The notes under the pieces are model-generated. The model was not told the DNA's origin. It saw nothing but the letters and a program-made list of their open reading frames with translations, and made no database searches. The translations under genes were made by a program, and so were the position numbers. A stretch of DNA of 64,000 nucleotides, from positions 11,207,263 through 11,271,262 of the forward strand of contig NC_134028.1 of NCBI RefSeq assembly GCF_964204645.1. The letters run 5' to 3'. Shown piece by piece: positions 1 through 64,000 of the stretch. Each line of letters starts with the position of its first letter. Position 1 is the first letter of the stretch. Source of the stretch: Tubulanus polymorphus. Taxonomy: Eukaryota; Animalia; Nemertea.

Positions 1-230
1 GCGCTGGTGAAGTTATAAACATTGATATCGTCTTCCCGATAATTCAACTTGAATTATTGCCCATGTCATTCAAAAGTTCGTAATTCTTATAAATTTTTAT
101 CGACATTTTTGAAATTTTCAGGATCGATAGACATCTATATGTGGTGTTATGTGCTTTTTACCATTTTCAATTATCTTTATTAGTTTTCAAGTAATTGCTA
201 GTCAAACTTGAACAATACATTTTCTCTAGT
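1..230 (+). repeat. Left TIR of the ISL2EU-like element (partial, truncated by window start)
   Basis: gcgctggtgaagttataaac...tttctctagt matches the inverted copy at 4092-4218 and 17676-17776. Confidence 0.9.
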
Positions 231-395
231 ATTGCTGAAGTATATACGTGTGTGTTACTGTGTAAATGGAGGGAGTGCTTTCCAGCGAAAGTTAAGTTGC
301 GGTAGCAATCAGAAAACAAACTTCAATTTCAACAATGAAAATCGTTTTTTTAGAGGAAATCTTGATTAAAATAGGAAGAAATCATTTGGATCAAA

Positions 396-2564
396 ATGAG
401 TGACTTTGCAGATATAAGAGATTTTGAAGAGTCAAGCACTGGTATTTTAAGAAATTTTTTATGTAATAGAAGACTCTCCACTCAAGGCAGAAAAGAAGAG
501 TTAGTTGCGCGGTCGTTTGCTGCATGGGAGCAAAATGTTCCTCTCAAACTAAAAACTGCGGATATACAAAGACAGCTTGCAAATGATTATGAGAAGATTC
601 TAAAAAATATCAATAACGAAGATCCACTTGAGTTGAAACATTGGCATGTGGTGAAAGATGAAAAAAATCTACAGAACCTCGACTTAGGTAAAATATTTCC
701 TTTCATCATTAGAAATAGAGAATTTGGCGTCGACTATGTTGGAAGGTATAAACTCTGCAAGGCATACTCATATTTCAAGAGTGGATTTGTAGGAAAAATG
801 AAATATTGCCAGTGTTCCAACGCAACTGTTATTTCCGCCGACATTACGCCTTCCCAGAGAGTTCGAGGAGAAGCTAGATGTCCGTGGATAGCGTTCAGTA
901 AATCCGGAGATATATTGGCTGCATGGTGTACATGTCCTGCAGGATTTTCACAAACGTGTAATCAAGTTGCTGCGTGTCTTTATAAAGTAAATGAAAGTAT
1001 CGAAGCCATGAATAAATCGCCCGCCTGTACTGATATTCCGTGCACCTGGAACCAACCGGCATCAGATATTACGCCTGTTAAGATCAGGGACTTGAAAATT
1101 CGATGCGACAATTTGGGTAGCGGTGATCAGATTAGTGCGTGCAAAACATTTGACCCACGCCCAGAAGGTTACAGACAGGTAAATTCGTTTTATCCATTGA
1201 TTTAAATATGCAGTATTTTTTATGAGAGTTAAAATCAATTATTTTTCAAACTGATGATATCGCTTTTTCAGATCGCAGATATCGCTGGGAGAATGGAGAG
1301 GATGCATGTAGTATGCCCGCATGCAGCATTCTTAACCGGCATAGTTGACCAAACTGATGATTTCGCCAGACGGTCAAAGCTACCGTTGAATCTTCCACAA
1401 GCGGTCAACAGAATGTTATCATCAGGTATCCCTATGGCTGTATCGGATATTCTCCATTCACTACTACTTCAAGGCGAACAAAGACGCATAATAGAAGAAG
1501 CAACCAGGAATCAACGCAACAACAGACTTTGGAAAGAGCAACAACTCGGCAGGATCACAGCCTCCATTTCTCACATAGTGTACACCAAATTCGAGTCCCT
1601 AAAAAAGAATAAGAGGCCCATTAAAACATCGCAACTTGTGGCTGACATCATTTACGGCACAGCTCATAATGCATTAGATTACTTACAAGCCATACGTCAT
1701 GGAATTCGTCATGAAAATGATGCGCGACAAGCTATGACTGTGCGATTCAGCGTTCATCACAAAGAATTCAAGCTAAAGAGGACAGGTTTTATGGTAAGAT
1801 AATGTTACTTATTTCCAATTTTAAGTCTTACTAGACTTTATCCGTAAACGTTTATTGAACGCAGCTCTATTTACATGAAAAAAATCCATATCTTTTCAGG
1901 TACATTCAGATTTACCATTCATCGGGGCTACGCCCGATAATAAGACATTCTGCACCTGCTGCGAACCAAGTTTGGTGGAAATCAAATGTCCTCTGGTCGT
2001 ATACAATACGGACATTAATCAAACGTACGAACGATTGCCATATCTTCAATCAAAAAATGGTGAGATAAATCTGAAGAGAACGCATAATCATTACACTCAA
2101 ATTCAATGTCAGCTCGCGTGTTACGAAATGGAATCTGCATATTTTGTGATTTGGACTGGTTACGCTCAAGACCCATTACTTATCGAAAAGGTAGGCTATA
2201 ATACGTTTACGAATTTACTCAAACATTTTGGGTGTGATTTTGGATTCTGGCAGAAAATGTGTGTATAACCTTACATTTCTATTTTTAGATTGAATTTGAT
2301 CGCAGTTTCTGGTGCAAAGTGTCAGAGAACTTAGAATACTTCTACATGAATTTTGTTTTGCCTGCAATGACACTTAAGCCGCTATTTTTCTGTTCAATCT
2401 GCAAGAAAGTGTGTGTCGAAATAAGAGAAATGGCTGGGGATGAAGATGAATCCATCCAATGTACAAATTGCAAGTTATGGTTCCACACAAGTTGTGTTCA
2501 TGTCAAGCAATCTGTTATTTCTTGGAACTGTGATGTCTGTAGAGAAAAACCAAATTACTGTTAG
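396..2564 (+). CDS. Spliced SAP-like/SWIM zinc finger/YqaJ (lambda-exonuclease-like) nuclease/PHD-finger protein, about 623 aa; exons 396-1178, 1272-1793, 1900-2190, 2289-2564
   Basis: Three phase-0 GT-AG introns join the listed ORFs in frame. Motifs: CTCPAG..TCNQV (SWIM-like), W...GRITAS, GATPD...VEIKCP (PD-(D/E)xK), YTQIQCQL, and a C-terminal C4HC3 PHD (CSIC..IQCTNCKLWFHTSC..WNCDVC). Confidence 0.85.
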
Positions 2565-2672
2565 ATTATGTACAAGTTTATAATTCTGTTATTTATCGAT
2601 TAATCAAACACAAAACAAATGAATAATTATTTCACAGCGAATTTGAAAAGTCAAAGTTTTTGTTTTCGAACT

Positions 2673-3979
2673 TCAGTCACAGAGAGGCGGAAGAAGATTG
2701 CACAATGCCGAACAAACAATAATGATATCATCCATCAATGGTAATACTTTAATCGGAATAGTTGAAGTAAGCATACGATAGTTCTTGATCCTGCCAATAC
2801 ATTTTTCGACGTAGATTCTCGTGTTCGCGATTCGCGATGTAGATGTCATGTCATCTGATGTGAGCTGTGATCCAGACTGGAGACTTGGTGGTATCGATAA
2901 TGTTGCTCTGGCTAACATGAGTTCTTCTTGAATTTTAAAACCACGATCTGCCATTATCTGATCGTTTATCTCGAGCATATCTAGAAAGCCACTATCTTTA
3001 ACAATAAATTTGTCACTCGCGCGACCTCCATATCAAGAAGAAATATAGCGTATCAATCCCGTTGGAGACATTGCTACCAAGAACTTAACCGTACAGTGGT
3101 GTTTGTAGTCACTATACAACTGTGCCTGTATATCCAGTGCGGAGGGAACGTCCACAAAAATTTTGGTACAATCTATTATGCATCTGGTGTTTGGAAACCA
3201 CTTCACAAACGGTGCCGGCAATCCTCACTCACGTCTCTTTTAGTCGGCCACATAATCATCCATGATAGTTCCCTTGACATTAGACATATCCAGGTATTAA
3301 AAACCCTTGAAATGTGTCCTGGGCTCACATGAAATCGAAATCCTAGATCTTCGACTAACAAACCAAGTCTCAGTCTCATAACCACCATCAAAAACTCCTG
3401 CTCGTATGACAACTTTCTTTGTGGTCCTCTATTAGTCTTAGGTTGTTCAAAGTTTTCATCCTTTCTCCAGTATTTCATTACTGAAGCAACTGGTAAAAGC
3501 CATTCGAATACCATTTCGAACACACCCCGGCTCTCAAAGCCAGTGAAAAACCGTACGTCACACTCCTTGCATATGTCTTCAAATAACAAACTCGGTTGAA
3601 CTGTTTGCGTTGAGATTGCCACGGCCTCAGTTGCCTCCGTTTGCGTTGATATTCCGGTTTTCTTATATTCCTGCTTCTTGTATGGCTCATATTTCCGTGT
3701 TAGATTCCGTCTTGGCAGATTGTCACCTTCTTTCAATAAAAGTGTTGGAATATCTGGTTCAGTTTCATCGAAATGGTTTGAACAGATGTGATCGTTCGAT
3801 TTTGGAACGAAATCACGATCACCAATACGAATTGCTGTTATCCACTTTTCTCTTGATGCAGCATTACAGGGGAACGAATGGAATTTCAATTGATTTACAT
3901 GAGGAGCCTTGTACAAATGATCCGGCTTGTTTCGTTTATTTTCGCAGCTTTTCACAGAACATTTATCTTTCTTCCCCAT
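2673..3979 (-). pseudogene. THAP-domain + HTH + Harbinger/ISL2EU DDE transposase, disrupted
   Basis: THAP (CSVKSC..FHSFP..W..ICSNHF), LMVVMRLRLG..DLGFRF, IIDCT, YSDYKHHCTVKFLV, MADRGF, RIYVEKCIGRIK. Frameshift near 3220 and in-frame stop at 3033-3035. Confidence 0.85.
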
Positions 3980-4218
3980 TATTTTCGAAAACAAGTGCTC
4001 TTATTTCCATAGTTACGTTACATTGTGATGGCTAACAAAGTAGGAACCAGTAAAATTTTGAAATTTCCTGATACAAAGTTGCGCGTATGAGACTAGAGAA
4101 AATGTATTGTCCAAGTTTGACTAGCAATTACTTGAAAACTAATAAAGATAATAAAACGGTAAAAAGCACATAACACCACATATAGATGTCTATCGATCCT
4201 GACAATTTCAAAAACGTC

Positions 4219-4631
4219 AGTAGTATAGTCAGAGGGGGGTTCTGGCACAGCTAACTTTTGGGCTAACTGTGCTAATGTGAGCTAACTTTGAGCTAATGTA
4301 AGCTAACTTTTGGCTAATCTGAGCTAACTTTTGAGCTAATCTGAGCTAATGTCGGTTAACATCTGAGCTAATCTGAGCAAACTTTTGAGCTAATCTGAGC
4401 TAATGTTGGTTAACATCTGAGCTAATCTGAGCAAACTGTTGAGCTAATCTGAGCTAATATCGGTTAACATCTGAGCTAATTTGAGCTAATGTCGGTTAAC
4501 ATCTGAGCTAATCTGAGCTAACATTGAGCTAATGTGAGTGAATGAATGTTAATACCGAGCTAATGTGAACTAGTTATCGGGGTTATGTCTATGTGTTATA
4601 TGGAGCTAATGTGGGTTAACTATTGAGTTAG
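4219..4631 (+). repeat. Maverick left TIR with internal GAGCTAA(T/C) tandem motifs
   Basis: Inverted match to 17310-17669; carries one extra 54-bp unit. Confidence 0.95.
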
Positions 4632-4785
4632 GTATTTAGTTACCGGTTTTTATGGTAATCTATTGAGCTGGTGTGTGTGAAATTTAAAAACGAGATCATT
4701 TGAATATGGTTAAATCTGAATGAATATAAACATATGCAAATTATCAATTGTTTCGATGATTACGATCCTCGTTCTGAAAAATATC

Positions 4786-4834
4786 TGACGTCATGAGGGG
4801 TATATAACGTGTGTTCTCCAAAGGTGATTTCATT
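4786..4834 (+). promoter_or_regulatory. Putative Pol II promoter of the PC4 gene: CRE (TGACGTCA), TATA box, Inr-like TCATT
   Basis: TGACGTCA 4786-4793, TATATAA 4801-4807, TCATT at 4830 (about 29 nt after the TATA), ATG at 4848. Confidence 0.6.
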
Positions 4835-4847
4835 CGTTGAGTTGATC

Positions 4848-5698
4848 ATGGATACGCACACAACTCCGGTGTTGAAACGAAACATGTCTGAACCTGATGC
4901 TCCAAAAAAGAGACCTCGAAGACTGAATTTCAAGAATTTAAAGCTAGATATTAACGCTGCTAAGCCTGGTATGTATGTGTAATTAATTTGTTTGTTTGTA
5001 AAACATCCTCTCCTCCTTTGAGTTATTTATTGTTTCACTTGTAATGTAACGATATTATCTTTTCTTTTGTCATAGATACAGTTGTTAAAGAGAATGCTTG
5101 TGTACAAACAGATATAAAACTGAGTGAGTCTAAAGAAGAATACGTCTATGCGAAAGCGGATGTGAAACGTCATTATCTGGGCAATTTAGTGTTTGCGTGT
5201 GTCAGCGAGTGGCAGGATGTTAAACGTGTTGACATACGAACTTATGAACTCAGTGATGACCTTCGATTATTTCCAAAGAAATGCGGCATTAGCCTACACC
5301 TGCAAGAATGGGCTAATCTCGACTGGCATAGAGATTCCATAAATTCCGCCATCAATTCGTTTAATGAAAGCAACAATAACAATAATATCATAGAGGATTT
5401 TCGATTACACGTCGGTAGGAACCGATACGTGACCGTGTTCAAACGTTTCAATAAGGTTATAATCGACATTAGATATTTTTGTTATATAGCTGCAACGGAA
5501 CAACGAGTTCATACGAAAACCGGGATAGAACTATCTGAAAAACAGTGGGAGAAACTGATGAATATTTCTTTCGTTGATTTGGAACCTGAACTCGTTGGGA
5601 TGAAAGCGTGTATGTTCAATGATGATCATCAGAATCAGATGGGTGCTCTCCAGTGTGTTTACTGTAATCCTCATCCTGTATTCCAAATCGATGATTAA
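4848..5698 (+). CDS. Tandem double PC4 (p15/Sub1-like) ssDNA-binding/coactivator protein; exons 4848-4968 and 5076-5698
   Basis: Two PC4-like repeats (VSEW..VDIRTYE..PKKCGISL..EW and RYVTV..IDIRYF..TKTGIELSEKQW). A phase-1 intron gtatgt...ttgtcatag joins an upstream exon with basic PKKRPRRLNF in frame. Confidence 0.8.
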
Positions 5699-6137
5699 TG
5701 AATATATGTATCTCCTGTATCCTCAATCCATATATAGATAAATATCAAAAACTAAAGTCATGAATTATGTTAATAATCAAATGCTGGTTTTTTCTTTATT
5801 AATTTTAAAAAAGAATTATAGGGAAATTGGCATAAAAAAGTAGAAAAGGAAGAAAAAAACGGGAAAAGGTGCGCTTAGAGGGGGTACGAGTTAGATCCCA
5901 TCCCTGAAATAAAAAGAAATATAGAAAACACTTATAACGATATTAAACCAATGGTTTACCAACTTTCATATAATCTTAAATAAATAGATAAATAAATAAA
6001 TATATATATTAGTTAAATAGTTTAAAGTACAACTGAAAACATAAACGCATGTATAAGTGAGTGTAAATAAATCAATGTTTATAACTATGAATAAATAAAA
6101 ATATGCAAATATATATTAAGTATAACGACTTGTTCTT

Positions 6138-9100
6138 TTAATGATGATTTATCTCCGGAATTTTATGATGACCATAAGCATATGTGCTTACACCATCATC
6201 TAGTATATAACGTTTGTCGTCGTATGGTGATAATCCGACTTTATTTAAATTAACTGAATGTAACTTATGATTGAAGCTCCGGATAGACCGCATGTTAGCC
6301 ATCATACGTGATTGATTACGCAAGCAATCAACGTAGTTATTATGGGATACGGACTGCTTAACGACGTACTTCGCAACACCTTTTGCAGTTTTCTTTTCCA
6401 CAAGTGTTCCGTTGTTAACAGGAGAAAGATATGTCATTGAATACATCTTACTCCGTAAACCGCAGAACACTTTAACGGGAAAAGAATTGGTCTCATCCTT
6501 AAGTTTGCCTAGTACTTTCTTATTTTTGTCCGAGAATAAAGGATGGCCGGTGGGATAGGCTGAAAAGTCGAACTGGTCGAAAATCCCCGCCATATCCGCG
6601 TACAAATCGTAGCTGCGAATAGCGTATGTTAAACTATCCGTATCTGTAAAAAGAAGTTTAGCGTTATCCCCGTATCCTGCCTTGATGGTGTTAAAATGAA
6701 AATCATACATTAACGTTTTGCTTATGTCTAAAATTGAAAAGCCAAGATACACAGACTTATCCAACTTGATTGAAATCTGCTGTTTTTTTACCCCCACAAC
6801 ATTCTCCGAAATAATGTTCCATGAAATCGTAGATGGCTTCGCTAGAGCTTTTCTCAATTTCCCCGGTTCGTTAATAATTTGGTAGTTGATTCGATTCCTA
6901 ATGTTCTCCATTGTCTTGCCAAAACTTGCATTATTCAGTAATTTGTACATATCTTTCTCAAAATTGGATTTCGCATTTTTTCGGAATTCGGTATTCAAAG
7001 CAATGTACGGTGACATCCAGGCTGATTGTCGAAAATGGAGAACACGATGAATTTTGTTAATTTCATACCAAGTTTCATGTAAAGCCTCAAATTCGTAGTG
7101 TAGTAATGACAAGGATCTAATCCGTAGCTCTTATGAGCGAACTTGCGGAATTCCTCGAAAATATCTGAAAGTAGCAATACGTCGTTCTAAGATAGAGATC
7201 GTGATACTCGCCCATGTTTGCGTCAGGGTGTTGGTAAATGCCTCCTTAGGAGGGAGACTTGTCTCATTAAATTTCTCCGAACCTGTCATGTAGTCGTATT
7301 GGCAAACACCTTTACGTAACAAAAGATCAAGTTTATTGGCGGGGAACTCCGAGTTTAAATGAATGAATTTCTCTCTACCCGAATTGACCAAATTTTTCCG
7401 TAAGAGTACTGAGAGAGGTATTGAGAAATGCCAACGAGTCGATGAAGCGTAGGGGACCAAGTGTAAATCCGATAAACTTTTCAGTGTTCGTCGGGATCAC
7501 TGAAATTCTATACCCCCTAAATTCAACCAAGCCCAATGATCTAATAATTTCATGACTGTCATAACTTTTCAAGTTATGAAATATCAGAGCTATGAAATTA
7601 GGAACCCTATAACTCAGATTACATGAATTACAAGCTGGGCCTCTGTATTTGCCGGTTATATGATCGTGATCCCGACATTTCTTACCATTTATGGTTTCCT
7701 TACATATATGACAAATATCAGTTGATTTGAAGTGTGTTTCATCGACGTCGTTCATAACCAAAGGTTGAGGATTTTTGTAGTCCTGTAATATTTCCTCTGC
7801 TTTTTCGAGGAGGGATGTTAGGAATTTCTTCATAACATCGTCTCCTCTATAAAGGACTGTCGGATGGGAATGTCTGGTGTCAGGGCCAACGACTTTAAAA
7901 CAAAATCCAAACGGTTCATGAACCTGATAACGATATGTCCAAGATTGATTCTGGTTCAATTTACACCCCTCAATCGGTTCTAAAAACATTTCGAAGTCAG
8001 CATATATCACATATGGCAGTTTGTGCTGTTTTGTGACATTAACAAATTTCAAGACATTCTCATCTGTCGGTGACATGATTGTCTTTTGTATTCCTTGAAT
8101 ACAGTACCGAGTATGAACATCAAGATTCTCTTGCGATAAAAAAGAGTGCATGCACTTAAAACACCAAAAACATTTGGCTTTTTTTTTGTTTAAATGGAAA
8201 AGGAATTTACTAAGGTCATTTATCGAACAATAATGGGTGTTATCGTTATCAACTAGTAATAATAAATTAACATGATTTGTGCGTGGATTATCACTCAAAC
8301 GACGAACAAAAATATTTCCATCCTCATAGGCAAATACGTTAACTGATATATCGTTTTGCTGTTCGAAAATGGGTATTTGTTCTACGGTTACTGGATAATT
8401 GATATTGTTCATATTCAATTCGTTTCTGTACCGTAAATACTTAGATACTCGTTGGGGGTTCGTGTCCATTCGGTGGAGGTGGGCGAGTATAGACCATAGA
8501 AAGCACATATTGTCGAAATTTTGGATATTTATAACCCCTCCTCGTGAAACGATTACACGAGGAGAGCGTATATACGAACATCCACCTAATGGTTCATAAA
8601 TGCCGACGTGTAGATCGAACACTTCGACATAATCAAACCTCCAACGAGTACCCACAGTATTGTATTGTTCCAATAATTGGATCATTTTATTCTTAGCCTG
8701 ATCCAAGAGCTCGTCAAATTGTTCACCATTGAAAGCACTTCGAGTGTGGCTAGTAAAATACACAGTCCTTTGTTGATGGACACCATCGATATCTTTTTCT
8801 AAAATTATATGAATGCTGGTAAACCATTTTATCCCACCCAATCTACTTAAATCATCTTTAAGCAGTCGGATGAGATGCGGTTTGAGTTCGTTATAAAATT
8901 TAATTAAATCAAACTTGTTGTTTTCAGTGGATGGGAACTCGTATTTTCGTACATACCCCGCTAAGGCGCCACCTTGCCGGATCCCGATGAGGGCGAGAGT
9001 TTCCTCATCAAGATCCGGTAACTCTTCCCATTCCCATTCCAGTGGTGCCCCTCCTACTGCTGCTGCTGCTGCTGCTGCTGGTGGTGGTGCCCCTACTGCT

Positions 9101-9531
9101 GCTGGCACTGCAGCTGCTGGCACTACTGCTGCTGGCACTGCTGCTGCTGGCACTGCTGCTGCTGGCACTGCTGCTGCTGGCACTGCTGCTGCTGGCGGCG
9201 CCCCTACTGCTGCTGCTGGCACTGCTGCTGCTGGCAGCGCCCCTACTGCTGCTGCTGGCGGTGCCGGTGCTTCAAGGACCAGTCGCCGTCGTGCCGCTGG
9301 GATTGGGAGGGGTCTCGCACAACGTGATTGGTGCCTGTCCCGGTAGGCCGTCGTGCTAAACCCCTCCCCGCATTTGGCACAAAGCGGTTTACTCTTTTCG
9401 TGCACCCGGTTAATGTGCCGGGATCTCGAGCTGGCGTGTGCGAACACCAGCTCGCACATTGTGCACCCATACTGCTTGGGTAGGGCGACTGGTCCTAAGC
9501 TGAGTCGTTCTGATACTTGTTTCTGTGCCAT
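6138..9531 (-). pseudogene. Protein-primed family B DNA polymerase (pPolB) with N-terminal C2H2 fingers, terminal-protein region and EndoVII-like Zn domain; frameshifted and internally deleted
   Basis: YADFE, FHNLKSYD, FIDS (exonuclease); CRDHDHITGKYRGPACNSCN; KLLNNASFGK; FTDTDS; LRSKMY; DDKR. Split over four ORFs; polymerase motif A is absent. Confidence 0.93.
9043..9265 (-). repeat. Coding minisatellite (15-bp units, AAAVP/AAAVG) in the pPolB N-terminus
   Basis: Repeated ggcactgctgctgct units on the + strand. Confidence 0.9.
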
Positions 9532-9600
9532 CTAAAGAGAAAGAAAGGAAGACAGAAATAAATATAATGTGTGGATAATAATCTTTAAAATGAACGTGTT

Positions 9601-10281
9601 TTGAATAGATTGCTGTTAATTTTGATTCTGTTAATCTGTGGTAAAAGGCTGGAAATAGCTGATTTACCGCCGACTAAATTGCAAGGATGGTTCACGTCGA
9701 TTATCAATGGAATGACTGGTATCGGGAAGACAGTCTTTACTAAAAGATTGATTGAAGAAAGAATGTTCGATCCATTTCCCGATCGTATAGTTTGGGTGTA
9801 CGCCGAAGATCAGGAAATCTATCACGATACAGAGGGAGCTGAGTTTATTAAGGGTTTAACAGAGGAATTGTACGAAAGTTTGTCAGGTTCAGAGACAACA
9901 AAACTACTTATTTTGGATGATGTATTGAACGAGTGCGACCCCAGATTATTGGAGACCATTTTTACACGTGGTAGTCATCATAGAAAACTTCAAGTGATTC
10001 TAATATCACAAACCCTTTTCCCGAGAGGACCTCATTTTCGGACAATATCATTAAACACGCATTATATAGTTCTATTCAAGCATCCGAGGGATCGACTCCA
10101 AGTAAAGACTTTAGCGATGCAGTCCGGGTTAGGTAAATCGCTCGAGGAGGCGTTTACAGATGCGACCTCAATTTCACCGCGTGGATATCTATTTTGTGAT
10201 TTCAAACCACAAACGTCGGACAAATGGAGATTACGCACACGAATATTTCCAGCGAGGGATATCATATTTATTATAAGATAA
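9601..10281 (+). CDS. A32/FtsK-like genome-packaging ATPase (start codon uncertain)
   Basis: Walker A GMTGIGKT, Walker B LLILDD, TRGSHH, RTISLNTHYIVLFK. No ATG precedes Walker A; CTG at 9649 is a possible lost or alternative start. Confidence 0.9.
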   Translation: MNRLLLILILLICGKRLEIADLPPTKLQGWFTSIINGMTGIGKTVFTKRLIEERMFDPFPDRIVWVYAEDQEIYHDTEGAEFIKGLTEELYESLSGSETTKLLILDDVLNECDPRLLETIFTRGSHHRKLQVILISQTLFPRGPHFRTISLNTHYIVLFKHPRDRLQVKTLAMQSGLGKSLEEAFTDATSISPRGYLFCDFKPQTSDKWRLRTRIFPARDIIFIIR

Positions 10282-10328
10282 AAAGTATTAAATAATGTAA
10301 TTTCACGCGAACATCGTCAATTGATAAA

Positions 10329-10645
10329 ATGAGGAACCACTTGCATTTGAAGGAATTCGCTCCTCACTTAAGACTTTTATGCGATGGAAAGAAAAATATG
10401 CGCGATGCGATTCTGTCATCATCGTCGAACAGATTAGTGAAAGTTATTTGCGAAGTCTGTATAAATTCATTAAGAGGGAATATCAAACACAGCGAATCGG
10501 ATAAAAAGAAATTGAAGCGACATAAGAAGTGGATTCGAATAGACGAGTACCGATTAAATCGAAAAAATCATTAATCGTGCAAAAAGGCGGTTTCCTTGGA
10601 CTGATACTGAAAGGAATCGGTCGACTACTCGGGTTTATGGAATGA
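10329..10645 (+). pseudogene. Small basic virion protein ending in QKGG|FLGLILKGIGRLLGF amphipathic peptide (frameshifted)
   Basis: ORF 10329-10574 continues in another frame as VPIKSKKSLIVQKGGFLGLILKGIGRLLGFME* (stop at 10645); GG|F resembles an adenain cleavage site. Confidence 0.65.
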
Positions 10646-11379
10646 AGAACGTTGAAAAACTTTACGTTGTTCCGGAATCATTTATTCCAATGATTGAAAA
10701 AATCACATCAACCGATGAAAAGCGAGAATCTTCGAGTGGCGAAACGAATCGCGTGAAAAATATAGAAAGTCAAATGTCCGATATCCTTCAAATGGATAAT
10801 GATGTGAAGGACGATGTGAAATTGAAGATGTATAACGACGCGTTGAATAAACTAATGCAAATCGAAAAACATTCAAAGGAGTCGACGATCACTAATTCTA
10901 ACATAGTAAGTAAAAGCAGTGCATTGAATACCGATCGTGATTTAAAACGAACTACCGAAACTAAAAGTGAATTCGACCAGGAAATTTTGAATAACGTACC
11001 GATAAACTATAGAAAGAAATCGGAAATGTTATTGGAGCGAATAAAGCGATATTCCGAAATATTGTCATGGACCGATAAGGGGGAGATAATAGTAAAAGGA
11101 GTCAAAAGAGATGATAGTAATATCGTCGATTTAATCAATCTCTGCATGACACCTAACAAGTCTGAACAAATGAACGGACTCGACGATTTCATCAAGGCAT
11201 TACAAGATATGTCCGTTCCACAGACGTTTATCCCGAATAAATTCGTTAGAAATAAATTAATTAACAATCGCCCGAACGTTAAGAATGAATTCGAAGCAAA
11301 GATGACGAAGAGGAGGAGGATGACTACGCCATCTAAATATTCTAAAGATATAGATTTCGAAAATTGGATTTATATGTGA
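10642..11379 (+). CDS. Conserved-type Maverick hypothetical protein (245 aa)
   Basis: Intact ORF in the morphogenesis block; the LSWTDKGEII..SNIVDLI motif resembles Polinton uncharacterised proteins as I recall them. Confidence 0.65.
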   Translation: MKNVEKLYVVPESFIPMIEKITSTDEKRESSSGETNRVKNIESQMSDILQMDNDVKDDVKLKMYNDALNKLMQIEKHSKESTITNSNIVSKSSALNTDRDLKRTTETKSEFDQEILNNVPINYRKKSEMLLERIKRYSEILSWTDKGEIIVKGVKRDDSNIVDLINLCMTPNKSEQMNGLDDFIKALQDMSVPQTFIPNKFVRNKLINNRPNVKNEFEAKMTKRRRMTTPSKYSKDIDFENWIYM

Positions 11380-11407
11380 ACATATTTTTGTTTAGGGTAT
11401 TTGTAGA

Positions 11408-11451
11408 ATATAATGATAATAATAATAGTAATAATAATAATAATAATAATG

Positions 11452-11496
<45 letters not shown>
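11408..11496 (+). repeat. (AAT)n microsatellite
   Basis: Direct read. Confidence 0.95.
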
Positions 11497-11498
<2 letters not shown>

Positions 11499-11694
11499 GC
11501 TAATTTATCATCGGATTACCATTTTTATTCGATAGTCGTTGATACGTTTTGATGAATCTAATGTTAGTTTCAAATTCTAATATACGTTGTCGTCATCGTT
11601 GTCGTCGAGTGATCTATATCTGAAAGAGAGTGAATGGAGAAAATTTAGATTCTATCTCATTTTATCCAAGTTCACTTAGTATCTAGCTCTCGTA

Positions 11695-12232
11695 ATGGTA
11701 ACATCAAAAATGATCGACGTTGTTAATGTAGTAGCGACTGCAAATCTTAATTGTAAGCTCAATCTAGAGGAGTTGTCTAGGACAATGTTAAACGTAGTGT
11801 ACAACCCTCGTAAATTTAACGCATTAATTCTTAGGAATAAGCGCATCAGGGGCACGTGTCTATTATTCACAAGCGGGAGAATAGTATGTAACGGAGCAAA
11901 GTCATCCAGCGAGAGTTATACCAGTGTGCGACGATTTGCTAGATTGATACAAAAGATTAATACCACTGCCGCCGTTAGATTGACAGAATTTAAAATTCAA
12001 ACAATGACAGGTGTTGCGAAAAACGGGAATTAAAGTTAACTTATCCCAACTACACACGTTATTAGGTGGACGATATGATCCGGAGATCACCCCCAGCCTC
12101 ATATCTCGCTGTGGAAATGTTACATTTATAATACAACATAAGGGATGTGTGATTATTAGCGGGTGTAAATCTTTAAAGCAGATTATTTCGGTGTTGCCGC
12201 ATGTGTTGTTCAATATGCATATGTGTGAATAA
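11695..12232 (+). CDS. TATA-binding-protein (TBP/TRF) homologue encoded by the Maverick, with a 1-nt frameshift in an A5 run (12019-12023)
   Basis: VNVVATANLNCKLNL..YNPRKFNALILR..LLFTSGRIVCNGAKS..RRFARLIQK..FKIQ aligns with TBP repeat 1 (QNIVSTVNLGCKLDL..YNPKRFAAVIMR..LIFSSGKMVCTGAKS..RKYARVVQK..FKIQ). The next frame gives repeat 2 (YDPEITPSL..GCVIISGCKS). Confidence 0.9.
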
Positions 12233-12342
12233 TCGGGATAACGAAATGATGAAGTCTGATTGTTTACCGCAATCGCTCATTAACATTAATTGTAAAAAAT
12301 TCAACATTTCGTGTTGTGTGCAACAGTCAAAAGTGGAAGACG

Positions 12343-13415
12343 ATGTCGACTCGCCTGACCTCGGACTTGAAACAGATACTGAACAACCTGTACTACAACC
12401 CAGAAAACCCAAGCGCTTTCGGTGGTTTGAATGCATTACATCGCGCCGCGAAGCTGTCCGGAAATGAAATTGGTATAGACGTTATTAGAGACTTTCTGAA
12501 ATCGCAAGAGGCATATACGCTTCATCGTCCTACTCGCGTGCGTTTCAAGAGGAATAGAACAATAGTATCCGGTATCAATCAACAGCATCAAATCGATTTG
12601 TGTGATTTATCGAATATATCTAAGTATAATAAAGGAATTAAATATCTACTGGTTTCGATCGACGTTTTTTCTAAATTCGCTTACGCCATACCCCTAAAGT
12701 CGAAAAATGGTGGAGAAGTTAGTAGCGCATTCGAAGGTATAGCGATTAAAAGTCGTATGAAAAAAGTTCAAAGTGATAAGGGCAAAGAATTTTTGAATGC
12801 ACATTTTAGCAAGATAACAAAGAAGTATAACATTCATCACTTTACGAGCGAGGATACAGTGAAATGTAGTATTGTCGAGCGATTCATCAGAACGTTAAAG
12901 GGAAGATTATTCCGCTATATGACCGCGTACAAGACGAAAACCTATATAGATGTTCTTCCTAAGATTATAAATGCCTACAACAATTCGTATCATAGGTCGA
13001 TAAAAATGAACCCGTCTCAAGTTAGTGAAAATAATGAGAAGTTGGTGTGGGAAAACCTATACGGAAAAAAGAGTCTCTTATGAACAAACAGTACAAGTTT
13101 TCTATTGGGGATACCGTCAGAATCGCGAGATATAAGAAAGATTTCGACAAGGGTTATTTACCCGGATGGTCGCACGAAATATTCTCGGTTTCAAAACAGA
13201 TCCCGCACAACCCACCGACATATAACATTACAGATCAAATGGGTGAGCAGGTTCAGGGACAATTCTATCATCAAGAATTACAAAAAGTAATTAAAAACGA
13301 CGATGTTTACCGAGTGGAGAAGATTATAAGAAGACGCGGTCGAGGAAGAAACCGCGAGTTGCCTGTGAAGTGGTTGGGATACCCGACGAAATTCAATTCG
13401 TGGATTCCGGCATGA
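12343..13415 (+). CDS. Retroviral-like (RVE) DDE integrase with C-terminal SH3-like and chromodomain, split into two frames at about 13065-13083
   Basis: LYYNP, HQIDLCD, QSDKGKEF, VERFIRT, YNNSYH; then FSIGDTVRI..GW..E.F and YRVEKII..VKWLGYP..FNSWI. Confidence 0.92.
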
Positions 13416-14161
13416 GAAGAAGAATGCATGACTTTTATCTAACATTATTGAGCGATGGAAGCGTGGATGAATTTCCAGGAAACTCTCAAGAAAAGTTTAA
13501 AGTGAAATTGAGAGGGACGATTAACCTAGAAGGTAATTGGGAAGTCGCGTTAGTTCACATAAATTTCAATTGCGAATTCGACAACGTAATTACTGGAGAA
13601 TTTTATGTGGACTCTGGTGATGGACAATGGAGCGACGCACCGGCGGCGAATAAAATACAACTAATGTATAATGAGATAAGCCAACGAGTTTCGATTAGAT
13701 TATCCGATAACGCGAAAATTAAGTTCAGGAAGGAATTAGCCTGGGTGTTGGGCTTCCCTTCGATGCATGTAGTCGACGCCGACATTTTTAGTGATGATAT
13801 TACCGAAACTAAAATCATAGGAAAAGCAAGTTCATCCGATAACTTCGGCTACGTCAAGGTCATAGCGTCTAGACCGGTCGACCTTATGGCCGATAATCAT
13901 AACATCCTAATCTATTCAGAGTTAATTCAACATCAACAAGTTGGACACGATAGCGCACCTTTGTCAAGGATTGTAGGTGTAAACGATATAAATCAAACAG
14001 TTATAGATCGTGAATTTAGACGACCTTATTATCTTCCGCTCAGGAATAATCGACTGGACGTTATTGAAATCTATATGTTTAAGGACAGTGGTACTCCGCC
14101 CATCTTTAAAAGGGGCAAAGTATCCCTCGTGTTACATTTTAGACGAAAGTTGTTACTATGA
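13412..14161 (+). CDS. Minor capsid protein (penton, single jelly-roll)
   Basis: FYLTLLSD..FPGN...FKVKL...LEGNWEVAL and C-terminal YYLPL..IEI..D..G..F..G..LVLHFR, typical of the Maverick penton. Confidence 0.85.
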   Translation: MRRRMHDFYLTLLSDGSVDEFPGNSQEKFKVKLRGTINLEGNWEVALVHINFNCEFDNVITGEFYVDSGDGQWSDAPAANKIQLMYNEISQRVSIRLSDNAKIKFRKELAWVLGFPSMHVVDADIFSDDITETKIIGKASSSDNFGYVKVIASRPVDLMADNHNILIYSELIQHQQVGHDSAPLSRIVGVNDINQTVIDREFRRPYYLPLRNNRLDVIEIYMFKDSGTPPIFKRGKVSLVLHFRRKLLL

Positions 14162-14553
14162 AAACCGAATGTATCATAGATCAAGACGCTTGCTGTAATT
14201 ATTATTTACGGCAGGCGGGTGGCGGGAATGATTTCTATCACGGTAGACCGATACAAAAAGGAGCAGGATTCGGATCTATTCTGGGAGGATTATTCAGGGG
14301 AGCGATCCCTTTGTTTAAGACAATTGCAAAGAAAGCAGCACCACATATAGTTAAAGCCGGTGTCAACACAATAGGTGACGTCATTGGTGGAAGAGATCTA
14401 GGAGAATCGTTATTGAATAATGGTACAACAGCCGTTCGAAATGTATTAAAAGCCCCGAATAATCAGAGAAAACGTAAAGTAAAATCGAAGTCGAATAGAC
14501 GTCGTCGGGTGAAATGTCAATGTGGAACAATCGAAAGCCTGGAGGCATATTAA
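14158..14553 (+). CDS. Core/membrane-lytic precursor protein (adenovirus pVII/pX/pVI-like role inferred)
   Basis: YY..QAGGG, QKGAGFGSILGGLFR amphipathic segment, Arg/Lys-rich tail. Confidence 0.7.
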   Translation: MKTECIIDQDACCNYYLRQAGGGNDFYHGRPIQKGAGFGSILGGLFRGAIPLFKTIAKKAAPHIVKAGVNTIGDVIGGRDLGESLLNNGTTAVRNVLKAPNNQRKRKVKSKSNRRRRVKCQCGTIESLEAY

Positions 14554-14616
14554 TTAACTGATCGTTATCATTGTTAACATCTTCATTGTCATCGCCAACA
14601 TCAACACCGATATAAC

Positions 14617-15934
14617 ATGGGTTTGAAAGTACACAAAGACACGCACCCTGCACTCAAGAGTGAATTGGACATCTTTTCACTGCCGATGACTAATATCACT
14701 ATGGAGTCTGCACATTATGCTAAATATCAACCGTTAGCTACAATTACGGATAGCGGAAATATCGATTTTCTTATAACCGGTAACTCACAACATTATCCAG
14801 ATTTAAACCACACGTGGTTAGATGCAACGTTTAAAATTGTAAAGGGCGACGGCAGTCCGATGAACAATGACAAAGCAGGTGATCCTGTAGCTGCCCTTAT
14901 TAATTACGCTCAGTCACTATTCAGTGACGTCGAGGTACGATTCAACGATAAATGAATTAGTAATGGAATGGACTTACACCCGATTAGAGCCGCTATTGAG
15001 AACTTGATATTTTGTCAATCATCTACGAAACCGGGATGGATGGAAAGTGCTATGATATATAAAGACGAAGCCGGGCGTATGAACGATACAGATCCTAGAA
15101 GCGCGAATTGTAACTCGGGTCTCAAAGAACGTTATGATTTGCTGAAAAAGCCGAACAATCTCGTAAAAGCGCAACTTCGATTACACAGCGATGCGTTCGG
15201 ACTAGATAAACTACTTCTCTCGAATGTAACGGTTAAAGTTAAGTTAATCAGAAGTAAGGATGCATTTTGTTTAATGTCCCCGAATCCAGATGTAAAGTTC
15301 GAAGTGAAAATTGAAAACGCTACATTAAATGTACGACGAGTACAACTAAGCCCGTCAATTCAGTTAGCGCATGAGAAAGCATTGTCCACTAGTAATGCCA
15401 AATACCATTTTGTAAAAACAAGCATTTTTCCGGTGAATAAACCACGTGGAGTACGCAGTGTTATAAGAGATAATCTGATAATTGGAAATTTACCGAGGAA
15501 TATAATTATCGGATTCTGCTCGGACGAATCGCTGAGTGGAAGTTACGATAAAAACCCGTTCAACTTTAAACACTATGATATCGCTAGAATTGCGGTGTCC
15601 ATTAATGGGTCGCAAGTTGAAGCATCGGCAATAAATTTCGAGTCGAAAGACTTGAGTGAAGGATATTTCTCATTGTTCATTGGCACCGGTATATTGTATC
15701 AAGATAAGACAATTGGAATAACCAGAAAAGATTATGCTAACGGATATTTCCTAACCGCATTCGATGACACCGGATTTCGGATTCAGTGACCTGGCTATCA
15801 GTAAAAAGGGTTCCCTTCGCGTGGAATTGGAATTTTCAAAACCTCTACCGGAAAATATTAATTTACTATTATACACCAATTTTGATGAAGTGTTGGAAAT
15901 TACAAAAGACCGCACTGTTGTCACAGATTTTTAA
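14617..15934 (+). pseudogene. Major capsid protein (double jelly-roll) with in-frame stop (14953-14955) and frameshift near 15765
   Basis: KSELDIFSLP, QSLFSDVEV, LHSD, KNPFNFKHYD, LTAFD; continues in another frame as TPD..GSLRVELEFSKPL..LEITKDRTVVTDF* ending at 15934. Confidence 0.9.
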
Positions 15935-15938
15935 AAAG

Positions 15939-16406
15939 ATGTTGTATACCGATCAATTAATTAATATTTTACGCGAAGATACTTGTGCGAACAAATTGTT
16001 TAAAGGTGTCTACGCAGCTGATCGTTTACCCGAACCTCCTGAGTATCCCAGTATTTTTATTGTAAACTCTCAAAATAGTGATAAGAGCGGAGAACATTGG
16101 ATTTGTTTTATAATATTTGCAAATAAACAAGGTTATTTCCTAGATAGTTACGGACTACAACCGCAATTCTATAATATTATATTAAGAAACTATTTACATA
16201 CACACTGTCATTACTGGGATTATTCTCGAGTTAGAGTACAAAGTTTGTTTAGTACAAATTGCGGATATTATTGCATATATTTTGTAACTCTTCTCTCACA
16301 CGGTATGTGTTTTCCCGAGATATTCAGTAGTTTTAGTAAAACTGATTACGAGTATAATGATTATTATGTTAAACAATTTGTTAGCAAGTATTTCATTAGA
16401 ATGTAA
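15939..16406 (+). CDS. Adenain-like cysteine protease (155 aa)
   Basis: GVYAAD.LP, GEHW, DSYG, Q...STNCGYYC catalytic motifs; true ATG at 15939. Confidence 0.92.
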   Translation: MLYTDQLINILREDTCANKLFKGVYAADRLPEPPEYPSIFIVNSQNSDKSGEHWICFIIFANKQGYFLDSYGLQPQFYNIILRNYLHTHCHYWDYSRVRVQSLFSTNCGYYCIYFVTLLSHGMCFPEIFSSFSKTDYEYNDYYVKQFVSKYFIRM

Positions 16407-17309
16407 ATTTCATCTTAAAAAAGTGATAAAAAATTGTAAAATATTTTTCGATACAATGCAAAAATTTCGGTAACGAGTATACATATTTCACATTGAGAAT
16501 ATCTAAACATAAGAATTATGTAGAATTAAGGAAAATAATACGTAGCTTACCTTAGTAAATGAGTTTTCTTTCCTTAGTCTCCTTTGGTGACGATAATGTC
16601 GATGATGATGATGATAGCGTGGTTCTGCATTGTTGGATACTTCGACGCGTTGGAACGAAAAAGACCGTGTTGCGGTAGTCGGCATTTTTAAATGTTCGAT
16701 CAACAATAGGATGTTAAAATTTACCAATCAACGTAATTTTTAAGTTACCACAGAATCATACCATTGGTCTACTTTAAATCACGTGATACAGATGTCCGAC
16801 GATAAATTCATTTATGATAGTATTCTCGGAAGCAAAACCTAATAAATCACATTGAACCCAGTATTCATGATGAAGATTATAAAGAGAAAAAATGCCATTA
16901 CCGTCGGTGGGAACTCTCGAAATTACACCGGAGTGTTATTGTTCTGTATTCTCATTAACAGGTCATCTGAGTTCGCATATCCCAACTATCATGTTAGCCC
17001 CTATTGTTATTCAACTACATTCACCATCACATCCACTCCTGTCTGTTAAATTCATAGAATTTCAGACACATTCAATAAAAATATCTTGCTATACTTATAG
17101 TTTTGTCTCCCCTGTTTAATTAACACTCGAAATAATTACATCATACTTACATCATACATACCATACTTATAACATATACTTTGTTCTATCAGATTTTACT
17201 GAACCCCCTTTCACAATACTTTCAGAAATTTACTCATATACCAGAAATAGTATAAACAACCCGCTGTTAACCCTCATCAGCACAACAATAACACACATTA
17301 GCTCAATAG

Positions 17310-17669
17310 CTAACTCAATAGTTAACCCACATTAGCTCCATATAACACATAGACATTAGCCCGATAACTAGTTCACATTAGCTCGGTATTAACATTCATT
17401 CACTCACATTAGCTCAATGTTAGCTCAGATTAGCTCAGATGTTAACCGATATTAGCTCAAATTAGCTCAGATGTTAACCGACATTAGCTCAGATTAGCTC
17501 AAAAGTTTGCTCAGATTAGCTCAGATGTTAACCGACATTAGCTCAGATTAGCTCAAAAGTTAGCTCAGATTAGCTCAAAAGTTAGCTTACATTAGCTCAA
17601 AGTTAGCTCACATTAGCACAGTTAGCCCAAAAGTTAGCCGTGCCAGAACCCCCCTCTGACTATACTACT
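17310..17669 (-). repeat. Maverick right TIR
   Basis: Reverse complement of 4219-4631 minus one 54-bp unit. Confidence 0.95.
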
Positions 17670-20600
17670 AATGTCGATTAAAATTTATAAGAATTACGAA
17701 CTTTTGAATGACATGGGCAATAATTCAAGTTGAATTATCGGGAAGACGATATCAATGTTTATAACTTCACCAGCGCACATTGTTGCATTAAATTGATAAA
17801 TGAGTGATATCATAAAAGATTTAATTATCAGCCGAGTTCATTGATATTTTCACTTTGTTTCTATCTCATTCCAATCCAGAGATATGAACGAAATAAGAAA
17901 ATCAAACGGGGCAAAAATAGGGACAAAAAATTCAACAATGCGGACCCGGCGGGTACCCAAAAAATGGCGCCTGGAAACTGTAGGTAAAAAGGCTTATTAT
18001 CTACATTTTCAAATATAGGCTACAAAGAAATTTCGAACATAATGCAGATATCAACACTTGGCATCTGAACCAAACACCCCAGAAATTCGATACTTTATCA
18101 CAATTCGAAATTTTGATTATTCAAATCCACTTCAAGGAATTTCTACATTTCTAATCTACCAATCTAGTTTGAATGAGCAAATTACAAATGCCATATATTA
18201 GTAATTTCACAACACACCAATATTGACCACTAAGACTTAGAACTACAAAAGTAAATGTTGGAACAGTTGGTTGCAGGATACTGATGACCTATATTGATAC
18301 CTGCATAAAGCAGAGGCGGATCCAGAGGCCAACTTTGAAGAACTTGTCACATCCCAATAAAGAACTTTCATGTCCAAGGCAATTAGGTGTATCCCTGCAC
18401 TGAAATGTGCCAATTATCTTTGTTGACAAAATGAAAAAAAAATGTGCCCAAAAAATTTGATGGACATGTACAAGTCTCACAGGTCCCCCTGGATCCAACC
18501 CACTATAAAGCATGAAACGCATATATAGATTATGCCCTAATATCGTTGTATCATTCACCTAAACTGTGAAAACCACAACCTTTGGTTAGCTGCTTGAGAT
18601 CAAACATGAGCAATGTTATATGAGTAACCTCTATACAGACACATAGAAGAAATAATATGCTCATAGGTTCCCTTCTGGAAAGTCCCAAAAAGTAGCAGTT
18701 TCTACATTATTATCATATGAATAATGGATCTCCATATTCATCCTAGCATTGAACGACTAAAATCGTCAGTGTATCGGCTGAGGAGCTGTGCAGGTGGAGA
18801 TATAGTTTAATATGCAGTGCAGTCATGCATGCCACAGAGCTGATTGCCTCAGATTGCTGTGTGCCTGGACAAATGCTTAAATTTGTTCGACAAATCATAT
18901 GATAGCCAAACGTCGCTGTGATATGGTAGTTTGACATCGGTTACCAATTTTCTCATTTTTTGGTAGTGATTAGAACAGCAGTTGAGACCTATGGGTGCCA
19001 TCTTTATTTAGTACATTGGTAGCACAGTGGTATCTAACACAGTGATCATTTCAACATTTCAATCAAGGTGGTCTCAAATGTGTACTTGCCTCACATTCAC
19101 ATGGTTGCTGTTCATGTCAATGCATGAAATAATGTATCCAATTCAATTCACAAAACTTCAACAGCCATATATCACTTCAAATGTCTTAAAATTACAGCAA
19201 GCAGCAAGTCAAACGTAGTGGAAGTACCTAACAGTACAGCATTTTGAAGGATACACGTGTTTTCATGCTTCTTGTAATCTTAAGACATTTTCAGTAATAC
19301 ATAGCCATGGAATTGATGTATATTTATAATGGACACATGTGGTTTTTAGGTTAAAGGATTTGCTGGGTTAATGCATAGTTAGTTCAGATAAAAAATAATG
19401 CCCATTGAATTGGCAATGAAAATGGAATAATGGTGTGTATAGGTCAAACTTCTTACTATGCTATCAAACTAGCAAATTTGAAAGGGAAAATTGTTGAAAT
19501 TGCATATTCGCTTGGCTATGAGAATCATTCATTGGTCCTGCAAATCCGAAACAAATAAGAGTCTAGAGTACCATTGCCAGTTCATGCCCAGTTCTTACTG
19601 AATCATGTTATTACGTAAGCACTTACGTGCTAAATAATGCAACATTTTAATACCAATATCTTGACTAAAAATGTAGAGGCAGTTTTCTTGAAACAGCTTC
19701 ATCTTTCTTAAAATATCATTGAAAATTTCAACAAAATAACCGTGATATCAAGAAGTCTGGAAAATATCAAAGAGCTCAGCTGCATATTACAGGTATGTGA
19801 TTATTCAATATGGTTTCTTAAAACAGCATGTAAATTCCATAATTTTATAATTCAAAAATATTACTAGTTTCTCAATAATGAATATCACATTGGGCAGCTT
19901 TAATATTATATTTTTTACATGCTGTTTTTTAATTTGAAAATATCAGCATAATCAACTGATTTCTACTGAGATGTTTTTTAGACATGTTGATGATACCCTA
20001 ATGTTATTCTCTGAAAATCTTCAATGAATTCAGTTTATCTATCACTTGAATAATACAAAATAGGGCAAGCGATAAAGCAGTAGTTCCCAACATAAGAATG
20101 GTTTACAGATGGCCTAGGGCTCAAATGATGATGTTCATAAATCAGGCCAAAATAAATTCATAAACATGAATCATCTACATTATAATTGCAAAATGTGATT
20201 TAATGAATTGTGACTATATACTGGACAAGGATAGCTGAAAAATGTGCAGAGGACAAATTAAACGTTCATCAAAGTATTAGGGTATTCTAAGATGAACATA
20301 GGTCATTTGATTGAACTTCAACCAATTTCAATAATGTATTCAATGTTAGAATTATGTAAGTTCTCTCAACCGGCTAACAGATCCACAAAAAGCATTAATC
20401 TCTATAGAAACATACAAAGAAAGCAACAAAAGCAAGGAATTCAATGAGAAAAGTTCTCGAACCAAGCCCAGTAGCTAAGTTAACAAACATTTAATTGGTC
20501 ACAAGTTCTAAAGAAGAAACATTGCATAGTTATGTATTACCCCAAGGTGATCGTTGAATGTGGATTGATGGACGACGACGCTCTAGATAATATAGGCAAG

Positions 20601-21034
20601 CAGAAAATGGTGTGAGTCTACTATTAAACGCTACTGATTATTGATTATAAATGATGGAAAATTATAACATAACACACAATGACCTGGCTGCCAACCATCA
20701 TCTTTACAGATATAAGAACAGTCATGAAAATATCTATAAGGAACCTTACATCAGTATGATGTAACACTACAAACGTACACCTTTCATAGATAGGAATTCC
20801 AGGCACACTGAATCGATGATCCGATGATGAAATATTAGAACTCAGTAGTAGTAAGAAATGAAGTAATATTCGATTACAATCAACCTTAGTTTATCTGTAA
20901 CACTAGGGATCTAACTTTTTAGTCCGGAGACTTCAAGAGATTTTCGCATACCATTAAGAGATTTTCGCAAACAGTAGTTCTAGGAGATTAACTATAAAAC
21001 CTATACACACAATGAACTAAGCACACAGCCATTA

Positions 21035-21542
21035 GGCCATCCCAGAATAATTGTCTGTTTGCCGTAACACCGACCCATGTTATCAGGATGAGTCAGTAGG
21101 TAGCTAGAATTTTTTTTGGCAAAATTTTTGGGCGAAGAAAAATTAAATTTATCACCATTGCTTACATGAAAACAATATCAGAAATCTGCGTTGTGTACGG
21201 GATATTTGTGTTTAGCCTAGATTTCAAGAATAATTTTAAAAATATAACTTCGTCCAGAGCCTCATCTCTGTGTTCAAAATGAAATAGTAGATGCGCGCTT
21301 TTGCGTTACCAGCTTGAATGTAGTCACTATGAATGAATGGGTGGCAGCTTATAAGAACACTGCCAGTTTCCTGAAAAATTTAAACTAGGCCACACGTCGA
21401 GGCATGTTTTCGGCAGTGGGTCAGCCGTTTTTATAAAAAATAAAATTTATTTCAATGAATCCCAGAAAAAAGGTTTTCACTCGGCACCTTTGAAGTCGGG
21501 TCGGTCGGGTTACAGCAAACAGACCATTATTTTGGGATGGCC
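21035..21542. mobile_element. PIF/Harbinger-type MITE (partial related copy at about 22835-22970)
   Basis: About 40-bp imperfect TIRs ggccatccca.aataat..tctgtttgc / gcaaacaga..attattttgggatggcc, flanked by TTA on both sides. Confidence 0.75.
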
Positions 21543-24500
21543 TTATAATATCCAGTTAACATTTGTCTATGTAACGTCTCGTAGCTACAATACACTAGAA
21601 AGCAATCTGACACCAGGCACCATTATTAGGCATAAACAAAAGAGGTCAAATACAGTCAGTACCCGATAATTTGCTATTTTAATTCATAGAATTATTCAAT
21701 GTGTTGATCTGCATAAGATATGTTGAGCGTCTAGTCAAAAAAGTCGATAGAGAACCAACTAGCGACTCTCAAACCATGAACAGACCGATAATAAGGGCAC
21801 TCAAGTATGAACACTTTGATTATGACCAGCTTGTGGCACCATTGTGCTTTTATTGACGGAGACCGGAAATCAAGGTCATTCACTGAATACAGGTGGCTGG
21901 GTACGGAATTAGGATTTAATTAGTCGTAATTCTCACTGGCGGAACCAGCCTACTACGAGTACTGCTTGAGCGGTACTCAAGATTTCCCCTACATTTTCGA
22001 TATAGAGAATATTTGCCTGCATGACTAGACACACAAAAATGTATCATGTTTGTCTCTCTGATACTTGTCGTATATGTAATCGGGGCACCACAGGCACTCT
22101 AGGCTTACGGCTTGGCGATTTAAAAAAATGTAATTCCTGTTTTAAAATTGCTGCGATAGCTTCGGAAGTGTTTTGAGTTTTGGCACCCGGAAGTTATATA
22201 ATATTACGATTCTAGCCTACTATGTTATGAGCCAGTGTCAAGAAATACTGGCTTTCGTCTGCATGCTAGACTTCAATTGTTGGTACTAGTAGTTGGTTCA
22301 ATTGTCAGATTGGGTTGGACATACATACCACATGTACATATATGTATAAAGTCAATCTGGAACATTGAGGCCTGGTGTATGCACGGAAGTGTGACTGTGT
22401 GTCCTTAAGCAGCAAGTGCTTGTTATGTCCATGTATGTGAAATGTATATAATCTCCATGGTATTCTATCTTGTATATTCATATTTCTCTGTTAAACTGTC
22501 TGTATAACTTCTATATATAATGTGTGCTAAGAACCACTGAACTGTACTGTCTGTTCACAGTCACGGTCTTCAATATAAATATCTGGTTTTGTGAACATGC
22601 AGGCAGTTCGAGAGTTACGGCCAGACCAGTACTACGTAAAATAAATTGCTGTTATCTGAAATGTGGAAGTCGTTGGTCTTTAATACTTGACTTCGAGGAA
22701 TTCGCAACAAGATTTCCAGAGGATTCTCAATTGGTCGTAACAGTGCTCGTGGGTGTAAAACATTCAGGAGTTTGGAAGATACTGATTTGATATTCAGTCA
22801 TTATATGGTGATATCAATTTCACTCTAGTTTTCAGGGTGAGTCAGTAGGTAGGTAGAATTTTTTTCAGCATAAAAACTATTTCAACGAATCCCAGAAAAA
22901 GGTTATCACATGGTACCTTTGAAGCGGGGTCAGGCGGGTTACGGCAAACAGACAATCATTTTGGCATGGTCTTATCATCAACAGCTGCGCAGGTGTAGGT
23001 AGATTTCTTGTGCCTGTATGCACCAAGTAATGTAACAAGTAATGTTAATGTACCTGTTTGCACCAAGCCGCTTAAACCGAATAAGTTGTCACAGTTTGAT
23101 AAAGAAGCGCGTAAATGCTCAGGGGATATTGAACATATCATTAAACCCTTGTATTGTAATTGGTCAGCATTATATATCGGAATGCTAAGTTTTGGAAGAT
23201 TAATTTAATAAGACCATCAAAAAGAGTTAAATGTTCAAATCCTTGACTAAGATATTGACTTTTTTGCATCTATGCTCGGTGAACTGCATGTTTTATTAAG
23301 CAAATTAACCGACTTGGTAAAACAACCCTTTAGTGCAAAATACGGTAGACTAAGACGGTAAAATAGTAAGGAAAAATCACTAGTCACATTGCGGCACAGA
23401 ACAAAATATGGAATTATACTAAGACTAATACTAACAATAACTCTGACTAAAGATACAAAATTTGCATTATGACCGAAGCTCGAGGGACCATGTAGAGAAT
23501 TGGAATCAACTGACTGGTCATGCAATGCAAATAATTAAGGAAAACGAAAGCCTAATAATCTAAATATATTAACTACTATAATAACCCATTAGCACCCAGG
23601 AAGTTCACTACGTAGTGTGTATTACTCCTCAGAAAATTCATGGGAAAATCCATATTCATCTTGATACAGAATAGTTCATTCCCAGTTTTTCACATATCAC
23701 AAGTTTGTGTTATTTTGTAGCAAATAATCAAGGCTTTCATATGATATAAGATTTGGTGAGGTGGGCCACCAAAATTGTGTTTTTTTGGCCCCTGAAATTC
23801 ATCCAGGCTTACTTGCATTTGAAATGAGTGCACAGATCTGTCATATCCATACTCCAAACACTCAGGAATTTCAAATAGGAAGATGTTGATTTCTATAAGG
23901 TATTCTGAGGACTTGGGTGTCTACTTTGTCATAAGCTTTTGGGTTCGAATCCCACAATAGGGGCCTAACCGTTTTTAGGCAGCAGACGAAAAAAAGTGTC
24001 AGGGTGGATTTGGGCAACTTGAGGGTAATAGGCAAGGCGGATACAAACAGCTTGAGTGCTAAAGAGTTAACAGAGTAGATACATACAAGACCGTGAATAT
24101 ATATCATATGATACCTAACATATAGAATTAGCCTAAATTACTGAAGGAAAGTCCTAGAAACTATACTTTACTCAGGTTAACTGAGGTCCCGGTCAGGTAT
24201 GATTAACATCCATAAAATGGTTCCTGACTACGGAACTCAAAACACTCTAAACAGTGACCTAATTTTATTCACGCAGTGATTTTTACAATAGCCTGCAGTA
24301 AAAGCCAATAAACCACTGCTGATGATGCTCCTCCGCGATAGAATAAGAGCTCCAGATCTATTTTTGCAGTGTATTTAATCTCATTCGTGGGTTTTTTCGT
24401 TAAATCAATGACTATAAAAACTGAATGCTTAAGTTCACGGTAAACATACATGACACATGCCAACACATTAGTAATAGCTCTTTCATTCCTCAAGTGCTAA

Positions 24501-26847
24501 ATATTAGAACAATTTTCAGATACTGTCAAAAAATTCTCTAAGTAAAATTTTTTCACGCATTAACTGAAAACTTCATAAGTCTCTAAATTCCTTTCATGTT
24601 TTGCCACAATGTTCCATAATCGGGGGGCAGAGAAAGGAAAAGATCAGTAACAAAACCATTATAAAAAGAAACTAGCGACAATGAGCCATTGATGGATTAA
24701 CTTCAGTGCTATTCTCGAGATTCTAATATTTCCTACCGTCCAAATCATTATAATGATTCTACAGTTGTTTATATTCTGAAGACCTAAGTTTCTACAGGAA
24801 TTTAAGGGGTAGGGGACAAATACAGATTATTGGAGTATGAATTAGACACAGAAACTTAAAGAGAATAACAAAAAAACGGAAACCGATTCATTTAGGCCTA
24901 TACGCAATAAGCATTTACACAGTTTAACAGGGGCCAGATTTACTGAGGTTGACTGTATATAAAAAATCTCCCATGAAAATATATCTAAATTCTATGCACA
25001 CAATCATGGATGGTTGACAGCCCTGAATCAGAAAGATATCTGTCATCAATATCATTCATCTATATGCAATCAAGACAGGTGGCAAGAGATAATGAAAGAG
25101 ACTTGGCAGATGCATTTTGATATTCTTTGTATTTGCAGAATGGCAATACAATAACAGTTAAAACTTGATAAGAAGAAAATAATTTGGATGAGCTAAGCTA
25201 ACTTATATAATCAAAATGTGAAAATGAATACGAACCAGGTATAAATACAGTGGCTACACATCCAAATATATGAAAACAGTTAACTTCAATGAAAATTGGG
25301 TGATCACTGATTGAATACACAAATTTCATACATGAATTTAGAACTTTCCTTCACCCTAACCCCCAACATCAGTGATCGATGCTCTTATGATGCCCTGCAC
25401 AAATACTGTCAATTCCTTAACAAATGGCTCTTAGCAAAATGTAAGATTCCTGACAAATATAATAGAATTGGCTGATGTAAATCCATCTCATGTCTAGTAG
25501 ACATTATTCCTAAAGCCTAGCCTACATCAACACTGCAATTGGAGACAACTAGTTGCAGGGAAGTTTTCGGCTCATGAGAGCACCTGGCTGGATACAATCA
25601 GTTGCTTGAACGTGTTGATGTGAGCTAGCTAATGACTGGTTAGCGTCCATCTATCTCCAGTTCCAGGCAGTTGCCCATGTTCTACTTTTGAGCAACTAGT
25701 TCTACTCAGTTACTGTCATATCCGTCGATGTGAGCGCTCCATAATCGACAACAAAGCAATTTGGAATCCAAACTTGTCTACCTGATATTCTCAGCATGGA
25801 TACATACATGTATAAAGGCTACAGGGTGCAGGCATCAGACCACAATTAGGTTAATAGCTCGAAGATGCGTAGAGCCGGACCCCAAAAACAGTACCTAGAG
25901 TGAAGAAGAGGTCCCCAATAAATGTTGCCATAATTTCTGCAAATGGGATAGGTAACGAATTTCGGTTATATGTATGAAATCCATTGATCCTGAGAGACAG
26001 ATTGATGATGAAATAAGGGATTCCCTGGACATTTTTTGCTTGGAGTAAGGGTACCAAACACGGTGCGGGATTCCCTTAGATATTGGGCTCGGATGTACTG
26101 GCATACCTGTACTGGGATACCCCTCCTTTCTAAAGGTTTGATTATTTCAAAAGTTAGGTTGGGTATGTGGGGCGAAAACCACTTCAATGCGTAGCTAAGA
26201 TGCTGGCCTATGAGCCATAAGCAGGATTTCCCCTGAATTTACGCGCTTCTATATGAACTAAACTCTTGAATATCTTGTTTTTACAATAGGATATAGAAGA
26301 TTTTGGAATAGTGGTCTGAGCTCTGCATTATACATAATTTGAAATGTGATTGGGGACTGCACCCATATGTACATATACAGGACAGCTATCTTGGGTCATT
26401 GACATGACTTACATCATATGGAATATTCCATGAAATCACTTATTGTCTTGAAGAAAATGTTCTGTATAAAGTGAATATATTTACTGCAACGTTTTGGCTA
26501 TTGGGCAGTTTTTATCAAACCAGCGTTAATAGTGATGGATATTTTCTCAAAAGGGATTGATCTGTAACAAATATGGAAAAATCTTACGTGTTGGAGTTTA
26601 TGTTTCCATATAGCACAATGCCATTACTAGCTTAGTGCTAAATACAGCATAAGTATATTGTATAGGATACGATATCTTATTAAACATTTTCATTTAACCT
26701 TGACTTGAAGTAGACAAGGTTGCAGACATGAGGTAGATGAAAACAATTCAATTGTAGTGAACATAATTAAATGTTGACAGAATGCAGCCACATAATTATC
26801 ACCCAATGAATACATATCATTTAATAACAACATAAGCCTTTCCTTAC

Positions 26848-29800
26848 CAGGAAACATTTCTAATCCCATTTCTCTTTCACCCATGTTCATTTCAGCCATT
26901 TTTTGCAACGGTGGTGAATTTCGGCCATCATCTTTTTCCGATTCAGATTTCTCCTCACCATGAATGACGGCTATACCCAGACGCAAACGTTCAGCATATG
27001 ATGTGGCCCTTTTCACAGAATTAGGGTTACGTGCAACAATAACTGCATTTCGATAGTCTGGAATCTGTTTAGAAAAATGAAAAAAATATCAAAATTGAAA
27101 TAGATAGCCAGACATTCTTGTTGGTGGCAAGGGACCGACAAACAGGGTTTAAGGGGGGCCAAAATGTGGCTAGGTCAGCTGAAATAGTTACCACTTGAAA
27201 CTTAATGCAAGTCATTATACACATTACCCTGAATCAAAAATGAATGGTGCCAGACATTTTTGGAGGTGGGGGGCCTGGGCCAGACGGCCTAAATTTGGCA
27301 CCCTTTGTGACTAGGCTAGGTCAGCTGTATTAGTTACCACTTGAAATTTGCTGCAAATCATTATACACACTACCCCGAATCAGAAATGAATGGGGCCAGA
27401 CATTTTTGGTGGTGGGGGCCTGGGCGAGACCCAATCAGCACCCTTGAATGGCTAGGTCAGCTGTAATAGTTACCACTGGGTTAAACAATATCCTTATCAT
27501 AGTGGGAATCAGAAGCTAAGGCTGTTTTTTTTTTATTAGTTGGATATCGGATCCGCCGCAAAATATTTCCGATTTAAGGTATGAAAAAATTTTTATTTTT
27601 ATTCCCCCGCCCCCTTATTCTTAAGCATGTGTATGGAAATAAAAACAAACGTTCGTAATTTTTGTGGTCGGGTTAGGTAGCAACGCCGAGCACGATGTTT
27701 AAGTGGTTCGACTTGCACTTAATTTTCCCACTTTTCTTTGTTATTTGACATAAGATAGCTTTGTAACTTGCTCAGTAAGTCTGAAATTTGTTGCGCTTTC
27801 CTGAGTTTGTTAATATAAGAAAGAATGAATTTATTTCTGAAAGAAGAAATTGAAGGAATTCTATAAAATAAAATTCATTTTCCCGCCTGATGTCATGCCG
27901 CTTCTTGTATATCATTGTATTGTATATCGTAGGACTAGAAACATTTTTTGATGATATTTAAATTAACAACGTATATTTGGTTATGATATGAGGCCTAGGC
28001 AAGGACATAAAACCAGCACTTCTCATGTGCGTAAGCAGATAAGATTTGTGGCCGGTTCATCATGTATCACGTGACTAAAACAGTTTTCCGATCCTCACTT
28101 CAAAAGTTGAGAACTAAATGAAATTAATTGTTGTCATCCGATTTAATCAAACTAAGATTAATAAGCATCTTGTACTGTGCTGAAAATTCCATGTTGATGC
28201 GCGGCGTAGTTTGCAATATTTACTGCGGAGCTGTGATGATAGCGCCCTCATTTAGTAATACAGGTAGCTCACCAAAATCAACGAAGCCGTTAATCTTTAG
28301 ATAATCTATTGATAAAAAAAGATTTGTTTGAAAATATTTGAACTAAAATTGATGATGTTGATTATAAGATTGATTATTCAAAAACGTTTGTATCGATATG
28401 CGGATGAATTTTAAACAATACTAATTTGCATAACAAGAGGCCCAAAGGCCTTGTACCTTCATGACGTAGTAGAAGAAGAATGATTCAGTATTCAAAGTTT
28501 TACAGAATGATTTACATTGTAACGATGTAACAAGTTTTAAAATAGTTAAGAGGTATAGGCTATGTGGCGATAATGTTCATTTTCTGTTAATATATCCTTA
28601 CATGAAAAGACAAGCCCATTTAAGCTGCCCCAAAGATCACACTACACGAAAAAATGCATCAAGAATTGGTGTAGGCATCGTGCTGAAAAGAAATCCAAGA
28701 TGGATGGCAACCCTGGTGGCCATACTTGAACTCAATTTTCAATAAGGGGTAGACATTTCACCTACTAAAATTCTTACACCTAGTATCTTAAAAATGTATC
28801 AAGAATTGCAGGCTGTTTAGTGCTAGAAATTCAAGATGGCTGACCTGGTGGCCATATTTGAAGACCGATGACCTCCATATACAAAAGGCATGACCCTGAC
28901 AGCTTGACCCTGATCCTCACACAAAATTTTGTGGAAATCCACCAAGAATTGCGGGCTGCATCATGGAAACAAGAAATTCAAGATGGCCACCCCAATGGCA
29001 GCCATATTTGATCACCAATGACGATAGGGGTGGACATCTCGCCAGACCCAATCTTCATGCTAATTTTCAAAAAGATTCATCGCAAATTACAGGCAAATTA
29101 CTGTGTCGAATTCAATTCAATTGCAGAGGTCCTTGCTTAGGCCTATGTAATGGGAGTCAATTAAGATTCGACTTTTTGAAAACCAGCACAGATGCCTATT
29201 CAAATCACATGTAATTAAAAAATTCAGTGCTTCTCAGTTTGATGTCCCTGTTTTCATCGCGTACGTGGTTAAAATTATTGTTTACATCGAACGTCTTCAA
29301 CAGCTGATACGACCGCACCCGCGTCTGTCAATCATCTTAATTGATTCATATACTAAAATGCTCACTATGAAAAACTATGCAGTGGATCAATCCGGAATTT
29401 TTCAGTAGATTGTCAGACACTAGGTACCTTTCTTTAAAGGTTTATTTGTTGTATGTCATTAACAATCAGTTATACAGTACGTTATTCATAACTTTGTAGC
29501 GGCGCGCCGGCAGCGAACGCTCAAGCAAGGTCAGTCACGTAGGCCAATGATAACACGAAACAGACCACGGATTTGCCGGTTAAGAGAGATAATTCCACAC
29601 TGTAATTCCACTATTCAACGATCGACACACAGCTCAAACATGGCGCTGCCATTCAATACGCTAGTCACGATGTATCTCTACACACATCAAAATCACACTT
29701 GAAAAGTGTTGACTTATGAGAAACGATCGAAATCTAGCAAGCATTGGGAAAATAGCAGCACTATAGTTGAAAAAAGTTGATAAACCACCTCCGACTGTCT

Positions 29801-32800
29801 AATCATTTAAAAGCTTTGCTTTCACATGGAACTATTTCCGCCTTATCACAGGTGCACTCTGCCGCCGTGATTCGCCCATTCAACGATAAAGACTTTCCCA
29901 TGGTCTTACTATCGGCATTTTCTAATAATTAAGGGAAATATTTTTAAAAAGCAAAATTTCACACTCTGCATTAATAAGATTAAAGTATTCATTCGTTTGA
30001 CAAATCTTCCTCTGAACTCCCACCAACAAGTTAAAAGTGGCGACACGAAAATGACGTCATCGACTCACTACCATCTTATAACCTTCATGACTATGTCATG
30101 AAGGTAAAAAACACCATACTGGTGGACTAACATTGTGTAGCATATAGTTGAAATTGAACGCATGAATTGATGCGGCTTTTTCACTACGATCAAGCCTTTG
30201 TGCGGGTAATGTCTCGTTGACCTCTACGTCATACTTGCACTACGATATGATGTTAAGGTAAGTGATTAGACGATTACGTAACAGAGTAGCAACTACGAGA
30301 GATCGTAGACTGTGGCCTCTGTTCGGCGTACAAGTTTCGCTCTGACGTGGCAGTGGCCAAGTGTTGTGTTCAGTACTTCGTTATGATGGTCTCATTCGTA
30401 ACTGTCACTGAGTTTCTTCGATCGAACCTGTTTCTAAACCGACCACATAAAAAGATTCTTTCTAGTTTTCCACTGCCACATCATCTTTTGACATCAAACA
30501 CAAACAAGAAACGAAATTCTTAATATGGACTTTCATATATTTACATGAGAGTACATATGTTTAATCAGCATCAAAATTAAACATTGGAACTCTAGATTAC
30601 AGATTATAAGCAGTACAAATGAAAAATAGTGAGAACTATTGGATTGAATTCAAATGATGGGAGAAGACTGACTTTTTACAGATAATAAGATCGAAAATAA
30701 GGATGGAAAATATCAAGAAAAAATGTCTTCTTTCGAATTATGAATGGAAGCGCATAGGCCTACTGATCTTCGGCATGAAGTTTTTGGCAGAATTTCAGAG
30801 AATCCGTGCTCCAAGTAATCAACAAGAAAATTAACTTTAATAAATTATTTGACGCCTGCTAAAAAATGTAGAATTTCTGGGATAAGCTAATGTGGAATTG
30901 CAAATTTGAAATCGAAGTTTTAAGAAATTTGGGGAATTATTTATGAGATTTGGCGATTGGGTAGATAATACAGTCTTCGACTGGTCTAATTAAAAAAAAA
31001 TTGTGACCGACTTCGATTCACTTTTGCTCTAAGCTGGTCTGCAACTTCATTGCCTCCATATGGTTGAAGAAAGAGCTCTTCTGATGTCTGCTTCATCATG
31101 ACTTCGAGCATATCATGTAGCCAGCCGACCCGGTCCCGGGGCCCGGTTTGGCTGTCACTCGATATCCTAGACTTGAGTCTGGGTTGAAGTAGACATCGTC
31201 ATTTAAATAACTTATTCATGTTATTCTGTATGAATTACCCATGTGTCTTGTAGTTTGTATTTTCTTATTCTAAAATTTGTAACTTTATTGAATTTGGGAA
31301 TTTCATCCCGGAATTTCAATGTAATAAGGATCAATAAAGTATTGAATTGAATTGTCACCTTATACACATGCCATCAGTGGACGCGGAGCCGTATATGACA
31401 GCTATGCTATTATAGATTGCTAATCTCATGAAACCTGCATACCCCTAATATCGAACATATTTTCTAAAACATTTGAATATTGAAATTATTTGTTTACACA
31501 TTTTTATATAGACCGCTTGTAGCCGCCGATGAAATTCACGCCGTCCTACTCAGATCGTAGGTAGCTTCGTCATTCCACTAGCATCCCCATGTCAGGGTCT
31601 GACTTTTATATCAGACTTCCAAATCGTGTATACATCCGCCATTTAACCGAATAATCAGATTTACTTATCATTTCTATTTATGCCTGCCGCTCCTGATATA
31701 ATCATACATCCTTTACTATTACAATACGTCTTATCATGATATTCAATGCAATATAACATTTCGACGTTCAAATAGAGGTCATTATATAATCACAGGGAGC
31801 CATTCTACATCTTTATCAATAATATTTTGCCAAATAGCTTGTATGTGTACACATAAACCTGTGACGTTTTGCACATCGATTTACGGTTGTCGTTTGTAAA
31901 ATGACGCTGAATGGTTAACATTGTTTAGGTTTCATAATGGTAACGTTTTATAAGGCGTCAAAAAAAGCCTAAGATGTCGCCCATGATTGAATCCAGAAGT
32001 TTTCATGAAAACCTGTCTATTGTTACGATCTCCATCACACACAACTGCATGACGATTCATCATGAATATACATAGTAACCAGTTTTCCCCACTGACCAAA
32101 TAGACACTCTCCACTTTCATGGTGTGACGATTTCTATTCACTGTGTAGGCGGCCTACTAAGTTTGTTAGACAATTTATTTTTGTAAATTGAAAAATTTCC
32201 AAGTTCCTTATTTTACGGCCCTTCTATACAATTCACTGCTTTTCACAGCCAGCCACGACAAACCCTGGCAGTTGAATCATTTGCAGTTTCCAGGAAAACT
32301 TTAACTAGGCCACATACGAGGTGCGCTTTTCATATACATGCACAGATCAATACGGTACACCACATAGCAGCGAGTCTGTAATGAGCACGTGTGTGAAGCC
32401 GTAAAAGGGCATATGTTCTTCCGAAACGAAATGTAGTTCAACAAATAAACAACTAAATTCATAAATAAGCACCAGATTCCGATGAAATTCAATCGGGTTA
32501 GAGCTTTTTTTACTGCATTGAATGTTTAAAAAGTTCCAAAGAAACTAAGCCTCATTTGGAAGTTATCTTTAACAACAGATGAAAGTTTCATATGTGATAA
32601 CAAAATGGACTTCATTAAAGCGAAAGTCTATAAAAAATCACGGTGAATGATGGGTGTTCTATAGACTGGTTGCCTGTGTGTAACCAGTCTAGGATGTTCT
32701 AATGTATATTTTTGTCGGATTCTTTCAGTAAATAGTGTGACTTGCAAAAATGGCGGTGTCAGCTATGAGTGTAGGCAGTAAATAGACAATATTCGGATAT

Positions 32801-33089
32801 CATTGTCCTATAACACCCTCCAAAATAGGGGGAGTTTTTACATTTTTTGCTAATTCCGCCCCCGATTACTAAATTAGTACAAAATTCAATGTTTTGAGAA
32901 AATAGTATCTTTATTTTTATTTTTCCTGCCACCACAATCATTTCAAGCCCATCAAATGTGTAATCCAACTTATCATAAAAAAATGGCCTAAATATTTTTT
33001 GTTTTGTTTATGTGTATGGTAGTGAGTTATAACTGTGGTCATGCCTCACTGGCAATATTGTGTAGGCCTATACATATACATATCGTAGG

Positions 33090-33180
<91 letters not shown>

Positions 33181-36100
33181 TATATATATATCATATATAC
33201 ATGTGAGAACAATGTTTTCATTAATAGCCGGGTGTCGGGTCCCGCACCCGTCTGTCAGTCCTTTTAGACCCGGTTGATTTTTTCACCCCAACATCGTTCC
33301 CAAATGGCTTTTGTCGGCTATCAGCATGATGTATTTTCTGGTCAGAAGTATTTGTGAATATATGCTTCACACACGACACATGACTCCTGCCGATTGGTTT
33401 GACTCTACTCACTATTGCAAGCTATGAGAAAAACGCGTGTGGTCTAGTTAAAGTTTTCCAAGAAATTGGGAATGTTCCAATAAGCTGTCAGCAAAGCTGG
33501 AAGTGCCACGCATGTTGGCTGTTGCTACGTTAAACGGGCCTTGCAATCATTGAATTATTAAAAGGGAAATTCGAGGCCTTGAATTCCGCAACGGTCTTCA
33601 AAATCGATTTAGGGGCTTCAATTTAAAAAATGTTGCAAATCTATAGATTTATGATTGTTTTTGTTATAATTGAAATCTTGGCAACAGTGTGATTATGTTT
33701 AATGCGAGATATATAAACTCTAAATTGTATTGATTTCTTTTCACTGTTGTACAGAAGGTGTCTATTTGCAATCATTGGGGAAAACCCACTACCAAAAATA
33801 TCCATGATAAATCATCGTGCAGTTCTGTGTGATATCGCGGAGATCGTGTCCATGGACGAATTTTCATACAAATTTCTAGGTTCAAGGGGACACATGTTAG
33901 GCTTTTCTAATCACTTGGAGGACGGATCCCCTTTGAATTTATCATATCTAACTTTAAAACAAACTTTTTCCTGGTATTTCCGTCTTGACTTATGATCTAT
34001 TTATGATCATTTGAAATAAGAAAGATTTATTCTCATTGGAATTCAATCCAATCCAGTTTTCATTCTATATTTTTCTGCAGTCCATCAAAGATTTTACATG
34101 GAAAATACTCGAAGGAAGCTATGATCCCTTCCATTTTGGTAACTCCATGATCTCAGAAATCAATAAATTCAATGTTAGATTTTAAATCTTATTTTCTCCT
34201 TCAACCTTTCAGTTATGCTGGTAAAATCAGTAGGCCTACACCAACCAATTCAAAGAGCCTTAGTGTAGGAATTTGATCACTGGTATTTTGAATGGAATCA
34301 GACGATTTGGCTTCTAAAATTGATACGACTTACGTGAAAAAACAAGTACGAGTTATAAGCATGATTTCATAAGGTTTAATGAAGAAGAAAAGCGGGACCA
34401 AAGTAATTATACGAGATATGTGATGATACGACTACTACGATGACGACTTATGCGGGGTTAACTGTAGTACAAAAAATGCTCAAGCAGTCCCTCCATTCCG
34501 GAACAACTGGTGCTGTTCTTCAAAACGATGTTATAGAAAAGAAAGTTAATTCAATGGCCTTTGATGCTATTTATAATGTATCTCGCGGAAGTGTTAGGCC
34601 CTGGAAGCATACAATCATGGGACTAGGCTTATCATCAATAACTGGATCCATATTGATGGCCGAGATTCTAAATCGTGATAGTCATTCTATCAATTACAGT
34701 GAAATTAAAGGGATTGAAACCGAGTTTGCTTATTCAGTGGCATCAGATTATCACATTACACCCGATGGCCTATTCCTGGATCCCAATTTAACCACAGCCT
34801 CTGTCTGGGACAATTATGAAAATTTTTGAAATTAAAAGCGTTTTCCGAGCACTTCGAGCGATCTTGCGCCCATGAACGATCACCATATTTTGAAAGTAAT
34901 GTCCATTTCCAATGCGGCACATCCACATTTCACTAATAATCAGCATCTCAAGCAGTAGAGGTCGAACCCCTAAATAAGTGAACATTGTGCACCGCGCACC
35001 GCACTCCCCGAATGACTGTATTGAGTATAGACACTCTCGACGATGTTTTCTCACCATATGTACTACTACTAGTGGCTATAAATAGACGTAGCCTACACGT
35101 ACAAATGAGGTCACGTCACACAGGTGCACGGCTATCGCCGAAAGATTGATAATTGTAACAGAAGGAAATTATACACTTGTTAAACGTCAGTAATAGAATC
35201 TAACTGTAAAACGAAATAAATGCGCTTTTACGGCCGCCGGTACCAACAAACTTTCGAATAAACCCTACCCCCATCACATTTTCTCATCGTTTTTAGGCTT
35301 ATCAGAAAAATGACCTTGGACTTGAAAACTTTCTTCCTTGATAATACATGCAAGACCTGAGACGACATCGTTCATGAGTTTGGGAGTTCATTTGGGTATC
35401 CACAATACTATCAAAAAGTTTGAATTCGAATATGTAAAAATGTGGCGTAAAAATAAATTGTAGTTTGAGGATGTAAAAACCATTTTCATCGTGAATTGAC
35501 TACAAAAATGCAGAATGTTCCTCGTCAGCCATGTATTGCTAATGGTTTTAAGATAATAATTCGGCTTACATGTGTAATATATAGTTCAATAAGTGAGGGT
35601 TTGTTTGGTTTTGCCATTGAAACGCCTTAGAAGGAGTAAGATGGACTCACCCTCCTCACTTGCTGCAATACGGATCCGCCTGAGTTACTGCGGGAGGCAG
35701 AATGGAGCTACCCTTCTCACTTGAAAATACCACCCTTAACCACAATCACTGCCCCATTCAATGTCGTCTCAGCTTGAGACTCAGATCATCTTCCATAGAA
35801 CATAGTGTTTATGTTGCGGTATTGCTATGGAAGCCTACTGCTGATATCTTCAGTTTAAATCAATTCAAATCAATGAATATTCATCACTAAATAATCGAAA
35901 TGTCACCAATGGGCTTCCATTCAAATGTGATAAAATCAAACGAAAAATGTTCCATTGCAAATGCGGTGGACAGAATCGAAGATGATATGCTATGGGATAA
36001 AGATGACGATATTCCTGTTAGTGAAATACATACTACGGTGAGTGAAATATCTGCTGAAGTATATACAGATCTGTATGATGATAGAGTTTGCAACAACGAA

Positions 36101-39100
36101 TGGCGGTGGAGCCAATTCAGACCAACCAGAAGACTATGTGACAAATGTAATGTCCGATTGGATTAAAACCACTGAATTAACTAGTGACTCTGACTGTATT
36201 CGAAAAGTCCGATGCTTGTGCCAATTGCAAACTTCTGTATAATAATTATGTAGTTGCATTTAAATATTGAATTTGATATACCTGTTAGTAACTTAAGCCC
36301 TTTGAGCGCCACATAGTCGCATGATTGCAACTTTACCCACTTAGTGCCACTGTCATATTTTGTCGCCACAGTCACATTTTGTCGACATGGGTAAAGTCAC
36401 CCTAAATACCACTCAATGGTTGCCGGTGGTAGTTACAACACCTTAACCAGCTCCTCATGTGGAAAACTTAATTTTTCAATTTCATGGTGTAATTTGATGA
36501 CAAACATATCAAATCATGGCGCAGAATTATAAAAGTTGGATAATGTTTTACGGATCCTAAATGATAGTGATAGTGAAAACACCAGTGAGTAGGAATCCCA
36601 TTATAGTGAAAGTGAAGATGAGGGCAGCAGTTTTTTTTACAATTCGGACTATGATGACGATGTTGCAGGTGCACGTGCACGTGCGTCACAAACGGCCATG
36701 TTTTAGTGGCTATGCTGCAACCATGATTTAGATGATACTCAACGTTTGTATAAATGAATTACACAAACATTGAATAACGGTATCCAATATGGCTGACTCA
36801 AGAGTCAGAACAAGCTTCGGCGAAAAGGAAAGTTATCTTTGTCAGGTGGAAAATCAAAGGTTCAATAAGCTTATAGGCCTAGAATATGTTTAGGCAGAGA
36901 TGTAATGTAGTTAAGGTAGTCGAGTGATGGAAGAGTGTACCATAGCCATGAAAATTGTCAAATACATTGATGATCGAATGGACTACCCACCCAAATTGAA
37001 ATGAAATTGAGTGGATGAGCTTAGGGATGATCCAATTCATTGGTGGCTGCACAAGCCGGTTTAGAATAGTAACTAATCCTATTTATCTTATAGAACCTAT
37101 ACAAGACTATGGGGTCGTTCTTGATCCATCACAAAATTATATGTGACAAGCCGTAGATGACTGCACATAAATTCCAACCGTTCTATAAACCAGTTCACCG
37201 TGTAATATCCCAAATTTACCAACAATGTGCTCAGAGCATTCCAGAGACGAAGGGTTAGACCGATCGGCGTTCGTTTTATGGCAAAACGTGTTCCGTGTTA
37301 CACAGCGAGTATGTTGAGCAGTGCTGTAGCAAGGCACTACAGCATCTTGAACTAATGAGCAATGTTCATTTTTTTATAACGAAATTCAGGCACTTATAAC
37401 CTTCAGAATCATATCAATCATATAGTACATATCTGTGCTAATTTACAGAATTGTCGGCAGACATTAATAATTGAGTCATTTTTTACAATTAATAGACTTC
37501 TCTGTTTCATCAACTCGCTACTATTACTATACATACATACCACCAATAAATCCAGCAAACTCTGTATATACTACGTGAATTATAGGCGGTTACAGTACGT
37601 ATAAAAGCATGTGTGTGATGTATAAAAGCATGTGTGTGATGATGGGCCTTACTGAGCGAGGCTCTACAAAGACCTTGTATTTTAGGTTGACAAATTTCCC
37701 TCTGCTATTTGGTGAGAAAATGCTGTAGATCTGTGCTGCCAACCTAATCATTTTCAAATTCAGGACTCCTTCAACTATTTTTCATATTAACAGCAGTTCA
37801 AGGAGTAAGATCCATCTTTATGCGATCAAATAGAATTAACATAAACAAATACGACTTAAGTAGGAAAACTTTTTTTTATCCCACAATAACGATCAGTTTT
37901 GAAATGCTTTTTATATGAAAAACCTTTAAGAAAATTAAATTCAGGCTAACCTAAATACTGTTTGTATTCTAAATTAAAGAAAGTAAAACTATGAACTAAT
38001 GACATGTGTTTAATTTTACTTGTTCCTACGTGTTTCATCGCTAAGCACTGTTTCTTTGGCTTTGCATCGCAAATGTCTCAGTAACTGACACTGCTCACTG
38101 CTATGAACAGTGCAAAAATTTATCTCAGTTGGCAGTTCTAAGCCCTGTTGTGGCCACCATGTTGTAACGTTCTCATTCACTCACTTGCCATAGTCATGGG
38201 AGCATATCAAGCCAGCAGGTGGCCCAGCCAGAGTCACTTGACACTTCCATTATCTTAATCGACGATCAACTTGTGATATTTTTAACATAGATTTCTTTGA
38301 TTGAAATGTGAATAAGAAATGAAAATTTGAGGCTTGTTTATGGAAAGCATAAAATGACAAGAAAAATCGTAAAATCAGAACATAGGTATTCTAAAATCCA
38401 ATTTTTCAAGCACAATTCGGAACATCGTATTTTCCTATATTAAAGCGTAATAATTACGCCTACATCAGGACACTTTGCAGCACTAGTCTAGTAGATGAAA
38501 ATGAAGTAAATCCTGGTTACCTGCTCTTGGATATATTGCAGTAAGAATGGAGACGCTCTTAGATTGTCAACTGGCATGTCAAAGAAACCTTGGATTTCTT
38601 TACTATGAAGGTCCATAGTAATGAGATGATCTAACCCTGTGATAAAACATAACATAATGAATGAATACAATCTGAATAGAATAATAAATTACCCATGGGC
38701 AAAGGGGTTTACCTGGAAAAAACTGGTGCTTATTTGCCAAATGCCAAAAACATACATTGGTCTATGCCCAAAATTAGGCGCAAAGCCCCTAAAGGGGGTT
38801 TGGAGGTTTTAAACGGTACGTGTTAGCAGGTCTTTAAGGCATTGACAAGACAAATCTAATCCAAAACTTCATTGGTATCGCCATACTTGGTAGTTTGGAT
38901 ACTGAATTGAATAGCCTACTCGGTTATATTCGTAACACCGAAAAAATTATAAGCAAACGTATGTAACCTAGTCAAATGAAATGCTCGCCATTTTGTTTTG
39001 GGTTCCAAATTGGGTTTTCCCAATGGGCTTTCCCAATTACATCAGAAGATCCCTGAATTTCCCGTATATCCAACAAACAGCCAATCACATTCAATGTAGC

Positions 39101-41380
39101 TCAGGTAACAAGGTCAACTCAGATAAATAGAAGCGAGAAAATTTAGGGGTTTATAAAGTGAGGGCCTGTAGGTCAAAAAGTACATCGAGATGAGTTGCAC
39201 AAAAAACGGCAACACTTCCAGGATGGATTGGACTTTTATATATTTCAATTCCAAGTATGCAAGTTCTCATACGTGAAAACGTGCCATTACATAGTGCTAA
39301 AAAGCAGGGTTTTTACGTGTTTTTCAAGAATAAGTCCCCTAAGAATAACTAGATCACTATGAAATTTTAGTGGGCTCGAGAACTCATTAAGCCAAACCAT
39401 GACACCAAAAATCAACGATATTGGTTCAATAGCCAATGTTTGTGCCTTGTTGACACATCGGTACTCTATTCATTTTCAATGAAAACTGCACCAGACCGTT
39501 TGCATAGGCAAACCTATGGTTCGCCAAAAACTTTCATTTGAAACAATTCATTCATACGCACTAGAGCTAGCAGGCTATACACAGTTGTAGTGTGAATTAC
39601 ACTCCTTATCTAGTATAATTGTGTATATATACTGTAGTGTACAGCGCATCTGAATATAGAAGGCAATCAAAACAAACTATTCAATAAAACAATACACATG
39701 ACGGATACATATAAATGTGAAATATATTTTATAATCTATATTCCCATAAGCTGAAAGGGCCAGAAATTGCTTGTATCTAGTCAAATGAAATGCTCACCAT
39801 TTGGATATTCGATTAAGGCTTTCCCATAATTTTGATACTATGGTTTTCCCACACGTCAGAAGCTCCCAAAGCTCCTGCATATCCCAGAACCAGCCTATCA
39901 CATTTGCCTTTAGAGACGATGCCCCCAATAAGGTCATTGCAAAGATAAAAACCCACTATTTACAAATTAAAAGAAATCGAAAAACGAGAATTTATTTATT
40001 GAAACAATCTAAAATACAAGAACACGACATTTCGATCTCACACTAGAGATCATCGTCAGGTGTGAGATATTGACTAAAAACAGGGGTATATATACAGAGG
40101 AGAACAGGTTAATTGAGTAAATTGGTGAGTGAGTAACTAATTAGTGTTTGGCAAGGCATGAAGCAATATACTTAGATAGAAGGGAATTGTGAGGAGAAAA
40201 GCCATTATTTAAATTGGTACTAATATCTGAGTGACGAGTCATTAGGGCTGACTCAACTATGTGGCGTTTAGTGTAATTGCTGGAAGTATAGATAATTTCG
40301 GCTTTATCAAAATTAAAACGATGAGCAGTGTTCCAAACGTGATTGGCTACACCACTAGCTGTTTTTTTATTTATTATATCCTTTTTGTGTTCCAAATTCG
40401 AGTTTTTAAATCACGACCAGTTTCTCCAAAGTACATTTTATCACAGCCAAAACAAGGAATTTTGTACACTCCGCAGTCCAAAGGTTTAGATTGATTGTTT
40501 TTTACCAAAGTCTTGCTAATTTTGTTTTCATACGTGAAAATGATTTGTTTATCCAATAAAGGGAGAGAGTGACGAAACTTTTCCAAAACAGGTACATACG
40601 GAACAAGAATTAATTCTGAAATGTGTTTTTCATTTTCTGGAAGTTAAGAATTAAAGAAAGTACGTTTAGCCTTAGAAATAGCGATTTTCAAAATGTAATC
40701 AGGGTAAGCCAATTTTTTAAGAGAGTTGGTTATATGGTCAAATTCAGCCGAAAGGAAGGTTTCATCGCATATCCGAAGTGCACGGAGAAAGAGGCCTAGA
40801 GCGCGACCAATTTTGATTGATTTAGCAGTAAATAATGAAAAGAAATGGAGATACGCCTCAGCGTTGATCGGTTTATGGTAGACTGAAACTAGAAAGAAAC
40901 TTTTTAATAGGACGACGAGAGAGAATAGAAATTAAAAGTGGAACTCGGGGTGAAGACGAGTTAGGTTGGTTGCTAAGGCTTACACACTGTAGTGCTTTTG
41001 TAACCGGCTGGTTGTTGTATCGGCAGGCTGGCTGGGGAACTAGCATTTACACCAGCGGTACAGGATTCCATCCATCAGGAACAACAAGGCAGTTAAACCT
41101 TATATGTACAATCTTTATTGCATCCCGGAATGAGAATGATTATCATAGCTTTACATAGTCTTTATATACAAAATCATGAGTATAATGTGAGAACTAGGTG
41201 TCAGACAAGTTGTAGACATCAGGACGCACAAATAAACACCTAGTGACATGTTTGAGAGACATTAATTAATTATCGATGAGCACTGACTATAGCTAATTAT
41301 CGTGAAAACATGTTGAGTAATGTCACATGTTGATTACGACCTTAAAGCACATATTGACACTATAGTCATAAGTTATATTA

Positions 41381-41414
<34 letters not shown>

Positions 41415-44400
41415 ATGTAGTAGAGCTATGAAATGTTATGAACTGCTCGATATGACATTGTAGATCTATATGATTATGAAATATGCAAATTATATCAGGG
41501 TGACAGATGCCCCTTGTCCAATTAAATTTGGTCCTCCAAATTTGCGGAAAACGCAGATACCATAAGTTCATCAAAACTCCTTCCATCGCGAAAACATGAA
41601 AGATTGACTTTCACCGCGCAAAAATGTGCAAACGCTGGACAGTAACATCCGGATTATCAGTCATTCACGAAAGAGTCACATGTTGTCGTTATATACGGAC
41701 GATGCGATGATACGTTAACTGTAATTTTGAATGATCTGCAAACGATCCCCGAATTCTGGTTGGTTCTGCGACGAACAGAAGTAGCGACGTGTTGCGTAGT
41801 TATAGCGTCCCGAAGATCAGTTGGTGATGCAAGTTGCAAGTAGTACGCATTTCTCTGTTTTGAAGATCTTTCGATTACTGACTGGAAATAACTTCGTGAC
41901 ACAATGATAGTAACATGCAACATTTGACATCAGAGCAGAGTTCAGGCAATGACACAACACAAATACAGTTACCCTTGTCAGCCAAAAGGAAAAAATTATC
42001 ATCATCCAAAATAAGTGGTCAGAAGTAAATAAAGAATAACCATAGTAATTGAGCAAAGATGACACCACCAGCATAACTGAACTGTTTTAACACCTATCAT
42101 CGCAGTCTCAATTAATCCACGTTATATTATCTCATTGATAAATTCATACCGTACCGTACACTCATCTCAGTTATGTCTCGTATTAGATTTACAATGACGT
42201 TATTTGCGTGTTTTCTACGAAAGATTTCATGCACTCTACTTAAAATGACTAGTATATATTAATTGAACGTATGAACTATCCGATCTTTGAACCGTTCAGG
42301 GCGTAAATAAACTGAAAATATACGTACGAGTAATAAGCTGATCAATTCATCGTTGATATCCATATGATATCCTGGAAAGCTTAAGAAAACCTACTGTAGC
42401 TACTACTGAGTTTCGAAGAAATAGATTTTAAACGAGAAGCGTACTGACTGTGTGCCAGGAGGTGTTTCATACCAAGGCCGCCATGCAGGGGGAGCGAACC
42501 GCCCAAATAAAATATAGTATTCTAAGACTCCCTGGTCGTTGAAACGTGTTGATACGGCTCGAGCGGCAGTAGGTATAATGTTTTTGAGCTCGGTTTCGGT
42601 GGGAGGCCTTTCATTTTCCAAGATGACATGATATATACCCCATACATGTTCAAGACTCTCTCCGTAATCACTTACTTCAAACCAATCTCGTTTTGATGCC
42701 CGGTACCATGGACTGTCATGGTAATATTTTACGAATAGCACATTATTTTGAAATTTGGTAGCAACAACCGTTTTTCCTGTAGGGCACGGACACAATGCTC
42801 GACGATTTCCCGTCCGAATAGCTTCTTCGATAGCGACATTACTTGAATCTGAACTACTCTTAACGCTATCCTGATTCGTATGATCTTGGTGAGTTTTCGA
42901 TCGAGCTGAACAATATACACTATTTACATTCTCATTATTTGATGAGTCTTCATTAGACATCTGATTATCAAATTCCTGGAAGCGATCATTAGTAACATAT
43001 ACACCCTGTATTACGGTTCCATTTAATTTTCTTCTAGGTTTTTCACGTATCTCTACTTCACTATCCTGACATCTATCTCTATTTGTGATTATAATATTTG
43101 CTACGTCATTCTCGTTTTCATTTCGATCGTTTTGATGTCCCTTATTATCAGAATTGTCTGTAATGCGATCAAAAAAATTACTTTTGCAAGGTTTCTTACG
43201 TTTTTTGCCTGATGCCGCATAGTTTTCGTGAAAGTGTCGAATTAGTTTATTTGGGATCCATTTTCCTAATTCCCAAGAATTTCCACGATTTAAATCTGAC
43301 TTCCATTTTACGCCATATTTACATAAACCACTTTCTAGTTTGTACTGTAGAATTTTCTGAATATCTGATTCATTGAAAGTCTCAGTAACTACCGGTCTAT
43401 CTTTGTTATCGTCAGCCGAAATTTGAGTGTCAGTTGGAGTATCAGCTAAATTGCTAGGTTTATATTTTAAGCGCCCATGAATCTCGTCGAATAATTCAGG
43501 GTTTTCCTCAGCTGTTGAACCATCCCATGCGACCTCTTCATAATTTGGACGCGATGAGGGATCTTTGTATAACTTAAGACGGTTCCCATTGACATGCGAT
43601 GGGAGTAAAACGTTATCAGAGATTCTTCGTAATTGATAAGCCCCTTTACTAGCTATTGACTGAATGAAATCGGGACCTACGTATTTTTTACACAGTTTTG
43701 GTGATTTTCCTTTCTTAACTTTCATGACTTATAGCCAAACGCGATCAGTAATCTGAAACTGAGGTTTTAATGCCTTTTTATCGAACTGAGTTTTATACTT
43801 ATTTTGAGCTCTTTTAATATTCTCGTTAGCGATATTTCGTGATATGACCAGCTGCCTTAATATATGTGATAAGTATGCCTTATGATCAGTAGCTAACGAA
43901 TGCCGTGGAATTAAAGCCGTGTCTATTGGTAGACGCATTTCTTGACCAAATAACATGTGGTAAGGGCTAAAACCTGAACCTTCAGTTGAGGGAACATGCC
44001 TATAACTCATCATTACACTTGGCATTAGTGTATCCCAATTAGTCTGATCCTGGTTACAATACGACCTAAGCGACTGCCAAATGTACTGGTTAGTTCTCTC
44101 GCAAACTGAGTTTGATTGAGGATGGTACGGAGCGGTGAAATGTTGTTTCACGTGAAACAATTCACAGAGAGCTCCAACTAACTTAGACATAAATGTTTTA
44201 CCGCGATCAGAGACTAAAGAATGAGGAGCACCATACCGCGAAAATATCTCTTTAAAGAGAACCTTTGCTACCTCTGTTGTTTCCTGAGTTTTGAGAGGAA
44301 AAGCCTCGGGCCATTTACTCCAGCTATCTACCACGAGTAGAATATGCTTATTACCATCAGGTGTCTCCGGAAGATTGCAAAGGAAGTCAATGTGCCATCT

Positions 44401-47400
44401 GGAGAATAAGCCTTCAATTGGAAATGGTTGTAAGGGTGTTGGATGACTATGATAATTCCGTTTGACCTGTTGGCAATTCTCACAAGTAGAAACATATTTC
44501 CCACAATCTTCATACATGGAATCCCAATGATATTTATTACGTAAAACACCATAAAGACGATCTCGACCCTGGTGGCAACCTCCCACTAATGAATCATGGT
44601 TAGCTTTCAATATTTCCGACCGTAATGACCTAGGAACTTCAAGAACTGGGACGACCTTCTCGGCTTTAGGAATACCAGTAACTCTAGGCGTATACAAATA
44701 ATATAACGTGCCATCGATAATACCATATTGGTCGGCCCTCCAACTGAGCTTTCGAAACAGTTTTTCATCGTTGACAGCATATGATGGATCTAACTTATGT
44801 TCCAACATGTGACAAACTTCAGGGCAATTCCGCTGTAAGTGAGTTATATTAGCAGGTTTAATCAGTTCAATCTCCTTATAAGTATCAGGAGTTAACTCAG
44901 CCACCACGGGGCTAGTATAATCAAACACGACTTCATAAGACTGAGATCCATTTGTCATTGCTGTGAAAACAGCTTCTTGTGAAGGATCATCAGGTCTAGG
45001 AGGAGGAGGTTTATCATAATCTCGTCTACTTAAACCGTCGCAATTGCCATTTTTCTTACCCAGTCGGTGTTCAACAGAAAAATTATATGCTTGAAGAGCC
45101 AATTCCCAACGTCCTATACGTTTGTTTAGTCGGTTTTCATGAATATACGTTAAACTTTTGCTATCAGTATACACAGTGAATTCATTTCCAATCAGGTAGG
45201 GATGAAAATTCTGAATTCCTTCAATCAAAGCTAATCCTTCCAATACATATTGCCAATTCAAATGACCTAAACATTTTGACATAAGCATCTGAAAAGCCAT
45301 AGGACCATTCTTAATTCCCATCGGCATTCTTTTGAAGCACATTTTGCCTTGTGTCGTTTGAAAAGCTGTTTTATGACGCGATTCTTCATGTAACGGTATC
45401 TGGTGAAATCCTGAATTAAGATCTAATTTACTAAATATCATGGGTTTAGCATCGGCTATAGTGTCAAATACATCATCAAAATGAGGTAGTGGAAATGATT
45501 GCGTTACGGTCTTCGAATTCAGTTTTCTAAAATCAATAGTAAACCTATACGTATTGTCTGGTTTTCTGACCAAAACCACAGGATTATTGAAAACAGAATC
45601 AGTTGGTTCAATATGATCGGCATCTAACAGTTCGTTAACCAAGTCGTTTTCTACCTGTCTCAAGTGTGGACTTTTGCGATAAGGTATTTGAATTATACGG
45701 TCGTCATCAGTTGTTTCTATCTTATGGGTAACTAATGAAGTTTTGCCGATTTCCTGTAAGTTACTAGCAAATATTGACCTATTACATCCAATTAAATACA
45801 TTAATCTCTCTTTTTGTTCCAGAGTCAATCCTGAGTTTTCTGGAATTTTTATGCCTAAATTTTCCGCTATTTTAATTTTTTCATCATAATTCCGTGGTGT
45901 ATCAGTATCAACGGAGAAAATGTTTGCACTAGTATTGTCATCTGCGAAATCGAAACAATCATCGTCAGTTACATTGTATGCAAATCCAAGCACATAATCT
46001 TTTGAAATTTGAATCGGTTCATTAGTAGGATTCACAATAGTAGCGAAAATTTTACCGTCCGTGATTTTGCATAATGTTTTACCTCCACCTAAACATTTAT
46101 TCAATAACTTGTGGTTGTATGGTTCAAAAACAACCAATGAACCTTCCGCCAACGTATCGACACTTATTTGAACTATTTGTTTAGTATTTGGTGAAATAAC
46201 TATCCTGTTAATCGTTTTAGCTTTATTTCTGTACAGCTCTTGTTTATTCCTAAGAATCTTTAACGGAATCGAAACATCTTTAAATTCAATTGTGCCTGAT
46301 GCAAGGTCAATGTTTACATTGTTTTCCTTCAAAAAATCCAGTCCTAGAATGACATCTGTATGTAGCCTATCGAATACATAAAACTTATGTGTAAATACAT
46401 GAGATTGAATGCAAATGGTTACATCAATTCTACCAATTACTGAATGTGCTTCCCCACAAACTCCTCAAATAATGTTTATATCCGAATGACTATATATGGG
46501 ATTTTTGATACATCCTTCGACCGTTGATCTAGCAATACATGAAATGGATGCACCTGTATCGACTAATGCTCGTTGGGAGTGTTTATTTATATCAACGTTT
46601 ATAATATTCCGATTCAACCCTGAAACTAAGCTTATATCAACCGCATTGATATCAGGTACCCATAATCGAGATGCTTCTTTGCGACAAACATCCTTACTAC
46701 AATGTATGCGGTTCATCTTTTTGAAGTGTATACCACTTAAGTGTACAGAACGAAATGAAACTGATTATGAATAATGTTTGCTAGAAAAATGCTTTGAATT
46801 GAACAATCGAAACTTGAGATATATATCAAACTGCTCAACTACACAGTAATGCTCCCAAACTCAAAGAGCTATAATTTCCTATACTCAATATCCGACCACT
46901 AATTCGAGATGAAGATTCAATTATATTACCTATGGCTGACAACAAGTTACCATAATGTGTTGTATCCACCAAAACAGCAGCAATTTCGGCGATCAGCACG
47001 GTCTTGTCACAAGTGTGATTGAATGCGATCTTCTATTTTGTGGTATGTTTCAGTCACAATCCGTATATCAGCAGCTTCATCTGTACTTGTGTAAGTCACG
47101 AGGACTTAAATTTGGGTTCTCCACCATCTGTAACCGGCTGGTTGTTGTATCGGCAGGCTGGCTGGGGAACTAGCATTTACACCAGCGGTACAGGATTCCA
47201 TCCATCAGGAACAACAAGGCAGTTAAACCTTATATGTACAATCTTTATTGCATCCCGGAATGAGAATGATTATCATAGCTTTACATAGTCTTTATATACA
47301 GAATCATGAGTATAATGTGAGAACTAGGTGTCAGACAAGTTGTAGACATCAGGACGCACAAATAAACACCTAGTGACATGTTTGAGAGACATTAATTAAT

Positions 47401-47515
47401 TATCGATGAGCACTGACTATAGCTAATTATCGTGAAAACATGTTGAGTAATGTCACATGTTGATTACGACCTTAAAGCACATATTGACACTATAGTCATA
47501 AGTTATATTATATTA

Positions 47516-47553
<38 letters not shown>

Positions 47554-50500
47554 AATATGTAGTAGAGCTATGAAATGTTATGAACTGTTCGATATGACAT
47601 TGTAGATCTATATGATTATGAAATATGCAAATTATATCAGGGTGACACTTTTCAAACACATTTGCAAGTCAGGTCCAAACGAAGTTCCACTGTTAGACAA
47701 AGAGTTGACCATATAATGCAAGTTGAAGGTATTACAGAGATTTAAGGCAAAACGGAGCAGTTAGCATCCCTTTAAGTTTGAAAATTAGAGGGAAAAAGGT
47801 CCCGAGGCTCGAAATATTGTAAGCTCGATCAACAAAATCGTTGTCGATATGGATTGATATTGCCTGACATACAATTAGAGGGGTTGAGAAACGAAGGTAT
47901 CATTTTAGCCATCGGTGCATGTTTATACTCAAAGTTATACTTACCATGCCCATACAGTCTGCTCTCGGTACAATCGCCAAGAACCCATGACATAGGCCAA
48001 TGACCATGCAGTCCATGGGGTACAAGCTTCACATCCACCTGTTAACACAGTTATTTGAAGCTGTTCACAGACTGAACCATAGGCCAACTGCTAACTGTAC
48101 CCTTAGGCCCTGGAGCTAGTCAAACGATCGACCAAGTGGGACAGAATGAATATTTACCAGCAGTCTCATTAGAATTCTTACATGATATCTTAAAGATTGA
48201 TTATGGGAATCTTAGACTTGAAAAATGTTTGATAGATCAAGGAGAATGATACAAAACAACTACGATGAGGGTGTAGGCCGGTTACTGACGAGAAGTTACC
48301 TAATCGTTGGTGGTTAAAGCTTTTATAATCGGATGGGATATTTGTAAAAATATCCGAATGTGAAACTAATGTGGCTACAGTCGAAATTAAAACTAGATAA
48401 TGACGAAATTAAGTTACCGACTTAAAGGTTTTAATGGTTTCACAAAAGGAATTTTTTATAGTAAAAGTTATCGTGAATAATATTTCTTCTGCTAATTCAA
48501 GACTTTTTTGATATAACAAGCGTGTGGATTGTAGCCTACGCGCGACCCGCTCTGTAACGCGCATTATCTCTTACTGATACATACACGGTGATTGCCGCGT
48601 ATATAAGGCGATATTGCCTCCGGGACTGTAACTAATGTTATCGACGCGCGCTCTCATCGCTGTGCCACAGTCTAGATACACATAATCGGGCTCTAAAAAC
48701 AGATCGCTGACACAAAAGTCCAAAAAAATAAATCATTTCACGATAAATCATTTTACTAGTAATAGTAACATAGTTTTCAGCGTTGCTCGACGTACGAGTA
48801 TCGATTCAATAGCATCTAATGTTGAATCGATGTAGCACGTGTACTCGCCGAGTCCATATCACCAATGCGTAAACATTCAATTAATCCGCTGACACACACA
48901 CCAAGAAAATACGGAAATTTCGGGCAATAAACAACAATACGGAAATATACAACAAAATCATGGAATAGGCCTATATTAAGTGCTATTTCAACTAGGGGTC
49001 CAGGGACACCATGCCCACTTGGGAAATGGTTTCAAATGCTCAACAATCTAACAATTTCAATATTCAACGCCCCCTGGTGACCATTTACAAAAACCAACGA
49101 CCTTGAAACTCACCAAAATCATAGAACATGTCAGCAGCTACGATTTTGTAATTGATTGTGAAAATATGCCTCGTTACCAATTTAATATGGAAATACTAAA
49201 TCATTCTACTATTCAACGCCCCCTGGTGACCATATTCAAAACCCAATGACCTCGAAACTCACCACAATCATAGAACATGTCATGAACTACAACTTTGCAA
49301 TTGATCATGGTAACAAAATATGCCTAGGTACCAATATAATAAGGAAATACTAAGTTATTCTACTATTCAACGCCCCCTGGTGACAATATAGAAAAACTAA
49401 TGTCCTTAAAACTCACAACAATCATAGATGATGTCATGAGCTACAACTTTCCAATTGATTGTGGTTACAAAATATGCATAGGTACGAATATAATAAAGAA
49501 ATGCTAAGATATTGTATTATTCAACGCCCCCTGGTGGCCATATACGAAATCCAATAACCTTGAAACTCACCACAATCATAGAACACGTTATGAGCTACCA
49601 CTTTCTAATTGATTGTGGTAGCAAAATACGCTTAGGTATCAATATAATGTGGAAAAACTTTTTCCCACTTACGAATGAGTACTGGTGACACCAAGATGGC
49701 CGCCAAATACGTCATAATTGGCTGATGAAAAATACCTGTCTGAGGAATAAAACATCCCTTTCCAAAGAATACCCATCACAAATTGCAATTAGTTTGGTAA
49801 ACCAGTAGGAAGCTACAGGACTCAGAATTCGGGCAAAAATTAACATTTTTGGGCACTAAAAAGGTCATAGGACGGCCATCTTGAGTCCAACCGACCCAAT
49901 TTTTGTTTCGTTGATGGGCCCTGGGGGGATTCATATATATCCGAAAGATCAAGGTAATTGATCGAAGCGTCTTCAAACTTTCCTCTAAAAAAGTTCAAAA
50001 ATGTGTAAAAAGTGCTGATTTTGGCAAATAACAATGGCTGCCAGTCAGCCATCTTGATTCTGACAGGGCCAGTTTTTGGGCTGAAGATGTGTCTAGGGTA
50101 GATACACGTGTAACCCAAATATCAAGGCGTTACCTTGAAGCGTCTTCAAAACTTCCCAAAATAACTGGATTCCGTCTACGGACGGACGGACGCTACGACG
50201 GACGGACGACGGACGAAAAGTGAACGCAATAGCCCGCTGGGACTAAAGTCCCAGGTGGGTTAAAAATGTATGCGAGGCACTTTTTTAAGCGCGGACTAAT
50301 ACAGTTTTACTTCTAGACAGGGGTTGCGCTACTTTAGCGTTTCAATATTTTTATTTCGGCAATATTTAATTAACCAAATTCACCATATATGAACTCAACC
50401 TTCTATGTTTCATATTTAAGCGACTGTGAAAGTTCCAGACGCGTACGTGGCGTTTAACGGACGCAATCGTTTGACGTGACAGATTTCACGATAACAATAG

Positions 50501-53500
50501 GACGACGTGCACTACGTACCGTCGTCCTAAAAATCAAATGAGAGTATTTATTGTGAATTAGAACATCTAAAAACGGAATTTGGTCTTTTTGTTCCCATTC
50601 AAAAGTGAATTTCAAAGATGGATATTGAGAGTTGATGAAGTCAAGAAAAGAGTTAAGATCAAAATCAAAAGAAACTAAGCACAGAATGTCATCAACATAA
50701 CCCCAAAGTTTGGTTTAGAGCCAGTGTTATTTGGAAGAATTTCGGATTCAAAATGTTCAAGGAAAAGATTAAATGGGGGATAATGGGTTACCCTTAGCAA
50801 AACCGTAAATTTGTTCGTAGAATTTGTCTTGGAATTGGAAGTATAGATTGGTTGTTCAGAGCTCCAAAAGTTTAAGTAAGCAATCTACTGGAATCGGGAG
50901 ATCAAGATTGGAGTCCCGGAGCTTTCTTCTTAACAAATTGAGAGTTGGTTCCAATGGTATATTTGTAAAATTGTTATCTGTAATTTGGAAATTACAGATC
51001 TACAATTTTGCATTTGGATGTGGTTACCAAATATGTCTAGGTATCAACACAACATGAAAATACTTAGTTATTCAGCTTCCTAGGAATTGGAGAATGGATA
51101 ACGTTTGAATGGATAATTTGCATGAATACTTAGTTGAGCAGTGAAAAAGCCTTTCATCTGGAAACCATGTCATTTAAATTCACACCATCTGCATAGTAAT
51201 ACGCTCAGCCTACGGCTGGCTTAAAAATTACCTGCTTTGTCCATCATCTTTGCCAGTAATTTCGAAACAATACAACCCCTTTTTCTCATCTTGCTCTGTT
51301 TACAGTAAGGAAGGTATGGCACAACTCCGATGATCTTATTTGAACAAGATGTCTTGCAAGCATAAGCCAAAATCAACATTTCCATGATGTCATTATTAAC
51401 ATTCCTGAAAAAATACAATTCAATTCATCCAACCAACCCATATTGAGAGTCACAATGATGACTGTTCTGAATGCTAAAACTACTGACTTTGTTCCTGTTT
51501 GTATGATGTAGACATCCTTGGCTCTTAAAGATTCACCAATTTCAACAGTAGTTTCTGAAATTACAAAATATAATTGAAACTGAATTCAAACTAAAAATAG
51601 AACAAGAGGTCCATGGACCTTGAGATTTCGTTGAGATAATCGGAAGTTCCAGTTTGGGAAAAGTAAGTCCCACCTCGCCGGGCAGGATGGGTCAATGTAG
51701 CTAGATGTGAGGAGAGAATCCCACAATGATAATAAAAAGTCCGAAAATGAAACTTCGAGATAGTAGTTTATTTCAACGTTTCGACTATATCCTAATAGTC
51801 ATCTTCAGGAATAATGAATACTATTAGGATATAGTCGAAACGTTGAAATAAACTACTATCTCGAAGTTTCATTTTCGGACTTTTTATTATCATTGTGGGA
51901 TTCTCTCCTCATCGCGTCAACACGGATATAGTGTTCTACCAATCGTAGCTAGATGTATCAATTACAATTACAACAAATATACATGTCACCAATTGTGCTG
52001 AAATGTAATTAAGAATTCAATAATGTCTTAATTTTGAAAGTAATGCTTGCTTTCTGGGCTTATTTTCTCAAAGATCTGCATGAGCTGAAAGTATACGCTA
52101 GTAATTCATTTGGGGGTTTATGTTTGATGCTCTATCCAACCACTCCAGTTTCAAACTGCACATGACTGAATACCCCTTTAAAGCAGATGAATAACAGCCA
52201 CAGCCATTCCCTTCATTTTCAATAACATGGGGCGGCTGCTTCAGCATACACCTGATCGTGGTTAAATCAGTATCCAGACTGACAGTCAACAATACGAACG
52301 AGGCTGTGCAGAAAACCTGTTATCGCTGCTTTGCAACTATAATATTTGTTTATTACAATACTTTAATTTCAAAATAAGGATAGGAAAAAGAGTAAACAAT
52401 GAGTGTGTTTGGCTTGTGTCTTTTAATTTTTCCCGTAAATATTTCTTTTTCTGGCCACCGTCTGCCTTGACATGACTTTTTCAAGTTCATGCAACTGCCA
52501 CCAGGGGACCATATTTTCGGTATGCTCAAAGCTATTTTGAATAGACTTGGTACAACAGTACTGTTTACGTGGTACCCCTTATGGACCCACATATCTAGCA
52601 CAATGTTGACCCAGCGCTTCTTGGAAATGGTCATACATTATGAACTGATAAGAATTATTCCAATCCTATGAAATCTTTGTACGCTTTCCAGTGCGACATA
52701 TGAACCAGTTAGGCAGAAACCTGTTATCGCTGCTATGCAGCTGTATTTAGGGATTATAATCGGAATGTGACTGCCTTGTTGGCAAAATCATTTTGACAGC
52801 TCAGCTACCACTAGCGCCATCGATTGAACATAAATTGAAGGTTTTGCAGGCCTTTAGAGCCAATATATCATATTTTGGCGATGCTTATTTGATGACTTTA
52901 AATAATGAATAATGAAACTAGGGGTCCAGGGACACCATGCCCACTTGGGAAGTGGTTCAACGCCCCCTGGTGACCATATACAAAAACCAATGACCTTGAA
53001 ACTCACCACAATCATAGAACATGTCAGCAGCTACGATTTTGTAATTGATTGTGATAACAAAGTATGCCTCGTTACCAATTTAATACGGAAATACTAAGTT
53101 ATTCTACTATTCAATGCCTCCTGGTGACCATATTCAAAACCCAATGACCTCAAAACTCACCACAATCATAGAACATGTCATGACCTACAACTTTGCAATT
53201 GATCATGGTAACAAAATATGCCTAGGTACCAATATAATAAGGAAACACTAAGTTATTCTACTATTCAACGCCCCCTGGTGACAATATAGAAAAACTAATG
53301 TCCTTAAAACTCGCAACAATCATAGATGATGTCATGAGCTACAACTTTCCAATTGATTGTGGTTACAAAATATGCATAGGTACGAATATAATAAAGAAAT
53401 GCGAAGATATTGTATTATTCAACGCCCCTGGTGGCCATATACGAAATCCAATTACCTTGAAACTCACCACAATCATAGAACACATTATGAGCTACAACTT

Positions 53501-56500
53501 TCTAATTGATTGTGGTATCAAAATATGCTTAGGTATCAAGATAATGTGGAAAAACTTTTTCCCACTTACAAATGAGTACTGGTGACACCAAGATGGCCGC
53601 CAATTGCGTCATAATTGGCTGATGAAAAATACCTGTCTCAGGTATAAAACATCCCTTTTCAAAGAATACCCATCACAAATTGCAATACCAGTAGGAAGCT
53701 ACAGGACTCAGAATTCGGGCCAAAATTAACATTTTTGGGCACTAAAAAGGTCATAGGACGGCCATCTTGAATCCGATCGACCTAACTTTTGTTATGCTGA
53801 TGGGCTCTGAGGGGATTCACATATATCCGAAAGATCAAGGTAATTGATCAAAGCGTCTTCAAAATTTCCCTCAAAAAGTTCAAAAATGTGTAAAAGTGCT
53901 GATTTTGGCGATCAACAATGGCTGCCAGTCGGCCATCTTGATTCTGTGTAACCCAAATATCAAGACGTTACCTTGAAGCGTCGTCAAAACTTCCCAAAAT
54001 AACTGGATTCCGTCTACGGACGGACGCTACGGACGGACGGACGCACCGACGGACGAACGGACGCTACGAACGGACGCTACGACGGACGAAAAGTGAACGC
54101 AATAGCCCGCTGGGACTTAAGTCCCAAGTGGGCTAAAAACCCTCATGAACTTGACATTTGAGGTGACGGTAAACTGATACCTTAATTCCAAGGCCAAAGA
54201 AATAACAAGGTGCCCATGGGCACTGTTAGATTCAGCGCAGAAGTTAGTGAATTGAAGGAGTTAATCATATCCACCATACTAGATAGACCATACATTGGTT
54301 AAGTAAGGTGCTCTATCAGTTTTATACTTGATATAAAAGGAGATGCATGTTATAAAAGTATTATGTAATTAGATTTTGAATGACAAACAGTTGTTTATAA
54401 AAGGAAGAGAAGGTAAATACGTAACACATTTAGGCCTAATCAGGGATCATAATCGGCAGTCAAAAAAATATCGGAAATAAAGTTACAAATTTTGAGGATT
54501 GAATTGTGTTCTCATAACACTGCAGTCAGTAGAACTCAGATATAGACAGTGTATCGATTTTCCATGGATCACGTTGTTTTAGAATACTATGTTGTACTAT
54601 TTATAGCCGCAGTAGGCTATTGTGCGATATACCGGAGATCGACAAAACAATACTCCAAGACGCTTTTACGGCCTGATTGAATTGTCGATGTCCATGACAA
54701 GACCGACCCACAACCTACCCCTTCACCCAATTATCTCAACGGATCAACACAGATCTCAGAACCTGACCAGACAAAGAAGAAAAATATCGGATTTCCGATA
54801 AAAATCGGAAGATTATAATCCCTGCTAATAGATTTTGAAATGAAATGAAATACATATATAATCATTATAAATTATATAAGCCTGCTAACAAATTATAAGG
54901 TTTCGTTAAATCAAAAGCATCTCAGATGTCATATTTATATTTTTGTTGCTGAAGTAGAAATCATATCTAGCTGTATCGGGAGATGAGAAAGTATTCTAAG
55001 TTCCATACAAACTCAGTAAGATTTTCAGGATTCAAAGCAAAGACCTAAGGCTAAAAAATGATACCTTGTCTCTCCACTCATTGCTGAGCTGAAAGTTGAC
55101 ACAGCTGGCCACCTATCTACCCTTACTTTTTTAAACCATGATCAATGATATTTTACTGTAACAGACCCGGCAGTTTTAGAAATGAACCGATCAACATTTT
55201 ACAACTACAAAGAATCTTTCTGTGTCGGGTTAGTAACAAGTTCGACATTCCAATCTCTATCTATTCTCAAACTATAGATCAGTTTCGACATTAGCAATAT
55301 GTACGTGTGAGCGATATTGATTCACCGGACAGAAGCGACAGTCCCCGTAGTGTCATTAAAACAGCATTACCCAACTTCGCTTATCTGAGTTAGTCGTCTA
55401 GGCCTATAGTCGAACTATAAACTTTGATACTACTAATTCTCTTAAGGAAAATCGTTTTATATGAAACTATTGATTCGTGGTTGGAAACTACTGACATATA
55501 AATTATTCATAGACACTAATGACTAGTCTCTTGTGGTGAGTTTACCGCATACCCGCACAGGGTTGGAACTTTTCACAGGATAACAAACAACAAGTAAAGT
55601 ACTTGTGACCTAAACATGATTTCTTTTTCAATTTGTGTGTCATTACGGGCTTTTTTCTATCTGATTATCAGTTCTATATGATACTGCGTTATGGCACTAC
55701 ATCCATGGGAGTAGAGCTACTACGGGTGTTGTTAGGTGAACGACAGGATTTTTACTAGATACATTGTCTATATGGTCACTGACCACAAAAATATACAAGT
55801 GCCCCAAGGGGCACTATGGCCGGCCTGTCAGCTTTTCATAAAATGGCATGTGATGCATTCTGTGGGTTTTATTTGTCAAAATACACCTCAGTCCCGGCTC
55901 ACAGTCAATACCTATAATTTACACAATACAATCATGTTTCATATGTAGCACAGACAGCGACTGGAACTGGCAGGAACAAATACCTCAGATAAATCTTTTC
56001 CCTTCGTCTGATTGATTTGAATGTGGAATAGCATTGAATTTCTGAAATTGCTCGATAAAACAAAATTGAATTGGATATGGTGTTTTATATGTTCAGTTAA
56101 GTAAAATTGAATTGGATTTGATATTTTTTTGCAGAATAAAGTTTGATTGAATTTACAGTTTGAACACATGGCTAGTTAGCATATCAAGGTCAGCCATCTG
56201 ATTTGAGAAAAATTCTACTTCATTCATCCTCCCCGGCAGGGATTCGAACCTGATGGCATCGAGATTGCCATGGTACGAAACCCTGCCACACTAGACCCAG
56301 TGCGCGGCTACACGCGCAGCTTAGATGATGTCATTATTAGCCAATCATATATCCCATTTTATTTCAGCCCGGGTTTTCCCATTTATAGTTCTTCCTTGAA
56401 ATATTACCTCAACGATTATACAACAAGCAATCTGATTGGTGCCGTAAGTTTTCTTGCGGCAAAACTGCGCATGTACCTGCGCACCCGGTCTAGTGTGGCA

Positions 56501-59500
56501 GGGGTTCGTGCCCTGGCTGAGTGAGCGATGCCATCAGGTTCGAATCCCTGCCGAGGGAGGATGTACTTCATAGGATTTGGAGAATAGGTAATGCTTTAAT
56601 GAATGATTTGCATGAATATATGCTCAGTTGCACAGTCAAAGAGCCTTTGCTGGAAACCATGAAATTTATATTCGCTCCATTCGTATGGTAATAGGCTCAG
56701 CATGTGTTTAGAGTTATCAAATAACAAGATTATTGGTTAAAATATCAGTTAATATTTTACTCAAAAAACCTTTTTTTATCTCCAAATGAGGACTGGAGAC
56801 ACTAAGCTGGTGGCCAATTGACTGATCAAAAACTTGTCTAACATGTTAAACAGAAATTTCACTGAAATATAGCAAACATTAGGAAGCTACTTGGAATTCA
56901 AGCAAAAATTACATTTTTGGGCACAAATAAGGTCACAGGACAGCCTTCCTGTGTCCGATCAACCTAATTTTCCAAAGACTGATGGCATATTCAAGATCAA
57001 GATAATTGATTGAAGTTTCTTCCAAGTTGCCTTGAAAACTTCAACAAAGGGCCTAGGGTCTGATAGGATCAACTGAGTAAATTTTACTTTTGAGCAAAAC
57101 AATTGATTTGTTCATGGATTTGCTAATAATGTATAAACAGCTAATAAAGATGAAATCATAGTGCACTGTGTAGTAAGCATGTTCAACTTTGATGATAAAC
57201 ATGGTAATGGGTTAGCCCTATGACTAACCCGCACATGGCAGAACAATCAATACTATTTTCATTTTAATAAGGACGTCACTAGGCATCATCAAGAAACAAG
57301 GTCAAGTATTGATTAGAAGAATGGGGAAAATTCACTGAAATTTTGCACTCTTTCTCTCGGTACTTCCAAACGGCTTAGACCTGATGGACGAAACTTGCCA
57401 TATCAATTGCAACATCTATTTCACTCCTGCTGACAAAATGTCAGCTGTGTTTATTCATTGGTTACTATTTGTGCCACCAAGAACAAACGGAAAGTTACTC
57501 TCAGGACCATTCTATAAGGATTAACAGTTGATCCTAAAACTGTGTATAACACTGTGGATATTTATTCAATGTCGCCTAAATAAACATAGTATCTTTATGT
57601 TTAGTTTACGAGTTCAATTTGTGTTAGTGCCATTTTCATATATGCTGAAAAATGAATTTCATTTTTCTGCCCAATGATTCAGCCTAGGCTACTTGTATTG
57701 TCAAACCTCATTATGTGATCCTGTTAAAGAGATGAAACTAGCTAATTCTGATGTTTTCCATCATGTCCCAGCTAAGACATTTATATCAATCAAGATTTGG
57801 AAACAAAAACCCATTTAATACAACAATTTCGGCACTTTCGCCTACACAAGATTCGCACTGTAAGCAGCCTGCAGGATCGAACCCACTTGTCACTCAGCAC
57901 TGATCGCGGAGCTACCGAGGCCGCAAGATTCAATTCCAAAAAACTACAGCAGCGGCCAATAACTATCGCAATATTGGAATTTACGACAAACAACGTGTAA
58001 ACTAAATCACTTTTGTGGTGTTCAATGCATGGAAATGATAATAGAAGTTATTTTCCCTGGCGTGCATTACAAAGCCAATCTATCTGCCGAGTGCGTAAGG
58101 GGCTGCTACCGCCTCGTGAGTGCGCAGGAGACGGGCAGGGCATCTTAAAGTGAAAACTTCTCTTAGAATATAGCCGAACCGATGGAATTTTACAATAAAC
58201 TATCAGTCAACTGATGGATTGTTGATACAACATGGTTGTTCTCGATGTACTTAACAATGATATTTTCCTCTAATAAACAACTGAATAGAATAATCTATTT
58301 TCATTGGTGATATCGTATCATGCTGGGTGGTACTGTTTACCGTTTGATGTTTCCTGCCATCGTGAAATGGTTTTAACTTAAGTAAAGGCGTTCCTGCGCG
58401 ATCACATAACTTACCTATAGCGGTCTCAGTCATGAGAAGGCCAACCGTTCCACTGCTCTAGAAATACATATTCTGCCGCAGAGAAATTTATCCCAATTAA
58501 TCTCATTGCTTCTGATAGGAGGAATAACAGTGATATTTAAACACAATGATATTTATATACCGGGGGAACATAAACTTATGTTTTTCTATTCAAAAGTGGC
58601 CATTCCCGATCCTTTACTGCCGATGTCAATGCGGACATATCACTACGCGATTGCTTAACCCCCCTCTCATCTGCCACATAACTAATGAGAAAAAAATACG
58701 ATAGAATAACTGTTTTGACCATTAAATTATAAATCTTGTGAGGCTATCTTGTAGGGAATAATAGAAACATTATTTTGAGTCATTTTCAGCTGTTTCTAAT
58801 GTTTTACATGAACGTAATTACAATTTGAAGTTACTATGAAAATAAGAAGTCAGCGCTTTTTTTCGACTACGACTTTCAATCCATTTTACTAGCATTGGCT
58901 TGAAGTCATAGACGTCAGCCAATGCTAATATCAAAATCATGTTAAGTACATAAATAGCAAACTATATAATGTAAAATAAGACATTTCATCTAGACTCTTC
59001 ACAACCCATTTAAGGAGAAATGGTAAGGGTGCTATAGGCCTACGTGTAAGAAGTGCCCTTTTTGGCAAAAAATCTATGGCTGCCAGTTGGCCATCTTAAT
59101 TCTGAATGGTCAGGTTTATGAGGGCTGCAGATGTATCTAGCGTAGATGCATAGCATACAACAAATATCATGCCTTGAAGTGTCTCCAAAACTTCGCCAAA
59201 ATAACTGAATTCCATCTACGCAGGAACGAATGAACAAATGGTCAGACAAAAAGTGAATGCAATAGCCCACCCATCTTCACTTGTCAAGGGATTCGAACCC
59301 ACTAAGCTAAAGTCATTCCCTGAACCCCTTGACCTAACGACTCATTGGAGTCATTAGTAGCGACCAGAATCCGGGGAATCACAGCACTTGTAACAAACGA
59401 AATATTAGGCTTTCGTTCGAATTCCCGTTAAATGGACCAATCAGCGAATGTTCCGCCAAAAAAGGAAGTATTTTGCAAATCTATATATGACGTCATGCGC

Positions 59501-60938
59501 AACAGCGCCAGTAATGAAATCATGCGCCGTGAGGCCAGGGGGCTGGTGGAAGCGAGTTTGGGGAGCAACCAGACCCCTGGCAAGCGAGGATATAGCCCAC
59601 CAGGACAAAGGACCCAAATGGGTAAACATAAATTAGCTTTTGAACAAATTTCAAATTAATTAGTTTTCTTTAATCTGGATTGAATTAATATTTCAAAATT
59701 TGTGTCATTATTCCCATCTGAATCACTATCACCATATAAGATATCCAGGAAGAAAGACACTCTAAATATTTGGATGGATATATGAAAGCTGTGGGTACTG
59801 GAGTGTGTAATGGGTAGTGTAGTGTGATCTGTGTGAATTTGTGGCCAGCACACAGATCACATTGTTCATTGGGGTTTGGTCCAGGACTCGCAAGATTTTC
59901 AACAACACGGAAGTAACGTGTAATAAATGATGACTTGAATTGCATGACTACCTACCACCCCTCATTATTGTTGGAAAACTAAAGTTCGGCACTGACTAAA
60001 AATTAGTAAAAACATTTTATAATATAAATTGTATAATTTTCTTTTAAACGGCCGTTAAAGCTTCATGTTTGTGAGGCTTCATGAGTGGCCATGTTTGTGT
60101 TTGCTGCTTCGCATAAATCCCGCGCGGTGGCGCAACCACGCGGAGTGGGGCCGATACGTCCAGGAAGAAAGACACTAAATATTTGGATGGATATATGAAA
60201 GCTGTGGGTATTGGAGTGTGTAACGGGTAGTGTAGTGTGATCTGTGTGCATTTGTGGCAAGCACACAGATCACATTGGGATTTGGTCCAGGACTTGCGAG
60301 ATTTTCAACAACACGGAAGTAACGTGTAATAAATGATGACTTGAATTGCATGACTACCTACCACCCCTCATTATTGTTGGAAAACTAAACGTTCCGCACT
60401 GACTAAAAATTAGTAATAACATTTTAGAAATGGCCAGAATTTTAACTTAGGTTCTATCTCATTTTTATTTTACAATTGCGATTGGTATAATTTTTTTTTA
60501 AACGGCCGTTAAGGCTTCATGTTTCGTCTGCAATTCACTGCAAATAGTTACGCAACTACGCACATTTCAGTGTTTTTGGCAGCTGTACACTCAATCGGCA
60601 CCATTCGTGACTAGCTTCACTGCGGAATTATCATCAATTAACATTGTCATATCACATCATCAACTTATATTGTGCCTTAAAACCCTAACAGCCGAAATAA
60701 TTGAAATGCACACACGATTTCTATCATTGAAAATTGAGAGAGTGGCCATGTTTGTATTCGCAACCACGTGCAACGGGGCCGATACGTCGAGTTCATATTT
60801 GATGGGCGATAATAAGTACATAGTGATGACATTTTTTCTTGGCTGGCATGTACATTAAAAAAAATAATTGAATGGTTATACATACCTCTATTTGACTTGT
60901 GAAAAGCCGATAGATTTGTCAGATGAGCACCGAGACGT
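26848..60938 (-). CDS. PRPSAP: Host phosphoribosyl-pyrophosphate synthetase-associated protein (PRPSAP1/2-like), partial; exons 60886-60938, 51488-51554, 51232-51404, 38521-38636, 26848-27064
   Basis: Exons splice in frame with GT-AG: [66 protein letters not shown]..[50 protein letters not shown]..[21 protein letters not shown]. First and last exons were not found in the window. Confidence 0.93.
27105..27480. repeat. Degenerate tandem repeat, about 3 units of 140-150 bp
   Basis: Recurrent gccagacatt...ggctaggtcagctg..tagttaccact. Confidence 0.7.
28432..30110 (-). mobile_element. Non-autonomous Helentron/HINE-like element (related internal copy at about 61320-62240)
   Basis: Terminal hairpin ccttcatgac-tat-gtcatgaagg, with accttcatgac repeated near the other end beside aggcc-caaa-ggcct; A/T-run flanks; long similarity to 61320-62240. 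Confidence 0.6.
33092..33178. repeat. (TA)n microsatellite
   Basis: Direct read. Confidence 0.97.
34440..34829 (+). pseudogene. Degenerate DNA-transposase-like fragment (possibly Chapaev/CMC-related)
   Basis: PWKH..GLGL..ITGS....ILNR..HSINY....ET..A...WDN pattern resembles invertebrate transposase remnants; family assignment is from memory only. Confidence 0.4.
39960..40888 (-). mobile_element. Penelope-like retroelement 3' part (RT thumb + GIY-YIG endonuclease + pLTR), decayed
   Basis: [23 protein letters not shown]...YP; GVYKIPC..C..YFGETGR..RI.EH; H.FNF; ESAL..N.N.G. Confidence 0.88.
40023..40064 (-). ncRNA. Minimal hammerhead-ribozyme-like motif in the Penelope pLTR
   Basis: Minus strand CTGACGA-T-GATCTC tagtgt GAGATC-GAAA-tgtcg: core boxes flanking a 6-bp stem II. 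Confidence 0.6.
40999..47647 (-). mobile_element. Ty3/Gypsy LTR retrotransposon, internally deleted
   Basis: LTRs 40999-41505 and 47129-47647 (TG...CA), 4-bp TSD CTTT, PBS TGGTGGAGAA (complementary to a tRNA-Ala-type 3' end) at 47117-47126, PPT-like GGACAAGGGG next to the 3' LTR, domain order PR-RT-RH-IN. Confidence 0.95.
42403..46640 (-). pseudogene. Gypsy pol (protease, RT, RNase H, integrase, chromodomain-like tail) with two in-frame stops and an in-frame deletion
   Basis: LVDTGA; IDFRKLN; LDLNSGFHQ; TDSK; H..H..C..C zinc motif; HIDF, SDRG, ER.N; stops at 46465-46467 and 43729-43731; YxDD missing at the 45240/45241 junction. Confidence 0.9.
48990..50266 (-). mobile_element. HINE/DINE-1-like Helentron derivative, copy 1
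   Basis: Terminal hairpin gcccgctgggac..gtcccaggtggg, (GGAC)n microsatellite, five tandem core repeats of about 125 bp (ttcaacgccccctggtg..), CTAG|TT end on the minus strand. Confidence 0.8.
50531..50975 (-). pseudogene. Penelope RT 5' part
   Basis: Minus-strand translation [38 protein letters not shown]...IPFLDVLI. Confidence 0.85.
51708..51944. mobile_element. Short inverted Penelope pLTR-like insertion with hammerhead-like core
   Basis: 92-bp inverted arms 51708-51799 / 51820-51911; 12-bp direct repeat gtagctagatgt at 51697-51708 and 51945-51956; minus strand CTGAAGA-T-GACTAT taggat ATAGTC-GAAA-cgttg. Confidence 0.7.
52916..54139 (-). mobile_element. HINE/DINE-1-like Helentron derivative, copy 2
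   Basis: Highly similar to 48990-50266, with the same termini, core repeats and (GGAC)n tract. Confidence 0.8.
56225..56563. mobile_element. MITE-like foldback element with about 95-bp inverted arms containing Pol III B-box motifs
   Basis: catcctcccc..ggattcgaacc.. / ..ggttcgaatcc..gggaggatg; tacttcat repeated at 56216-56223 and 56564-56571. Confidence 0.7.
59744..60524. repeat. Local tandem duplication (about 330-365-bp units)
   Basis: tccaggaagaaagacact...aaacggccgttaa.gcttcatgttt occurs at 59744-60070 and 60159-60524. Confidence 0.85.
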
Positions 60939-61183
60939 CTGAAAAGTGGAAAAAGGTACTTCTAATTAGTTATAATTGATCTTTATAATAAGGAGCCCAT
61001 AGGGTAGGACAAAAATTGCATGAGGCGTATTCACTGAAATAAACAATTTGTACTGTTCTTCACATAGCATGTTTATGAGCTGCCAGTGGGAAACTTGCAA
61101 AGATGATACAATCTCTGAACCGGAACAAAACTTTCCATGGTGGGTTCTGTCTGTGCCTTCGTAGGCCTTTAGTTATTGCGATG

Positions 61184-61186
<3 letters not shown>

Positions 61187-61264
<78 letters not shown>
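61187..61264. repeat. (TA)n microsatellite
   Basis: Direct read. Confidence 0.97.
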
Positions 61265-61266
<2 letters not shown>

Positions 61267-64000
61267 CTATATGTGAATGTAGACATTTCACCAAACAAAA
61301 TTCTTGCTAAAAAAAAAATGTGTGCTAGAAATTCAAGATGGCTGCCCCTGGTGGCCATATTTGAAAGCCGATGACCTTCATATACAATAGGCATGGACTA
61401 TTACCTCTACCCTGATCCGCCCACCAAATTTGTGTAAAGAATTGCAGGCAGCATCATGCAAACAAGAAATTCAAGATGGCCACCCCAATGGCAGCCATAT
61501 TTGATCATCAATGACCTTTTTTTTACAGAAGGGGTGGAAATCTCGCCCGATCCAATGTTCAAGCTAATTTTTCAAAAAGATTCATTGCAATCAGGCAAAT
61601 TTCTGTGTTGAATTCAATTCCATACACATCTGGGGGTCTGGCTTTGCCTATGCAATAGGAGTCAATTAAGATTCGACTTTTTGAAAAACCAGCACAGATA
61701 CCAATTCAAATCACATAGTGAGCATACTAAAATGCTCACTATGAAAAAACTATGCGTTGAATCAATCCGGAATTTTTTAGCAGAATATCAGACACTAGGT
61801 ACCCTTCTTTAAAGGTTTATTTGTTGTATGTCATTAACAATCAATTATACAATACTTAATAATACTTTATTCATAACTTTGAAGCGGCCCGCCGGCAGCG
61901 TATGCTCAAGCAATTTCAGTCACGTAGGCCAAGGATAACACGAAACAGACTACGGGTTTTCCAGGTTAAGAGCATCCCTCCACATAAATAATTAGAGGGA
62001 CTATACTGGACCATTTGTTGACACTAACCTTAAATAAACTTCGTATGGATACAATCAAGATAATTCCACCCTATAATACCCTAAGATTGACGCGCAGCTT
62101 AATTAAACATGGCGCCGTCATTCATTGAGGTAGTCATAATGTATCTCTAAGCACATTAAAATCACACTTGAATTACAAGTGTTGACTTATGACAAACAAT
62201 TGAAATCTAGCAATTTGATTGGGAAAATAGCACTATAGTTCATATAAAGGACGAATGGTCGAGTGGCTGGTGTGAAGTGAAAAGTAGGATACCGGTATGG
62301 AAATATTCATTTCATTGAAAACTAAACAAGAAAAAAATATATGAAAAAGGATTCAATTTTGGTCAGTGTGCTCTTTTAATGATAACTAACTGTTAACCAG
62401 AATGAAACATTCGCAAAATTGATTATGGGCCTTTTGACTGAACAAATGTTCATAATTTTAATACATCCCTTGAATGACGAGAAACAACTAAAACTATGAG
62501 TGACCCGTTAAAATACGGTACAAACTTGGTGAGAGCCTGGGTTTCATGGGATGTTTTTCATTATCATACGGACCAATCAGTACAGAAGCTCCCAAGTTCT
62601 TCAAATTTGAGGCCAGTGCCGGTTACTGATAAAACAAGGTGACTTATGCACGGGATATCAAAACTAGATGAATCATTGAAAACATCACACAAAATAAATC
62701 TTTATATCATACGCCTGAAGTATTAGTAATCGCCCTAGAAATGATAAATATCGTCCTATTCAATTGTGCCGCCATTTTGTTTGTTAAATAACACGCGCCA
62801 GCTGATCCACCTCATTCAATGTTATGACGTTATGATAGAAGTCAAATCTGTGTCAACATAAATTTCAGATATCCAAGATTTTGAGAGGTTTCATCTTAGA
62901 AAGCCCATAACTACCAAGAAAAAAGCGTCGGATCTTGGCGATATTGAGTTCTTCCGAGACAAATAGCATTGAATTTTCACATGTGTTATTTTGGACAGTT
63001 AAAGATGCTGCTCAAATATATCAAATTTTTGAAACTTTTTGGTAAATTTTTCAAAAACTATGAAACCCCGAATGAAATACTGTTGCACCACTGACATCTT
63101 CAACAACTTGATACCCCCCAAGTAAACACAGAATAAAGTTTATTATGATGTTTAATCATGATAGGGTGGGGCATATGTCGCAATTATTGGTGCGACATAT
63201 GTCACAGTTGTCGCAACAGTGGCTACGCCCCTGATAAAGGTTTGCTGAAATTATCTCATATATTATTCATTTGTTGAATACGCGGGACAGTGGGTCTAGA
63301 AACAGCCATGTTTCACAATGATGTTGTAAAACAGATTAAAAGAGATCGTAACCCAAGTTTCATAAGACGTTACTTACGGTTTGTTCTATTAGTGTGCTAA
63401 AATCTAAACTTTCAACTTTTCCCCAAGACCATTTTTTAGTGGATCTACATCAATCTCACGAATGATAAAATTGGACCTCCAACCGGGGAAATCTACGTTT
63501 CCACTGAAGATTTTGACCTGACCAGTGCACGATCGCAGTGCAGTTACTAGCTTATATGCTAATACTAATACTAATACTTGGTCTCTGATGCTATTAACCC
63601 TTTCAATGCCAGTATTTTGTAATATATTAACCCTCTCCTGCCACTTACAATTAGTGGTTTTTGTAGGTATAACATACAATATATTCAATTAGCTCCATGG
63701 CTTTTACTTCTGAATTTAACTCATGCAAACTATATATGGTTAGCAAGTAAATGTACTAAGCTATCTTATCCCACCAAAAAAAGTGAGGCAGTATAAACTA
63801 GATCAACCAATGACGTCATCAAGATGGCCGCCGAACTCCATTCCAATCGAAAAATGAAATTTCAAACTCATATATCATGTTACAGTAAGCAAATATATGA
63901 TTATTTTCAATCTAATACACTTATATGTAATGATTGCTACACAATAAAGTTTATTTCATGTTGATAACTATGGTAATTAAGTTTTTATTGGTTTTTTTAT

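Follow-up and report, generated by a model that had tools for sequence, protein, structure and literature searches.

A tandem PC4-domain gene at the end of a nemertean Polinton: a candidate single-stranded DNA-binding protein for protein-primed replication

Strand-displacing, protein-primed DNA replication usually needs a single-stranded DNA-binding protein (SSB), and the main texts of the literature searched name none for Polintons. A 64,000-nucleotide stretch of the genome of the nemertean Tubulanus polymorphus (contig NC_134028.1, positions 11,207,263–11,271,262; hereafter the window, whose numbering is used throughout) contains a 13.45-kb Polinton/Maverick (4219–17669), and the first gene inside its left terminal inverted repeat (TIR) encodes two PC4 domains in one chain. 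What does such a protein do for the element? We favor, with a probability of roughly 0.55, an early ssDNA-binding helper of protein-primed, strand-displacing Polinton replication.

The window element has all the Polinton hallmarks, namely AGTAGT TIRs, a target duplication, a protein-primed polymerase (pPolB), integrase, packaging ATPase, protease, and capsid proteins. The left TIR (4219–4656) pairs with the right TIR (about 17285–17669), the two agreeing at 363 of 370 aligned bases, and the 6-bp target duplication (4213–4218 and 17670–17675) matches at five of six positions. The PC4 gene is followed by PolB on the minus strand and then, on the plus strand, by the ATPase, two unnamed ORFs, a TBP-like gene, integrase, a penton-like gene, a small ORF, capsid, and protease; the capsid and penton names come from homology to genes of a complete related element (L122) and from gene order, with no Pfam match behind them. 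This copy has disrupted PolB, TBP, integrase, and capsid genes. PolB (6138–9531, minus strand), convergent with the PC4 gene, carries frame changes near 7380, 7190, and 7060 and a stop at 7131–7133, and the TBP-like gene (11694–12232, plus strand), 6 kb from the PC4 gene, has a frame change near 12020. Pfam revealed no further SSB-like family in the window ORFs.

Several features of the surroundings were recorded in passing. The Polinton is inserted in the terminal repeat of another transposon (1–4218 and 17670–17776), an adjacent copy of which encodes THAP/HTH_Tnp_4, DDE_Tnp_4, and a viral alkaline-exonuclease-like ORF, and loose read ends at 4219 point to other insertion sites of the same Polinton family. 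The pol of a Gypsy-like LTR retrotransposon, with protease, RT, RNase H, and integrase, lies at 42403–46464 on the minus strand. Within PolB, a Pro/Ala-rich tandem repeat follows a C2H2-like stretch in the N-terminal region (8990–9330). Immediately before the PolB ATG at 9531 come a strong pyrimidine tract and an AG (9532–9575, minus strand), just 57 bp separate PolB from the divergent ATPase ORF, and the sole minus-strand AG/GTRAG donor between 9532 and 17300, at 16550, closes a 135-nt ATG-led phase-0 exon (16685–16551, minus strand) just inside the right TIR. The candidate 7-kb intron (16551/9531) would span the whole virion cassette in antisense, an arrangement that we take to be reminiscent of adenovirus E2B, and both early genes may thus start from the two TIRs.

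The PC4 gene lies on the plus strand and is spliced as the preliminary description had it. Exon 1 (4848–4968; 40 codons plus 1 nt) encodes a low-complexity N-terminus that holds a T-P site, a basic NLS-like cluster, and an RxL-x-F motif (4902–4931), and it is followed by a 107-nt, phase-1, GT..AG intron (4969–5075) and exon 2 (5076–5698), which ends with the stop codon at 5696–5698. Together, the exons give 247 codons with neither a stop nor a frame change. As the exon-2 ORF lacks any Met before residue 172, it needs the exon upstream. The junction itself, 4968/5076, is seen as an exact 107-nt GT..AG skip in one contig of sequencing run X4, which has a depth of 2.6, is of unrecorded run kind, and offers 25 letters on the short side, below the tool's 31-letter mark; since this contig carries sister-copy letters at two sites, it may derive from another copy. 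Run X3, from the same sample, reads through the intron, and the splice joint is found in none of the 246 DNA reads placed from run X5. A rival AG at 5080–5081 is missing from the sister copies read.

The gene was also described as standing behind a CRE, a TATA box, and an initiator, and all three are present in a predicted Pol II promoter (4786–4835, plus strand) with canonical spacing (CRE 4786–4793, TATA 4801–4807, Inr 4830–4835), the Inr A lying 31 nt after the first T of the TATA box. The triple is expected 0.002 times per element-sized shuffle, for a pattern picked post hoc, but TATA plus Inr alone is at the chance level (one seen, the single such pair in the Polinton, against 1.7 expected). 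Among the related loci listed with at least 900 nt upstream, a CRE-like site occurs in 12 of 49 and a CRE–TATA pair in three of 49, and this rules out a conserved CRE early promoter as a family trait.

The gene is free of disruptions, as had been reported, but this carries no sign of selection on the window copy: with about six breaks per ~8.6 kb of the other genes, the chance of none in 0.74 kb is ~60%, so an intact PC4 frame is expected by chance. The nine classified variants among those listed comprise two synonymous ones in exon 1 (4868 and 4913, both of the exon-1 variants listed), two synonymous ones in exon 2, one in the intron, and four non-synonymous ones, of which 5277 and 5282 differ from near-identical sister copies and 5649 and 5651 come from a more distant paralogue. 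Domestication of the window copy, which was also considered, is ruled out by the chance expectation of intactness together with the non-synonymous differences from sister copies. Further contigs and reads match 5222–5259 and 5609–5692 at ~80–90% and then diverge, suggesting more diverged tandem-PC4 Polinton families in the same species. The PC4 gene is a real and probably expressed Polinton gene.

The presence of two PC4 domains in one chain is borne out by the Pfam check, in which PF02229 matches two stretches (E 1.5e-15; 56.9 bits against a cut-off of 25), and repeat 2 matches a solved PC4 structure by sequence (E 0.0015). Repeat 1 (5168–5368) is a four-strand sheet plus helix, repeat 2 occupies 5393–5581, and the Cys/His tail, which like the PKKRPRRLNF motif is present as first written, follows at 5609–5671 with the pattern C-x5-H-x8-CxxC. 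A word-indexed homologue search with the single protein returned 32 candidates and no homologue, but a HMMER (phmmer) search of cluster representatives did find relatives, 366 at E ≤ 0.001 and 70 at 1e-10, of which the best 150 were analyzed. The named clusters among the 20 relatives looked up belong to one nemertean and to bivalves. PF02229 matches 123 of 123 aligned relatives. Each of the four tail Cys/His residues is present in 97% of the best 150 of the 366 relatives, with the exact spacing in 113 of 151 rows, and these residues are predicted to form a zinc site.

An AlphaFold2 model built on a 123-row alignment (pLDDT 93.5, pTM 0.87) has two sheet-plus-helix units, and its secondary structure, beta4-alpha-linker-beta4-alpha in one chain, is the type I arrangement. 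The best whole-length fold match is Pur-alpha repeats I–II (3k44; Z 11.3, rmsd 3.7, 129 aligned, model residues 1–144), while repeat 1 superposes on human PC4 (6ycs) with an rmsd of 0.9 over 65 residues. Foldseek against the PDB gave no match at E ≤ 0.001, with PC4 and PURA as its top rows; these fold searches barely cover the tail (residues 146–176). The single-chain pseudo-dimer proposed in the preliminary description is thus what the model predicts for the two repeats, and a possible helix swap between them is implied by the single rigid alignment over 1–144 and the pTM of 0.87. BLASTP detects no similarity between repeat 1 and repeat 2, which suggests an old duplication. One large lineage (L122:11376–11897 on the minus strand, L003, L012, L063, and their relatives) has repeat 1 shortened or split by an intron, and in it only repeat 2 reaches Pfam significance, as would be expected if repeat 1 were the more dispensable half.

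Would such a protein bind DNA as PC4 does? Human PC4 contacts the backbone through R70, R86, R100, and K101, F77 and W89 are its stacking residues, and the loss of either F77 or W89 abolishes ssDNA binding (available text of PMC4350104). In the family, the Arg at the R86 position is kept in 95% (repeat 1) and 99% (repeat 2) of filled rows, and K/R is found at the R100 position in 118 of 136 and 128 of 150 rows and at the K101 position in 89 of 136 and 99 of 150 rows of repeats 1 and 2, respectively. The DNA-facing residues and the tail are the most conserved parts of the family. The stacking residues are divided between the repeats. Repeat 1 keeps the F77-position aromatic (116 of 130 rows) and has a W89-position aromatic in six of 133 rows. 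Repeat 2, whose hairpin is two residues shorter, keeps the W89-position aromatic (138 of 149); 11 of 149 rows are aromatic at its F77 offset, and an aromatic lies three residues further on in 73% of 148 rows. In the window protein, the W89 position of repeat 2 is Cys, and neither repeat of the window protein or of its two nearest relatives, P0001 and P0002, has the W89 aromatic, an argument against canonical PC4-type binding in this sublineage. That F77 from one repeat and W89 from the other might together complete one intact channel is unsupported, because one subunit binds each strand in human PC4 (available text of PMC4350104).

The segment before the core reaches at least 40 aa in 68 of the 150 best relatives and is shorter in 82, some of which may be incomplete gene calls, and the N-termini do not align with each other. 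PC4 coactivation needs a lysine-rich N-terminal region (PMC2592824, part of the text), and this region is not conserved in the family; exon 1 of the window gene offers a short basic cluster with no serine/acidic run (SEAC). Basic NLS-like clusters are nevertheless enriched among the relatives (31 of 68 long N-termini against 10.8 in shuffles). The RRLNF of exon 1 fits the cyclin-docking core [RK]xLx{0,1}[FL], in a region whose disorder was judged from composition; RxLF and RxLxF are the best cores of this consensus, and cyclin binding was seen for fewer than 15% of strict RxL matches (available sections of PMC12356897). The cyclin-docking motif noted at first therefore stands as an enriched pattern, [RK]xLx?F being found in 15 of the 68 long N-termini against 3.3 in K/R-fixed shuffles (maximum 10; none of 1,000 reached 15), but matching the consensus predicts binding poorly, some of the 15 matches are weak, and 53 of the 68 have no motif. 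S/T-P sites lie 8–45 aa upstream of the motif in seven of the 15 (3.35 expected; 39 of 2,000 shuffles), and their enrichment across whole N-termini is not significant (69 against 60.9 ± 7.1). A JNK-type docking reading of KRPRRLNF, with the motif RPxxLx[LFIV], is ruled out by its occurrence in one of the 68 relatives. An N-terminal CARD is found in three of 123 rows, in some relatives the N-terminus bears a CARD or a zinc knuckle (P0003, P0021, P0023, P0179; L014:300–1031), and a BIR (IAP) gene adjoins PC4 in L059 (1634–2209).

These N-termini invite the reading that the PC4 core is a DNA-tethered carrier of swappable host-control motifs, in the style of the early proteins of DNA viruses, with cyclin docking favoring S phase and CARD decoys against cell death. 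The enriched docking motif with its upstream S/T-P sites, the CARDs, and the adjoining BIR gene would all fit, and a terminal, inward-facing position suits an immediate-early gene. We nonetheless regard a host-modulating protein as distinctly unlikely, given that most N-termini are short or without the motif, that few strict RxL matches bind cyclins, and that conservation peaks in the DNA-facing residues and the tail.

To place the gene in other elements, a tail-motif scan was made, which gave at least 121 loci (at least one viral and at least 120 metagenomic). The 121 loci listed form 58 clusters at 70% identity and are not independent, many coming from few host types; 40 of them hold ≤644 bp, L001 was replaced by the full contig L122, and L123, a capsid-search locus, was left out. 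Searches of viral contigs with the single PC4 protein and with a TBP alignment gave no related loci, and a capsid alignment gave two. A Polinton gene accompanies PC4 in 43 of the 121 loci listed and in 36 of the 57 that are at least 2 kb long. No Polinton gene lies upstream of PC4 in any of the 43 listed loci, 11 of which have at least 1.5 kb there. In L122, a complete 12,321-bp element bounded by TIRs on both sides and carrying PolB and capsid genes, the PC4 gene lies just inside one TIR, pointing inward. The first downstream gene in the 43 listed loci is a convergent protease in 33, integrase in three, ATPase in three, TBP in three, and PolB in one, to which the window adds a second case of PolB adjoining the PC4 gene.

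The mostly tail-to-tail position with the virion cassette could be taken to suggest a Pur-alpha-like binder of RNA or structured nucleic acids that serves viral transcripts, integration, or packaging instead of replication. The type I architecture is common to Pur-alpha and MRP1/2, which bind RNA (PMC7549692, in the text available), and the loss of the W89 aromatic could reflect a changed binding mode. The sequence, however, is PC4-derived and not PUR, with PF02229 in every aligned row, and the protease neighbor follows from the terminal position, so we consider this the least probable of the readings weighed here.

The preliminary description saw in the gene a general-cofactor mimic partnering the element's TBP, and this claim largely fails. 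As a transcription cofactor, the protein would open or stabilize promoters together with that TBP. The window does carry both genes, and a TBP profile added L011 and L021, so that TBP directly follows PC4, co-oriented, in five of the 121 loci listed, within ~30 nt of the PC4 stop in L009 and L051. The TFIID–TFIIA step is where human PC4 acts (PMC2592824, part of the text), exon 1 has a basic cluster, NLS-like clusters are enriched among the relatives, and the phage ssDNA-binding protein Drc, whose sheet partly resembles that of PC4, regulates transcription (PMC7145618, part of the text). The co-occurrence of the two genes across elements argues the other way. TBP is missing from the complete L122 and from all eight listed loci that span ATPase to integrase, the slot of TBP in the window (seven clusters at 70% identity). 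The four-row TBP profile found nothing else below E 1.9 in 8,838 ORFs, a search that a very divergent TBP could escape, and Pfam PF00352 matched none of 96 ORFs (87 from the list of 303 unassigned plus nine further PC4 ORFs). In a PC4 tree of 41 rows, from which L004 and L006 were dropped as too short, four of the five TBP-adjacent loci fall in one clade (100/96) with L041, which has no adjacent TBP; L051 stands apart, and the window protein groups elsewhere, with P0001 and P0002 (100/99). The N-terminus needed for coactivation is, moreover, replaced by unalignable or absent segments, a CARD, or a zinc knuckle. A complex prediction for the adjacent TBP of L009 and the tandem PC4 protein, made with no alignments, scored 0.02 and is counted neither for nor against the pairing. 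Intact 170-aa, core-only TBP-like genes are present at L009:709–1224, L051:222–737, and L065:1201–1710, 45–48% identical to each other and 34% identical to the N-terminal piece of the window TBP. The PC4 gene is thus TBP-independent in general, and the pairing is at most confined to one or two lineages, to which the window protein does not belong; a cofactor role is unlikely.

The preferred reading, an SSB for Polinton replication, is left to be weighed on its own evidence. Viruses with protein-primed polymerases often encode SSBs that are unrelated to OB-fold proteins (PMC4889955, text in part), and this analogy, the lack of any other SSB-like family in the window, and the PC4 homologue of bacteriophage T5 make an SSB plausible, as do the modeled fold, the kept backbone-contact residues, the linkage to Polintons, and the TBP-less complete L122. 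The incomplete set of F77/W89 stacking aromatics in each repeat counts against it, and so do the usual neighbor, a protease rather than PolB (the latter in one of the 43 listed loci and the window), the TBP that directly follows PC4 in five of the loci listed, and the further roles of PC4-fold proteins in transcription and RNA binding (available text of PMC7549692).

As an SSB, the protein may work as follows. Host Pol II would transcribe the gene early from the promoter just inside the TIR, and the basic cluster of exon 1 would direct nuclear import of the product, which would fold as an asymmetric pseudo-dimer and bind the displaced strand or the melted termini during protein-primed replication. 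Repeat 2 would do most of the binding, and repeat 1 would be partly degenerate. Fusing the two repeats into one chain allows asymmetry and prevents mixed dimers with host PC4. In roughly one in five family members, the window protein included, the RxL-x-F motif may tie this activity to S phase through cyclin–CDK docking. A bolder scenario, offered tentatively and with more doubt than belief, is that a host PC4 was captured and two copies were fused into an asymmetric, zinc-capped, single-chain SSB unmixable with host PC4, which is expressed first from the genome end, is gated by cyclin–CDK docking, and is the missing functional counterpart of adenovirus DBP, with one lineage later pairing it with a viral TBP in an early module of two genes.

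The interest of the gene is that an SSB candidate that is widespread (366 clusters at E ≤ 0.001), terminal, putatively early, and probably expressed makes the gap in Polinton replication testable with one small recombinant protein. Such a role would recast many genes annotated as 'PC4 domain-containing' in molluscs and nemerteans as Polinton genes, and it would show cleanly how a host factor that works as a homodimer can become an asymmetric single chain.

Among known systems, the best viral match of the predicted structure is the adintovirus 'MOSUB' (UniProt A0A5H3CIS2, from a Branchiostoma lancelet adintovirus; also A0A5H3CT48), with E 1.5e-6, TM 0.66, 169 columns, and 18% identity. Both genes belong to the same element class, a PC4/MoSub1-like gene in a TIR element bearing integrase and pPolB, and the likeness is known from this one structure-search match. 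In the available part of Starrett 2021 (PMC8502044), the MOSUB label appears once, beside an ITR, in Suppl. Fig. S2, where 'SSDBP' genes are also labeled; the main text available mentions MOSUB zero times, and no tandem build, tail, intron, or RxL motif is reported for it there. The window gene is probably a member of the family already labeled MOSUB, and the gene itself is not new. The term PC4 is absent from PMC11071296, PMC11161782, PMC11131425, and PMC10748475, and a tandem-PC4 Polinton family is undescribed in the open-access literature searched on Polintons, adintoviruses, PC4, and TBP. The asymmetric repeats, the terminal inward-facing gene, and the RxL-x-F-enriched N-termini were likewise not found in the literature searched.

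A functional parallel is adenovirus E2A DBP, which is made early, acts in the nucleus, contains zinc, and binds ssDNA during protein-primed strand displacement; its N-terminus is disordered and phosphorylated, and its fold is unrelated to that of PC4. It is not among the fold matches listed, which neither includes nor excludes a likeness. Bacteriophage T5 is not known to use protein priming. Its PC4 homologue, implicated in replication by the title of PDB entry 4bg7, is likewise a virus-encoded PC4 fold, but it is a single-repeat homodimer with no Cys/His tail in the 56 columns matched. Each repeat of the window protein has the PC4 signature and fold of the human PC4/SUB1 C-terminal domain and of fungal Sub1/MoSub1 (1pcf, 6ycs, 4bhm), and the R86, R100, and K101 equivalents are mostly kept in the family. 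In contrast to PC4/Sub1, the window protein is a single chain rather than a type II homodimer of one-repeat subunits, neither repeat has aromatics at both F77 and W89, a C3H tail is added, and there is no SEAC or conserved lysine-rich N-terminus. Pur-alpha, Whirly, and MRP1/2 have type I PC4-like domains in a single-chain arrangement (PMC7549692, in the text available). The window protein shares with Pur-alpha I–II, Whirly, and MRP1/2 the two beta4-alpha repeats per chain, but the identity is 11% and no PUR or Whirly Pfam match is found; it is likely an independent fusion of true PC4 repeats.

Follow-up and report, generated by a model that had tools for sequence, protein, structure and literature searches.

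Beta- and gamma-herpesviruses encode TATA-binding proteins (TBPs) of their own, namely KSHV ORF24, EBV BcRF1 and HCMV UL87, which serve late promoters with a TATT box (PMC7498053 and PMC12529657, accessible portions of both). According to the same portions, KSHV ORF24 carries additional domains at both its N- and its C-terminus, makes direct contact with the Pol II CTD, is without the acids that contact TFIIB, and requires five more viral factors. The C-lobe phenylalanines are needed even by this KSHV mimic (PMC12529657, accessible text). TBPs are also encoded by large dsDNA viruses, where almost all are paired with a viral TFIIB and the first stirrup acid is about 40% conserved; most of the viral TBPs studied have lost the TFIIB acids (PMC7221094, accessible text).

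In the literature searched, with Repbase and subscription papers outside its scope, Polintons are linked to TBP by a single label. It is the word “TBP” in the legend to Figure 5 of Starrett et al. 2021 (PMC8502044, also in the preprint), attached to a MELD virus or related element with an adintovirus-like PolB. In the accessible text the label belongs to a section that deals with non-animal datasets, and neither a family nor residues nor promoters are analysed there. It denotes a TBP-like gene in a Polinton-type element, which may or may not be of the family described here. In the accessible parts of that paper, TBP is absent from the text of Supplementary Figure S2 and from the adintovirus/Polinton genes described in sections 3.1-3.2. 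The main texts of PMC11131425, PMC11161782 and bioRxiv 10.64898/2026.06.19.733378, as far as accessible, do not mention TBP, TFIID or PC4; “polinton” does not occur in the accessible text of PMC7221094, and the accessible text of PMC12220804 has the searched terms in its reference list only. Thus the novelty that a preliminary description of this locus had left to a search is partial: given the legend label, a Polinton-borne TBP is not wholly unreported, but the family is barely mentioned in searchable print. Polintons have no RNA polymerase of their own, and the literature searched yielded nothing on how the expression of their capsid and integrase genes is timed.

The window, a stretch of 64,000 nt of Tubulanus polymorphus DNA, contains a Polinton/Maverick element of 13,451 bp at positions 4219-17669. 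Polintons are taken by us to be defined by terminal inverted repeats (TIRs), AGT termini and a 6-bp target site duplication (TSD), and the element fits this definition, with termini AGTAGT...ACTACT and flanks AACGTC/AATGTC that agree at 5 of 6 positions. The left TIR (4219-4642), which has internal 10/22-bp repeats, and the right TIR (17299-17669) are identical at 363 of 370 aligned bases. The element is inserted in a terminal repeat of a THAP/DDE_Tnp_4 DNA transposon, whose remaining parts lie at 1-4218 and 17670-17776, with THAP, HTH_Tnp_4, DDE_Tnp_4, alkaline-exonuclease and PHD ORFs and a right terminal repeat broken by the Polinton. The reverse arrangement, a DNA transposon nested inside the Polinton TIR, was considered and is the wrong way round, since it is the Polinton that interrupts the transposon's repeat.

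Like Polintons of the Beta adintovirus class, the element combines TIRs and a 6-bp TSD with pPolB, rve integrase, packaging ATPase, protease and capsid genes; unlike the class as described, it carries a TBP, and the window copy is defective. Genes are on the + strand with the exception of pPolB. A PC4 open frame without an ATG at its start (5045-5695, PF02229 in two stretches) is followed by pPolB on the - strand (6138-9531, several frames) and by an A32/FtsK-type packaging ATPase (9589-10281, start uncertain) with 40% identity, E=6e-35, to the ATPase of the metagenomic relative L013. Next are a small conserved Polinton ORF (10329-10574) with matches in relatives L003 and L013, and a 245-aa Polinton ORF (10642-11379) with a weak match in L003 (E=7e-06). 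Downstream of the TBP gene are the rve integrase with a chromodomain (12343-13415), which is in two frames with a break near 13065 and is a single ORF of about 360-400 aa in relatives; a minor capsid (penton)-like ORF (13412-14161); a small basic ORF (14158-14553), presumably pX-like; a major capsid protein (MCP)-like gene (14617-15789) with an in-frame stop near 14953; and an adenain-type cysteine protease (15885-16406) whose PF00770 match, E=8e-04, is under the cut-off. Both capsid genes are named from position and from matches in relatives and have no Pfam match.

The pPolB is of the Beta type: its four pieces show no PF03175 match and about 52% identity to Corynactis adintovirus PolB. Missing from it are about 194 residues, motif A included, that are retained by P0210, a PolB annotated in Tubulanus polymorphus and 96-97% identical to the window PolB over its two long segments. 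Because P0210 retains this stretch, less decayed sister copies of the element should be present. Decay of the window copy extends over several genes, with a split integrase, a stop in the MCP gene and a pPolB that has both a deletion and several frames. The pPolB and rve integrase expected of a Polinton are both present, and both are broken. On the - strand a pyrimidine tract that ends in AG lies immediately 5′ of the PolB ATG (9532-9560) and suggests a spliced 5′ exon; another pyrimidine tract with AG at about 5050-5071 (+ strand), near the start of the PC4 frame, likewise suggests one and is a possible splice acceptor. In the PolB N-terminus a 15-bp tandem repeat (9024-9307) forms an Ala/Pro/Val-rich linker after C2H2-like motifs.

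The TBP gene is at 11695-12232 (+ strand), with a start at 11695 or 11710, and consists of two repeats in two frames. The first repeat is complete in frame 1 (ATG 11695, 112 aa) and matches PF00352 with E=1.2e-24 over profile positions 2-85 of 85. The second is in the next frame, at 12023-12229, and also exceeds the PF00352 cut-off, with E=6.1e-05 and 23.2 bits against 22.9. With an X at the junction the read-through protein is 178 aa long, and every one of the 35 distinct PDB sequences that it matches is a TBP or a TBP fusion, with a best E of 2.8e-28. The closest intact relative, P0012 (173 aa), is 52% identical over 171 residues. Its alignment changes frame between the stretches 11710-12027 and 12014-12229, which places the break at about 12014-12027, across the A run at 12019-12023. 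A word-index protein search gave 7 matches, 6 of them archaeal-type, and the ESM Atlas search gave generic TBP clusters only. No BFVD match at E<=0.001 is more than 19% identical. An intron and a programmed frameshift were considered and ruled out, as the offset is of one base and the relatives are all single ORFs. As assembled, this copy would yield only a 112-aa fragment and, like the PolB, integrase and capsid genes of the element, is probably inactive; its frameshift, which may be an assembly error, is consistent with the general decay of the element.

The observation in the preliminary description, made from the letters of the window, is upheld by these results, and its interpretation in part. 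The description had claimed a compact two-repeat TBP of about 178 aa after frame correction, and PF00352 is present in both halves, so its proviso that a profile search might find no TBP can be set aside. The gene has neither an intron nor an N-terminal extension, only the 178-aa core, and the extra A proposed at 12019-12023 corresponds to the one-base offset in the assembled sequence that P0012 maps to about 12014-12027. Its placement between a conserved Maverick ORF and the integrase is likewise correct, with the 245-aa ORF before and the rve frame at 12343 after. Between that ORF and the TBP gene is an (AAT)n microsatellite that ends in AATAAA (11401-11500).

What did not hold is the idea that this one element had captured a TBP; the gene belongs to an old family common to many Polintons. 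Relatives were collected from a HMMER library search, in which the best 150 of 3,935 matches were used, and from a profile search with 20 matches; they are unnamed TBP-like proteins, mostly of 159-189 aa, and 6 of 182 rows were dropped as fragments, multi-repeat or fused sequences. In a metagenome scan 255 stretches matched; confirmation left 125, and 80 were retained for analysis. Family-type TBPs, of about 170 aa, are found in 21 of the 80, and other copies flanked by Maverick genes, for which the preliminary description had proposed a search, are thereby in hand: 19 of the 21 have Polinton gene matches beside the TBP. The other two are short contigs (1.3 and 1.8 kb) with neighbours in common with L016/L017. 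The scan began from TBP, so that these counts bear only on Polintons that carry one. The family loci fall into about 10 lineages, in which the TBP immediately precedes the integrase, precedes it with one ORF in between, or closely follows it. It should be noted that L013 and L016 have an Alpha-type PolB (PF03175), unlike the Beta-type PolB of the window. In L003 (1321-1806) and L009 (2199-2693) a PC4 gene (PF02229) is directly between TBP and integrase, with a weak match in L020; the element PC4 may serve as a coactivator, or may do no more than bind ssDNA.

A saddle fold is predicted for P0012, with a pLDDT of 95.5 and TM scores of 0.92-0.95 to the top-ranked PDB TBPs. This is the two-repeat saddle of cellular TBP (yeast 1ytb, human 1cdw), and by its 52% identity to P0012 the window TBP would be expected to share it. 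The residues that face DNA and partners were mapped over 38 family and 14 cellular rows in yeast numbering, with residue roles, other than those of helix 2 and L205, taken from the accessible text of PMC12529657 and PMC7221094. In the N-lobe the DNA face is kept as in cellular TBP: N69 in 38 of 38 rows, V71 in 31, F99 in 29, L114 in 36 and F116 in 37. The C-lobe is unlike that of cellular TBP. Both N159 and V161 are absent from all 38 rows and replaced by T/S/A and S/T, respectively; thus only the first of the two central asparagines of canonical TBP is present. L205, which limits base 2 of the box, is kept in 4 of 38 rows and P191 in 9, and S163 and T124 are also replaced family-wide. F190 is kept in 26 rows and F207 in 32, but in the window and P0012 lineage both are lost (F190 to T/S, F207 to Q) and K211 is changed. 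Of the four intercalating phenylalanines of canonical TBP the window protein has F41 and F58, but T132 and Q147 at the remaining two positions.

The partner-facing side, with which the helix-2 basic residues are grouped here, as distinct from the DNA face, is kept as in cellular TBP. Residue 186 is acidic in 30 of 38 rows and residue 188 in 36, and R137 and R141 of helix 2 are kept in 36 and 37. By alignment the acidic TFIIB stirrup of canonical TBP (E186/E188) appears to be retained in the family and in the window protein, where it is represented by D128 and E130. The family thus shares the TBP fold with the proteins of large dsDNA viruses but keeps the TFIIB acids that most of those studied have lost. 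It also differs from KSHV ORF24 (as described in the accessible portions of PMC7498053 and PMC12529657) in being a bare core of about 170 aa with TFIIB acids: both the N-terminal Pol II-binding domain and the C-terminal DNA-binding extension of the ORF24 type are absent from the 178-aa window TBP, whose lineage, unlike the KSHV mimic, has lost both C-lobe phenylalanines.

A candidate promoter box is found in the relatives. With p-values that are optimistic, because the motif and the distance range of -30 to -47 were chosen after data inspection, GTAAGAA is enriched upstream of the genes of L013 (5 of 8, p=0.004), and in 14 elements, the window included and L013 and L011 excluded, RTAAGA occurs 20 times (sister loci included) over 8,079 nt of upstream sequence, compared with 34 times over 52,170 nt of other sequence (p=1.1e-5). 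The antisense control gave 3 upstream and 19 other matches, and canonical TATAWA is not enriched upstream in the same elements (p=0.29). Over 16 elements RTAAGA is present before 7 of 15 integrase, 7 of 13 penton, 4 of 9 MCP and 2 of 8 ATPase genes, and before 0 of 12 TBP genes. L016-L018 have RTAGGA in its place, and L014 and L029 have neither form upstream. When the two forms are taken together, 20 of 39 upstream RTA(A/G)GA matches in the loci are at -30 to -47, measured from start codons picked by the analyst, and when discovery and sister loci are dropped 9 of 22 are in this range (p=0.005, with the same optimism). In the relatives, a YRTA(A/G)GA box is enriched before late-type genes, at a distance of about 35 nt.

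Taken with the residue pattern, the box suggests that an intact family TBP would act as a promoter-selectivity factor, which brings host TFIIB and Pol II to a non-standard box at the late genes of the element. We regard this reading as probable, with a good measure of doubt. The TBP would be made early from a host-type promoter without the box; its altered C-lobe would then allow it to bind YRTA(A/G)GA, the kept stirrup acids would recruit host TFIIB, and host RNA polymerase II would transcribe the capsid, packaging and integrase genes, with an early/late switch as the outcome. A scan of the window ORFs found no TFIIB domain. The herpesvirus vTBPs, as far as the accessible text describes them, provide a model that works in a like manner, with a viral TBP, a non-standard box and host Pol II for late genes, without the Polinton TBP being one of their number.

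The preliminary description had proposed that the TBP redirects or competes for host preinitiation complexes. Redirection to the element's own promoters fits better with the rewired DNA face and with the box upstream of the relatives' genes, and competition fits less well. In a competing role the TBP would be a decoy that sequesters TFIIB, TFIIA or the TBP regulators of the host, or obstructs its TATA boxes, and so damps host transcription. Better conservation of the partner-facing acids and helix-2 basic residues than of the C-lobe DNA face would agree with this, as would the loss of F190 and F207 in the window lineage. However the DNA face of the N-lobe hardly varies, that of the C-lobe carries specific changes that have become fixed (T/S/A for N159 in every row), and the box is before the elements' own genes, so that we consider a decoy unlikely.

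The promoter-selectivity reading can also be questioned from the side of the box, which resembles TAAG, and the late TAAG of baculoviruses is an initiator. The box might then be an initiator, or be read by a host factor, and the TBP might be an architectural protein that bends DNA for integration, replication or packaging. The gene adjoins or is near the integrase in nearly all loci, and the evidence for the box is weak in the window. The kept TFIIB-stirrup acids and the clustering of the box at a TATA-like distance from start codons speak against such a role, which appears quite improbable.

The weakness of the box in the window bears on a further reading. Of 7 sense RTAAGA matches in the window element 3 are upstream of genes, at -56, -86 and -120, and none is at -35; they include a weak candidate promoter at 10273-10278 (+ strand), 56 nt before ORF 10329, and the best-scoring site in the element at 13326-13331 (+ strand), 86 nt ahead of the penton start codon. 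De novo searches for a promoter motif in the window gave nothing significant (best p=0.125). This pattern would be compatible with a lineage whose DNA face has changed further, or with no link between box and TBP at all. It is conceivable that the family is a transcription factor as proposed, but that the window/P0012 lineage has changed its target or is losing function, and that the family box does not apply to it; the losses of F190 and F207 and the change at K211 point the same way as the missing box at -35. Against this, the 52% identity of the window and P0012 proteins over 171 residues, with the same Q at 207, suggests constraint, and we hold this reading also to be of low probability.

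A more specific form of the promoter-selectivity reading is offered tentatively, and we think it rather doubtful as a whole. Animal Polintons would have a one-protein late-gene switch, in which a TBP with a rewired C-lobe reads a private box and docks host TFIIB, and box and protein co-evolve by lineage. The window lineage would have gone furthest, with a binding mode that dispenses with the second phenylalanine pair and differs from those of canonical TBP and the herpesvirus mimic. The promoter-selectivity reading, if true, would describe a viral TBP that keeps its contact with host TFIIB, unlike most viral TBPs in the accessible text of PMC7221094, and a natural series of altered-specificity TBPs. 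A conserved element-borne TBP, together with a candidate box, makes the question of Polinton gene timing testable. The window copy itself is a fossil, and its value is in the family to which it leads.

The TBPs of this family are distinct from animal TBP. The window TBP has 28-52% identity with the five family members it was compared to, and 31-35% with four cellular TBPs; for two animal TBPs, themselves 90% identical to each other, the figure is 33-35%. Four long rows were removed from a set of 73, and in the resulting 69-row tree, also used for the AU test, 38 family rows including the window are on one side of a branch with an SH-aLRT of 98; the 73-row tree, with the four long rows kept, does not resolve the base. 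An orthologue or retrocopy of animal TBP would group with animal TBPs, but a tree in which the window and P0012 are forced to join 4 of them is rejected (AU p=0.0027). A motif check for TBPL1-like sequences among the retrieved proteins found none, and the trees are without TBPL1/TRF2. F116 is kept in 37 of the 38 family rows, and TBPL1 has a Trp at an N-lobe position that we read as equivalent to F116 (PMC7221094, accessible text).

Purifying selection acts on the TBP family in the relatives: of 13 TBP pairs drawn from related loci, a set that does not include the window copy, 11 give dN/dS values of 0.107-0.25 and 2 are saturated. In most close pairs the dS of the TBP resembles that of the integrase (0.52/0.52, 1.36/1.03, 1.35/1.16 and 0.25/0.17), and the resemblance is weaker in one with a partial integrase (0.52/0.26). 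Across 7 lineages the TBP and the integrase show no significant congruence (Mantel r=0.34, p=0.125). The preliminary description had named a one-off host TBP retrocopy, evolving neutrally, as the outcome that would overturn its reading, and although an intronless and frameshifted gene could suggest one that landed in the element and is decaying, this can be dismissed by its 33-35% identity to animal TBPs that share 90%, by the AU test, and by the presence of the gene in 19 other Polinton loci, where it is under selection.

Some TBPs outside the family were also found. Among the other 59 kept metagenomic loci, L032 is the sole Polinton match. It represents a second Polinton type (456-14733), with a PF03175 PolB, DJR capsid, PLA2-like and rve genes, and carries a more canonical TBP at 7175-7732. 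In the tree this TBP is outside the family, and a single origin with the family is not rejected (AU p=0.395, 45 rows); a separate capture is possible. Other short, extension-less and unnamed TBPs (P0031, P0048, P0128, P0142, P0143, P0180 and L019) branch between the family and cellular TBP, and are possibly also element-borne. Scans of IMG/VR found no family locus and one archaeal-type TBP, in a locus without Polinton genes (L001, 9962-10576), where it is beside ORFs that by inspection are ribonucleotide reductase-like and methyltransferase-like.

Elsewhere in the window an LTR retrotransposon is found at 40999-47647, with near-identical long direct repeats about 6.1 kb apart and RT, RNase H and integrase on the - strand. 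Arrays of a 154-bp tandem repeat are at 49058-49665 and 52956-53563, and between them, at 51708-51911, is a perfect 92-bp inverted repeat with a 20-nt spacer.

Follow-up and report, generated by a model that had tools for sequence, protein, structure and literature searches.

In the TATA-binding protein (TBP), the phenylalanine pair of the C-terminal lobe inserts at the first TATA step and that of the N-terminal lobe at the last, as excerpts of PMC3142196 and PMC1636458 describe; two acidic residues of the C-lobe bind TFIIB, and a basic cluster of the N-lobe binds TFIIA, TAF1, Brf and Mot1 (excerpts of PMC7221094). The double kink made by these four Phe residues counts as the core of TATA recognition, and the known losses of them, in TRF2, a trypanosome and a dinoflagellate, are in cellular proteins with many partners. 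In the parts of the literature drawn on here, TRF2 has three of the four altered, one of them the N-lobe Phe116, which is Trp (PMC4180970, PMC7221094), in Trypanosoma brucei the first pair is gone, and in Crypthecodinium cohnii none of the four is left (PMC4180970, PMC8461331, PMC5029490). Most viral TBPs of large DNA viruses pair with a viral TFIIB, according to an excerpt of PMC7221094. For MELD viruses and adintoviruses, a TBP-like gene is labelled in the figure legends of Starrett et al. (PMC8502044; bioRxiv 10.1101/697771), and the text of those legends gives neither a residue analysis nor a function for it.

The window, a stretch of 64,000 nucleotides from the nemertean Tubulanus polymorphus, carries a TBP-like gene inside a Maverick/Polinton element. 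The element spans 13,451 bp (4219-17669), has the termini AGTAGT...ACTACT and displays the hallmarks of its class: long terminal inverted repeats (TIRs), a 6-bp target-site duplication, an rve integrase (Pfam, E 6e-10) and an adenovirus-type protease whose Peptidase_C5 match (E 8e-4) lies under the Pfam cut-off. The left TIR (4219-4642, plus strand) and the right TIR (17299-17669, minus strand) agree at 363 of 370 aligned bases (98.1%), with a 54-nt and a 1-nt indel in addition, and consist of arrays of short TTAGCTCA-like units. The left target-site copy (4213-4218) is identical to the right copy (17670-17675) at 5/6 positions, with one mismatch. Because both flanks of the element match a single uninterrupted host arm (1-230) in which the 6-bp target is present once, the ends of the element are fixed. 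The Maverick is nested in an outer DNA transposon, within its right-hand inverted repeat, and we take this outer transposon to be ISL2EU-like; the flanks (4092-4218 and 17670-17776) match the arm at 123/127 and 106/107 positions and overlap by the 6-bp target, and SAP, alkaline-exonuclease and THAP/HTH_Tnp_4 ORFs lie between the arms. Elsewhere in the window, an LTR retrotransposon (40999-47647) with reverse transcriptase, RNase H and integrase is a recent insertion, since its two LTRs show 100% identity across 300 nt.

Besides TBP, the Pfam matches in the element include a PC4 coactivator/ssDNA-binding gene with two PC4 stretches (5045-5695, plus strand), the rve integrase core (12343-13083, plus strand), a chromodomain ORF (13080-13415, plus strand) and the weak protease match (15885-16406, plus strand, 19.5 bits), together with weak P-loop matches at 9712-10281 and an Endonuclease_7 match within 7375-9531. 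The chromodomain ORF is the C-terminal part of the integrase, detached in the window's copy; at 13065, other copies differ in length by 2 nt. The Pfam-scanned ORFs of the element include no polymerase or capsid domain, no RNA polymerase and no member of the TFIIB family, although a very divergent TFIIB could escape such a scan. The labels polymerase, ATPase and capsid are provisional and follow the usual Maverick gene order (protein-primed DNA polymerase B, packaging ATPase, jelly-roll capsid). The ORFs of the polymerase region and of the capsid region are split, which marks the window's Maverick copy as decaying. The PC4 gene is preceded by a perfect CRE palindrome (TGACGTCA) and by a TATATAA box (4786-4807; 4888-5695), which would fit an early gene driven by host TBP; the gene apparently has an intron, with a GT near 4969 and an AG near 5076. 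A 15-nt tandem array at 9024-9307 encodes a tract rich in Ala, Val and Pro within the N-terminal part of a large minus-strand ORF.

The TBP-like gene lies on the plus strand in two parts. The 5' part (11695-12033) contains repeat 1 and the first strand of repeat 2 and ends in a premature stop, and the 3' part (12008-12232), which uses the next reading frame, contains the remainder of repeat 2; judged by alignment, translation more likely starts at the second Met (11710). Against PF00352, repeat 1 reaches 86.3 bits and repeat 2, at 20.8 bits, stays just below the cut-off of 22.9, and these scores place the match of the two repeats beyond chance. The sequence-only reading of this DNA had singled out five motifs, all of which are present and align as it claimed: NPRKF (11803-11817), LLFTSG (11860-11877), QT (11998-12003), YDPEIT (12074-12091) and IIQHKG (12128-12145). 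With canonical animal TBP aligned as the reference and residues numbered as in yeast TBP, the equivalents of Asn69 (11725-11727), Phe99 (11815-11817, in NPRKF) and Phe116 (11866-11868, in LLFTSG) are kept. In repeat 2, Phe190 is replaced by Thr within YDPEIT, and Phe207 by Gln and Ser209 by Lys within IIQHKG, so that the four intercalating positions (99, 116, 190, 207) read F, F, T, Q; the claimed asymmetry, with the Phe pair kept in repeat 1 and missing from repeat 2, therefore holds in the alignment. To become Phe codons, the two repeat-2 codons would need 2 and 3 substitutions. The Asn69/Asn159 dyad pair is also broken, as Asn159 is Thr (12001-12003), and alignments to archaeal TBPs agree with the animal-TBP assignments at all three changed positions (Thr at Phe190, Gln at Phe207, Thr at Asn159). 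The acidic stirrup of the C-lobe was likewise rightly described as roughly kept, with Asp186 and Glu188 in YDPEIT. In the helix-2 basic patch (11917-11955), R137, R138, R141 and K145 are basic and K133 is Tyr.

The sequence-only reading made no mention of the frame break between the repeats. Both halves of the gene match PF00352, but they stand in different frames: repeat 1 and QT share a frame that stops at 12031-12033, and YDPEIT and IIQHKG occupy the next frame, open over 12008-12232. The change of frame falls within 12008-12030 (plus strand). In DNA run X5, which may be the sample from which the window derives, 17 of 18 reads match the window at this point, so the break is real and an assembly error is ruled out as its source; it is absent from the close contigs of runs X1, X2 and X3, which represent two samples of one study. 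With the frameshift lying between the repeats, the window's copy cannot make a two-repeat saddle protein.

In a copy so degraded, with its frameshifted TBP gene and its split polymerase-region and capsid-region ORFs, the Phe codons might have been lost after integration, in an element that was already dead. A nonsense change in the Gln207 codon (at 12134), carried by 9 of 34 X5 reads, all from a diverged subfamily, marks another dead copy and points the same way. Decay would need five substitutions at the named sites, against a divergence of about 1-2% (TIRs 98.1% identical; 9 differences in 751 nt in the closest contig). The contigs X1 record 1, X2 record 5 and X3 record 8 differ from the window at 9, 2 and 7 positions, none of them in either repeat-2 codon. 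A second subfamily, about 80% identical, is present in all four runs, and its contig in X1 (3,450 nt) runs colinear with the window through TBP, integrase, chromodomain and the ORF that follows. Across 12074-12177 this contig differs from the window at 19 of 104 nt. Within 12085-12177 there are 18 differences, 17 of them listed: 10 codons have synonymous changes, the Thr codon among them, and 6 nonsynonymous ones, and no listed change falls in the Gln codon. The single unlisted difference could turn neither repeat-2 codon into Phe. At least 10 synonymous changes out of 18 would arise under neutrality with P 0.002-0.009, and omega across the repeat-2 core is about 0.08-0.16 between the subfamilies, a sign of purifying selection, in a stretch that was chosen by an 80% identity filter and is thus biased towards conservation. 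This core is the longest TBP stretch (104 nt) to pass the filter; the repeat-1 core with both Phe codons fell below it and was unread in the subfamily. Maverick context was shown for the window, X1 record 2 and the contig L001, which holds the intact orthologue described below. The sibling comparison suggested by the sequence-only reading did not refute it: the close contigs, the diverged subfamily and that orthologue are all without the repeat-2 Phe pair. The asymmetry is therefore inherited and maintained, and decay, whose probability we regard as negligible, is ruled out as the cause of the loss. The feature is real, inherited and under selection, and the locus itself is a frameshifted copy.

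The intact orthologue, P0005, came from a representative protein search that gave 3,935 matches at E up to 0.001, of which the best 150 are listed. It is the closest full-length protein among the matches listed (173 aa, 57-58% identical to the repeat-1 ORF), with identities to the window's gene of 51/90 in repeat 1 and 29/66 in repeat 2, and it scores 106.1 bits against PF00352 in two stretches. Its motifs are NPHQF, LLFPNG, QT, YNPDIS and IIQHKG, the last with the same six residues as in the window, and its four intercalating positions read F, F, S, Q. Its stirrup is eroded (YNPDIS, with N186 and D188), so that at the level of sequence the acidic TFIIB residues 186/188 are D/E in the window and N/D in P0005. 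In an alignment of 157 rows, with two proteins over 500 aa left out, the P0005 cluster is the only one without Phe at both repeat-2 positions. The AlphaFold2 model of P0005 (pLDDT 96.8) superposes in Foldseek on DNA-bound TBP with a TM score of 0.94 and an rmsd of 1.5 Å, and on canonical TBPs overall with TM scores of 0.92-0.95; the protein is accordingly predicted to be a complete saddle. Its identity to cellular TBP is about 30% (TM 0.94), as against at most 19% to viral proteins in BFVD, where the best match has 16% identity and a TM score of 0.84.

On L001, homologues of both neighbours of the window's gene stand on the same sides as in the window. The upstream neighbour is a 245-aa ORF without a Pfam match (10642-11379, plus strand; 33% over 75 aa, E 3e-10), and the downstream one a Cys-rich ORF of 73 aa directly 3' of the TBP gene (12246-12467, plus strand; 40% over 35 aa, E 3e-6). 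The Cys-rich ORF, at 954-1061 in L001, lies between TBP and integrase, overlaps the start of the integrase in a different frame and has no Pfam match; an (AAT)n microsatellite of about 90 nt (11410-11497) lies between the 245-aa ORF and the TBP gene. At residues identical in P0005 and the window, 33 of 55 and 17 of 29 codons differ, which makes the split between the two old. Two near-identical direct repeats of about 45 nt lie just 5' of the P0005 start (L001 325-435), each with TATCGAGA, which in our estimation resembles a DRE motif; none of this type was seen upstream of the window's TBP gene. The metagenome scan yielded L001 and L002, the latter a bacterial-looking chance match that was dropped. 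In the word-index protein search, none of 11 candidates matched repeat 2 and one of four, a 112-aa fragment, matched repeat 1, and scans of viral contigs with the repeat-1 ORF, P0005, alignment A3, P0048 and a two-motif pattern found no relative.

P0005 falls inside a clade of at least 24 core-only TBPs (159-203 aa) with support 99/96. The set comprises 12 matches of the representative search (best 150 of 3,935) and 12 of the 19 from a second search. We left out P0173, which lies outside the clade and keeps Asn159, P0001, which has repeat 1 only, redundant cluster members, and P0172 and P0174, which are not in the clade by name or coverage. The clade tree contains no TRF2 sequence, as none was among the matches or the PDB list. 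The 20 members that were looked up are all without a name. The repeat-1 DNA face is almost invariant among the 24 listed members (N69 and L114 in 24/24, V71 and F116 in 23/24, F99 in 22/24), and positions 159 and 161, Asn and Val in TBP, are each Thr or Ser in all 24. Partner surfaces are well represented too, with an acidic residue at 186 in 20/24 and at 188 in 22/24, Arg or Lys at 137 in 23/24 and Arg at 141 in 22/24. Repeat 2 is looser: mean pairwise identity is 33% vs 39% in repeat 1, and positions 194, 205 and 211 vary widely. Phe190 is present in 18/24 listed members (otherwise three Tyr, two Met and one Ser) and Phe207 in 19/24 (otherwise two Thr and one each of Gln, Leu and Tyr), with Phe at both positions in 15/24; P0085, P0012 and P0048 are members with all four intercalating Phe, P0104 and P0073 members with three. 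Both are lost only in P0005, so that outside the host the double loss is seen in one protein cluster, 1 of 24 listed members; three others are non-aromatic at Phe207 alone. A subclade of P0104, P0073 and P0005 (support 96/89) has no Phe207 and carries Arg, Arg and Lys, respectively, at 209; P0005 and the window have lost Phe190 as well. Since the change at 159 and 161 is family-wide and the double loss is confined to P0005 and the window, the latter is a lineage trait on top of the change at the dyad.

The reading that we favour, with a probability of roughly 50%, is that the window holds a frameshifted copy of a Maverick gene for a core-only TBP whose repeat-2 Phe pair was stably lost in the lineage, and that the intact protein is a one-kink promoter factor bringing the host Pol II machinery to the element's genes. 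Judged from the structure of TBP, the wedge of repeat 1 would still insert at the 3' end of an A/T-rich site, and repeat 2 would hold the upstream half through the polar and basic residues T159, T190, Q207 and K209 without intercalating. In TBP, repeat 2 kinks and reads the 5' TA step; here the requirement for that step would relax or change. The D/E stirrup would be the docking site of host TFIIB, and helix 2 that of host TFIIA. The retention of the N-lobe wedge and of both partner surfaces, beside a polar and basic C-lobe face, fits such a one-kink, TFIIB-loading factor, and in three separate lineages the two repeat-2 Phe have given way to Thr or Ser and to Gln. The residues are compatible with the idea in the sequence-only reading that the protein may read a non-TATA or altered promoter. 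Loss of Phe need not end DNA binding: in the parts of the sources used, a dinoflagellate TLF without these Phe residues binds TTTT (PMC5029490), and the DNA bend made by poxviral VITF-3 is formed with two Ile (PMC12917281). Against this, all four Phe of KSHV ORF24 are required for late-gene activation (excerpt of PMC12529657), and Phe loss in TRF2 goes with no TATA binding (excerpt of PMC4180970), so loss of one pair may abolish rather than retune DNA binding.

Further points against the one-kink reading are the lack of a shared upstream motif in the element, the N/D stirrup of P0005, the occurrence of the double loss in a single protein cluster outside the host, the choice of the omega stretch by an identity filter, and the lower conservation of repeat 2 relative to repeat 1. 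For the first, counts of 5- to 8-mers in the 150 nt upstream of 10 plus-strand genes of this single element gave no significant shared motif. The best 5-mer, TAAAA, was found in 9/10 upstream regions, a count equalled in 6% of random sets, and position tests of four post-hoc A-rich patterns gave P 0.09-0.44; TAAAA lies at -50, -50 and -51 of three genes, which is a lead. A more specific version, possible though short of probable, is a half-kink TBP in an animal Maverick lineage that would bend DNA by its N-lobe wedge only, read a non-TA 5' half with C-lobe Thr, Gln and Lys, and recruit host TFIIB, with the clade preserving intermediates from four to three to two Phe. If true, such a protein would be a one-protein private promoter code for the element.

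We find it doubtful that the protein is instead a half-site binder whose repeat 2 makes no more specific contacts to DNA and survives only as a fold and as a surface on which TFIIB or a partner encoded by the element docks, with Thr, Gln and Lys as tolerated inherited states. The greater divergence of repeat 2 across the clade, the wide variation at 194, 205 and 211 and the largely kept stirrup are what such an adaptor lobe would lead one to expect, and the QHK shared by the window and P0005 at a background identity of 44% is, taken alone, little evidence against it. What speaks against it is that Lys or Arg at 209, a position that we take to face DNA in TBP, accompanies the loss of Phe207 in all three subclade members and in the window, and neither residue at the Phe positions changes between the two host subfamilies within the repeat-2 core. 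In addition, the Thr or Ser found in 24/24 listed members occupies 159 and 161, which face DNA in TBP (Table 1 of PMC12529657, a source used in part).

The sequence-only reading had also raised the option of a decoy, and a protein that reads no promoter and titrates host TFIIB, TFIIA or TBP regulators (Mot1/BTAF1, TAF1, NC2) would explain why the acidic stirrup and the helix-2 basic patch are largely kept. TLF represses transcription by sequestering TFIIA, as an excerpt of PMC3142196 states, and regulators that bind the concave face could likewise keep repeat 1 conserved. We nevertheless consider a decoy unlikely, as few positions in the clade are as well conserved as the DNA-reading residues of repeat 1, Phe stands at both repeat-2 positions in 15 of the 24 listed members, and the stirrup is eroded in P0005 itself; with no RNA polymerase among its scanned ORFs, the element would moreover seem to need the very factors being titrated. 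A non-transcriptional role, in which the protein binds the A/T-rich TIRs and aids protein-primed replication, excision or packaging, could draw on the arrays of repeat units in the TIRs and on the TBP gene adjoining the integrase. It leaves the retained TFIIB and TFIIA surfaces unexplained, and we consider it improbable. The clade bears on how Mavericks, with an RNA polymerase undetected here, switch on their own genes. The practical weight of this locus is smaller, as its gene is frameshifted. Across the clade as a whole, one small core-only scaffold comes in natural versions that carry four, three or two Phe. Comparing them would directly test whether a single kink suffices to load TFIIB and what share each lobe has in sequence choice and orientation.

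Compared with canonical TBP (PF00352; 1cdw, 1ytb, 1qn3), the lineage shares the two-repeat saddle, N69, V71, F99, L114, F116 and P191, the acidic stirrup and the basic helix 2. It differs in having no N-terminal extension, in F190 to Thr, F207 to Gln, N159 to Thr, T124 to Asn and S209 to Lys, in a repeat-2 hairpin two residues shorter, and in the location of the gene on a mobile element. The adintovirus TBP-like gene, in the legends available, likewise lies inside a Polinton-like element, a likeness at the level of the gene label. KSHV ORF24, the TBPs of NCLDVs and VITF-3 share the viral TBP fold and a DNA face of greater polarity, and ORF24, as here, is Asn at 124 and polar at 161 (Table 1 of PMC12529657, used in part). 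Unlike the clade, ORF24, as that part describes it, needs all four Phe and is without the acidic TFIIB residues, and unlike NCLDV-type TBP-TFIIB systems, the element shows no TFIIB match among its Pfam-scanned ORFs.

The parallel with TRF2/TBPL1/TLF drawn by the sequence-only reading carries over in part: intercalating Phe are lost and the TFIIA and TFIIB surfaces kept in both (excerpt of PMC4180970). It is a loose one, since the window lineage keeps both N-lobe Phe and lacks both C-lobe Phe, and the TRF2 signature is missing; with Trp at 116 in none of the 24 listed clade members, identity with TRF2 is rejected. Whole Phe pairs were independently lost in the TBP-family proteins of Trypanosoma brucei and Crypthecodinium cohnii, working initiation factors in the sources cited above, as one pair was in this lineage, whose protein would be a further such factor. 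The window lineage, which lost the second pair, is the mirror image of T. brucei, which lost the first, and its residues make it a line of Maverick TBPs that lacks the C-lobe Phe pair and closes a natural four-to-two Phe series.
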